A stretch of DNA of 64,000 nt from Nemertoderma westbladi (lineage: Eukaryota; Animalia; Xenacoelomorpha): positions 13,479 through 77,478 of the forward strand of contig JAUCBJ010009074.1 in assembly GCA_032718475.1 (NCBI GenBank), given 5' to 3'. The notes under the pieces are model-generated. The model did no database searches and had not been told where the DNA came from. It saw only the letters and a program-made list of their open reading frames with translations. Below, in pieces: positions 1 to 64,000 of the stretch. The position numbers and the translations under genes were made by a program. Within the stretch, counting starts at the first letter, position 1. Each line of letters opens with the position of its first letter.

Positions 1-3000
1 TTGCTTCGTTTTTCCCCTGTAGATGGATGAATTTTGATTGCGTCGGAACACCCCCTTTTTGAGGCTCTCAGAGTGGAGAGATAAGTAGCCTATCTCCCTG
101 TTAATATTGTTGTGTTCTAGAATATTTATTATAGTTTCATCGTATTGCCAAAGCGGCTGGAGCCAAAGTTAATATGTAATACAATAATTCACCTCAAATA
201 TCTCAGCTATTTCATGAACATAATGAAGTATTAAAGCCATGTCAAAATCCTTGGTGTTTTTCAGCAATAATTAATCAAAATATCCTTTGATTTTTTTCAA
301 AAACCACATCGCTTTTTATATTTATAACTTCTAACCCACTCCATGAGATAGCGAATCTTAAATGAAAGTCAAAAGAACAGGTAACACTTACATTTATAGA
401 AGTAATCAGCTGTTATTTGCTTCGTCTTTCCCCTGCAGATGGATGAAATTTGATTGCGTCGGAACACCCCGTTTTTGAGGCTCTCAGAGTGAAGAGATAA
501 GTAGCCTATCTCCCTGTTAATATTGTTGTGTTCTAGAATATTTATTATAGTTTAATAATCGTCAAATATCTCAGTTTTTTCATGAACATAATGAAGTATT
601 AAAGCCATGTCAAAATCCTTGGGGTTTTTCAGCAATAATTTATCAAAATATCCTCTGATTTTTTTCAAAAACCACATCGATTTTCATATTTATAACTTCT
701 AATCCACTCCACGAGATAGAGAATCTTAAACAAAAGTCATAAGAACAGGTAACACTTTCCTTTATAGAAGTATTCAGCTGTTATTTGCTTCGTCTTTCCC
801 CAGGAGATGGATGAACTTTGATTGCGTCGGAACTCCCCCTTTTTGAGGCTCTCAGAGTGGAGGGATAAGTAGCCTATCTCCCTGTTAATATTGTTGTGTT
901 CTGGAATATTTATTATAGTTTCATCGTATTGCCAAAGCGGCTGGTGCCGAAGTTAATATGTGATACAATAATTCACCTCAAATATCTCAGCTATTTCATG
1001 AATATAATGAGTATTAAATCCTTGTCAAAATCCTTGGTTTTTTTCAGCAATAATTTATTAAAATCTCCTCTGATTTTTTTCAAAAAACGACAACGATTTT
1101 CATATTCACGACTTCTATCCCAGTCCACAAGATAAAGAATCTTAAACGAAAGTCAAAAAACAGGTAACACTTACATTTATAGAAGTAATCAGCTGTTATT
1201 TGCTTCGTCTTTCCCCAGGAGATGGATGAACTTTGATTGCGTCGGAACACCCCCTTTTTGAGGCTCTCAGAATGAAGAGATAAGTAGCCTATCTTCCTGT
1301 TAATATTGTTGTGGTCTAGAATTTTTATTATAGTTTCATCGTATTGCTAATGTGGCTAGAGTTAAATTTATTATGTAATGCAATAATTCACTTCAAATAT
1401 CTCAGTTTTTTCATGAATATAATGAGTATTAAAGCCATGTCAAAATCCTTGGGGTTTTTCAGCAATAATTTATCAAAATATCCTCAGATTTTTTACAAAA
1501 AACGACATCGATTTTCATATTCATGATTTCTAACCCACTCCACAAGATAAACAATCTTAAATGAAAGTCAAAAGAACAGGTAACACTTACATTTATAGAA
1601 GTAATCAGCTATTCTTTGCTTCGTCTTTCCCCTGGAGATGGATGAATTTTGATTGCGTCGGAACACCCCCTTTTTGAGGCTCTCAGAGTGGAGAGATAAG
1701 TAGCCTATCTCCCTGTTAATATTGTTGTGTTCTAGAATATTTAATATAGTTTCATCGTATTGCCAAAGCGGCTGGAGCCAAAGTTAATATGTAACGCAAT
1801 AATTCACCTCAAATATCTCAGCTATTTCATGAATATAATGATTATTAAAGCCATGTCAAAATCCTTGGGGTTTTTCAGCAATAATTTATCAAAATATCCT
1901 CAGATTTTTTACAAAAAACGACATCGTTTTTCATATTCATGACTTCTAACCCACTCCAAAAGATAAAGAATCTTAAATGAAAGTCAAAGGAGCAGGTAAC
2001 ACTTTCATTTATAGAAGTAATCAGCTGTTCTTTGCTTCGTCTTTCCCCAGGAGATGGATGAATTTTGATAGCGTCAGAACACCCCCTTTTTGAGGCTCTC
2101 AGAGTGGAGAGATAAGTAGCCTATCTCTCTGTTAATATTGTTGGGTTCTAGAATATTTATTATAGTTTCATCGTATTGCTAATGTGGCTGCAGTTAAAGT
2201 TATTATGTAATGCAATAATTCAACTCAAATATCTCAGTTTTTTCATGAACATAATGAAGTATTAAAGCCATGTCAAAATCCTTGGGGTTTTTCAGCAATA
2301 ATTTATCAAAATATCCTCAGATTTTTTACAAAAAACGACATCGTTTTTCATATTCATGACTTCTAACCCACTGTAAAAGATAAAGAATCTTAAATGAAAG
2401 TCAAAGGAGCAGGTAACACTTTCATTTATACATCGATTTTCATATTTATAACTTCTAATCCACTCCACAAGATAGAGAATCTTAAATGAAAGTCAAAAGA
2501 ACAGGTAACACTTACATTTATAGAAGTAATCAGCTGTTATTTGCTTCGTCTTTCCCCTGCAGATGGATGAAATTTGATTGCGTCGGAACACCCCGTTTTT
2601 GAGGCTCTCAGAGTGAAGAGATAAGTAGCCTATCTCCCTGTTAATATTGTTGTGTTCTAGAATATTTATTATAGTTTAATAATCGTCAAATATCTCAGTT
2701 TTTTCATGAACATAATGAAGTATTAAAGCCATGTCAAAATCCTTGGGGTTTTTCAGCAATAATTTATCAAAATATCCTCTGATTTTTTTCAAAAACCACA
2801 TCGATTTTCATATTTATAACTTCTAATCCACTCCACGAGATAGAGAATCTTAAACAAAAGTCATAAGAACAGGTAACACTTTCCTTTATAGAAGTATTCA
2901 GCTGTTATTTGCTTCGTCTTTCCCCTGGAGATGGATGAATTTTGATTGCGTCGGAACACCCCCTTTTTGAGGCTCTCAGAGTGGAGAGATAAGTAGCCTA

Positions 3001-6000
3001 TCTCCCTGTTAATATTGTTGTGTTCTAGAATATTTAATATAGTTTCATCGTATTGCCAAAGCGGCTGGAGCCAAAGTTAATATGTAACGCAATAATTCAC
3101 CTCAAATATCTCAGCTATTTCAAGAATATAATGAGTATTAAAGCCATGTCAAAATCCTTGGGGTTTTTCAGCAATAATTTATCAAAATATCCTCAGATTT
3201 TTTACAAAAAACGACATCGTTTTTCATATTCATGACTTCTAACCCACTCCAAAAGATAAAGAATCTTAAATGAAAGTCAAAGGAGCAGGTAACACTTTCA
3301 TTTATACAAGTAATCAGCTGTTCTTTGCTTCGTCTTTCCCCAGGAGATGGATGAATTTTGATAGCGTCAGAACACCCCCTTTTTGAGGCTCTCAGAGTGG
3401 AGAGATAAGTAGCCTATCTCCCTGTTAATATTGTTGTGTTCTAGAATATTATTAAAGTTTCATCATATTGCCAAAGCGGCTGGAGCCAAAGTTAATATGT
3501 AATACAATAATTCACCTCAAATATCTCAGCTATTTCATGAACATAATGAAGTATTAAAGCCATGTCAAAATCCTTGGGGTTTTTCAGCAATAATTTATCA
3601 AAATATCCTCTGATTTTTTTCAAAAACCACATCGATTTTCGTATTTATAACTTCTAATCCACTCCACGAGATAGAGAATCTTAAACAAAAGTCATAAGAA
3701 CAGGTAACACTTTCCTTTATAGAAGTATTCAGCTGTTATTTGCTTCGTCTTTCCCCTGGAGATGGATGAATTTTGATTGCGTCGGAACACCCCCTTTTTG
3801 AGGCTCTCAGAGTGGAGAGATAAGTAGCCTATCTCCCTGTTAATATTGTTGTGTTCTAGAATATTTATTATAGTTTCATCGTATTGCTAATGTGGCTGCA
3901 GTTAAAGTTATTATGTAATGCAATAATTCACCTCAAATATCTCAGCTTTTTCATGAACATAATGAAGTATTAAAGCCATGTCAAAATCCTTGGGGTTTTT
4001 CAGCAATAATTTATCAAAAGATCCTCAGATTTTTTACAAAAAACGACATCGATTTTCATATTCATATCTTCTAACCCACTCCACAAGATAAAGAATTTTA
4101 AATGAAAGTCAAAGGAGCAGGTAACACTTACATTTATAGAAGTAATCAGCTGTTCTTTGCTTCGTCTTTCCCCTGGAGATGGATGAATTTTGATTGCGTC
4201 GGAACACCCCGATTTTGAGGCTCTCAGATTGAAGAGATAAGTAGCCTATCTCCCTGTTAATATTGTTGTGTTCTAGAATATTATTAAAGTTTCATCATAT
4301 TGCCAAAGCGGCTGGAGCCAAAGTTAATATGTAATACAATAATTCACCTCAAATATCTCAGCTATTTCATGAACATAATGAAGTATTAAAGCCATGTCAA
4401 AATCCTTGGTGTTTTTCAGCAATAGTTAATCAAAATATCCTTTGATTTTTTTCAAAAACCACATCGATTTTTATATTTATAACTTCTAACTCACTCTTTG
4501 AGATAGCGAATCTTAAATGAAAGTCAAAAGAACAGGTAACACTTACATTTATAGAAGTAATCAGCTGTTCTTTGCTTCGTCTTTCCCCTGGAAATGGATT
4601 AATTTTGATTGCGTCGGAACACCCCCTTTTTGAGGCTCTCAGAGTGAAGAGATGAGTAGCCTATCTCCCTGTTAATATTGTTGTGTTCTAGAATATTTAT
4701 TATAGTTTAATAATCGTCAAATATCTCAGTTTTTTCATGAACATAATGAAGTATTAAAGCCATGTCAAAATCCTTGGGGTTTTTCAGCAATAATTTATCA
4801 AAATATCCTCTGATTTTTTTCAAAAACCACATCGATTTTCATATTCATATCTTCTAACCCACTCCACAAGATAAAGAATCTTAAATGAAAGTCAAAAGAG
4901 CAGGTAACACTTACATTTATAGAAGCCATCAGCTGTTGTTTGCTTCGTTTTTCCCCTGTAGATGGATGAATTTTGATTGCGTCGGAACACCCCCTTTTTG
5001 AGGCTCTCAGAGTGGAGAGATAAGTAGCCTATCTCCCTGTTAATATTGTTGTGTTCTAGAATATTTATTATAGTTTCATCGTATTGCCAAAGCGGCTGGA
5101 GCCAAAGTTAATATGTAATACAATAATTCACCTCAAATATCTCAGCTATTTCATGAACATAATGAAGTATTAAAGCCATGTCAAAATCCTTGGTGTTTTT
5201 CAGCAATAATTAATCAAAATATCCTTTGATTTTTTTCAAAAACCACATCGCTTTTTATATTTATAACTTCTAACCCACTCCATGAGATAGCGAATCTTAA
5301 ATGAAAGTCAAAAGAACAGGTAACACTTACATTTATAGAAGTAATCAGCTGTTATTTGCTTCGTCTTTCCCCTGCAGATGGATGAAATTTGATTGCGTCG
5401 GAACACCCCGTTTTTGAGGCTCTCAGAGTGAAGAGATAAGTAGCCTATCTCCCTGTTAATATTGTTGTGTTCTAGAATATTTATTATAGTTTAATAATCG
5501 TCAAATATCTCAGTTTTTTCATGAACATAATGAAGTATTAAAGCCATGTCAAAATCCTTGGGGTTTTTCAGCAATAATTTATCAAAATATCCTCTGATTT
5601 TTTTCAAAAACCACATCGATTTTCATATTTATAACTTCTAATCCACTCCACGAGATAGAGAATCTTAAACAAAAGTCATAAGAACAGGTAACACTTTCCT
5701 TTATAGAAGTATTCAGCTGTTATTTGCTTCGTCTTTCCCCAGGAGATGGATGAACTTTGATTGCGTCAGAACTCCCCCTTTTTGAGGCTCTCAGAGTGGA
5801 GGGATAAGTAGCCTATCTCCCTGTTAATATTGTTGTGTTCTGGAATATTTATTATAGTTTCATCGTATTGCCAAAGCGGCTGGTGCCGAAGTTAATATGT
5901 GATACAATAATTCACCTCAAATATCTCAGCTATTTCATGAATATAATGAGTATTAAATCCTTGTCAAAATCCTTGGTTTTTTTCAGCAATAATTTATTAA

Positions 6001-9000
6001 AATCTCCTCTGATTTTTTTCAAAAAACGACAACGATTTTCATATTCACGACTTCTATCCCAGTCCACAAGATAAAGAATCTTAAACGAAAGTCAAAAAAC
6101 AGGTAACACTTACATTTATAGAAGTAATCAGCTGTTATTTGCTTCGTCTTTCCCCAGGAGATGGATGAACTTTGATTGCGTCGGAACACCCCCTTTTTGA
6201 GGCTCTCAGAATGAAGAGATAAGTAGCCTATCTTCCTGTTAATATTGTTGTGGTCTAGAATTTTTATTATAGTTTCATCGTATTGCTAATGTGGCTAGAG
6301 TTAAATTTATTATGTAATGCAATAATTCACTTCAAATATCTCAGTTTTTTCATGAATATAATGAGTATTAAAGCCATGTCAAAATCCTTGGGGTTTTTCA
6401 GCAATAATTTATCAAAATATCCTCAGATTTTTTACAAAAAACGACATCGATTTTCATATTCATGATTTCTAACCCACTCCACAAGATAAACAATCTTAAA
6501 TGAAAGTCAAAAGAACAGGTAACACTTACATTTATAGAAGTAATCAGCTATTCTTTGCTTCGTCTTTCCCCTGGAGATGGATGAATTTTGATTGCGTCGG
6601 AACACCCCCTTTTTGAGGCTCTCAGAGTGGAGAGATAAGTAGCCTATCTCCCTGTTAATATTGTTGTGTTCTAGAATATTTAATATAGTTTCATCGTATT
6701 GCCAAAGCGGCTGGAGCCAAAGTTAATATGTAACGCAATAATTCACCTCAAATATCTCAGCTATTTCATGAATATAATGAGTATTAAAGCCATGTCAAAA
6801 TCCTTGGGGTTTTTCAGCAATAATTTATCAAAATATCCTCAGATTTTTTACAAAAAACGACATCGTTTTTCATATTCATGACTTCTAACCCACTCCAAAA
6901 GATAAAGAATCTTAAATGAAAGTCAAAGGAGCAGGTAACACTTTCATTTATAGAAGTAATCAGCTGTTCTTTGCTTCGTCTTTCCCCAGGAGATGGATGA
7001 ATTTTGATAGCGTCAGAACACCCCCTTTTTGAGGCTCTCAGAGTGGAGAGATAAGTAGCCTATCTCTCTGTTAATATTGTTGGGTTCTAGAATATTTATT
7101 ATAGTTTCATCGTATTGCTAATGTGGCTGCAGTTAAAGTTATTATGTAATGCAATAATTCACCTCAAATATCTCAGTTTTTTCATGAACATAATGAAGTA
7201 TTAAAGCCATGTCAAAATCCTTGGGGTTTTTCAGCAATAATTTATCAAAATATCCTCAGATTTTTTACAAAAAACGACATCGTTTTTCATATTCATGACT
7301 TCTAACCCACTGTAAAAGATAAAGAATCTTAAATGAAAGTCAAAGGAGCAGGTAACACTTTCATTTATACATCGATTTTCATATTTATAACTTCTAATCC
7401 ACTCCACAAGATAGAGAATCTTAAATGAAAGTCAAAAGAACAGGTAACACTTACATTTATAGAAGTAATCAGCTGTTATTTGCTTCGTCTTTCCCCTGCA
7501 GATGGATGAAATTTGATTGCGTCGGAACACCCCGTTTTTGAGGCTCTCAGAGTGAAGAGATAAGTAGCCTATCTCCCTGTTAATATTGTTGTGTTCTAGA
7601 ATATTTATTATAGTTTAATAATCGTCAAATATCTCAGTTTTTTCATGAACATAATGAAGTATTAAAGCCATGTCAAAATCCTTGGGGTTTTTCAGCAATA
7701 ATTTATCAAAATATCCTCTGATTTTTTTAAAAAACCACATCGATTTTCATATTTATAACTTCTAATCCACTCCACGAGATAGAGAATCTTAAACAAAAGT
7801 CATAAGAACAGGTAACACTTTCCTTTATAGAAGTATTCAGCTGTTATTTGCTTCGTCTTTCCCCAGGAGTTGGATGAACTTTGATTGCGTCGGAACTCCC
7901 CCTTTTTGAGGCTCTCAGAGTGGAGGCATAAGTAGCCTATCTCCCTGTTAATATTGTTGTGTTCTGGAATATTTATTATAGTTTCATCGTATTGCCAAAG
8001 CGGCTGGTGCCGAAGTTAATATGTGATACAATAATTCACCTCAAATATCTCTGCTATTTCATGAATATAATGAGTATTAAATCCTTGTCAAAATCCTTGG
8101 TTTTTTTCAGCAANNNNNNNNNNNNNNNNNNNNNNNNNNNNNNNNNNNNNNNNNNNNNNNNNNNNNNNNNNNNNNNNNNNNNNNNNNNNNNNNNNNNNNN
8201 NNNNNNNNNNNNNCAAAAACCACATCGCTTTTTATATTTATAACTTCTAACCCACTCCATGAGATAGCGAATCTTAAATGAAAGTCAAAAGAACAGGTAA
8301 CACTTACATTTATAGAAGTAATCAGCTGTTATTTGCTTCGTCTTTCCCCTGCAGATGGATGAAATTTGATTGCGTCGGAACACCCCGTTTTTGAGGCTCT
8401 CAGAGTGAAGAGATAAGTAGCCTATCTCCCTGTTAATATTGTTGTGTTCTAGAATATTTATTATAGTTTAATAATCGTCAAATATCTCAGTTTTTTCATG
8501 AACATAATGAAGTATTAAAGCCATGTCAAAATCCTTGGGGTTTTTCAGCAATAATTTATCAAAATATCCTCTGATTTTTTTCAAAAACCACATCGATTTT
8601 CATATTTATAACTTCTAATCCACTCCACGAGATAGAGAATCTTAAACAAAAGTCATAAGAACAGGTAACACTTTCCTTTATAGAAGTATTCAGCTGTTAT
8701 TTGCTTCGTCTTTCCCCAGGAGATGGATGAACTTTGATTGCGTCAGAACTCCCCCTTTTTGAGGCTCTCAGAGTGGAGGGATAAGTAGCCTATCTCCCTG
8801 TTAATATTGTTGTGTTCTGGAATATTTATTATAGTTTCATCGTATTGCCAAAGCGGCTGGTGCCGAAGTTAATATGTGATACAATAATTCACCTCAAATA
8901 TCTCAGCTATTTCATGAATATAATGAGTATTAAATCCTTGTCAAAATCCTTGGTTTTTTTCAGCAATAATTTATTAAAATCTCCTCTGATTTTTTTCAAA

Positions 9001-12000
9001 AAACGACAACGATTTTCATATTCACGACTTCTATCCCAGTCCACAAGATAAAGAATCTTAAACGAAAGTCAAAAAACAGGTAACACTTACATTTATAGAA
9101 GTAATCAGCTGTTATTTGCTTCGTCTTTCCCCAGGAGATGGATGAACTTTGATTGCGTCGGAACACCCCCTTTTTGAGGCTCTCAGAATGAAGAGATAAG
9201 TAGCCTATCTTCCTGTTAATATTGTTGTGGTCTAGAATTTTTATTATAGTTTCATCGTATTGCTAATGTGGCTAGAGTTAAATTTATTATGTAATGCAAT
9301 AATTCACTTCAAATATCTCAGTTTTTTCATGAATATAATGAGTATTAAAGCCATGTCAAAATCCTTGGGGTTTTTCAGCAATAATTTATCAAAATATCCT
9401 CAGATTTTTTACAAAAAACGACATCGATTTTCATATTCATGATTTCTAACCCACTCCACAAGATAAACAATCTTAAATGAAAGTCAAAAGAACAGGTAAC
9501 ACTTACATTTATAGAAGTAATCAGCTATTCTTTGCTTCGTCTTTCCCCTGGAGATGGATGAATTTTGATTGCGTCGGAACACCCCCTTTTTGAGGCTCTC
9601 AGAGTGGAGAGATAAGTAGCCTATCTCCCTGTTAATATTGTTGTGTTCTAGAATATTTAATATAGTTTCATCGTATTGCCAAAGCGGCTGGAGCCAAAGT
9701 TAATATGTAACGCAATAATTCACCTCAAATATCTCAGCTATTTCATGAATATAATGAGTATTAAAGCCATGTCAAAATCCTTGGGGTTTTTCAGCAATAA
9801 TTTATCAAAATATCCTCAGATTTTTTACAAAAAACGACATCGTTTTTCATATTCATGACTTCTAACCCACTCCAAAAGATAAAGAATCTTAAATGAAAGT
9901 CAAAGGAGCAGGTAACACTTTCATTTATAGAAGTAATCAGCTGTTCTTTGCTTCGTCTTTCCCCAGGAGATGGATGAATTTTGATAGCGTCAGAACACCC
10001 CCTTTTTGAGGCTCTCAGAGTGGAGAGATAAGTAGCCTATCTCTCTGTTAATATTGTTGGGTTCTAGAATATTTATTATAGTTTCATCGTATTGCTAATG
10101 TGGCTGCAGTTAAAGTTATTATGTAATGCAATAATTCACCTCAAATATCTCAGTTTTTTCATGAACATAATGAAGTATTAAAGCCATGTCAAAATCCTTG
10201 GGGTTTTTCAGCAATAATTTATCAAAATATCCTCAGATTTTTTACAAAAAACGACATCGTTTTTCATATTCATGACTTCTAACCCACTGTAAAAGATAAA
10301 GAATCTTAAATGAAAGTCAAAGGAGCAGGTAACACTTTCATTTATACATCGATTTTCATATTTATAACTTCTAATCCACTCCACAAGATAGAGAATCTTA
10401 AATGAAAGTCAAAAGAACAGGTAACACTTACATTTATAGAAGTAATCAGCTGTTATTTGCTTCGTCTTTCCCCTGCAGATGGATGAAATTTGATTGCGTC
10501 GGAACACCCCGTTTTTGAGGCTCTCAGAGTGAAGAGATAAGTAGCCTATCTCCCTGTTAATATTGTTGTGTTCTAGAATATTTATTATAGTTTAATAATC
10601 GTCAAATATCTCAGTTTTTTCATGAACATAATGAAGTATTAAAGCCATGTCAAAATCCTTGGGGTTTTTCAGCAATAATTTATCAAAATATCCTCTGATT
10701 TTTTTAAAAAACCACATCGATTTTCATATTTATAACTTCTAATCCACTCCACGAGATAGAGAATCTTAAACAAAAGTCATAAGAACAGGTAACACTTTCC
10801 TTTATAGAAGTATTCAGCTGTTATTTGCTTCGTCTTTCCCCAGGAGTTGGATGAACTTTGATTGCGTCGGAACTCCCCCTTTTTGAGGCTCTCAGAGTGG
10901 AGGCATAAGTAGCCTATCTCCCTGTTAATATTGTTGTGTTCTGGAATATTTATTATAGTTTCATCGTATTGCCAAAGCGGCTGGTGCCGAAGTTAATATG
11001 TGATACAATAATTCACCTCAAATATCTCTGCTATTTCATGAATATAATGAGTATTAAATCCTTGTCAAAATCCTTGGTTTTTTTCAGCAATAATTTATTA
11101 AAATCTCCTCTGATTTTTTTCAAAAAACGACAACGATTTTCATATTCACGACTTCTATCCCAGTCCACAAGATAAAGAACGAAAGTCAAAAAACAGGTAA
11201 CACTTACATTTATAGAAGTAATCAGCTGTTATTTGCTTCGTCTTTCCCCAGGAGATGGATGAACTTTGATTGCGTCAGAACACCCCCTTTTTGAGGCTCT
11301 CAGAATGAAGAGATAAGTAGCCTATCTCCCTGTTAATATTGTTGTGGTCTAGAATTTTTATTATAGTTTCATCGTATTGCTAATGTGGCTAGAGTTAAAT
11401 TTATTATGTAATGCAATAATTCACTTCAAATATCTCAGTTTTTTCATGAATATAATGAGTATTAAAGCCATGTCAAAATCCTTGGGGTTTTTCAGCAATA
11501 ATTTATCAAAATATCCTCAGATTTTTTACAAAAAACGACATCGATTTTCATATTCATGATTTCTAACCCACTCCACAAGATAAACAATCTTAAATGAAAG
11601 TCAAAAGAACAGGTAACACTTTCATTTATAGAAGTAATCAGCTGTTCTTTGCTTCGTCTTTCCCCAGGAGATGGATGAATTTTGATAGCGTCAGAACACC
11701 CCCTTTTTGAGGCTCTCAGAGTGGAGAGATAAGTAGCCTATCTCTCTGTTAATATTGTTGGGTTCTAGAATATTTATTATAGTTTCATCGTATTGCTAAT
11801 GTGGCTGCAGTTAAAGTTATTATGTAATGCAATAATTCACCTCAAATATCTCAGTTTTTTCATGAACATAATGAAGTATTAAAGCCATGTCAAAATCCTT
11901 GGGGTTTTTCAGCAATAATTTATCAAAATATCCTCAGATTTTTTACAAAAAACGACATCGTTTTTCATATTCATGACTTCTAACCCACTGTAAAAGATAA

Positions 12001-15000
12001 AGAATCTTAAATGAAAGTCAAAGGAGCAGGTAACACTTTCATTTATAGAAGTAATCAGCTGTTCTTTGCTTCGTCTTTCCCCAGGAGATGGATGAATTTT
12101 GATAGCGTCAGAACACCCCCTTTTTGAGGCTCTCAGAGTGGAGAGATAAGTAGCCTATCTCCCTGTTAATATTGTTGTGTTCTAGAATATTTATTATAGT
12201 CTCATCGTATTGCTAATGTGGCTGCAGTTAAAGTTATTATGTAATGCAATAATTCACCTCAAATATCTCAGCTATTTCATGAACATAATGAAGTATTAAA
12301 GCCATGTCAAAATCCTTGGTGTTTTTCAGCAATAATTAATCAAAATATCCTTTGATTTTTTTCAAAAACCACAACGATTTTCATATTTATAACTTCTAAC
12401 CCACTCTATGAGATAGCGAATCTTAAATGAAAGTCAAAAGAACAGGTAACACTTACATTTATAGAAATAATCAGCTGTTCTTTGCTTCGTCTTTCCCATG
12501 GAGATGGATGAAATTTGATTGCGTCGGAACACCCCGTTCTTGAGGCTCTCAGAGTGAAGAGATAAGTAGTCTATCTCCCTGTTAATATTGTTGTGTTCTA
12601 GAATATTTATTATAGTTTAATCGTATTACAAAAGCGGCTGGAGCCGAAGTTAATATGTAATACAATAACTCACCTCAAATATCTCAGTTTTTTCATGAAC
12701 ATAATGAAGTATTAAAGCCATGTCAAAATCCTTGGTGTTTTTCTGCAATAATTTATCAAAATCTCCTCCGATTTTTTACAAAAAACGACATCGATTTTCA
12801 TATTTTTGACTTCTATCCCAGTCCACAAGATAAAGAATCTTAAACGAAAGTCAAAAAACAGGTAACACTTACATTTATAGAAGTTATCAGCTGTTATTTG
12901 CTTCGTCTTCCCCTGGAGATGGTTGAATTTTGATTGAGTCAAAACACGCCTCCGTATCTGTGGCTGTCTGAGTGGAGAGATAAGTAGCCTATCTCCATGT
13001 TAATATTGTTGTGTTCTAGAATATTTATTATAGTTTCATCGTATTGCTAAAGTTGCTGGAGTTAAAGTTATTATGTAATGCAATAATTCACCTCAAATAT
13101 CTCAGTTTTTTCATGAACATAATGAAGTATTAAAGCCATGTCAAAATCCTTGGGGTTTTTCAGCAATAATTTATCAAAAGATCCTCAGATTTTTTACAAA
13201 AAACGACATCGATTTTCATATTCATATCTTCTAACCCACTCCACAAGATAAAGAATCTTAAATGAAAGTCAAAGGAGCAGGTAACACTTACATTTATAGA
13301 AGTAATCAGCTGTTCTTTGCTTCGTCTTTCCCCTGGAGATGGATGAATTTTGATTGCGTCGGAACACCCCGTTTTTGAGGCTCTCAGATTGAAGAGATAA
13401 GTAGCCTATCTCCCTGTTAATATTGTTGTGTTCTAGAATATTTATTATAGTTTCATCGTATTGCTAATGTGGCTGCAGTTAAAGTTATTATGTAATGCAA
13501 TAATTCACCTCAAATATCTCAGCTTTTTCATGAACATAATGAAGTATTAAAGCCATGTCAAAATCCTTGGTGTTTTTCAGCAATAATTAATCAAAATATC
13601 CTTTGATTTTTTTCAAAAACCACAACGATTTTCATATTTATAATTTCTAACCCACTCTATGAGATAGCGAATCTTAAATGAAAGTCAAAAGAACAGGTAA
13701 CACTTACATTTATAGAAATAATCAGCTGTTCTTTGCTTTGTCTTTCCCAAGGATATGGATGAAATTTGATTGCGTCGGAACACCCCGTTCTTGAGGCTCT
13801 CAGAGTGAAGAGATAAGTAGCCTATCTCCATGTTAATATTGTTGTGTTCTAGAATATTTATTATAGTTTAATCGTATTACCAAAGCGGCTGGAGCCGAAG
13901 TTAATATGTAATACAATAACTCACCTCAAATATCTCAGTTTTTTCATGAACATAATGAAGTATTAAAGCCATGTCAAAATCCTTGGTGTTTTTCTGCAAT
14001 AATTTATCAAAATCTCCTCCGATTTTTTACAAAAAACGACATCGATTTTCATATTCATGACTTCTATCCCAGTCCACAAGATAAAGAATCTTAAATGAAA
14101 GTCAAAAACAGGTAACACTTACATTTATAGAAGTTATCAGCTGTTATTTGCTTCGTCTTCCCCTGGAGATGGTTGAATTTTGATTGAGTCAAAACACGCC
14201 TCCCTATCTGTGGCTGTCTGAGTGGAGAGATAAGTAGCCTATCTCCATGTTAATTATTGTTGTGTTCTAGAATATTTATTATAGTTTCATCGTATTGCTA
14301 AAGTGGCTGGAGTTAAAGTTATTATGTAATGCAATAATTCACCTCAAATATCTCAGTTTTTTCATGAACATAATGAAGTATTAAAGCCATGTCAAAATCC
14401 TTGGGGTTTTTCAGCAATAATTTATCAAAAGATCCTCAGATTTTTTACAAAAAACGACATCGATTTTCATATTCATATCTTCTAACCCACTCCACAAGAT
14501 AAAGAATCTTAATTGAAAGTCAAAGGAGCAGGTAACACTTACATTTATAGAAGTAATCAGCTGTTCTTTGCTTCGTCTTTCCCCTGGAGATGGATGAATT
14601 TTGATTGCGTCGGAACACCCCGTTTTTGAGGCTCTCAGATTGAAGAGATAAGTAGCCTATCTCCCTGTTAATATTGTTGTGTTCTAGAATATTATTAAAG
14701 TTTCATCATATTGCCAAAGCGGCTGGAGCCAAAGTTAATATGTAATACAATAATTCACCTCAAATTTCTCAGCTATTTCATGAACATAATGAAGTATTAA
14801 AGCCATGTCAAAATCCTTGGTGTTTTTCAGCAATAATTAATCAAAATATCCTTTGATTTTTTTCAAAAACCACATCGATTTTTATATTTATAACTTCTAA
14901 CTCACTCTTTGAGATAGCGAATCTTAAATGAAAGTCAAAAGAACAGGTAACACTTACATTTATAGAAGTAATCAGCTGTTCTTTGCTTCGTCTTTCCCCT

Positions 15001-18000
15001 GGAAATGGATTAATTTTAATTGCGTCGGAACACCCCCTTTTTGAGGCTGTCAGAGTGAAGAGATGAGTAGCCTATCTCCCTGTTAATATTGTTGTGTTCT
15101 AGAATATTTATTATAGTTTCATCGTATTGCCAAAGCGGCTGGAGCCAAAGTTAATATGTAATGCAATAATTCACCTCAAATATCTCTGCTATTTCATGAA
15201 TATAATGAGTATTAAATCCTTGTCAAAATCCTTGGTGTTTTTCAGCAATAATTTATTAAAATCTCCTCTGATTTTTTACTAAAAACGACATCGATTATCA
15301 TATTCATGACTTCTAACCCAATCCAACAGATCGACAATCTTCAACGAATGTCTAAAGAACAGGTAACACTTACATTTATAGAAGTAATCAGCTATTCTTT
15401 GCTTCGTCTTTCCCCTGGAGATGGATGAATTTTGATTGCGTCGGAACACCCCGTTTTTGAGGCTCTAAGAATGAAGAGATAAGTAGCCTATTTCCCTGTT
15501 AATATTGTTGTGTTCTAGAATATTTATTATAGTTTCATCGTATTGCCAAAGAGACTGGAGCTGAAGTTAATATATAATGCAACAATTCACCTCAAGTATC
15601 TCAGCTATTTCATGAACATAATGAAGTATTAAAGCCATGTCAAAATCCTTGGTGTTTTTCAGCAATAATTAATCAAAATATCCTTTGATTTTTTTCAAAA
15701 ACCACATCGATTTTCATATTTATAACTTCTAACCCACTCCATGAGATAGCGAATCTTAAATGAAAGTCAAAAGAACAGGTAACACTTACATTTATAGAAG
15801 TAATCAGCTGTTCTTTGCTTCGTCTTTCCCCTGGAGATGGATGAAATTTGATTGCGTCGGAACACCCCGTTTTTGAGGATCTCAGAGTGAAGAGATAAGT
15901 AGCCTATCTCCCTGTTAATATTGTTGTGTTCTAGAATATTTATTATAGTTGCATCGTATTGCCAAAGCGGCTGGAGCCGAAGTTAATATGTAATACAATA
16001 ACTCACCTCAAATATCTCAGTTTTTTCATGAACATAATGAAGTATTAAAGCCATGTCAAAATCCTTGGTGTTTTTCTGCCATAATTTATCAAAATCTCCT
16101 CTGATTTTTTACAAAAAACGACATCGATTTTCATATTCATGACTTCTAACCCAGTCAACAAGATAAAGAATCTTAAACGAAGGTCAAAAATAGGGTAACA
16201 CTTACATTTATAGAAGTTATCAGCTATTAATTGCTTCGTCTTCCCCTGGAGATGTTTGAATTTTGATTGTGTCAAAACACCCTTCCCTATCTGTGGCTGT
16301 CTGAGTGGAGAGATAAATAGCCTATCTCCATGTTAATATTGTTGTGTTCTAGAATATTTATTATAGTTTCATCGTATTGCTAAAGTGGCTGGAGTTAAAG
16401 TTATTATGTAATGCAATAATTCACCTCAAATATCTCAGTTTTTTCATGAACATAATGAAGTATTAAAGCCATGTCAAAATCCTTGGGGTTTTTCAGCAAT
16501 AATTTATCAAAATATCCTCTGATTTTTTTCAAAAACCACATCGATTTTCATATTTATAACTTCTAATCCACTCCACGAGATAGAGAATCTTAAACAAAAG
16601 TCATAAGAACAGGTAACACTTTCCTTTATAGAAGCTGTTATTTGCTTCGTCTTTCCCCAGGAGATGGATGAACTTTGATTGCGTCGGAACACCCCCTTTT
16701 TGAGGCTCTCAGAGTGGAGAGATAAGTAGCCTATCTCCCTGTTAATATTGTTGTGTTCTGGAATATTTATTATAGTTTCATCGTATTGCCAAAGCGGCTG
16801 GAGCCGAAGTTAATATGTGATACAATAATTCACCTCAAATATCTCAGCTATTTCATGAACATAATGAAGTATTAAAGCCATGTCAAAATCCTTGGTGTTT
16901 TTCTGCAATAATTAATCAAAATATCCTCTGATTTTTTTCAAAAACCATATCGATTTTCATATTTATAACTTCTAACCCACTCCACGAGATAGATAATCTT
17001 AAATGAAAGTCATAAGAACAGGTAACACTTTCCTTTATAGAAGCTGTTATTTGCTTCGTCTTTCCCCAGGAGATGGATGAACTTTGATTGCGTCGGAACA
17101 CCCCCTTTTTGAGGCTCTCAGAGTGGAGAGATAAGTAGCCTATCTCCCTGTTAATATTGTTGCGTTCTAGAATATTTATTATAGTTTAATCGTATTACCA
17201 AAGCGGCTGGAGCCGAAGTTAATATGTAATACAATAACTCACCTCAAATATCTCAGTTTTTTCATGAACATAATGAAGTATTAAAGCCATGTCAAAATCC
17301 TTGGTGTTTTTCTGCAATAATTTATCAAAATCTCCTCCGATTTTTTACAAAAAACGACATCGATTTTCATATTCATGACTTCTATCCCAGTCCACAAGAT
17401 AAAGAATCTTAAACGAAAGTCAAGAAACAGGTAACACTTACATTTATAGAAGTTATCAGCTGTTATTTGCTTCATCTTCCCCTGGAGATGGTTGAATTTT
17501 GATTGAGTCAAAACACGCCTCCCTATCTGTGGCTGTCTGAGTGGAGAGATAAGTAGCCTATCTCCATGTTAATATTGTTGTGTTCTAGAATATTTATTAT
17601 AGTTTCATCGTATTGCTAAAGTGGCTGGAGTTAAAGTTATTATGTAATGCAATAATTCACCTCAAATATCTCAGTTTTTTCATGAACATAATGAAGTATT
17701 AAAGCCATGTCAAAATCCTTGGGGTTTTTCAGCAATAATTTATCAAAAGATCCTCAGATTTTTTACAAAAAACGACATCGATTTTCATATTCATATCTTC
17801 TAACCCACTCCACAAGATAAAGAATCTTAAATGAAAGTCAAAGGAGCAGGTAACACTTACATTTATAGAAGTAATCAGCTGTTCTTTGCTTCGTCTTTCC
17901 CCTGGAGATGGATGAATTTTGATTGCGTCGGAACACCCCGTTTTTGAGGCTCTCAGATTGAAGAGATAAGTAGCCTATCTCCCTGTTAATATTGTTGTGT

Positions 18001-20162
18001 TCTAGAATATTATTAAAGTTTCATCATATTGCCAAAGCGGCTGGAGCCAAAGTTAATATGTAATACAATAATTCACCTCAAATATCTCAGCTATTTCATG
18101 AACATAATGAAGTATTAAAGCCATGTCAAAATCCTTGGTGTTTTTCAGCAATAATTAATCAAAATATCCTTTGATTTTTTTCAAAAACCACATCGATTTT
18201 TATATTTATAACTTCTAACTCACTCTTTGAGATAGCGAATCTTAAATGAAAGTCAAAAGAACAGGTAACACTTACATTTATAGAAGTAATCAGCTGTTCT
18301 TTGCTTCGTCTTTCCCCTGGAAATGGATTAATTTTAATTGCGTCGGAACACCCCCTTTTTGAGGCTGTCAGAGTGAAGAGATAAGTAGCCTATCTCCCTG
18401 TTAATATTGTTGTGTTCTAGAATATTTATTATAGTTTCATCGTATTGCCAAAGCGGCTGGAGCCAAAGTTAATATGTAATGCAATAATTCACCTCAAATA
18501 TCTCTGCTATTTCATGAATATAATGAGTATTAAATCCTTGTCAAAATCCTTGGTGTTTTTCAGCAATAATTTATTAAAATCTCCTCTGATTTTTTACTAA
18601 AAACGACATCGATTATCATATTCATGACTTCTAACCCAATCCAAGAGATCGACAATCTTCAACGAATGTCTAAAGAACAGGTAACACTTACATTATAGAA
18701 GTAATCAGCTATTCTTTGCTTCGTCTTTCCCCTGGAGATGGATGAATTTTGATTGCGTCGGAACACCCCGTTTTTGAGGCTCTAAGAATGAAGAGATAAG
18801 TAGCCTATTTCCATGTTAATATTGTTGTGTTCTAGAATATTTATTATAGTTTCATCGTATTGCCAAAGCGGCTGGAGCCAAAGTTAATATGTAATACAAT
18901 AATTCACCTCAAATTTCTCAGCTATTTCATGAATATAATGAGTATTAAAGCCATGTCAAAATTCTTGGGGGTTTTCAGCAATAATTTATCAAAATATCCT
19001 CTGATTTTTTTCAAAAACCACATCGATTTTCATATTTATAACTTCTAACCCACTCCACGAGATAGAGAATCTTAAATGAAAGTCAAAAGAGCAGGTAACA
19101 CTTACATTTATAGAAGTAATCAGCTGGTCTTTGCTTCGTCTTTCCCCTGGAGATGGATGAATTTTGATTGCGTCGGAACACCCCCTTTTTGAGGCTCTCA
19201 GAGTGAAGAGATAAGTATCCTATCTCCCTGTTAATATTGTTGTGTTCTAGAATATTTATTATAGATTCATCGTATTGCCAAAGAGACTGGAGCTGAAGTT
19301 AATATATAATGCAACAATTCACCTCAAGTATCTCACCTATTTCATGAACATAATGAAGTATTAAAGCCATGTCATAATCCTTGGTGTTTTTCAGCAATAA
19401 TTAATCAAAATATCCTTTGATTTTTTTCAAAAACCACATCGATTTTCATATTTATAACTTCTAACCCACTCCATGAGATAGCGAATCTTAAATGAAAGTC
19501 AAAAGAACAGGTAACACTTACATTTATAGAAGTAATCAGCTGTTCTTTGCTTCGTCTTTCCCCTGGAGATGGATGAAATTTGATTGCGTCGGAACACCCC
19601 GTTTTTGAGGATCTCAGAGTGAAGAGATAAGTAGCCTATCTCCCTGTTAATATTGTTGTGTTCTAGAATATTTATTATAGTTGCATCGTATTGCCAAAGC
19701 GGCTGGAGCCGAAGTTAATATGTAATACAATAACTCACCTCAAATATCTCAGTTTTTTCATGAACATAATGAAGTATTAAAGCCATGTCAAAATCCTTGG
19801 TGTTTTTCTGCCATAATTTATCAAAATCTCCTCTGATTTTTTACAAAAAACGACATCGATTTTCATATTCATGACTTCTAACCCAGTCAACAAGATAAAG
19901 AATCTTAAACGAAGGTCAAAAAAAGGGTAACACTTACATTTATAGAAGTTATCAGCTATTAATTGCTTCGTCTTCCCCTGGAGATGTTTGAATTTTGATT
20001 GTGTCAAAACACCCTTCCCTATCTGTGGCTGTCTGAGTGGAGAGATAAATAGCCTATCTCCATGTTAATATTGTTGTGTTCTAGAATATTTATTATAGTT
20101 TCATCGTATTGCTAAAGTGGCTGGAGTTAAAGTTATTATGTAATGCAATAATTCACCTCAAA
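1..20162. repeat. Tandem satellite array, ~415-bp AT-rich monomer (shorter deletion variants), with higher-order repeats
   Basis: The motif 'gaggctctcagagtggagagataagtagcctatctccctgttaatattgttgtgttctagaat' recurs every ~380-417 bp across the whole interval. Variant blocks recur at offsets of 4939, 2124 and 3732 bp (ORF-track pairs 896/5835, 5835/7959, 16045/19777). Confidence 0.98.
8114..8213. other. Assembly gap (100 N)
   Basis: Run of exactly 100 n. Confidence 1.
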
Positions 20163-20920
20163 TAGTCAAGTAGACAGTACCGACCACCGTTCAAATTGGG
20201 TATGACTGCAGTTTTTTTTGCTGAAAGTGTTAACTTGTATAAACCATTTGAAATTATGTTATATTTCACATAGTCCGCATTGAGCAATTTTTTCTAGAAC
20301 CCTATTTATCTTAACGACAGATGTTTTACATAGCAACAATAATGAATTAACACGCAGGGGTATATTTATCTATTTAGACACTGGTCAATCATAAATAAGG
20401 AGAAACCAAGCTCGAGAAAATAATTTTCAGTGGACCGTGAAATGAAAGGTTAAAGACTGTCGATGAAACAACTTCTGCATTTGCAGTAATTAATTTTAGT
20501 TGAATGTTTGATGATAAATTTATTTACACGTTATCACAGTCCTTGTTCGCACACTTACAATAAAAATTGAAAGCCCAATTTACAAATTGCTCCCACATCC
20601 AACCAAAGTTTGTAGGCTATAGTGGCGGCTGCCGGCTGCATATTATCTACAGTCGCTCTCCAGAATAATACTTGCGAGCCCGCTCTTCTTATATTCATTC
20701 TTGACTGCTGCAGTTTCCTTTAATTCTAAATTTTACATCTGAAATAAATAATACTTTCATTATATTTTGTGCAAGATATTCGCAATGCTAGGTCAGCTTT
20801 GCAGGAATTAAAAGTTCTAGGAATTCGAATAATATATCAATATCTGCATTATACAATAGTAAAAAAAGCCAATCGAACAGTCGGACTGAAGGCATCTCTT
20901 CGAAGATAGGGAGGGCCTTT

Positions 20921-21020
20921 TGTCGCAATCAAAATTCATCCCTCTCCAGGGAAAAATCGACGCAAATAACAGCCTACTCCCAAAAATAAAACTGTAACCT
21001 GTTCTGTTGACTTTCGTTTA
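20921..21020 (-). repeat. Diverged inverted fragment of the satellite monomer
   Basis: 'cgcaatcaaaattcatccctctccagggaaaaatcgacgcaaataacagc...acctgttctgttgactttcgttta' is the reverse complement of the monomer segment 'aaacgaaagtcaaaagaacaggt...gctgttatttgcttcgtctttcccctggagatggatgaattttgattgcg'. Confidence 0.85.
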
Positions 21021-21194
21021 TCATTTTGGTTAGAATAACGTGCCACTGTAACATGCTTCTGTCTCCCTCTTCAGTAGCTGCTACCCGCGGACCCGAAGGT
21101 ATGACTGGTGCTACTCGTATCCCAAGGTTTGTTCCCAGTAATTCAACAGGTACTCATTTTATCGACCCCAGTGAATGAAAGAAGGTCGAGCAGA

Positions 21195-21620
21195 ATGAGA
21201 ACCAACCTGTTGAAACTTAGAAAGTCACTAAAGATTGCTACAATGAACGCACGCACTCTAAAACTGCTTAGCAAACATTATTGCAGCTCTGGCAATGGAA
21301 TATTACATCGACATCATTTGTATTCAAGAATATCAGATTAGTCATGAGACATTGCCATCAAGTATAATGAATGACATTTGAAATGGACGTTTATAACGTC
21401 CATCCACTTCCAGTCTGCAAATTCAGCAGAAAGCAATTCGGTCAAAGTTTCAATTGGTTGAGTATGAATTCTCCTAAGTCCATTTACACTTCTGACACTA
21501 AACCCCATCGAATATAAAAATTCCAGGATCATAAACTAATATAATTACAACATTTTTGGTGGGAATCACAAGACAACAGCAATGTGTTGCTACAATCCAA
21601 CCAATAATGCATCAGAGACA
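21195..21620 (+). pseudogene. RTE-type LINE 5' fragment (APE endonuclease N-terminus), frameshifted
   Basis: Motifs KIATMNARTL, IDIICIQE and TTAMCCYNPTN lie in shifting frames. These are typical of RTE-clade APE endonucleases. Confidence 0.7.
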
Positions 21621-22372
21621 GAACAAACAGTCAAGGACTAGAAGATTTGAAAGGGCTTATAAAGTTATTGATACCTACAAACACCACATTCGAAAAGAGT
21701 AAGGATGGACATTTAACTGCGAGGCATACAGTAGTCAGCTCGTTCAACCTAATTTGTTCGGACCGGACCAGACTGCAGAGCTCAGACTCAGTTTGAGAGC
21801 CAGTAAACTCAGGACAAGAAACTCAGGAGAAGATGTTAAGATACTCCTACTCCAAAGTAAAAACTGAACAACCAGCAGCCGAAAACATCAACAAGGTTGA
21901 GAAAGCTAAACAACTAGGCACCTGCCGAACTCCAAAGAAGTATTAAAAGCATGTCCAATTATAAAGGACAAATGATCAAGGACATCAAGGACAAAATCAA
22001 ATGATTCTATATAGGATTAGGCCTCACATAGATAATGTTACTCTTTTATGTTGCGTTTTATTCACATTTTTTTTTAAATAGGCCTATGTTATAAACAAAT
22101 AAAGTTGAAAAAATATTTCTATCATAACAAAAAAAATCTGCCATATTTTAAAATAAATAAATAAAATCTGAAATATTAAAAAAAAAAATACAATATTGTA
22201 TAAATGTTGGGTAACGGCAATATGTTCCAGAACATTAATATATATCAAAACTTAAAAATAGCTACATAAAAAGTATTATAAAATGATCAATAATGCTTGA
22301 TAGGGCCGTGGTGATGGAGACGTTTTAAATTTATTTTCCAACAACAATTGTAAAGCGAAAATACAAATCTTT

Positions 22373-22621
22373 TTAAATATAAGTATTATACAATATTCTA
22401 TATATTAAATGGTGGTGTAAATTAAGTATATTACCTTTAAAATTGACGTAACAACTTCGATAGAATCGGGTTCCCAAAATAGTTAGGTCTTCAAGCTCAC
22501 CATCTCCAAAATCCAACGGAATCTTCAAATTTTCAGCTAATTCTTCGTATCGTGTCTTGTTTCGCAAATGGCAAAAGTCCTTTCTCGTATTGCTATCGAT
22601 GCATTTTTCTAGCTTTTCCAT
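22373..22621 (-). pseudogene. Remnant N-terminal part of a DNA-transposon protein
   Basis: RFYRSCYVNF resembles the YHRxCYxxF motif of large transposon-derived proteins, and it lies inside the TIR pair 20163-23121. Confidence 0.4.
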
Positions 22622-22769
22622 CTATTGGATTTTTTGGATCTATCGCCTTACATAAGGCGGTAGATCCAGATAAGGCAATCATTCTCAAAACTAAATGTCA
22701 CTATTACTCACAATATTTTTTAATTATTTTAGTCAAAGCACTCGTCGCCTCCAACTCTCTTTAAGGTTA

Positions 22770-22868
22770 TTTTCATTGCCTAAATGTAACTTATTACTGC
22801 AGTGTTTTGAATCATAATAAATTTTCATTGCCTAAATGTAACTTATTACTGCAATGTTTTGAATCATA
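22770..22868. repeat. Two-copy ~53-bp direct repeat
   Basis: 'ttttcattgcctaaatgtaacttattactgca(g/a)tgttttgaatcataa' occurs twice in tandem. Confidence 0.85.
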
Positions 22869-24539
22869 AAAACATAATATTCTAGAATGTTTAATGTTGT
22901 TGCTAACACATTCTCTACATAGATTAACATTTTTTTGGTAATTTTGTTATGATTTTATCCTCCAAACAAACGGCAATAAAAAAAATTGCTCAACCTTTCC
23001 CAAAGTCTTTATAGCGAAAATGTATTGTTATAATGTGGAACAACATCATGAGCAAATAAAATTGCAGTCATACGCTGGAGAACGGTTCGTCAGTAAAATG
23101 TACCAAGCGTCTACTCGACTATAATGAGATATAATTAAGTCACTAGCGTTGCCTCGATTATTCTCTTTCTGATTACCCATGGTGGACTCATTACGTACAT
23201 CTTACATCCTTTAATTACTATAGTAGGCCTATAGTTAAGTAGTTGATGAGTGACACCCATCCTACAGTCGTATACAACTTCCACCTTGTGACTACTGGAA
23301 TACTGTACCGGTATTGCAGTATTGATTTTCACCAATTATATAAGTTAAGTTAGTTTAATATTCGAAAATTTCACGGATAAATCACAACTGAACTCATTAT
23401 AAAGCAACTGACAGTTTATGATACAGAATATACCGGTACAGCTCAACATTATTGCACAGTTTAGGCTAAATAAACGTAATTCTGTAGTCCTACCGGTCCG
23501 GCTCGGTATACAGAAAGAATAGCCCATGTTGGAACCGAAACATCTTCCCCTGAATTCAAGATCCGGAATTAAATTCAGAAACCCAGCTACATCACTGCGG
23601 GAATAAACAACACAATTTAGACTGAAATGGTACAAAAAGCCAAATACAGTAATACTATTACAGGAAATTAGGCCTACAGTAGAGTATGTACTCACTATAT
23701 TTAGGAAAATCTCCACTGGATGTTTGCGCCGTGGCTATAAATCGTACATAGGCCTACTGTATGTTATATAACGCTGCCATTTATACATTATCAGCACTTA
23801 TTTCATTAGGCCTACAGCTCGGGTGGTTTGCTCACTTGCTGAAGGTTTACGAACATTAACTTCTTATATAAGATAACATAACATACACTATACACATGTC
23901 CTGGAATATACAGTCGTAATTCAGTCACATGTCCCACCCCCACCACCCACCCCCAATTTTTTTACAAATCTTAATGAGATTTCATGGAATTTGAAACATA
24001 GATAATTTCACCTCCCTCCTCTGTTATACCACATATAACGTGTACTGATATAATGATAACGTGTACTAACGATGCATTAACTGAACAAGAACTAGGCTAC
24101 TCGTTATGATAACAAATTAAACTATAACAGTACTATAGAACGTAGGCCAACCGGTAAATCTCCCCCACAACCCCTCACTAACCTGCTCTCGCCTACCGGT
24201 ACAATCCCTTTAGTATGCTCGTTATATCCCCACCTACAGTAGCGCACACGTTTCACATTTTTTCCATTTCTGAACAACTTATTACAATCTTGTTCATTAA
24301 ATTTGCATTAACAGCTCAAATACAATTCATTTATTTAATGGATGATACACACAGGGTAGTATGTTATGTAGTAGAAATTGCATATATTGTGACATAACAA
24401 AGGTAACTGGTAGCTGAGTCGGTGCTAATCGATAACTTTCACTCATTGCATCCATGCACATTGGAATCGTGTACTTGGCCCACCTTGTTTGATTTTCCTC
24501 GCAGTCGAATTGTCGAGCTCGAGAGTGTATTTGATAGAC

Positions 24540-25010
24540 TCGATGATGAAAATAAAACTATTGCTCGATGCATGGCTAAGTTCGTGGGAGAAGATGGTGT
24601 AGACACTGGGGGAATTAGCGGGAACTCTTCAGTTTATTTTTTATGGAACAGACTGGAGAACTTTTTCGTGGTTCTTACCCGAATTATACATTTCAGCATA
24701 ACATTGGAGCTCTCGAACGGTTTGAACATTTAGGTACGATGACGGCCTTGGCACTGATAAATGGTTTCCCAGGACCCCATTTCCTTACTAAATCCGATGG
24801 ATTTACCATGGATCATGGATTTACCGCATATCGTGGGATGACATAAATGGTAAGATTAAGTATATTATTTCAGCGGAGGTTGAGATCTTATTTTTAAAAA
24901 ATACTGATTAACATTGTCGAGCGTTTCGACATGGGTGTTACATCTGCCTCATTAAATTTCTCCGAAAAAGAACATGTAGTCCAACTACTGTGGAGACATC
25001 TAAAGTAAGT
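24540..25010 (+). pseudogene. HECT E3 ligase domain fragment (G2E3-like), frameshifted
   Basis: KFVGEDGVDTGG, then after a frameshift ELFSLFFMEQTGELFRG...FEHLGTMTALALINGFPGPHFL. This matches the HECT N-lobe pattern FxGExGxDxGG...G.++ALxxxxG.P.FL. Confidence 0.75.
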
Positions 25011-26539
25011 TGGAGTAGTTGGAAAAATAATGGGCGATTTTAAATCAAAACTAAAACCGTACTGTATTTATTCAAATTATAAGTTCCGGTAGGACTACTG
25101 TTATACATAGTTGTGTAGTAGTACAGTAGTAGTTGTAACAGCGTTTGGTTTGATTGTTAAGAAAGAAACTCTTTTATTTTTGTTATATGGAAGCTGGTTT
25201 GATTGTTATATACAGTAGTACAGGCCACCAGAAAAAGCTGATTTCATCAAATGTGATCACAAGTGAACACATTTGATCAAGTAACCTGAATGGCAGGTCA
25301 GGTCACTACACTAATTCAATGGCGAGTTATCTTCTAGAGCCCACAGCAGGAGGCTGACTTGCTGGGACTGACAAAAGCTTTGTGTGTGGTGCGCCTGTAT
25401 GTCTGATATCAGGTAGATGAGAGAGTCCCCAAGGCGTAACATTACAGATATCGCGGCACCCACCGATATACTTGAAAGACAAATTCTAGAATCAGTGGTT
25501 AACGTCCCCAGACAAGTTCTGGAATAAATCGGTGCCCATCTCAAATATTAATTATTTAATATTTGCAAATCTAATAAATCAAAATCTGTAAAATTCAGAT
25601 CCTTCAACAATTCTAGTCAATTAAGATATCGTAGCATTTACCGATATTCTTAAAAAGACAATTTTCATAGAATTAAGGATCTTGTGTCCCCAGACATGTT
25701 CTAGAATCAAAATATGTCAATTTAATTATCAAATAATAAAATTTCAGGGAATAAATTTAAATTCATGCCTTTTAATGAATTTAATAAATTGCCATTTTTA
25801 CGCAATTTATAACATTCCCAAAATTCCATTAATTAATAGATCAAGGGAGCGGAGATTTAACTTATTATGCGTATGAGTGTGCGAAAGTCTCCCAAACATA
25901 GTCAATAGCCGATAAAATTCATAAAGTCATGTATAAAACAGGACATTGACCATTAAAGAATTACTATTAAATAACATCCCAGAGCTGTATGCATTGGAAT
26001 TACCCTAATTCTACCGCTAGCTTTGCATAATGTCACCATAGCAACAACCACGCTAGAATTAGAATTGAGTTAAAAGAACAATAGACAGCTTGTCCCATTG
26101 AATAGCATAGGGAATAAATAGCGCACTGCTAGTATCCAAGGATACATGATAATAACGTGACATTCTGGAAGGCATTGACTAACGGACAAGTGACCCGAGT
26201 GTGTGTAATTTGTGACAAGTTGTGTGTGTGGTATTTGTGAGTTTATAGGCGAATGTTACTACTAAGGTGTGTTTACAGTAGCGAGTCGCAATTGTGAAAG
26301 TAACCCTAACTCTCCAGTAAGAACCTGAGGTGTATCTAAGCCTTTGGGACGGACAGTCGAGTGACTTGTGCCGGTTGTCGTTGTCGTTGTGCGGCTACGT
26401 CGTTGGCGAAAGTACAGCGGCGACGACACATCGGTGCTGAGGATCTCGCACTGTCCGGGGGCTGATTGGGGTAGGCAGCGACGCTCGCTAGCCTAAATAT
26501 AAACTCATTATAATATGGATAAACTCATATATAGCAGAT

Positions 26540-27868
26540 ATGACGGAGTTGATAGAAGATGGTCTTGGTATCGGGGAGCGATATACTCTACTTTCAAACG
26601 TTTGTTGATAGCTTGATACGCGGTGATACTAGTCCAACTACTACGAAGGATGATGGTCGTTATATCGAACCTACGATTTCCTGGAAGTAACTTACGCGTG
26701 AATTGGACTATGGAAAATTCACCGCTCGCTACACGCATTGTAATGGTATGTATATGGACTTCTTAACCATTGGCCATTCTATCGATTTACACGATACGGA
26801 CTATGTCGAACATATCCTACCCAGAGGTGTCGAAACGATAAACCAAAATTCTAATGCGAAAATCCTATTCGAAATCGACTCGAAAGAAAAGACATTAAAG
26901 AAACAAATAAAAGCGGTAACTCCAACATATATTTGGAATTCTTGATAGAAGCATTGTAACAACAAATAAATATCACCCGCGTTTCTCCTTCAAGACGTGC
27001 GTCTTTGGTATTATTACGATAAATGCCCTAGACCCAGCCAATAAACGGAAAGACATAAACATCCACGGAAACGTTGTGTTAAACACAGTTGTGTTCGTTA
27101 TATTTACTGGAGTTTCGAGCGAAACTTGTTTGACGTATCACCTATGCTCACTCGGCTCGAACGATCCTGGAGTAAACCTACGATCAGAGTCCCGGAATAC
27201 TCGGTCAAACCTCCTCATTCCTTAGTTGGACCTCAGACCTGCGATCCTGGTGGTGTCGCGGATCCTCGCGGACTGTATTCACTGTTCAAAGATCTAGTGC
27301 TACCCTAACAATTAATCGGTAACACTCCGACAGTGATTTCTAGCTAGCTGCCCATCTTACCTAGCCGGATTGTGACGCGGACACCTAATATCACTATCCA
27401 ACTGTATGGTCGTCCCCGTTTAACGCGATACAACCCTTCATCAAGGTGAAGGAGAGCGTTGTACGAAACGAGTTAAACGCTATTCTATAAAGATCAAAAA
27501 AGAAACCTGCGTTTGTTCAGATAAACGTAAGTTATAACAGTAAGTCCAATCGATAAACGAATTGGCCTTATCTCAGTTCGATTGGGAAATCTCGAATCTC
27601 TAAGAAGATATCAAGCTTAGAAAACCCTATTCTCTGCGAGAGTTTTGGACGAACGTATCCCATGACAAGCGGAGGAAAATCAGCTCGAGGAGAAGCATAT
27701 CGAAATGGATGAGACACCGACCGTAAACCCAAACCTTCTAATGCAATTGTATTGCACCCTTTACCCAGGAGTTATAGCCTTTCTAGTAAAGTGGCTCGCC
27801 CCAAAGAGAAAAGGACTCTTGCTGGCCTCGGGAAACTGCGTGAACGCCGTCCGCGCAAGAAAAACTAA
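26540..27868 (+). pseudogene. Decayed copy of the BEL accessory ORF (N-terminal ~450 codons joined to the extreme C-terminus)
   Basis: Same start context (gcagatATGac). Peptides YMDFLTIGHSIDLHDTD and IRVPEYSVKPPHS match the 59225 ORF. Many stops and frameshifts. Confidence 0.88.
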
Positions 27869-27946
27869 CTGTTTAGAGTATCTTTATGTTTTAGAAACTG
27901 TGATTTTTATATTTTATAGACTGAAAATCCCATTTTCTGGGAGCGG

Positions 27947-29189
27947 TGTAAAAGCCTTTGCTGAATTGCCCCGTTATTTTTCTTATTTTTCCATTAAAAT
28001 ACTCTGTAGTTGATTTAATAGGAGTAAGAGACCGTATTATTGCTGTATCGGTGTTTTTTAGAGGATCTAAGAGCTATTTCCTCCGTATGTGTACTGTGAA
28101 AGGCATAGTTGATGATTCTATGGCAATTCCGTGACGCAAAAGGTGATAGCTACTCTTGAACAGTAGTTACTATGACGACGGTTAACAGCTGATATTCATA
28201 CGTGTCGATTTTCTTTGTTCTACGGCGTCTCTCAGTTCAGTCAGCCAATCAGAGCATTTTTATGGCTCTTGTACAGAAATTTCCTAGAAATCACGCAATG
28301 CGTTATGGGCAGTGTTTACATTCTGTCCTGAGCCAGGAGAGAGCGGCTTGGGAATATTTTGTGCTTTTCTGTTTTAGCCTAACACTAGTAGGCTTAATTA
28401 TAAGGACATATATCCGTTATCAAACCAAACCTGACCTCACACTGGCCACTGGTTAACTGGCCCATACTCAATCAACGCAACATACCTAATCTAATATACC
28501 TGTGCATACTTTTATATTGTTATACTGCTATTTACTGTCGGTTCTTCATAATATGGTTGATGAATTATTATATTTGGAATAACGATAAATAACCCCGAAA
28601 ACCCAATATTCTTGATATACCGAAGGTAAGAGAGAAAGGTTACATATAACGATTGTGACTTATGTTAAAGTGGTTTGAAGTGAATCTAATGTTATTTGAT
28701 AGACCCTACATGATTCGGTCCGTGTTCCTTTTATATGTGACTAAAATCAGTGAAGATCGGCAGATCAGTGTGCAGTATTGTGCAGCATTGTGTATGAGTG
28801 AGACTGATAACGAAGCATTTCCTAAAGAATGCGCCATATATGTGAATTGTAACTAAGCCATATCGTTGTGAGTAGTTTAAGTCATAACTCTGTTTATATA
28901 GATAGAGCGCCACGTCCTAAAGGAACTGTTAATATTCCCCGAAGGTGAATAATATTGTCAGAGATTATATAATACTGTCAGTCGAATAATACATTAGGCT
29001 TACATAGCAATACGATTAAGCCGTCGAACCCAATCTCCCGGGTATATCCAGCGGGTGAATGATCGCGCACCGATTGGTTTCGACTAGTGTAGTGAATCAA
29101 ATACTTGTCAGAGGCTAAAAGTGATTTATTATCTAGAAGACATCCTAATTTGGCGGGTTAAACTGCTAAAGGTCTGAAAGCGCGAAAAC
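27947..29189 (+). repeat. LTR of the degenerate BEL/Pao copy (~1.2 kb)
   Basis: Starts TGTAAAAGCC after the PPT and is homologous to 50201-51379. Homology ends at 'aaggtctgaaagcgcgaaaac'. Confidence 0.8.
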
Positions 29190-30190
29190 TTATAAATTTG
29201 CAAATCCCGACTACAACGTCCTAAATCGAAATTTAAACGCTCAACTGTATCTTTGCAGTGATAGAGAACTACTTTAAGTTGGTCATAGATAGATTCAGTA
29301 GGTTCTGAAACAACAGAATAGTCATTCAATGCGAAAGTGAAATCACTGAATTTGAAGTTTGTATCGGATGGATTTATTTCACGTTTAATAAAACCCTTTA
29401 GTATCTTCATTGTAATATCTGTATCTATAACGATAGAAACCCGAGGTAGGCGGCGTAGGCCTAATACTTTCTGTAAATATATCAGATCGTCTACTGACAT
29501 TTTACGACATCCACTTATGTCTAAAGTTCGCAAACTTCCTAGTTGGTAAAGCTAACTAAGTCCCGCAGAGGTGACATCGCATACTGGAGGAGAGCACAAG
29601 GATATCAGGTTGGGACAGGACTGTGCTATAGCGTTGACTGTGTCATCATTTACGGCCAAGGTTTTCAACTTTAGTGTGTTGAGTTGGGGGAATTGAACTT
29701 TACCAAATATCCAAGTATCCCCCTCCATTAGGGCAGTACTGCAGTACGGTGGGTCAAAAATATATCCTCCTCCATCTCTCTCAACCCATGAGACATTGGG
29801 CCTAATGGGACCCATCGTAAAAGATTGATAATTAAATCTTCAGGAAATTTCTCGCCAAACACTTCACCAATACCGGTACCATAGAATAGTTTAACTATGA
29901 TATCTAGGGGAAAGAAACATTGATCTAAGAATATGTCTTTATACTGTTATAGGATTCCATAATGTAGTACAAAGTTATTTCTTGTTGGTTGCGAGGCATT
30001 AGGGAGGGTTGGGCGGGCGGCGGAGGTTGTTCATTATATAGAAGTTCCAGTTGATTAAATGCCAATAGATATAGGAACGCAGTATATATTTTCTCATGAC
30101 CATACGAAGTCTAGGTGCAGCCAACGCTAGCCAGTGACAGACTTCAGTAATATCGAGAGATTTTTTCTGATATTCGGCGGTTACAATTAC
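29190..30190 (-). pseudogene. Cysteine-containing LRR (FBXL/AMN1-like) pseudogene fragment
   Basis: FPQLNTLKL...VNDDTVNAIAQSCPNLISL...VTSAGLS*LYQLGSLRTLDISGCRKMSVDD. ORFs 29552-29815 and 29129-29533 are in one frame, separated by one TAG. The upstream part is degraded. Confidence 0.7.
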
Positions 30191-31254
30191 CTTTGATAAT
30201 GTCCGGGTGACACCTGTATAACATACAGTATTTCCTGTAATGTTAGGATACGGCCATCCGAGTTTGAATAACTACTGCGTTGTTCACTATATCCATGGTT
30301 GCGGTAATCACCTACGGTACGGACAGACTGTCAGTACGTATGTCGAAGTCGTACCGGTAGCCTACTACAGTACCACAGTACTACTACTTGAAAGTTGGAA
30401 CATAGTAACTGACTGCCGGTCACTGGTCGGCTGGTAGCCTAATCACCCAACTACTACTGTACACTCACTTAGCACTTTTTGTTCGGGAAAATCTTTGCCT
30501 GAAATCTTAAAGGATTATAGATAAATACAAAATACGACAGTTCAATTTATTTTATTATATTAATTTGCATTTGCATCTTTTATTTATGAATATACTGTAT
30601 TTAGCGACAAAAACGTACAAATAAAAGAATATTGCGAATTACAGTACATGGGAATAAATAAAGAAACATTTGTTGATTTGTGGTAACGTAGCAACACTTT
30701 CGGTTGGGAATTCAAATTGTTACTGGCCATACTGCAGACTGGCGGATTGTCCTATTGAACAAAACAGCTTCATGACATTATTGGTTGTGTGTGGTTCCTT
30801 CACATTTATGTTGACTTTTTCGGTCCGCATCTCCTTACCTGTTACTCCAAACGTGTTTGCCGCTCACTCTAATCGCATTATGTACAATTTATGCGTAATC
30901 CAACGAGGCCGAGGTGAGGACGACGAATCCATCGAAGAAATTAAACTCGAAATATAATTATGAAACCAAACGGCGCCGAAGCCTACTACCGTTGGTTTGG
31001 ATGGTTGTTGATTGTAGTGACATTATACAGTGTATTATCTGACGTCGATTGTTAAAGCAGAGAAAATCGCGGTGAAATCTGTGAGTTTAATAAGCTGAAT
31101 TAGTTAGTTGGTAGGTACCGATAGCAGGATTGCTACCGGAATGTAGCAGAGGCATAGCGAGTCCTTCTGGCTGGCGCCCAGGGGAATGAAGCTGAGATGC
31201 CCCTAAAGCCTAAGTAAAGCCCCTAAATTTAGTGGGTCAGTTATTTCTCTTAGA

Positions 31255-33443
31255 TACTACTACTACTAGGATCGGCATGCTGCATTGCAGCTGCATTTTT
31301 AAGAATGCTGTGCCGGCTTATCGACAAAATTGCACCGCCACAACTCCCTATCACCCATGACATTTGCTAGATCATCCGCATCTTCAAGGCCAGTGTCCTT
31401 TAAGATGCGTCTCAAGAAAGTCATTGGCTGTCCGCCATGCTTATTCACCCCATGAGGCTGCCAAAGTACAAGATTATGCACTGGCTGGTCCTCACGGCGA
31501 AAGCAATGTCCTGCAAAGCGGAGGCGATTTTGTTCTAGTGTCAAGCTTGGGGGATCCAATGTAACACCTCCAATGTTATATAGTGTCTGGTTGGAGATGT
31601 GTGCATTGAACTTGACACAATGAACCCGGCGTAGCATTCTTGTGAATGTGCCATCCAGAGATTTGGTGTCCTCAGCAGTTAGAGCCCAGCATGGACTCCC
31701 ATAGAGGAGTGCTGTAACTACTGCTGCTCTAATTAACCGGACCTTAAGTTTCCGATTAATTCTCGGTGCCTTCCAAATCCTGGAAAGCCTATTCAAGGCT
31801 GCCCATGCCTTTCCCTTACGTATTCGAAGGTCCTCACCTGACTTCCGGATCCATGATCCCAGGTAACAGAAGTCATCCACATGCTCAAGCATATCATCTT
31901 TTGAGCTTATGCTCATCCGATCAGAGACTTGCTGAGGACTTTCAAAGTTAACTGTCAAAATTTTGGTCTTTCTGGAGTTAATAAAAAGACCAACACTAGA
32001 AGCAGCATGTTCTGATGAGCTGAGGAGCCGTTGGGCTCCCTCTAGTGATTCTGAGAGTACTCCTAAGTCATCAGCAAAGTCTAGATCAGTTAGGTACTTG
32101 GCAGGATTTCCTCGACTTCTGGAGCCAGTAGGTGGAGTTATCATCACCCCATCATCATTATGACGATCTAAGTACATGCGTAGAACATAGTCAACAACAA
32201 TTATGAACAAGAATGGTGCAAGTGTGTCTCCCTGGAGGACGCCCCATAACACTCCAAATGGTTCTGTGTCACCGTCAACAGTAGACACAAGTGTTGTCGA
32301 ACCATCGTATACTGATCTGATTGCTGCAATAATTTAATCAGGAATCCCATATAATGAAAGTATGCTGAACATACGTGAGCGAGAGACTGAATCAAAGGCC
32401 TTGAAGAAGTCAACAAAGATAACAGCCAGATGCCTGTCTTTCTTTTTTGATAACTCTTCAATTATCCTTCTAAGTGCCAAAATGGGCTCCATGGTCCCAC
32501 GACCTTTACGGAACCCATTCTGATTTCCACGGAGCAGTCTCTCAATGGGATCCCTGATGCGATTTAATAGAATTCTATTGTATAGCTTTGCAGCAATCGA
32601 GATCAATGAGATTCCCCGAAAAGAACCATAGAGTGTTAGGTTGCCCTTCTTGGGAACTGGCACCAACTTATTAGTTTTCATTTCTTGTGGGACTCTTGTT
32701 GTACGGTACATGTCTACTATGATGGGATAGATGAGCTTTAAACACTCCGGTATTTTAAAGACCTCAGGGGGAACACCATCTACTCCACTGGCACGATTGG
32801 TCTTAATGCTCTTTGCAGCAGCCTTCACTTCTGCAAAGGAGATATCGCCAATGGGAATATCTGGGAGTACAGACTCAGACACTTTTACTTCTATAAAGTT
32901 ATCAGGCAATACCCTGTCATTATTGAGGAGCTTTTCAAAGTGGGCCTTCCAACCATTGAGGCGATCGGCTGGTGATTCAGCCTTAACCTTGGTGGTTGGT
33001 TGGCTTTTTCGACCAGCAAGCAAGTTGATCGATCTCCATGCCTGTGATGATTGCCTGCTGTCGTCAGCATCATTGATGGCATCAACCTGTTGGTTTATAA
33101 GCTCCTGTAAATTAACAGAGTACTGCCTGTTCAGGGACCTAGATGCAGCTTTAACTGCATTCTTGGCCGCTGTAATCTGTTTGAGTCGGGACTCTTTCTG
33201 CGCCTTGTAGAGGTCATTTCGGCACTTCTGAATTTTGTTAGTCAGTCCAGGGGGCCCGTTTCCTGTCTCGAGGGTATACAGGAACTGTTTCTGCATCTGC
33301 TAACTTAACTGCCTCTGCGAAGGCAGTATAGCCCTCACAGTGATCTGCCGCCTCAGAGGCAAGAGCCTCATACCTGTTGCTCAGCTGTAGTGTGAAGCTG
33401 GATCTCACACTTGCATTGCTCTCACACTCTTAGATAGAATCCT
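31255..33443 (-). mobile_element. 5'-truncated RTE-clade LINE with (TAG)n 3' tail
   Basis: RT motifs NQNGFRKGRG, FVDFFKAFDSV, GVLQGDTLAP and DLDFADD. Tail tactactactactag at 31255-31269. Confidence 0.9.
31299..33296 (-). pseudogene. RTE reverse transcriptase ORF with one in-frame stop
   Basis: ORFs 32334-33296 and 31299-32288 share a frame and are separated by TAA at 32334-32336. The related copy near 47617 has a sense codon at this position. Confidence 0.9.
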
Positions 33444-34434
33444 TTAAACAATAGGTTTACCGTGTCGAAAGTACTTCGCCCTAACCAAAAATATGTCCTC
33501 TTTCAGATGAGACAAATAAAAATTGAATAGCTCCAGTTGTTTTCGAGATATGAGGAGTTCCTGGCACCCGCATGCCATATCAGCACCTTTCGGAATTGAA
33601 AAAATACTCATCCCTGCAAACATCACCCTTCAAAGACTTGGGTATAACCATTAAACCATACTAATGCTTTTTTGGTTTGATAAATTCATTATTAGTAATC
33701 GAAAGTGAGATTAGAAGCAAAATTGAACTTTTTATTTTTTTAATAGATATACTAAAACAGCACCAAAAGTGCAAGTAGCTCAAAATTTTCAAATAGACAA
33801 AAGTGGTAATTTGGCCGTATAGTTAGGCTACTGAGGTTTTAGAATATGCTAATTTCATTGGCAAGCTTTATAAAATTGTGGTATTGTCGAAAATGGTACG
33901 AAAATGATAAGTTTCATCCATCACAAGCCATTTCATTGCAAACTCATTTTCAAAATGGCGTTTATTATGTTCTAATTAATTAAATTTTGCTGCCATTCAC
34001 TATTTGCACATTACTATTCACATAGTTACAAATAGTTACAAATAAAAAGCGACTGAATAATTAATTTTTTGTTGACGAGTTTTAAATTCTATAATTGTAT
34101 CCTTCCTAGAGCACTGGGAGTGTTCCTTTGCAACATTTTTTCCAAAGACATTGCAGACCGTGGTAAAGACAACCTTAATAGTGTTCTGTATATGTTTATC
34201 ACAACCAATGTCCATAAATGGGCTGTGTTCAAAAACGTGATTCAAAACCACTTGCGCAACCTTTCTGTTTGGGAATTCTTGTTCTATAATTACGGTCTCA
34301 GCTCGATCCAAAATTACAAAGGCATGTTTTACTAGTTCACGAAGACTTTCTGTAGGGAATATTAACCCGCCCTGATCTAAAAGTTTAAAATAACGGTGTT
34401 ATTTTAACTGATTCTTTATGTACACCGAGTGTTT

Positions 34435-34994
34435 GGGGGCGTTCATAAAGTATGTCACGCAAATTTTTCCGATTTTTGACCCCCCCCCCCTTTCCCCCCT
34501 CTGTCACAAAGTGTCACACAAGCTCGACCCCCCCCCCCCGGCCTCTGTCACATTAGACAATTTGTAATACCCCCCCCCCCCCCCCCCCCCGACAAAAACA
34601 TTTTATTGTAATAATACACAATGTTTGTTATGCCAAAATAGAAAATACAATATTAATTCAATCACTATATCTACATTTAACCACGGTTCTTATTCTATAT
34701 TAATAACAGGTATTACAGTGTTGGAGTCAATGGCTTCTATGTCCTACTCAATTTATCGATTATACTCAATGTTTGAGTTTATTGTTTTCCTTAAAGTTAC
34801 CCACTCTTCTACACATGTGTGAAAGTCAAAAGCCAAGATAACATCAAAGTATAGGCCTACCGTAGAACATCGCCGTGACCGTCACAAAAGTCGTCACCCC
34901 CTCCCCCCTCTGTCACAAAATGTCGCGCAAGCTCTAACCACCCCCCCCCCCCCCCTCCCTCCCCTAGTGCGTGACATACTTTATGAACGCCCCC
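34435..34994. mobile_element. 560-bp MITE, PIF/Harbinger-like
   Basis: Perfect 27-bp TIR GGGGGCGTTCATAAAGTATGTCACGCA. 3-bp TSD TTT (34432-34434 / 34995-34997). Internal poly-C and tgtcacaaa repeats. Inserted in the transposase coding sequence. Confidence 0.9.
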
Positions 34995-36041
34995 TTTGAA
35001 CTAGCAGTCATTACATTGATATTTCTTTAGTAACTTGTGCGCTATGTAGCCAGCTACACAAACAGTAGCCTCGGTTGTCGCCTCATCAACAGCATAAACA
35101 AAGTCGATAATATCGATATTCTCTAATAGATCAGTGAAATCGAAATCCTGAGATCGATCTACAATAACGTCATCTAAACAAATATTCTTCTTTAGCATAG
35201 ATTTAACACGAATGATATTTTCCGACCTAATAACTTCTAATAAGCCCACCAAAAAACGACCCCCACTCATTTGCCTGTACTTTGAATAGTGGCGTTCTAA
35301 TGGATCTGTTTGAAGTCGTCCTGTAAGAACAAATTCATAATCATCGCTATATAACAACTCAAAACACAAGTTGGCCATTGATCGGTTTGTTTGTATTAGT
35401 GCTTGCCGTGTCGCCGAAGTAAGCAGTTTATTCGAGGGAATTATTTCAATATCCAACCAATCAGCAAACTCCCTGAGAAATTCAAACTTTCCATCACTTT
35501 TAATCATTGCGTTTCCAATAGGAATTTTACGATACCGTTCTTTGGCGTTGACGACTAACCACATACAGGAGCAACGTTTTGCTTCTTGTTGCCAAAATGA
35601 GTGACACTGTAGGTTAATTTAGGAGCCAATCGCAAAGAGCTTAGGATAACAGAATCGATTTCCTCTACTCGGTAAAGGAGGGACCATTTTACTTTTCCTG
35701 TGGGAACAAACAGTAAAGGTTTTCTTGTCAAGTTTGTAAACAAAGGGTTTTCCAATATTAAATAGTTTCTGATTGGCTAAACTATTTCGAACATTTTTAA
35801 TAAGATGAATGGGATCATATATAAAGAATATGTTCTTGTTAGAAATAGATGCCATAGAACAAAATTTATCACCTGGTTTCTTTGATGAAAGACTATTTTT
35901 TTTTTTTTTTTTTTTTATAGCTACACCCCCCTGTCGGGGTAAAAGTTTTATTTAATAATTAATTGATAAAATATAAATAAAAATAAAAATTAATATAACT
36001 CAATAAAAGTAATTTATAATAGCGTATCCCAGTAATATATG

Positions 36042-38819
36042 TCACATCTTGGCCAGTTCGGATAGTGAAGGGCAGAGTTGACATGCTAAAGCGTGGTATC
36101 GGTCGGCGCAGGGCAGACTGCAATACCGGCAGATGCAGGAATCGGCAGGTTCGTGGAAACCTATCCCCGTCCCACACAGTCGGTGATGGAAGCCGTGGAC
36201 TGTCGCCCTCGTGACTACATGTCGGTTTCGCTGTCCAGCTGTACGCCACGTGGAAGACTGAAAAGCTGGGCCCCTGGTGTAACCTTCGTCGATAAAGTTC
36301 TGTTGGCGCTCGTCACGAAATTGTCTGTACTGTTGAAATACATCTGGGTTAAAAGCGTTGGGATATTTCCGGATAATGTCGTCGGTACATGTAGATTCTC
36401 CCACTAAGTTTAATGCTAAAGTCGCTGATGATGACGTATGTATCCTGAGCAGCCGTTTGATAAAAGCGACTTTACATTTGTCGATTTCTTTTAAATTTCG
36501 CAAGTTCAGAAAGGGACCAAATTCTTGTATACAGTATGTCATAATGGGAAGTATTTTACCGTGAAATATAATCATGCCAGACCGGACTGACATTAAGTGT
36601 AATTTAGTTAGACTCCCAATAATCTTGAAAATATTCAGTTTCTTCTCCGCAATATGTTGAGAAAAGGATAGTGAGGTCTGCAAAGTCAAGCCCAGATACT
36701 CGTATTCATTCACTATTTCTATCAATGAGTTACCAAAATAAAATTTGTCTGTGTTGGCTATGCGACCAGCTTTTCGAAATTTGACCATCTTAGATTTCTT
36801 CATGTTAACAATCATTCCATTTTTAATACACCAATTATATAATACATCCAGTGCTCTTCTAATCAATTCAGGATTCTCAGAGTAAATGACAAGGTCATCT
36901 GCGTAAAAAATAAACAATAGGTCGTTGCCAATTTCTCTGAGACTATCTGCTAGGTCTACTAAGAATAAAATAAAACATGTTGGCGAGAAGCAGTCACCTT
37001 GGAGTATACCTCGCAGCTGCTGAATAAATCTAGAGAAACGTAGACCATCGAAGACGATAATATAATTCTGGAGCAGGTTCTTAATTAAATTGAAGAGTTT
37101 ACCTTTTATTCCGAAGTTATATAACTTTATCAGTAATAGAGAGCGGTTGACCATGTCAAAGGCCTTTGTGAAGTCTACAAAAAGTACGTACATTTTGTTA
37201 CCCGATCGACCCGAGATTGCAGAGAGTAGTTTAGAAACCGCCTGACGAGTTGACCTTCCTTTAGAGAAACCAAACTGTTCCGGAGGTATTTTTTCTTTTA
37301 GAAACTCGCGGACCCTCGAGTTTATGATTGATGTTAAGACTTTTAGCATAGTACATATGAGAGCAATGCCGCGGTAGTTGGATGGATCCGTTAACCCACC
37401 TCTGCCCTTGTAAAGCAACTTAATTATGCTGTTTTTCCAAGCCGAGGGTAATTTCCCAGCAGATAAACATAGATTAAATAATGTGCATAGAGTTACAATT
37501 AATAAAATTCCCAGGTGCTTTAAGTGTTCGTAGTAGATCCCGTCTGGGCCACTGGCTTTTTTGTTAGGTGTTTCCTCGATAACGCTTCGAACTTCTGCAT
37601 CCTTAAAATCTCTGTTGTACCATGCGTCTTTTGATAGTTCATTGTCATCCGGTTTTGGAGTTTCTAGGGTTTGTGGGCCAAGCCCTGGAGACCCTAGCAA
37701 CTCACTGAAATGTTTTTCGATGACATTGGCATCAATGGGCGCAACTCTATGACTGCTTGACTTATGCAGTAACCATGGGTTCATATTTGAATCTTTAACT
37801 TTTTCACTCAGTTCAGTCTGTTCATAGCCCGCACGCTTAGATTTCACTAGATTATTATATCGTCGGCGTAAACCCCAATAGACCAGTTGATTGTCATGTC
37901 TACGTCTGAATACATCCATTAACTCTCCCTTTAGTTGCCTGCATTCACTGTCGAACCAAGGTTTGTGGTGGGAAAAGCGCTTTGTGGAAGACGTTGATTC
38001 GGTGATTGCCCTTGAGAGAGACATACAAGCGGCGTCTATGTCACCCTCTTCCAGATACTCCATGGTATTAGCAGTTTGTGCGTGTCCAACAAACTTTCCG
38101 TATGAAATGCGCCGAGAGTAATTCCGTTTAAAATCATTTGTAGTAGGGGTTGCTGATACTGAGTACTTGCATGTTATAGTAACAGGCCAGTGTTTGCGCA
38201 TTGATGTTGGCATGACTAGTGCCGGGTTTGTATAATTGGCTTGACTTTGGTTATTCATAATCGGCCTGACGAACAGCAAATCTATTACACTGTCTCCCTG
38301 GGGTGAGTGATAAGTAATTTCGTTTTTGTCGGAGACGCATATCAGTCCAAAAGATTCCAGGCATCTAACTAGTCTGTCTCCACGGTTTCCCTTGTCTAGG
38401 CGGCAGTTAAAGTCACCGCCTATGAGAATAGATTTATCTGGGTCAAGCTTCGAGATTTCATTTGTGATCTGAAGGCATATTTCCTCCACTGGTTGGTTAG
38501 GCTGGAAATAAAACACCATATACTGTGAGGTAGTTGTATTTATTGCAACATGATTACTTGATTGGTTAATTAGGTTAGGATTTAGCCAAGGTTTCACCAG
38601 TATGGCAAGGCCTCCGGAAGGACGCCCACTATTGGGTTTGACAGCTGGTTGCATATAAGCGTAGTAACCGGGAATCCTGTTAGACAAATCTGTTGATGTA
38701 TATAACGTTTCGGTGCACAGCATCACATCAGCGTTGTTAGTAACTAATTCCGATGAGAAATGATCAGTTAAATATTGTAAACCTTCCACGTTCCACAGTC
38801 TCACACTAATGGTTGCCAT
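36042..38819 (-). CDS. LINE ORF2: APE endonuclease + reverse transcriptase + C-terminal Cys/His-rich domain (first ATG 38819; frame open upstream to 39344)
   Basis: WNVEGL, CTET, GGDFN, IDLLFV; QFGFSKGRST, FVDFTKAFD, GILQGD, YADD; HGFHHRLC...CICRYC...YHALAC. Confidence 0.95.
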   Translation of the reverse strand: MATISVRLWNVEGLQYLTDHFSSELVTNNADVMLCTETLYTSTDLSNRIPGYYAYMQPAVKPNSGRPSGGLAILVKPWLNPNLINQSSNHVAINTTTSQYMVFYFQPNQPVEEICLQITNEISKLDPDKSILIGGDFNCRLDKGNRGDRLVRCLESFGLICVSDKNEITYHSPQGDSVIDLLFVRPIMNNQSQANYTNPALVMPTSMRKHWPVTITCKYSVSATPTTNDFKRNYSRRISYGKFVGHAQTANTMEYLEEGDIDAACMSLSRAITESTSSTKRFSHHKPWFDSECRQLKGELMDVFRRRHDNQLVYWGLRRRYNNLVKSKRAGYEQTELSEKVKDSNMNPWLLHKSSSHRVAPIDANVIEKHFSELLGSPGLGPQTLETPKPDDNELSKDAWYNRDFKDAEVRSVIEETPNKKASGPDGIYYEHLKHLGILLIVTLCTLFNLCLSAGKLPSAWKNSIIKLLYKGRGGLTDPSNYRGIALICTMLKVLTSIINSRVREFLKEKIPPEQFGFSKGRSTRQAVSKLLSAISGRSGNKMYVLFVDFTKAFDMVNRSLLLIKLYNFGIKGKLFNLIKNLLQNYIIVFDGLRFSRFIQQLRGILQGDCFSPTCFILFLVDLADSLREIGNDLLFIFYADDLVIYSENPELIRRALDVLYNWCIKNGMIVNMKKSKMVKFRKAGRIANTDKFYFGNSLIEIVNEYEYLGLTLQTSLSFSQHIAEKKLNIFKIIGSLTKLHLMSVRSGMIIFHGKILPIMTYCIQEFGPFLNLRNLKEIDKCKVAFIKRLLRIHTSSSATLALNLVGESTCTDDIIRKYPNAFNPDVFQQYRQFRDERQQNFIDEGYTRGPAFQSSTWRTAGQRNRHVVTRATVHGFHHRLCGTGIGFHEPADSCICRYCSLPCADRYHALACQLCPSLSELAKM

Positions 38820-38899
38820 AATTGGTTGATTATTGCATCCTCCAGTAGGGGGAGCTGCCACGCTGTGGGGGGCTGTAGGATCGCCTGGCGAGGTGGCAG

Positions 38900-39335
38900 A
38901 CGCGCCATTGGGCGCGAGTTGGGCGCTGAATCCAGGGGGGACCACGGCGGTGGGCGTGGGCACACGTTGGGGGTTGAGTCCGGGGGGGGCCACGGCGGTG
39001 GGCGCACGTAGGGCGCTGAGTCCCGTAGGGACCGTTGCGACGGGCGTGGGCACATGTTGGGCGCTGAGTCCGGGAGGGACTGCGGCGGTGGGCGCACGTA
39101 GGGCGCTGAGTCTGGTAGGGACCGCTGCGACGGGCGTGGGCACACGTTGGGCGCTGAGTCCGGGAGTGACTGCGGCGGTGGGCGCACGTAGGGCGCTGAG
39201 TCCGGTAGGGACCGCTGCGACGGGCGTGGGCACACGTTGGGCGCTGAGTCCGGGATGGACTGCGGAGGTGGGCACGCGTTGGGCGTTGAGTCCGGGAGGG
39301 ACCACGATGGTGGGCGCTTGTTGGGGGCTGAGTTC
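38900..39335. repeat. GC-rich tandem repeat (alternating ~57/63-bp units) between ORF1 and ORF2
   Basis: Recurrent 'gggcgctgagtcc...ggtgggcgcacgta' and 'gggcgtgggcacacgttgg' with a ~120-bp period. Confidence 0.9.
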
Positions 39336-39344
39336 TGTTGCGAG

Positions 39345-40256
39345 TCAGTCTTGATGATCGACAGTATTTACTGCACCATTGGTGGTTCTTGTCATTGGTT
39401 GTTCTGGGCAATAATTCTGTTCTTGTCTGAAGTTCCTCGCATCAGAGCGGCGAGTGCTATCACGCGGTCGTAGGCCAAATAATTCTCGCTCTGCGTTGGT
39501 TAAGCGGTAATTCTTGATGGTGATTCCCGTTTCCCAGAGGTTGGGATCCATCAATGCCTCCCTGTTTTCCTGTGTGCAGATGAGGTGAAATGCTCGAGTT
39601 TCCGATCCTTGGTACACAGGTAACGGGATGATGTCATCATATGGAATCTGTTCACCTTGGAGGTAGTCGGCGATGTCATTTTCAGACACTGCAGTGTCAA
39701 CGCGCCCTATATGTATGTGTGCTTTTCTCTGGACGTGAGCAGGGCGCTCCGTGGTCGTAGAGCTAGGGGCAGCCTTTATTGGGCCACCAACCTTACTTCC
39801 CCGAGTGACCTGTCGTGGTCGGGAATTACTTTGCCGATCGAGGTTTGTGGAACTCTGCCGAAAGGCCGTATTAGCTTCCGGGTTAGAGGGGGCCTCACTA
39901 ATTAGCCTGGCGTTCGGCGTGTCCGGGTTATCCCAGGAACTTCCGTTTCCCCGTCTCGTATTCCTCCTGACTTTGGTCCAGCTGTTTTCCATTTGTTCGG
40001 TTGGTGGTTGGCTTTTCCGATCACTGATTACCTTGTCGTCTTTCAGGTGTCGAATTAGTTCGTTTTTGGAGTCTATCGATTCCTGCTTAGCCTCTGCTAA
40101 TTTGTCCATCGCGCGGGTGTACATGCAGGATAGTTGTCGTAGGAGTTCACCCACCTTTTTCTCCTGATCGTTTGTAACAGACTTTTTCGTCTTGAAAATT
40201 CCCACCAGATGTAATACATCTTGTTGCACATTTAAGAATGCTTCTGCCATAATCAA
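39345..40256 (-). CDS. LINE ORF1-like protein (coiled coil, linker, RRM-like C-terminal domain)
   Basis: 303-aa ORF upstream of ORF2 inside the TSD-bounded element. C-terminal IHIGRVDTAVSENDIADYL...AFHL...LMDPNLWETGITIKNY is typical of LINE ORF1. Confidence 0.85.
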   Translation of the reverse strand: MIMAEAFLNVQQDVLHLVGIFKTKKSVTNDQEKKVGELLRQLSCMYTRAMDKLAEAKQESIDSKNELIRHLKDDKVISDRKSQPPTEQMENSWTKVRRNTRRGNGSSWDNPDTPNARLISEAPSNPEANTAFRQSSTNLDRQSNSRPRQVTRGSKVGGPIKAAPSSTTTERPAHVQRKAHIHIGRVDTAVSENDIADYLQGEQIPYDDIIPLPVYQGSETRAFHLICTQENREALMDPNLWETGITIKNYRLTNAERELFGLRPRDSTRRSDARNFRQEQNYCPEQPMTRTTNGAVNTVDHQD

Positions 40257-40462
40257 GTAGCGATTAAAATCAATGAATAGTGATAAAATCAGATAAAATC
40301 AAATCAATTTATTTGAGTTTACAGCAGTAGAGTCAAATTACAAAGTTGATACTTAGGCTTTTAAAAAAAACTCATTAAACTAGAGCTTATTAAAAATTTA
40401 AAATACAACAATTAATTAGCTAGTATATAATTAGCTAGTAATTAGATGAAAGACTATTAAAT

Positions 40463-43389
40463 CATTAATTCTTATTTTCCTGTGGACAACAGAGGTAACA
40501 ATGTATCCGACGAGCTACTTACATTGATTAATGATATTAAATTTCTTATAACGTCATTTGATTTATCTGATATATTACTTGTTGGTGATATCAATGCGGA
40601 TTTTGCTCGCCAGTCTATGCATATTAATGTAGTTAACCAGTTATTACAAGAATTTAATTTAACTCGAGTTTGGGATTTAAATCCAGTTGATTTTACTTAC
40701 GTTTTTCAAAGAGATCAGTCTGTCCACTTTTCTACTTTAGATCACTTTTTTATTAACTCAAGTTTATGTAATAATATTATTGATTCTGGTGTAATTCATC
40801 ATGGTGCGAATTTATCTGGTCATTCACCAATTTTTGTCAAATTCCGTATTGGTGCGCCCATACGTGATTCTGTAGATTCAAACGCCGGTAGTTCGATTAG
40901 AGATTCGAAACCGCATTTTAAACGATCAAGTTCAGCCCAACAAGCTGAGTTTAAGTTAAATTTACAAAGTGCATTAAATGATTTAGGCGATATTCCTGAT
41001 TGTATTCTGTGTGCTAATATATTCTGTACTGATAATTCTCATAGAATTGCTTTAGAAAAATATGTACTTAATATTTTGGATTCCATTGATAATTGTGCTA
41101 GCTGTTTAGTAAATAATAGACAGAATGTGGGTGGGGGCTCCCCAAATATCCAGAATGACAGTCATACTCTTCCGGGGTGGCGGGAACACGTAAAACCTTT
41201 TAAAGACGAATCAATCTTTTGGCATAGTCTTTGGGTATCTGCCGGCTGTCCAAACTCATCACAGAATAGTCAGCTTTTTAATATGCGCCGCATTACTCGC
41301 GCTCAGTATAAGTATGCTGTCCGTCGTCTTAAACGCTCGGCTGACAGTATTAGTCGCGATAAATTATTACAAGCCTGTTTACGGAATAACTCTGACATTT
41401 TTGCTGAAATCCGAAAACTTAGATCAGTCTTGAAAGACGTAAGTTCTACTATCGACGGTTGTTCCGATACACAATCCATTGCCGATCGTTTTGCAGCTAT
41501 TTACTCACAACTGTTCAACCAGCCCTATAATTCAGACTTGGAATCCCTTCAGGATATAATAAATCAGAAAATTCAGAATTGTACGTCAGCGGATGTTCCG
41601 CTCATCTCCCCTGAATTGGTTAACGAGGGACTCCATCGACTGAAAAGTTCCAAATCGGATGTTGTTTTCGGGTTTGACTCCGACTGCCTTATCAACGGTC
41701 CTTCGGAGTTGGTTCATTGCTTAAGTGGATTGTTTAACTCTTTCCTGATTCATGGTTTCGTTCCTCAGTTTCTGTTAACTTGCGTAATTCTTCCGTTAAT
41801 CAAAGATAAACTTGGTGATCAGACAATCTCGAATAATTATAGAGCAATTGCTCTTTCATCTCTGTTAATTAAACTCTTCGAATGGGTTATGCTTCTGTCT
41901 CAGTCTGACTGCTTAGGTTTGGATGAACTTCAATTTGGTTTTCAGCGCGGCTCTAGTACAACTCAATGTTCATGGGCAGCAACTGAGGTGATCGGGTTTT
42001 ATAATCGTCAGGAAACACCAGTTTACGGTTCCCTTCTTGATCTTTCTAAGGCATTTGATCTAGTCGAATGGTGCAAACTTTTCCTTGAGTTGATTAAAAA
42101 AGGCTTCTCACCTTTCTTCCTCCGTACATTGTTATGGATATACACAAACCAATCATGTTGTGTTCGTTGGGAAGGCTCGACTTCGAACTGTTTCCCTATC
42201 AGTAACGGCGTTCGGCAGGGCTCAGTGGCATCTCCCATATTATTTTGTATTCTATTAGATATTCTTCTGAGGAAGTTGCGGGATTCTAGAATTGGATGTT
42301 ATATTGGTTCTACTTATTTGGGCGTATTGGCATATGCAGACGATTTACTTTTACTGTGTCCTTCTCTAATTGGTCTACAGCACATGGTCTCGTTGTGCGC
42401 CAAGTTCGCATCAGAATTTAACTTACAGTTTAGTACAAACATTATACCGGAAAAGTCGAAATCAAAATGTATTTCCTTTGGTTCAATTACAATTATTCCC
42501 AATGTTTCCATTAGCTTAAATGGTGTCAATCTACCTTGGGTCAAGGAGGCCTTACATCTCGGTAATCTACTTGACTGCGAAAACTCCTTGAAACAGGACA
42601 TTGCTCGTAAAAGGGGACAATTTATAGGCAAACTAAATAAATTAAGGCAGGAATTCCATTTCGCAAATCCCTATAATTTGTGCAATATTCAGCGTATTTA
42701 TTCTATGTGTTTTTATGGTAGTAACTTGTGGGATTTATTCTCTAGTTCATGCTCACGTATTTACACTACATGGAATATTAATGTCAGACTACTTTTTAAT
42801 CTCCCGTTTAATACACATAGATACATAGTGGAAAGTTTAGTGCCATTTAAACACCCTTCTATAATGTTACAATCAAGGTTCGTCACTTTTGCTCACAGTT
42901 TACTCAATTCGTTCAAACCTTGCATCCGTTTCTTAGGAGAACTGACACTTTTTGATTGTAGAACTCGAAGTGGTCGAAACTTTAGATCTATTGGTAACGC
43001 GTGTAATCACTTTGATTTACGAACAGTTTCAACTAAGCAAGTATCCTATCTACGTTACACACCTGTTGTAGATTTATATAAAGTTAATTTTGTTAAAGAA
43101 ATTTTGGAATGCAAATTCAATAACCTAGAAGTTTCTAATTTTAATGCCGTTGATCTGGATGACATCCTGAATTTCCTGTGCACTAGTTAAGACTGATATT
43201 CGATTTTATCATATTATAGTATTGTTATATTGTACTTATAATATCGTTGTTATATTCATATATTCACCATTAATATCTTATTTGTGCTTTAAATTTAATC
43301 ATTACCTAATTACTTAATTATTCCTAAGTATTTTGTACTGTGCAATTAATTCTATTGTCTCATGTACGACGTCAGCTAATAATAATAAT
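40463..43389 (+). mobile_element. 5'-truncated APE-type LINE with (TAA)n tail
   Basis: ORF begins mid-endonuclease. 3' tail ctaataataataat at ~43376-43389. Removing the element restores the transposase frame (NVSS|FNSLSSKKP). Confidence 0.9.
40482..43190 (+). CDS. LINE ORF2 (partial endonuclease + reverse transcriptase), uninterrupted but lacking its true start
   Basis: VGDINAD, STLDHF, LSGHSPI; LQFGFQRGSST, LDLSKAFD, GVRQGSVASP, YADDLLL. Confidence 0.9.
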   Translation: MDNRGNNVSDELLTLINDIKFLITSFDLSDILLVGDINADFARQSMHINVVNQLLQEFNLTRVWDLNPVDFTYVFQRDQSVHFSTLDHFFINSSLCNNIIDSGVIHHGANLSGHSPIFVKFRIGAPIRDSVDSNAGSSIRDSKPHFKRSSSAQQAEFKLNLQSALNDLGDIPDCILCANIFCTDNSHRIALEKYVLNILDSIDNCASCLVNNRQNVGGGSPNIQNDSHTLPGWREHVKPFKDESIFWHSLWVSAGCPNSSQNSQLFNMRRITRAQYKYAVRRLKRSADSISRDKLLQACLRNNSDIFAEIRKLRSVLKDVSSTIDGCSDTQSIADRFAAIYSQLFNQPYNSDLESLQDIINQKIQNCTSADVPLISPELVNEGLHRLKSSKSDVVFGFDSDCLINGPSELVHCLSGLFNSFLIHGFVPQFLLTCVILPLIKDKLGDQTISNNYRAIALSSLLIKLFEWVMLLSQSDCLGLDELQFGFQRGSSTTQCSWAATEVIGFYNRQETPVYGSLLDLSKAFDLVEWCKLFLELIKKGFSPFFLRTLLWIYTNQSCCVRWEGSTSNCFPISNGVRQGSVASPILFCILLDILLRKLRDSRIGCYIGSTYLGVLAYADDLLLLCPSLIGLQHMVSLCAKFASEFNLQFSTNIIPEKSKSKCISFGSITIIPNVSISLNGVNLPWVKEALHLGNLLDCENSLKQDIARKRGQFIGKLNKLRQEFHFANPYNLCNIQRIYSMCFYGSNLWDLFSSSCSRIYTTWNINVRLLFNLPFNTHRYIVESLVPFKHPSIMLQSRFVTFAHSLLNSFKPCIRFLGELTLFDCRTRSGRNFRSIGNACNHFDLRTVSTKQVSYLRYTPVVDLYKVNFVKEILECKFNNLEVSNFNAVDLDDILNFLCTS

Positions 43390-43800
43390 GATGATACATT
43401 TTATTTGTAATTATCAGTAATAACAGCGCGCGAAGTTTAAAATCACTGAACTCAAGGTTACCAATACAAGTATTAATTCCGTCAGTTACAACTTGGGCTG
43501 TGCACGAATGCTTCGGAATTGCATGAATAACAAATGGGATAGACCTTTTAAGAGAAACAACCAAAAACAAAGTATTCCACTTGCTAATTCTCCATCTGAA
43601 CAAGCCCCAACCAAATCGCCGCCACTATAGGGTACTGCTCCTGTTGCTGTAGGAACATTTCACTAATCAATAAAACAAACATCGTGCCCGATCTTATCTT
43701 CGCGAAGTAACTTTGTTAACGCCTTCATCGAATCAATGCCACCTGAAATTAGGTTCCTCAGTAAACTGTCAGACGGTAAGGAAATTTCGGTACGCATCAT

Positions 43801-44485
43801 CTAAAATAGAAAAAAAGTAAGGTGTTGAAGGAAAATATATAAAATGCATTAATTACAGTATTAAATAATGCATTAAATTAATTAATAAGTACTAAAGTGG
43901 GAGAGTCCATTGGCGTAGCTAGGGGGACAGGGATGGTCATCCCCCCCCCCCCCCCCCCCCCCCACAGTGATACGAGAGGGGGCCCGCCGAGAGGGGGGAC
44001 TGAACTACAACTAACCAATAGGGGCCGTTACAACACTGTCAACAGACAATTTAGCACGATGGAAATCCAACTACTGTAATAGCAATAACAATAGCACAAC
44101 ATTATAATATACGTTTCTTACAATAATCCTTACAATGCAACACTTGGATATTGTACACTCTAGAACCACATTGTAACTCTTGTTATTTAACGCCTATTTA
44201 ACCTAATAAGAAATATTTAACATAATAAATTTGTAATTAAATTTACATTCATCGGTACAAACAGCATTAAGGTACTACATGTAGAGTAACATAAACTAGA
44301 CACTTATAAAGGAACATATTTTCACTTTGCTCTAGATTCTAACTTAACCTCGCTATACTCAGGCTCTGGCTTGGTAAAAAAAAGAACAATAACAAACCTG
44401 ACTTCAATAAAAATAATATATAATATATTAATATATAATAATATAATATTAAATAGATTTACTGTAATCGTGTTTGACAGCCTAC
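43801..44485 (-). other. GT-AG intron of the P-like transposase gene
   Basis: Donor AAG|GTAGGC at 44485 and acceptor ttttttctattttag|ATG at 43801. Splicing joins SYSAYK to MMRTEISLPS, collinear with P-family transposases. Confidence 0.75.
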
Positions 44486-45609
44486 CTTGTATGCACTATA
44501 GGATGTATATCTCAGCAACAGAGCAAAACGAAGTTCATTACTTGAATACATAGGCCTGCCTTTGGGTTTGTTGTATTTCAGGGATAGAAGTCCTTTAATA
44601 ATTATGTCTTGAGATTCCGTCGTCACATTTCGAATATAAGAAAGCATATTTACAATCATCGTTGTAGATGTTAATTGATCTATTAAAATAAGTTACACAT
44701 TATATAATAATTATTTCTTTTTACAAGAAATGCAATGAAATTGACTATGGAACCGATTTACAGCGGTTCCATATCCATAGTATATGGAACTATGATTGTT
44801 AATTACCAAACAAACAGAGCTTGGAAAATATTATGGTCTGTGCTGGCTGAGAGAAAACAGAAAACACTAAGGTGCTGTTGTAATGAATTTTTAGTTATTA
44901 GTTAATAAGAATTATTGGAAGTTTAAAATTTACAATACGAGTTACACATAGTATATACCGGAATATAATAATTTTTGTTTCATAATGGGCTGGCCGGAAG
45001 CGGGCCAACCCCTCCTATGACGTCGCCAAATATTATATAAAAATTATGCAATTTTTAAATAATTTGGAACTGAACTAACCTTAACCAAGATGGTTGGGGT
45101 ATTGGTGTACCTCCAATTGATAACTTGACATGTAGATCTGCGTCAACAGTTATACATTCTTGTAAAGCTGGTGTGTCACTAAAATCCATTTTGTAAATAA
45201 ACAGCTATTTACCAGAACTGGTATTATCGTCGGTAATTTGACAAAACCCCCTAAGTCGATTTTTGTAGTTTTGAGAAAAACTAAAAAAAACTGAATGTTT
45301 TAAGAAATCTTTAGTGATGCGATCAAATTTTTGACTAAATATAATCTAAAATAGTGTATAATATGTTTGGGTACATATTTTTAGAGGTAGATCGCATTTT
45401 AGACCATTTAATTTGATATCTGTTGTTTTGCCAGATTGTGAAACAAAATAGTTAGGTTAGAACATACAATTAAGGGGGGTTATCTTTAGCATGTGGGGTT
45501 TTATCAGATACAGTCTGGCCCATTAAATGACTTATTAGTGGGTCTAAGGGTGCAATAAAGCAAAGCTCTTATATTAGAAACACTGTAATATTACAATTAT
45601 TTTTATAAT

Positions 45610-46135
45610 TACTACTTCTACTATCAGCATGCTGCATTGCAACTGCATTATTATGTATTACATATATATTAATAATGCTGTGCCGGCTTGTCAACAAAAT
45701 TGCGCTGTCACATCTCCCTACCACCCATGACATTTGCTAGATCATCCGCATCTTCAAGGCCAGTGTTTGATACGCCTCTAACAGGCGTCCCAAGAAAGGC
45801 ATGTGCTGTCCACCATGTTTATTTATTCGCCAAAGCACAATATTATGCACTGGCTGGTTCTCACGGCGAATGCAATGTCCTGCAAAGTGGAGGCGGTTCA
45901 GGTCAAGTGTCAAGCTAAGGAAGACGAATGGATGTTTCCTCCAATGTTGTATAGCGTCTGATTGGAGATGTGTTCATTGTACTTGACACAATGGACCCGG
46001 CGCATCATTCTTGTGAAAGTGCCATCCAGAGATTTGGAATCCTCTGCAGTTAGAAGCCAGCATAGACTCCCATATACTAGTACTGGTTCAACTGCTGCTC
46101 TAAAGAGAATCGAACCTTTAGATTCCGTTTCAATC
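45610..46135 (-). mobile_element. Degenerate RTE LINE 3' fragment (same family as 31255-33443)
   Basis: Near-match to 31260-31750, e.g. catgacatttgctagatcatccgcatcttcaaggccagtgt. Confidence 0.85.
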
Positions 46136-46537
46136 CATGGGACAACCCAGACTCCCTATTTTTATAACTGTTTGCGCTGTCTGGATTGTGGTCATCTTGC
46201 CACACCTGCTGTTGGAAACTAATTCATGTTCACCATCTTCCGTCAGCATTGATTGCTCGTCATTTACCCCGCTATTGATTGCCATATAATCCGGTAGAGT
46301 GTCATACCCAAGATTGATGCTATGAGAATCCGTAGGCCTAAGAGATAAAACAATCCCTTCTCAATTATTATTGTCACAACACTTTCTACAATTAGCGGCT
46401 GAAGTCCTGTGCCATCATCATCTCTGATATTACTGTTGTAGGCTTCTAAAACAGATAAATATCGATTCGTCATTGCTTCACCGTGAACATCTTCAGCTAC
46501 ACTCGCTAACTGATTGAACATCTCCAGCTAAACTCTA

Positions 46538-47795
46538 TAATCGGCCTGCTGCATTGAAACTGGTCATTGAGATGCTGGCTTAACAAAAATATTTTGCTAC
46601 CACCATGCAATCCACAATTGACAAGCCCAATGCAGGGTACATTAAGAATGCTATGCCGGCGTATCAACAAAGATTCAAGCGTATCTACGAAGATTCACCG
46701 CCACAACTCCCTATCCCCCATGACTTTCGCGAGACTATTCGCATCTACAAAACCAATGTCCTTTAAGAGGCGTCTCACAAAAGTCATGTGCTGTCCACCA
46801 TGCATATTTTCTCCATGGGGCTGCCAAAGCACAAGATTATGCACAGGCTGGTCCTCACTGCGAAAACAATATCCTGCAAAGCGGAGTGTTCAAGTGTCAA
46901 GCTTGCGGGAACCAAATGAGACACCTCCAATGTTATCTACTGTCTGGTTGGAGATGTGTGCATTGTACTTGACACAATGCACCCGGCGTAGCATTCTTGT
47001 GAATGTGCCATCCAGAGATTTGGTGTCCTCAGCAGTTAGAGCCCAGCATGGACTCCCATGGTACTGGAACTACTGCTGCTCTAAATAATCGGACGTTAAG
47101 TTTCCGATTAATTCTTGGTGACTTCCAAATCTTGGAAAGCCTATTCAAGGCTGCCCATGCCTTCCCTTACGTATTCGAAGGTCCTCACCTGACTTCCGGA
47201 TCCATGATCCCAGGTAACAGAAGTCTTCCACTTGCTCAAGCATACCATCCTTTGAGCTTATGCTCATCCGGTCAGAGACTTGCTGAGGACTTTCAAAGTT
47301 AACTGTCAAAATTTTCTAATGAGCTGAGGAGCCGTTCGGCTCCTTCTAGTGATTATGAGAGTACTCCTAAGTCATCAGCAAAGTCTATATCAGTTAGGTA
47401 CTTGGCAGGATTTTCTCGACTTCTGGAGCCAGTAGGTGGAGTTACCATCACCTCAACATCATTATGATGATCTAACGACATTAGTAGAACATAGTCAACC
47501 ACAATTATGAACAAGAATGCCGCAAGTGTGTCACCCTGGAGGACTCCCCATAACATTTCGAATGGTTCTGTGTCACCGTCTTCGAACCATCTTACTAATC
47601 TGATTGCTGCAATAATTCCATCAGGAATCTAATATAATGAAAGTATGCTGAACATACGTGAGCGAGAGACTGAATCAAAGGGCTTGACGAAGTCAACAAA
47701 GCTAACAGCCAGATGTCTGTCTTTCTTTTTGACAACTCTTCAATTATTCTTCTAAGAGAAAAAATGGGCTCACATGGTCGCACGACCTTTATACG
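46538..47795 (-). mobile_element. Degenerate RTE LINE fragment (same family)
   Basis: Matches 31275-32520 with deletions; GVLQGDTLAAFLF and DIDFADD. Confidence 0.88.
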
Positions 47796-47804
47796 GAACC
47801 TAAA

Positions 47805-48304
47805 TCATCTCCAGCTACACTCACAACTGATTGAACATTGTTATTTACATTCACTTCTGTTTGAACATCTCCAGCTATACTCACTACCGGTTGAACATCT
47901 TCCGCTACACACACTACCGGTTGAACATATCCAGTTACACTCACTACCAGTTGAACATCTCCAGTTACATTCAGTACTGGTTGAACATCTTCAGCTACAC
48001 TCACTACCGGTTGAACATATCTAGCTACACTCACTACCGGTTGAACATCTCCCGCTACACACACTACCGGTTGAACATCTGCAGTTACTCTCACTACCAG
48101 TTGAACATCTTCAGTTACACTCAGTACTGGTTGAACATCGTCAGCTACACTCACTACCGGTTGAACATCTCCAGCTACTCTCACTACCGGTTGAACATCT
48201 TCAGTTACACTCACTACCAGTTAAAAATCTCCAGTTACACTCAGTACTGGTTAAACATCTTCAGCTGCACTCACTACTGGTTGAACATCTTCAGCTACAC
48301 TCAC
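47805..48304. repeat. 30-bp minisatellite (~16 copies); two more units at ~46478-46535
   Basis: Unit ctcactaccggttgaacatctccagctaca. Confidence 0.95.
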
Positions 48305-48394
48305 CTAGAGGATATCTACAGTTCTATAAAGTAACTTGTAAATGGACCAGTAGACTTGTAAATAATTTTGTACTCAAAGTATGCAGTCTCATGG

Positions 48395-48543
48395 AGTGAA
48401 TAAGCATAGTGGACAGCCCATGACTTTCTTGAGGCGCATCTCAAAGGACACTGGCCTTGTGGCGTTGCAATTTTGTGGACATGCCGGCACAGCATTCTTA
48501 AAATGCACCTGCAATGAAGTGTGCCGATACTAGTAGTAGTAGT
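48395..48543 (+). mobile_element. Short RTE 3' end in the opposite orientation, with (TAG)n tail
   Basis: Matches the reverse complement of 31260-31450 with a deletion; ends tagtagtagtagt. Confidence 0.75.
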
Positions 48544-50200
48544 GTAAATGGACCCCCCTCCCCAGATTTTCGCCAAAGGATAAAATAAGCATTACAAATT
48601 TTCAGCTATTTAAAAATACTGTTAGGTGTTGAGTAGGCAACCTATTCATTTAATCCTAATACCGTAGACCTACTTCAAAACTCACTCCATTAATTAATTC
48701 AAGGCCAATTATCCTATCATATTGTGGCAAACGGGCATTTTGGACGAATTCAGAACGAATAATTAAAAGTCCCTCTGACATTTAACTAAAAAGAAACCCC
48801 CTAACATCTTAAATGTAAGGTGTTTTTTATAAGAAATTAAATCCCATATTGAAGGTGCTTAAACAGAGTTTTTTCCATCTTAGGGGGTTTTAACAGATCA
48901 AGCAATAATTAGACGGGATCTTATTTTGCGTTTTTCTCCGTTATTAACGCTGTTTTAACTTCTGGGGTTTTGTCAGAAGGTGGATATCCAATCTAAGGTA
49001 CCAGAATCACCGAAAACCTGAAAATGGCCAAAAATCGACTTAAGGGGTTTTACCAGATTACCCACGTTATGTAGACGAACCTCGTAATCGGAAAATTCTT
49101 TATTATCTTCGACGTAATCCTCTACATCAGCTAAATAAGTAATTTTAGTCTTCTTCGAGAAGTCTTGTATTTCGTCCGGACGGTATACTCGTTTTAATGG
49201 AGGTTATCTAGGAGTTTGGGGCATTTTGCGCAGCGAAGTTGGAACAGAATGCGTGTGAATCGTGGGAACAGCATCTTTGGATAAAGATGGCCGCTGTTGG
49301 TTGCTATGAATATATCGCCCATCGAAATGCAAACTGCAAATCTTAGTGGAAGCCCCTAATAAATAACTAATAAATTAATAAAACTAATATCTTCAAACCT
49401 AATAAATTCGAATTCTAATAAATTATAGTAATAAATAAATTCAATTACAGCGATTACCCAATTACAGCGATTCCGTCTTTTATCGTCATTTCCACGTTCT
49501 TAGCCATTCGGAATCGCGATGTAGAAATCTTTCGAAATCCGCCGGATTGCCTGGCAACGAAAACACGTCGAGAAAGTTTCAACATTTCTGTAGTTTCTAA
49601 TTCTAATTGCTGAATTGTCCAATGCAGTACCGGTAGGGCCTACTGCAGTAATCCGGTAATGACTGAATGAGCACCGCACCGCGGCACCGGCAGAACGGTA
49701 GCAAAGTAGGCCTGCGTACAGGCTGACAGGCGTACTGCCGTAGTACTGTAGTACCGGTACCGATACAGCGATATGCGATACCAGCCAGGATACTGTAAGA
49801 CTGCTGGGAAGACTGCAGGACTGTCTGACTGTGATTGTAGTTTTGAATTTGATCTTTCTGTCTTTAGATCAGCAGGTAGACAGGGTAGACAGTAGATGGC
49901 AGGATGGAGGTGCTAACACAGTAGGCCTAACACTGTAACAGGCTAATCCATAATCTCAGAATCTGCTAATGAGAACTGAATAACAGAATAATCCAGTAAT
50001 CTGATAATGTTTGTTAGCTACTGAGCTACGAGCTACTGAGCTAGGCCTATTCCTGTATTAACTGATTCAATAAAAAAGGGTAAGGATAAGGACTGCTGCA
50101 CTGTCAGACTGCTGGACTGTGATGTATGATGTATGTGGATGGGATCATATCATCAACTGATGATCCTAAAAGTTTATGGAAAGCTCTCGACCTCGACTGG

Positions 50201-51379
50201 TGTAAAGGCTTTTGCGGAATTAGCTGGTTATTTTCCCCGCAAAGTACTCTGTAGTTGTTTTAACGGACATAAAAAGCCGTTTCCTTACTGCACCGGTGTT
50301 TTAGTGGACATAAAAAGCCATTTCTTCTGTATGTGTACTTTAGCGGACATAACTCGCGATTTTATGTCGCAATAAGCCAAATACTCTAAACATCGGAACT
50401 CAGATGACGACATCTATCAGCTGTGTCCACGTGTAACATTTCTTTGTACTTTGTTCGTTCTTTGTTCGGTCGACCAATCAGAGCGGTTTTCACTCTGTGT
50501 TGGAGATTGTATACAGAAACTCATGCAATTCAGTCAGTGTGTGTATTTTTCCTGATGCCAGAAGACCGGCTTTGGAATTTCTGTGTTTCAGGCTTTAGCC
50601 AAACATTAGTAGGCTTGATCATAGAAACGTATAACTGTTATCTCACACTGCATATCACGCAACATCAGACTCAAATCAAATCATATTGTTTACCACACCG
50701 CATTATTTTACTGCTATTTACTGTCGGTTATTAATTATATCAGTTGATGGAATATTATTATATTTGGATAATATCGATAAATAATCATAAAACCCCCAAT
50801 CTTCTTGATATACTGAAGGTAAGAGACAGGTTACATATAGCAATTGCGACTTACATTATATTGGTTTTGGAGTGAATCTAATGCTATTTCATAGGAACTA
50901 CATGTGTCGGTTGCTGTTCTCTTTATATGTGACTAAAATTGGTGAAGGTCGGCAGATCGGTGTGCAGCATTGTGCGGTAGTGTGCATGATTGTGACAGAT
51001 AACAAAGCATCTCCTAAAGAATGCGCTTTATACGTGAATCAATAGCCATCCCGTTGTGTTTAGTGTAAGTCATAACTCTGTTTACATACTTAGAGCGCCA
51101 TGTCCTAAAGGAACTGTTAATATTTCCCGAAAGTGAATAATATTTGTCAGAGATTATATATTAACAATCAATCGAATAATACAGTAGGCCTACATCACAA
51201 TAAGGTCAGAGCTTCCGAATCCAGTCTCCCGGGTATATCCAGCGGGTGAATGGTCGCGCATAGGCTGACTTCGGCTAATGTAGTGTATCAAATACTCGTC
51301 ATAGGCTAAAGTCGATTTATAATCTAAAAGACACCTAAATTTGGCAGGTTAAACTGCTAAAGGTCTGAAAGCACGAACA
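50201..51379 (+). repeat. 5' LTR (~1.18 kb, TG...CA)
   Basis: Matches 63557-64000. The end is inferred from loss of homology with the 27947 copy at 'gcacgaaca'. Confidence 0.8.
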
Positions 51380-53294
51380 ATAACAGTTATTGCTTCTGTA
51401 TTGCACGTAGGCAATAAAGGGCAAAAGTACCGGTCGACCGGTAACTAGTAGGCCTGACTACCTAACCACCCGGACCGGTACTTACAGCAGTACAGGTACA
51501 GCAGTATTATTCGATTTTGATAATTATATACCGGTAGGTCTTGATATTTAATCAGGGACGGCCGCCCTGGTTTTTTATTGAGATTTTACTTATTTCTGTC
51601 AGTTTTATTTATCTGTAAGTTGATGTTGAGCAGAAGACGTGTAAGCCTGCTCAGATTGTACAGGTAATTTGTAGGCTGGACTGACTATTGTCTGACTGTT
51701 GTTAAGTCTGAAGAGATTACAGTGTGTGTAGAGTGTATGTCCGATAAAGTACTAGTTAGGAAAGTGGGTGGCATCCAGTGCTGTAAGGTAAATCCCCCTG
51801 AAAGAATAAGTCGTACTACTCGGTTAGAACGCATACTAACTAACCATTTCGGAGTCTGCATATACTGTGGTTTATTTAGGCTTGATAGTAGTCTGCCAGC
51901 GTTTGGTCTGTATTTTGTTTATATAGTCTGTAAGGGTAGCGTAATATTTATTATTCAGAGTTTATGCGATTATTCGCAACATTCATACCCCAAGTTTATT
52001 CCTACAGTAATTGTGCTTGTTATATATACCGTTATAGTTAAATTAACCCCGGTACTACATCAGGGCTGTTTGGCGTAGGTAAAGACTGGAGATTATATGC
52101 TTTGGTCACTCCGGCAGATACCGTGGTTCTTTTAGCTGTACAAGTATTTCTAACTGCTGGTTATTTGTTGTATAAGTACTTGTACCTAATTTAGGGTTTA
52201 GTGTACAGTGCTTTCCGAAGGTAATTAGTGTGTAGGCAGTATATTTGTGTTGTAAAGTGGTTAATAGGCACGTTGGATCTGGTAGGCCGCGGTAATTAAC
52301 TTCTAGGTAGGAACACTCCGTGATACATAATGTAGTACTTATAGCGATACGGCTATAAGTCGTCAGACGGTGGTATTTTTCCTATCTGGACAACGCAGTA
52401 TATTTACTACTGCTTTGTTATTTTCAAATACCGTAGAATCCTGTCTGTTTGTAATAACCAGATATTCTAACCCTTTGTTAGGCTGGTTTGTAGACTTCTT
52501 GTAAAATTACCCTAAAAAATTCGTACGTGTAATTTTTGTGTTTATTTAGAGATTGTAATCTCACCCCGAATTGTACGTAATTTGTAGTATTAAGTAACTT
52601 AGGTAAATTAGAATTATTTGTTTTAGTGTCCAACAAATAGTACTTCACTGAGAGCGTACAGCTTCTGTGCGGTGACTCTTTCCCAGAAATAATAACATTT
52701 ATTTCAAATATTGACAAAAACCCATTATAGGGGTATATATATTATAAATCAACTCAAACCGATTTATAAAATAGTAGGCCTGTCATACAACAATTAGGTC
52801 TTAATATCAGTTGGACTACTGCTTAAATAACGGTAATAAGGTAAAGTAAAGTAACCAAGTAACCCCTAAAATTCAGAAATTCAATTATTCTAAAATAATT
52901 GATATACCGGTATTTACAATAGGCTTATTATATTTATTTCTATAAATTTGCGCTGAAATTATATACCGGTATTCTGTAATTAATTCTAGTCTGTAATTAT
53001 ACTTATATATACTATAAGTGTAAGCTGTATACCGGTATTCACGATAGGCTTATTATATACTTATATATTTGCGCTGAAATTACATACCGGTATTCTGTGA
53101 CAAACCTAGTCTGTAATAATACTTATACATATACTATAAGTGTATACCGGTATTCTAATATATTATATATATATATATCACGTTACACTGAGTAACAGTA
53201 TCGGTAATTAATTACTAGGCTAACAGTTGATACTGAATTACTAGACTTGCTTTAACTGTAATATAGCAGTAGGCATTCAACTGTACAAACAAAC

Positions 53295-56200
53295 ATGTCT
53301 GACACAAAGCAAAACCTGTCAGACAGTCTCCTAGATACAACCATCTGTGATCCAGACAGGAGTGTGGAACGTGTGAGACCAAAGTTCAACTCACCTCCTA
53401 CTGTAAGAAAGATCATCCCTCCAGTAGTAGTATCAGACCCTAGGCTAGTCCAACAACGTAGGTCTATCATAGGCACTCGAGCTCAGGTCAAGCGGGACCA
53501 AGAGGCAGCTGTTGAACAGCAGCAACACTCGAGCCGAGAACTTATTTCTCAGCGGCCCGACAGCTCCAGTAGTGCGGATACTGTAGAGCTGACACCCGAG
53601 CGCGGAGCAAAGATGGCAGATGCGGTTTATTCGGATCCCCTTCTCATCCTTCCTGCAGCCGTACTCACTAGGGTATTGATTGCAGTGGAGGAACACCAGA
53701 TTGATTGGGCGAGAAGTAAGCGATTGACCAAGGATAGTTATGCGGGATACACAAGGGAAGAACTGAAGTCTATTGTCGAGTCGCAATGGAACTTCCCCGG
53801 ACCCGGACTCCCGTTTGACTTATCGGAAGCTGCCTGGGAAGACATACACAGGATGGGAGTGACAAAAGACACCAGTGATCCAGCTGTATGGAAGAGTTCG
53901 GCAGCAGGATACGTACAGGGATTCTTCAGCTCTTTGGAGCGATTAGAGGAACAACTGTTTCGACAACCCCAAGGACCTCAAGAGCAGGGAGAGCTGCTTT
54001 ATCAAGTTAGAGAAAGAATTCTAAGAATCAGACTAATCCTATCAGCCTTTGAGGAAGCTTCGAAAAGAAGACAAGACACGTCGTTGCAAGTTGCTGTAAA
54101 GACTTGGTTCCAGCGGGTGAGTCTCAAGGTTCAAGGAACGGCCCAGTGGAAATCTCAGCTGGCTGAGCGCTCAACCCATGGAGAATCAACAGACGCTACC
54201 TTTTCTCAAGTGGAAAGCCAAGCGACAGCAGAGAAACCGCATAAGAGGGATGCTATTGACATCTATCTGTCAGACTATCAACGCTTTCTAGGTGATGAAG
54301 AGTTGAGGAGAAGGCTGGATGGACTTCGCCCTAATAGTGAAGGAGCCAAGCTTGTGTTGGACGCAATAGATGTGGAAATGTTAGCTGCGAACCAAGCTAA
54401 ATTTGATGAAAGCATCCGCATCGCTAAGGTTCAAGAAGAACAAGTAAAGAAAAAACGTATAGAAGACAGAAAGACAGCAGCAGCGGCAGCGGCAGAGGCA
54501 GAAACGGAAAGAAAGGCAGCAGAAGTGGAAAAGAAAGCGGCAATGGCAGCGGCAGAAGCGGAAAGAAAAACGGCCGAAGCGGAAAGAAAGGCAGCAGAAG
54601 TGGAAAAGAAAGCAGCAATGGCAGTGGCAGAAGCAGAAAGAAAAGCGGCAGAAGCAGAAAGAAAAGCGGCAGTGGCAGAAGCAGAACGGAGGGCATCTGA
54701 AGAGACAACCCAACTAGAGTTGGAAAATCTTCAAGAGAGGCAAGACAACTTCAATAAACAGTTAACAGCTAGTCAAATGCAGATGATGAGTCGATCTACT
54801 CCCAAACGACAGGGATTTACATCCTCTGATGAAGGCGATACCACCGATCCTGAAGGCGGAGGAAATAGATCTCGTCTAAGTAGGCGTAGAAGAATGTCCC
54901 ACCGTCAGAAATTGCCTGATTTGCCCCCAGCTGTTAGAAGGCAACTAGCTAGCACAGACTTAGGTAGTACAGAACCCACAGACCAAATAATTAAAATAGA
55001 AAGACTCCCTACTATAGTAGATGAGCCTGAAATAATTAGGCCTGTTCTCGAAGCCACCCCTTCGGTGATAGAGACACCTGTACTCCCAGAACCTACCTCT
55101 AAATTCCCTTTGCACAGTACTAAACTACCTGTGCCCAGTAGGACTGTTCCCGAGTCCGAACCCGTCCTGGACGCCGAGCGAGATATCAAGAATTTATCGC
55201 CCGTCGTCTCTCGTCTGCCCGCTACTATGTTGGCGGCTCCCGCTTCGGCGGTCGAGTGGGTGGATGAGGGGCGGCGAGGGATGAATCTCCTGCTCGGGCA
55301 GATGCAGGAGACTGTTCATCAGTTTAAGGGAACAGTAAGGGAAAGTAGGTTAGAGTTGCAAGAGGTGCAGCAGAGTATCGCATTAGAACGCGACAAATTA
55401 GTAAATATCCAAAGGGGTATACCACCAACCCCGGTAACAATGTGTCAACCTGTTAGGTCTGAAGTATTTCATGTGCAAGGTGTGGAGCCTACACACATCT
55501 ATACTGCTAGTGAAGTAGAAACTCCTATAGTAAACCCTATTAAGGGTAATTATAAACCTGTTGACAATGATATTCCATATAGACCTGATAATAATCCGAG
55601 AAATTTATATACCGATAACTCGATATTAAATAATACGATGGACCAAGAAAGTTTTACGCGTCAAATGGCTAGAACCGAAGCCCGTCAAGCGGTAAAGGTG
55701 GGAGAGATCGTCAAGTTCAATGGAGATGAGATGAAATGGTTACCTTTTAATGAATATTACAAAGATAACATACAGAACTCTGTGCTATCTAACGGAGAGA
55801 AACTTAGATTCCTCATCGAGTGCTTGGAAGGATCTCCCAAGTTAATGGCGTTAAAGTTTATTGGACATCCAGATGGATTAAGACAAGTTTGGGATACACT
55901 AAACATCAGGTATGGTAATAGGAATAACATAGCTAGGTATTTGTATGCAAAATTGGTAGCCCCCCGAAAGTTCATTAGCAGCGGGATTATAGAGTTTTCT
56001 GATGAGATTCAGGAGATCTGTAGACAATTAGATTGGCTATGTAAGTCTCATGAATATCAGAGTTCTATGGTTATTGGAGCCGTGGCCTCTACTTTACCGA
56101 AGGGTGGAGTAGGTACATGCTGGGATAAGAAAGTGTTATATATGATGGAACAACAACGACGAGACCCTACCATGGCTGATCTCATGTCATTCTTAGATGG

Positions 56201-57953
56201 AGAAGTAAAATTACAGCTCCTAAAGCAGTCCAGAGAGAAGACACCGGAAAATAAGGTAAGTGAGAAACCCGTTTCTAGGAGAAAAGTAACACCAGTGTGT
56301 TATACCGACGACGGCGAAAGCCAGGCTTCTCAAGAAGAGGACAGCAGGAAAGACACTGAAAGATCTTATTATGTCAACAAAATGCCTAAAGACGTAAGTA
56401 AATTCAAGTCTCGAACCAATGACAGGAGAGAACAGGTAAGAAAAACTCCTCCTACGTCTCCTAAGAGAATTCATGTAAGAAAGCCCGAAGAAAGAACTAG
56501 TGTGCACAACGTTACTCAAAATAAGGTAAGTAACATCAAACCGAAATGTGCGCTGTGTGACGGGCCCCACCGTTTGAATGTGTGTGATGAATTCCTAAAG
56601 AAATCATTAAAGGATAGACGGGAAGTCATGTGGGATAAGCGGTTGACTAAATTCATAAACAACCGACCCTTGGCGGAGAAAAGAATTGCTCAACTACATC
56701 GACGCCTTACGGCAAATGCTTCAGCTAAAGAAATGTATCAGACTCAGTTGAAGAAATTTATTAACAAGGGATATGCGGAGCGAGTACCGGAAGAAACACC
56801 TATAACTGAGAGAACGTACTATTTAACACATCATTACGTTCCCAAACTCGGTAAACCCCATGAAGTAAGGGTAGTATTTGACGGCTCCGCCGAGGCAGAA
56901 TTACCTAGGGAACGAGTAAGCTTCTATGAACCACCTTTTACTAATACCGGTGTAGATTTATTTGGCCCTATTGAAGTATATCGTGCTAGGACTATAGTGA
57001 AGAGATGGTGTGTCATCTTTGTTTGTATGACTTGTAGAGCTATCCATCTCGATATGGTGAACGATTTATCTACCAACAGCTTCCTATTGAGCTTACGACG
57101 ACAGATCGCTCGCTTTGGAACTAGTAACACGATGAGATCTGATAAGGGAACAAACTTCATTGGTGCCAACAATGAAATCAAGGCTTACGTCAAAGATTGG
57201 AACCAAAGACAGGTGGACGATCAGCTAAGGGTAACAGCGTCTAGCTGGACCTTCAACGCCGCCTACGCCCCTTGGTGGGGAGGAAGTTGGGAGAGATTAA
57301 TCAGGAGCATGAAGACCACATTTCACTTTATAGTGCCGTGCCGCGCGTATCTCACCGACGAACTTTTGCGGACGTTAATGGAGGAAATCGCCGCCTATCT
57401 CAACGAGAGACCGCTTATGCCAGTCTCATCGAGTCCCGATTCCCTGGAAGTGCTAACACCCGTGCACTTCTTGCTGAAGAAACCTGTAGCCATGCTCCCA
57501 CGATCGGAAATCACAGACGGAGACGAATACTGCCGGCAAACTTGGCAACTTATGCAGTTGTTATCCCGTCATTTCGCTGACCATTTCGAAAAACATTATC
57601 TGCCCACGCTACAACTTCGAACTAAGTGGTTTGCGCAGCAAGAAAACGTCAGCGCTGGAGACATGGTCCTTATTGTGGATTCAGATCTTCCACGTAAGCG
57701 GTGGCAGACAGGTCGTATCATCGAGACTCACATCTCGGATGATGGTTTGGTGCGATCGGTAGAACTCGTCGTCATGCGACGTAACTTTAAGAAACCGGGA
57801 ATTGTCTTCGAGACACAGCAGCTCAATCGCCCAGTTGGCCGTTTATGTTCACTGGAAAGAGACCGAGAACTCTCCGGAAACTATGGAAGGCAAGATACTC
57901 TTCCCACGACCACCTCCCTAATCCAACAAACATCTAGGGACTCCCCAGCGTAA
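53295..57953 (+). CDS. BEL/Pao gag-pol with two in-frame internal deletions (Gag + short RT stub + integrase core and C-terminus)
   Basis: Gag core KFNGDEMKWLPF...EKLRFLIECLEG and knuckle CALCDGPHRLNVC; RT stub YYLTHHYV...VRVVFDGSA; integrase TGVDLFGP, RAIHLD, SDKGTNF, PWWGGSWERLI, LNERPL, LTPVHFL, W.TGRI...DGLVRSV. Confidence 0.93.
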   Translation: MSDTKQNLSDSLLDTTICDPDRSVERVRPKFNSPPTVRKIIPPVVVSDPRLVQQRRSIIGTRAQVKRDQEAAVEQQQHSSRELISQRPDSSSSADTVELTPERGAKMADAVYSDPLLILPAAVLTRVLIAVEEHQIDWARSKRLTKDSYAGYTREELKSIVESQWNFPGPGLPFDLSEAAWEDIHRMGVTKDTSDPAVWKSSAAGYVQGFFSSLERLEEQLFRQPQGPQEQGELLYQVRERILRIRLILSAFEEASKRRQDTSLQVAVKTWFQRVSLKVQGTAQWKSQLAERSTHGESTDATFSQVESQATAEKPHKRDAIDIYLSDYQRFLGDEELRRRLDGLRPNSEGAKLVLDAIDVEMLAANQAKFDESIRIAKVQEEQVKKKRIEDRKTAAAAAAEAETERKAAEVEKKAAMAAAEAERKTAEAERKAAEVEKKAAMAVAEAERKAAEAERKAAVAEAERRASEETTQLELENLQERQDNFNKQLTASQMQMMSRSTPKRQGFTSSDEGDTTDPEGGGNRSRLSRRRRMSHRQKLPDLPPAVRRQLASTDLGSTEPTDQIIKIERLPTIVDEPEIIRPVLEATPSVIETPVLPEPTSKFPLHSTKLPVPSRTVPESEPVLDAERDIKNLSPVVSRLPATMLAAPASAVEWVDEGRRGMNLLLGQMQETVHQFKGTVRESRLELQEVQQSIALERDKLVNIQRGIPPTPVTMCQPVRSEVFHVQGVEPTHIYTASEVETPIVNPIKGNYKPVDNDIPYRPDNNPRNLYTDNSILNNTMDQESFTRQMARTEARQAVKVGEIVKFNGDEMKWLPFNEYYKDNIQNSVLSNGEKLRFLIECLEGSPKLMALKFIGHPDGLRQVWDTLNIRYGNRNNIARYLYAKLVAPRKFISSGIIEFSDEIQEICRQLDWLCKSHEYQSSMVIGAVASTLPKGGVGTCWDKKVLYMMEQQRRDPTMADLMSFLDGEVKLQLLKQSREKTPENKVSEKPVSRRKVTPVCYTDDGESQASQEEDSRKDTERSYYVNKMPKDVSKFKSRTNDRREQVRKTPPTSPKRIHVRKPEERTSVHNVTQNKVSNIKPKCALCDGPHRLNVCDEFLKKSLKDRREVMWDKRLTKFINNRPLAEKRIAQLHRRLTANASAKEMYQTQLKKFINKGYAERVPEETPITERTYYLTHHYVPKLGKPHEVRVVFDGSAEAELPRERVSFYEPPFTNTGVDLFGPIEVYRARTIVKRWCVIFVCMTCRAIHLDMVNDLSTNSFLLSLRRQIARFGTSNTMRSDKGTNFIGANNEIKAYVKDWNQRQVDDQLRVTASSWTFNAAYAPWWGGSWERLIRSMKTTFHFIVPCRAYLTDELLRTLMEEIAAYLNERPLMPVSSSPDSLEVLTPVHFLLKKPVAMLPRSEITDGDEYCRQTWQLMQLLSRHFADHFEKHYLPTLQLRTKWFAQQENVSAGDMVLIVDSDLPRKRWQTGRIIETHISDDGLVRSVELVVMRRNFKKPGIVFETQQLNRPVGRLCSLERDRELSGNYGRQDTLPTTTSLIQQTSRDSPA
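54470..54700 (+). repeat. Coding repeat in Gag (AAAEAERK-type coiled coil)
   Basis: Repeated gcagaagcggaaagaaaggca-like units. Confidence 0.85.
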
Positions 57954-59224
57954 CAACGTCTGGAGTGGGTGTGTGACTATATTATTTATACTTGTTTCAT
58001 TATTTTATATTTATGTATGTATTATTATGTAATTTTATTATAATCGTTTTCTTTAATTTTATTTAGTAGAATGTTATTTTAGCGATTATTTAGTAGAATA
58101 GTGCAATATATATTAGTGTTTATTACTTAATAACTTATATATTATATATCTAGAGCGACAGCGAGAAATAATTCTTTTTATCTTTTCTTACTGTCCGTAT
58201 TACATTACAAATACGTAACTACAGTAAGATGAAATATCCGTACTTATTAAAGTACAATAAAGCTCCTACTATATTCAAGTATTATTGGTAAAGTAGGGTA
58301 TTAGGAATGCAAAATTCAGATCCTCGTGTCTCGGCTAAACCAAGCTCTGGGTAGACCTTGGAAACGACTTGCCTCTTCTCACTGACATTGCTTCTTGCGA
58401 TATTGCTCTCATACCGTATATTAAATAATACATATAGTAGCATGATGTCCTTTTAACAGTAGCGTACAACGCAAATAAATCTGTTAAACCCTTTGACCAT
58501 CTGCAATTCTAGTCGATTAAGATATCGCGGCACCCACCGAGAGTGCGAGAAGTACGTTAGTGTGCGAGAATCTCCAATATATAGTCAATAGCCGATAAAA
58601 TTCATAAAATCATGTATAAAGGGGATATTGACAATTAAAGAATTACTATTAAATAGCATCCCAGATCTGTATGCATGAGAATTACCCTAATTCTACTGCT
58701 AGCTTTCCATAATGTCACCATAGCAACAACCACGCTAGAATTAGAAGTGAGTTAAAAGAACAATAGAAAGCTTGCCCCATTGAATAGCATAGGGAATAAA
58801 TAGCACACTGCTAGTATCCAAGGATACATAATAATAACGTGGCATTCTGGAAGGCACTTGACTAACGGACAAATGGCCCGAATGTGTACAATTTGTGACA
58901 GTTGTGTGGAATTTGTGCGTTTATAGGTGAATGTTACTACTAAAGTGTGTTTACAGTAGCGAAAGTAGCCTTGTAGTATTGTGAAAGTAGCCCTAACTCT
59001 GCAGCGAGAACCTGAAGTAAATCTAAGCCTTTGGGACGGACAGTGGAGTGACTTGTGCCGGTTATCGTTGTCGTTGTGTAGCTACTACGTTGGCGAAAAC
59101 ACAGCGACGACGGTACATCGGCGCTGAGGATCTTGCACTGTCCGGGGGCAGAGAGGGGTAGGCAGCGACGCCCGCTAGCCTTAATATAAACTCATTATAA
59201 TATTGATAAACTCATATAGCAGAT

Positions 59225-62200
59225 ATGACTGAGTTGATAGAAGATGATCTTGGTATCAGGGAGCGATATACTCTACCTTTACAAGCGTTTGTTGATAGCT
59301 TGATACGCGGCGACGCTGGTCCAACTACTACGGAGGACGATGGTCGTTATATCGAACCACCAATGTCCCAGGAGCAACTTACGCGTGAATTGGATTATAG
59401 AAAATTCACCGCTCACTATATGCATCGTAATGGTACATATATGGACTTCTTAACTACTGGCCATCCTATCGATTTACACGATACGGACGATGTAGACACC
59501 GAAAGGGAAATGGTTTTATTTAAATATCATACCCAGCGGAGTCGGCACGATAAACCGAGAATAGAACACGAGAATTCTATTCGAAACCGACTCGAAAGGG
59601 AAGACGTTGAAGAGCCGGATAAACGCAGCGACTTCAACGATTATCTGGAATTCCTGAGAGAAACATATCTCAATATTGCCAGTCAACAAAATCTAGAAAC
59701 TCGATATCCTCAAGTTATACATCATGACCCTATGATAGAACTCAAACGACTCTATTTCACTATGATGTATCTTACCGCCGATCGACCGATACCTGTCGTC
59801 CCAGATAGCTTCGAACAGATGGAGGAATATTGTAAAACTGGAGAACGATCACCCGCGTTTCCCCTGCAGGACGTGCGTCTTTGGTATTACTGTGACGAAT
59901 GCCCTAGACCCAATCAGCAAACAGAAAGACATAAACATCCGCGGAGACGTTGCGCTAAACACAGTTTTACACGATATACTTATGGGAGTTTCGAGCGAAA
60001 CCTGTTCGACGTATCACCTACGCTCGCTCGACTCAAACGATCCTTGAATAAACCAATGATCAGAGTTCCGGAATACTCGGTCAGACCTCCTCATTCCTCA
60101 GTGAGACCTCAAACGCTTGACCCTAATAGTATAATGGATCCCCCTGAACTGTACTCACTATTTAAAGATCTTGTATTACCCGATCAGTTGATCGGTGGCA
60201 CTCCGATAGTGGGCTCACTAGATATTCGCCAACCCTACCTAGCCGGATTAGGACGCGGTCATCTAATATCGCCGTTTAACCCGTACAACCGTCCAGGCTT
60301 AACCCCGATACAACCCGTTACCGAAGTCGAAGAGAGCGTTGTATGAAACGCGTTAGACGCTATTCGGCAGAAAATCGGAAAAGGAACTTACGATTGTTTA
60401 GAGAAATGCAAATTGCAGCAACAAGTCCAAGCGGTGAAAGAATTAGCTTTACCCCAGTTTAATAGAGAAATCCAGAATCTCGAGGAGGACATCGAACGTG
60501 GACGAACCTACTCTTTACAAGAGTTCCTAGACGAGCGTTTACAACAAGAAGCGGAGGAAAATCAGCTCGAAGAGAAACACATAGAAATGGATGACAGAGA
60601 AGAAGCAGCTTTAGCCCAGCCAGAAGCTCAAATTCTTATGACGGATCTCTATTCTAAAACCATCATCCATCCTTCGATGGTTCCCCATTTCGGAGACAAA
60701 CTCTTCGCCACGGCACAGCCTCAACCGGTTGATATCAACCTAAGATCTCGAGATCTTATCGCTGACGCTCCCATGTTGCAACGTCCGCCAATCGAGGCCG
60801 CTCGTGTCGATGGTATACTCGTTGAACCTCCGGACAATAGAGCGGATCTTGTCCGGCGTATGGTACACGATGTTAACATGCGCGCTAGACCTTTACCGAA
60901 CTCGTTTTATGGGATCAAAGATCACCCTTATTACGTCAATCTAACGCAATATTACATGGTAAAACCGGAAGATCCTACACATAGTCTGAGGTTTCTACCA
61001 CTAATAAATCCTCTCGATCTTGTCGAACTCGAACAACTGCAGAAACATCTGGATCAGTTAGTTAAAGTAAACTCATTTCGAAAACCCTATAATGTTTCCA
61101 GGATAGAGAAAGAGACTATACCTCCGTATAATCTTGATGGATTCATCAAAACTCGATAAGTACACTGGAATCTCGACGTGTTATTCGAGGAGGAAAGAAT
61201 ACAACGATATGGAGATGTAGAGACATATACTACACAATATTTAAAGTATAGAGATCTACCTAATGCTAGCGAATGCGCTACCTTGTGGCATCCAGTGGGA
61301 ATGACTCTGGAAAACGCCACTAAAGAGTGGAATGAGACTCTTAACGTTATCGAGATGTATGGAGTTGTCACTTACGATAACGAAGGTAGCGTTCCAGTTG
61401 GAGAACTGGGAACTACGCGAATGATACATATACGAGGACTAGCTGGTTCTACCCACGTATTTACTCGAGTGTGTTCCGATGTGATTGATTATTCTTTTGA
61501 GACCCTTACCGAGATACAAAAGAAACTCCGACATGGACAATTCGAACTCGCGCAGCGTTACGTCACCGACACCGAGCGCAAACCAGCCATGGGTATCGAT
61601 GGATCGATGTTACCCCAACCCGTGCTCGAGATGTTGTTTAACGAAAGAATCCTTAAAATCGGCTCAGCTGTTTATGGAGATCTCCAAAACGACTTTCGGA
61701 ACATGGAGAACATTCCATACCCTTTCGTTGATACTCAGCTGATTGCTCCCTGGGTAGAAGGCCGAGGTTTCTTCCGCACTATGTATGCAAATACACCCAG
61801 CGGCATTACTAAAGTACAACGAACCTCCATCGGACATCTTGCCTTTCAAGAATACGGATGGAATTTCAAGGTTGGAAATCCTATCAACTACCAACAAGTA
61901 TATGGAGATCATTATTCTCGATTATACTTTGATGGACCATTGACCGCACCTGGCGCCGTTTATAGCTTTATGAGTGTTCCACTTCGTCCCTCCTTAGCTA
62001 TATACACGATCTTTGAAAACGCCGCACTTGCCGGTTGGCTCGCCGATGTGTGCAGTCGTACCATAAGCGCCCATCCCTTAATACTTGGAACCAAACTCGC
62101 CAAGCTAGATGAACACAATAAATTCATCCGCTTCTAATGTTTCAGGCGCTTTTTGACTCTGTTCCGTAACGTTGATAGTCAGTTCAAGGACCGCGCTCTG

Positions 62201-63478
62201 ACCAAACTCAGCCTAAGAGACTCAGCTGCGGAGAAGTTAGACGGCGCGGGATTCGCCCTTTTCAAGGACGTTTGTATACAGAACTTCCATTCATCTGTTA
62301 TACAAAGACCTCGAATACCCACGGGTTATTCTGTCGTGGAAGTTCAGACAGTGGGTTCGCTTGCGGAGACAGCCGCACCTATCTCAACTATGCAATTGGA
62401 AGACGAACCAATATGCTTAGAATCTGAGGAGATTCAACCTACAGCGCCCCGGAGCAGCGATAACGACTACGTCTTGGAATGGTATCAAGGTCCACAATGT
62501 CTCACCGCATACGATTATCGGCACGCCAACTATGTTTCTCGAAAGCGTTGCCGATTATGCGCATCGAGAGATCATTTCACCCCTATGGACTCAGACGTAC
62601 CCTGCTCCTATTTCCATGAACAACCGATGATGGAGATCTATTGTGCGTATTGCAGACTCAATAACTCGCACATTTTTGCAGTCTGCCCCCAATTTATGAC
62701 TCAATGCCACCACTGTCAACTTAAAGGACATGCCAGTTTTAATTGCCCTTTTAACCGCGATCTGGAAAGCGTAGATGAGATGATTACCCTGCGCTACATC
62801 CGAGCTTGGGAAGCGAACGCGGATTTACATTGTGAGTCACGCCATCGCTATTACCCTGGACGCGCCTACGAAGGAGTTTACGCGTTCCATCCTTATCTAT
62901 TCGCGTCTGTTGAACAAAAAACACGCACACCGAGTTACGAACTAATGAAGCGTGTTGGTGAGTGTATTTCCACCAAATTTGTTCGAAAATATCTCAGGAA
63001 CGTCAATCCTAACGATATTAATTCATACCATTTGATCAATTTCATCCGTCAAGACCCTGAGTATGGCGATTTATTTATCAACTCGCACCCTGAGTTACAG
63101 GAAGTATCTCGACGGCCCTACGAATATCGAGCCCGAGAACGCGAGCTGGAAAGAACCATTAAACCGAGGAAGTTTCTCACCACTCACGGTCCACCTACCG
63201 CTATTGTCCAGACGACTCGTCAGGGACCAGTAGGAGCTGCTGTCCTAAGACGCGCCCTAAAGGCCGTTAGACCTCGCTCCACTGAAGTTGATATCGATCA
63301 ACCAGGTACCTCGACCGGCGGATACACCGATCGTAATCCTAAACCTTCTGATGCAATTGTATTGCACCCTTCACCCAGGAGTTATAGCCCTCCTAGTAAA
63401 GTGGCTCGCCCCAAAGAGAAAAGGACTCTTGCTAGCCTCAAAAAACTGCGTAAACGCCGTCCGCGTAAGAAAGACTAA
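59225..63478 (+). pseudogene. Single ~1417-codon accessory gene with three in-frame stops: DEDD (WRN/EXD-like) 3'-5' exonuclease domain + CCHC zinc knuckles + basic tail
   Basis: ORFs 59225, 60413, 61178 and 62153 are all in one frame, separated only by TGA (60344), TAA (61157) and TAA (62135). The paralog has CGA at the first stop. Motifs: VVTYDNEG; LPQPVLEMLFNERILKIGSAVYGD; FVDTQ; CAYCRLNNSHIFAVC; CHHCQLKGHASFNC; KKLRKRRPRKKD. Confidence 0.8.
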
Positions 63479-63546
63479 CTGTTTAGAGTATTTTTATATT
63501 TTAGAAACTGTGATTTTTTATATTTTATAGAATTAAATCCCATTTT

Positions 63547-63556
63547 CTGGGAGCGG
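63547..63556 (+). promoter_or_regulatory. Short polypurine-tract-like primer site
   Basis: ctgggagcgg directly precedes the 3' LTR TGT and is identical in the degenerate copy (27937-27946). Confidence 0.7.
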
Positions 63557-64000
63557 TGTAAAGGCTTTTGCGGAATTAGCTGGTTATTTTCCCCGCAAAG
63601 TACTCTGTAGTTGTTTTAACGGACATAAAAAGCCGTTTCCTTACTGTACCGGTGTTTTAGTGGACATAAAAAGCCATTTCTTCTGTATGTGTACTTTAGC
63701 GGACATAACTAGCGATTTTATGTCGCAATAAGCCAAATACTCTAAACATCGGAACTCAGATGACGACATCTATCAGCTGTGTCCACGTGTAACATTTCTT
63801 TGTTCTTTGTTCGTTCTTTGTTCGGTCGACCAATCAGAGCGGTTTTCACTCTGTGTTGGAGATTGTATACAGAAACTCATGCAATTCAGTCAGTGTGTGT
63901 ATTTTTCCTGATGCCAGAAGACCGGCTTTGGAATTTCTGTGTTTCAGGCTTTAGCCAAACATTAGTAGGCTTGATCATAGAAACGTATAACTGTTATCTC
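63557..64000 (+). repeat. 3' LTR (truncated by window end)
   Basis: 441 of 444 bases identical to 50201-50644 by manual comparison. Confidence 0.97.

Follow-up and report, generated by a model that had tools for sequence, protein, structure and literature searches.

Two reports (PMC5408684, PMC6431247) describe DEDDy exonuclease ORF3s in the bdelloid rotifer LTR retrotransposons Juno and Vesta and in Athena/Terminon elements. Here we examine a comparable gene, ORF2, in a BEL/Pao element of Nemertoderma westbladi, contained in a 64,000-nucleotide stretch of genomic DNA (the window; Table 1). As far as the published description of the rotifer ORF3s allows comparison, both are non-env ORFs between pol and the 3' LTR, and both encode an RNase D-like DEDDy protein in which the acids are kept with one Asp-to-Glu change and no membrane helix is present. 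ORF2 differs in belonging to a BEL/Pao element, in its full length of 1417 codons, and in having 644 residues of unassigned family at the N-terminus, a set of three CCHC knuckles and a tail of basic character. The acid motif is D-E-D-E in ORF2 and "DEED" in rotifer ORF3 (PMC5408684); that report nowhere uses the word CCHC and gives a Cys-His-Cys motif for Vesta2/5. Purifying selection on the exonuclease is seen for the BEL/Pao ORF2, whereas neither selection nor a function had been shown for rotifer ORF3. A search of the literature returned no DEDDy ORF3 reported for BEL/Pao. An earlier sequence-only reading of this locus overrated its novelty, since DEDDy ORF3s in LTR retrotransposons had already been published (PMC5408684): ORF2 puts a rotifer-type exonuclease cargo in another LTR superfamily and is not a new category.

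A second described system is TbRND of Trypanosoma brucei, which joins an RNase D domain to CCHC fingers binding its RNA substrate during trimming (PMC7797062). As in ORF2, an RNase D-type exonuclease is followed by a linker and then by several CCHC fingers; TbRND, however, is a cellular mitochondrial enzyme that has four fingers and whose DEDD site is canonical. Its PDB entries gave no sequence match, and the likeness is therefore one of build, with descent from TbRND unsupported. EXD1, EXD2, WRN-exo, mut-7 (Nibbler) and Egalitarian have a PF01612-type domain. The domain predicted in ORF2 is of this type, but ORF2 does not match the sequence of any of these proteins closely; EXD1, mut-7 and WRN are also named in PMC5408684. 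The position after the integrase is itself used for coding by other BEL/Pao elements. In roo, Tas and the nematode Cer elements, the extra 3' ORF is an env glycoprotein, whereas here it is of exonuclease type. Malik and colleagues are said to have noted, in 2000, an exonuclease-like domain in some nematode Cer elements, which would lower the novelty of ORF2; literature searches gave no confirmation of such a domain. To our knowledge, few counter-defence genes are known from animal LTR retrotransposons. What ORF2 adds is an exonuclease combined with RNA-binding knuckles, as in TbRND, a trimming enzyme already characterised, together with strong purifying selection on the nuclease core in a large family; with the new superfamily, these features make ORF2 a candidate, open to testing, for an enzyme that a mobile element encodes and that acts on the 3' ends of RNA.

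Table 1. Features of the BEL/Pao element and of a second copy in the window
Feature	Position	Strand	Remarks
Second copy, older, decayed	25876..29186	+	Spacer, first ~457 ORF2 codons, deletion, ORF2 tail, LTR; blastn 74-85%
5' LTR	50201..51379	+	Starts TG; end (...CA) inferred
ORF1	53295..57953	+	Gag (DUF1759), one zinc knuckle, RT start, integrase core, DUF5641; single open frame
Spacer, AT-rich	57954..59224	+	25-35 stops per + frame; closed in all three
ORF2, accessory gene	59225..63478	+	1417 codons, broken by stops at 60344, 61157 and 62135
N-terminal 644 codons of ORF2	59225..61156	+	Without Pfam match
DEDDy 3'-5' exonuclease domain (predicted)	61340..62070	+	Profiles and motif registers
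CCHC-type knuckles, three	62549..62746	+	Pattern scan
Basic tail of ORF2	63095..63475	+	32 K/R vs 12 D/E in 127 residues; last residues KKLRKRRPRKKD
Polypurine-tract-like site	63549..63556	+	Directly before 3' LTR; from sequence
3' LTR	63557..64000	+	Starts TG; 3' part cut off by window end

The element is young, with 3 differences in 444 bases between its LTRs. The match between the 5' LTR and the second copy runs to 51377, and the LTR end was set at the next CA; the window closes before the end of the 3' LTR and before any target-site duplication. Pfam identified DUF1759 (E 1.7e-10) and DUF5641 (2.3e-20) in ORF1, and motifs at 56547, 56871 and 56901-57300 are presumably the knuckle, RT start and integrase, respectively. 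Family searches found no RT, protease or RNase H in ORF1, and a PDB sequence search gave no match. ORF1 is without a protease, most of the RT, RNase H and the integrase zinc finger, with the frame staying open, and this copy is an internally deleted, non-autonomous derivative. With the RT missing here, its assignment to BEL/Pao is based on the Pao-type Gag DUF1759 and DUF5641 in one gag-pol frame; these domains and the paired LTRs bear out the context originally proposed. A nested insertion, in which a BEL element with its own LTRs sits inside another element, was considered and rejected, since the spacer and the 5' region have no repeat in common.

ORF2 had been described as four same-frame ORFs split by single stops and originally forming one gene. 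The frame itself is clear, with 3 stops in the interval compared to 69 and 90 in the other two forward frames and 74 ± 8 (minimum 51) in 1000 base shuffles. Public contigs contain a large family of ORF2-bearing copies, most of which lack the stops at 60344 and 62135, which shows a single ancestral ORF at these two points; the stop at 61157 was not among the differences listed (best 40 of 1212 rows). Three stops are more than the ~0.5-0.7 expected from the LTR divergence (P 0.015-0.03). The suggestion that the gene is not env also held. The highest 19-residue Kyte-Doolittle mean is 1.19, indicating that ORF2 has no membrane helix by that measure, and no glycoprotein family was matched in Pfam; ORF2 is thus classed as non-env on hydropathy and family searches. 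Where two or three knuckles had been counted at first reading, the pattern scan gave three: an atypical Cx2Cx4Hx9C (62549-62605), a Cx2Cx5Hx4C (62642-62686) and a canonical Cx2Cx4Hx4C (62705-62746). They match zf-CCHC_3 at E 0.0011, under the curated cut-off.

The third segment contains VVTYDNEG, LPQPV..GSAVYGD and FVDTQ, the motifs from which an RNase D/WRN-type DEDDy exonuclease had been proposed, and sequence profiles largely confirm this assignment. TIGR01388 (RNase D) matched at E 0.0034 across the ExoII-DTQ stretch, an HMM built here from 15 exonucleases of the RNase D/Pol A kind scored 11.7 bits, where the highest-scoring of 1000 shuffles reached 3.4, and hhalign gave a probability of 90%; the RNase D/PF01612 profile similarity of the window segment is below curated cut-offs. 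The ESM Atlas placed the segment at 0.92 to PF01612 clusters, the 10 best named matches all agreeing, with 153 of 256 features shared against 170 typical for same-family matches. Other searches did not contribute: Pfam gave no exonuclease match for the window segment, PDB sequence searches with the exonuclease part gave chance matches and no DEDD protein, TbRND included, and a weak exonuclease match in PHROGs (E 0.14) was set aside. The fold is without structural support, as the two AlphaFold2 models had mean pLDDT values of 30 and 29.

The four acidic positions and the Tyr of a DEDDy site can be placed by motif register. ExoII is D819 (61679), which aligns with D85 of E. coli RNase D, followed by DTQ at 61730. 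For ExoI, D718 and E720 (61376, 61382) are tentative: this register ranks third in the ungapped scan and MAFFT placed ExoI differently in two alignments. An insertion of 30-40 residues probably separates ExoI from ExoII. ExoIII had been judged not clearly conserved and the domain possibly dead as a result, but a YxxxE (Y927-x3-E931, 62003-62017) lies just past the 61300-62000 interval then considered, with the Tyr kept and Glu in place of the usual Asp.

A single protein among 1.84 billion representatives, P0002, matched ORF2 (E 2e-6). It is unbroken, has 648 aa, lies on a 9.4-kb contig, is 28% identical to the window protein and shows the same order of exonuclease, linker and three knuckles. 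The knuckles of the two proteins align, and those of P0002 match HIV-1 nucleocapsid at 1e-4. P0002 scores 14.7 bits with the 15-member HMM across ExoI-ExoII-DTQ, although Pfam gives its exonuclease an E of only 0.2, and in one of the MAFFT alignments D718/E720 correspond to its D62/E64. Both proteins have the ExoIII form PL-x6-Y-x3-E, including the Glu (joint score 17.0, the next of 78 registers scoring -4.2). In the Atlas, the best look-alikes of P0002 are Euglenozoan PF01612+zf-CCHC proteins (0.86), which serve as a lead only, followed by an EXD1-like cluster (0.77). Further relatives were not recovered: word-indexed protein searches gave none among proteins of near length (queried with ORF2 residues 640-1240) or among shorter ones (residues 680-1230), the two-sequence profile found P0002 itself only, locus searches gave none in viral contigs, bacterial genomes or metagenomes, and tblastn of P0002 against phages gave no match. 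One metagenome match (L001) was a histidine-kinase-like ORF and was rejected as a chance match. The bdelloid Juno, Vesta and Athena ORFs were not among the matches of the protein searches.

P0002 starts at about the start of the third ORF2 segment, and the stop between the second and third segments is the one not among the differences listed (best 40 of 1212 rows). This could mean that all copies of the family have the stop at 61157 and that ORF2 is two genes, with the exonuclease-knuckle part forming a separate protein of 650-770 residues. We give this little credence: the first Met after the stop is 47 codons on (61301), the listed differences between the two, 61219 and 61222, are at third positions, and a single frame is common to all four segments.

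Selection was seen among the copies. In the exonuclease core (61340-62040), 35 of the 40 listed differences, the best-supported of 124 rows, are synonymous, where a share of 0.23-0.30 is expected; from the same 40, a rough omega of 0.04-0.06 was obtained, none falls in the six motif codons, none is an indel, and 3 of the 5 amino-acid changes are in residues 764-774, within the probable insertion. Over the whole of ORF2, third positions account for 15 of 19 shared differences listed, against 4 of the 15 that this copy alone has. The core is under strong purifying selection among copies and, as sister copies differ mostly silently, ORF2 likely helps the element. The idea of a host gene captured by chance and carried as a neutral passenger is already largely refuted by this signal and seems extremely improbable, given also that the 1.84 billion representatives held no close cellular homolog (1 match). 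It would account for the decay of the present copy, with its three stops and private differences over all codon positions, and for the mild third-position excess in the decayed second copy (102 of 239 differences). Summed contig depth dropped from the ends of the stretch towards its middle; depth is not equivalent to copy number, and of these data the deletion joints alone were used.

Considering these results, ORF2 would on balance be a real, selected accessory gene of this BEL/Pao family, likely an active RNase D-type 3'-5' exoribonuclease with knuckles that hold RNA. Catalytic activity is probable, as judged from the DEDDy positions, all of which are filled, the last by Glu where Asp is usual. 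In the mechanism we propose, single-stranded RNA would be gripped by the knuckles and shortened from its 3' end by the nuclease, to the benefit of the element. The substrate is likely RNA rather than DNA because RNase D is the nearest profile, CCHC knuckles bind RNA and TbRND has the same build. Tentatively, the target could be 3' ends used by the host against the element, either tails on element RNA or silencing small RNAs.

Alternatively, ORF2 could be a pseudonuclease that retains the fold without cutting and, like EXD1 or Maelstrom, serves as an adaptor or decoy by binding the 3' ends of RNA or piRNA factors of the host. The Glu in the last Asp position, the uncertain ExoI register with its long insertion and the EXD1-like cluster, albeit only at 0.77, would fit such a protein, and inactive DEDD derivatives function in piRNA pathways (PMC5408684). 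We consider it unlikely, since the four acids and the Tyr occur in both ORF2 and a relative only 28% identical to it, and the motif codons are free of listed differences (best 40 of 124 rows). An active nuclease could also serve replication rather than defence, being packaged via the knuckles and trimming the primer, the end of the genomic RNA or those of the cDNA; ssDNA is a possible substrate of DEDDy enzymes (PMC5408684). The knuckles resemble nucleocapsid, and no tRNA-type site was found after the inferred 5' LTR end (51379), where an 11-base stretch pairs with the LTR, so that the primer may need processing. Most BEL/Pao elements, however, replicate without a DEDDy exonuclease gene, Tf1-type self-priming requires a cut near the 5' end and no 3' trimming, and exonuclease-deleted derivatives exist, although supply in trans could serve these. 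A replication role is quite improbable.

Such a derivative is the second copy, whose deletion corresponds to 60595-63320 and removes both the exonuclease and the knuckles; the deletion joint is also present in public contig runs X1 and X3. The first reading had missed both this copy and the losses in ORF1. The ORF2 protein likely acts in trans, since these deleted derivatives exist and the RT-less copy let ORF2 decay while ORF1 stayed open. At its most speculative, and doubtful as a whole, the trimming model would make ORF2 a large nuclear trans-acting silencing suppressor, in which a D-E-D-E exonuclease with three knuckles destroys or mis-trims small RNAs or strips host tails, so that the family, along with the deleted copies depending on it, could rise to very high copy number; ORF2 and P0002 would then form an unnamed mobile exonuclease-knuckle lineage.

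ORF2 may be expressed from a separate messenger or from one produced by splicing, as a donor-like site is found in the 5' LTR at 50816 and the spacer ends with an AG immediately 5' of the ORF2 ATG. Run X5, which may be RNA and has another organism label, was left out as evidence of expression. The basic tail, also noted at first reading, is a possible nuclear signal. The N-terminal part has a CxxC..H..C..H-like cluster at 59891, and its residues 396-465 are acidic and rich in Gln.

Downstream of ORF1, the Gag-integrase frame, and within the LTR pair, a single plus-strand frame (ORF2) runs for 1417 codons with three internal stops, at 60344, 61157 and 62135. The other two plus frames of the interval contain 69 and 90 stops; in 1000 shuffles the count was 74 ± 8. 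ORF2 is best read as a real, selected, non-env accessory gene of a BEL/Pao family, encoding an RNase D-type exonuclease with CCHC knuckles, in a copy that is itself broken and non-autonomous. The BEL/Pao assignment of the sequence-only reading holds: ORF1 carries the Pao-type Gag domain DUF1759 and DUF5641 (Pfam) plus an integrase core, and the element is therefore BEL/Pao-derived. Its view that the accessory gene is not env is also borne out, since the hydropathy of ORF2 reaches a maximum of 1.19 and reveals no membrane helix.

On the motif map of ORF1, where we take the motifs to be a Gag knuckle, a pre-RT stretch, the first RT motif and the integrase core, 37 residues separate the first pair and only 10 the last. 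With gaps this short, protease, RT and RNase H have been lost in frame, and this copy is non-autonomous. ORF1 remains open across 1552 codons even though two large pieces, the protease and RT-RNase H, have dropped out in frame. Directly after it comes a purine-rich stretch and then TGT, where a plain BEL/Pao element would carry its PPT and LTR. The sequence that follows gave no match when compared with the present LTR; the stretch may date from a time before the element gained ORF2, or be a central PPT. After the inferred 5' LTR end there is no tRNA site starting with TGG. The 11 bases that come next (51380-51390) pair exactly with 50631-50641 inside the LTR, and 4 of 1800 leader positions do equally well. 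The pairing fits self-priming, with three reservations: a nearly palindromic stretch, an inferred LTR end and an LTR site that differs in the decayed second copy.

Pfam found no exonuclease domain in the window segment of ORF2, and PDB sequence searches with the exonuclease segment returned no match, but the NCBIfam RNase D profile matched the ExoII-DTQ stretch (E 0.0034), and pairwise alignment placed D819 opposite D85 of E. coli RNase D. A reference profile built from 15 bacterial exonucleases of the RNase D and Pol A types (13 from the 30 plasmid matches listed, and the two E. coli domains) scored 11.7 bits on the segment, versus 3.4 bits for the best of 1000 shuffles; the remaining ORF2 segments scored below 0 bits or were unreported. 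In the ESM Atlas the segment leads to clusters of PF01612 at 0.92; 153 of 256 features are in common. Individually weaker than a Pfam or PDB match, these tests agree in pointing to an RNase D-like exonuclease, in line with the DEDDy assignment made earlier.

Among 1.84 billion representatives, one relative was found, the 648-aa protein P0002 (E 2e-6), with 28% identity over 159 exonuclease residues and matching knuckles as well. The reference profile matches P0002 across ExoI, ExoII and DTQ, and a two-sequence profile aligned with the reference RNase D/Pol A profile at an hhalign probability of 90%.

The ExoII aspartate can be securely assigned to D819. ExoI most likely corresponds to D718/E720, which lie opposite D62/E64 of P0002 in one alignment, rank third in an ungapped scan and would entail an insertion of 30-40 residues. 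It had been argued that ExoIII is not clearly conserved and the enzyme perhaps dead. The top-ranked placement of the ExoIII reference block, PL-x3-Q-x2-Y-x3-D, in P0002 is PLCHDQLYYIYCE; in the window protein the block falls on PLRPSLAIYTIFE, the second-best placement when that protein is scored alone. Jointly, this register scores 17.0 versus -4.2 for the runner-up among 78. Both proteins keep the Tyr and replace the last Asp with Glu. With ExoIII present in this Tyr-Glu form, the case for a dead enzyme fails, and we infer that the ORF2 exonuclease is probably catalytically active. That the domain, with its Glu for Asp, is instead a non-cutting adaptor seems rather unlikely.

Malik et al. reportedly described, in 2000, a domain resembling an exonuclease in Cer elements of nematodes. 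DEDDy ORF3s occur in the bdelloid rotifer elements Juno and Vesta and in Terminons, with their activity not demonstrated in that account (PMC5408684); two further papers repeat it (PMC6431247, PMC5718144). Literature searches, mostly at title level, with few subscription papers and outside Repbase, Dfam and GyDB, turned up neither a DEDDy nor a DEDDy-CCHC ORF described for BEL/Pao. DEDDy cargo in LTR retroelements is already known from rotifers; here it appears to reside within BEL/Pao, with CCHC knuckles.

Contigs from four of seven listed public runs, representing four studies, were compared with the region. One run alone, X1, has 41,796 contigs that fit 57900-64000, which makes the family a large and diverse one. 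In all four runs, most contig depth at 60344 and 62135 carries another base (in X1, 38,829 of 41,292 and 55,884 of 55,957), and both stops are therefore lesions of the window copy. The proposal that ORF2 was originally one ORF is thus upheld for these two stops and not for 61157, which is not among the best 40 of 1212 difference rows. Within those 40, 34 rows lie inside ORF2 once four outside the ORF and two stop rows are excluded; differences shared among copies fall at third positions in 15 of 19 cases, and those private to the window copy in 4 of 15 cases. Of the best 40 of 124 difference rows in the exonuclease core, 35 are synonymous, versus an expected share of 0.23-0.30; these 40 rows include no indel and leave the six motif codons untouched. 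For the core, omega comes to roughly 0.04-0.06, a value that is indicative only, because the rows were those with the best support and the window may derive from one of the runs.

The decayed second copy lacks 60595-63320 (exonuclease and knuckles), and contig joints run from 60591 to 63324 and from 59592 to 62398; derivatives without exonuclease and knuckles exist. The three ORF2 stops exceed the 0.5-0.7 predicted from LTR divergence (P 0.015-0.03), which suggests that ORF2 decay started before the window copy's last move. Action of the product in trans would be compatible with both the deleted derivatives and the early decay; that it is specifically a trans-acting suppressor of RNA silencing is a tentative idea, about as doubtful as the adaptor.

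In its predicted order of RNase D domain, linker and CCHC knuckles, ORF2 has the build of TbRND, the Trypanosoma brucei RNase D-type enzyme, whose fingers, as described in PMC7797062, grip RNA upstream of the end undergoing trimming. PDB sequence searches found no sequence link between ORF2 or P0002 and TbRND. ORF2 could have a separate messenger or one made by splicing from the LTR (there is a donor-like site at 50816 and an AG ahead of the ATG), and the protein would bind single-stranded RNA via its knuckles and basic tail and trim it 3'-to-5'. The element would most likely benefit by countering host surveillance, through stripping host tails from element RNA or disabling the small RNAs that silence it; a nuclease that serves replication is a distinctly poorer prospect than either the adaptor or the suppressor.

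Features of the element and of the rest of the window (window positions)
Feature	Position	Strand	Remarks
LTR pair	starts 50201 and 63557	+	3 differences in 444 comparable bases; 3' LTR truncated by window end
Leader between LTR and Gag start	50700-53260		about 1.9 kb closed, AT-rich
Short duplication inside leader	near 52903-53131		about 120 bases
ORF1	53295-57953	+	
Purine-rich stretch	57960-57975		
ORF2	59225-63478	+	
Decayed second copy	25876-29186		
Satellite array	1-20000		units of about 416 bases, 46-48 copies, higher-order pattern 416/368/509
Non-LTR retrotransposon-like RT ORF	31299-33299	-	judged by translation
Non-LTR retrotransposon-like RT ORF	36042-40298	-	judged by translation; element with two long open ORFs
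Non-LTR retrotransposon-like RT ORF	40461-43190	+	judged by translation
P-element/THAP-type transposase-like fragments	34036-35951	-	judged by translation; split by adjoining non-LTR element
Minisatellite	47746-48364		30-base units; source of several overlapping false ORFs
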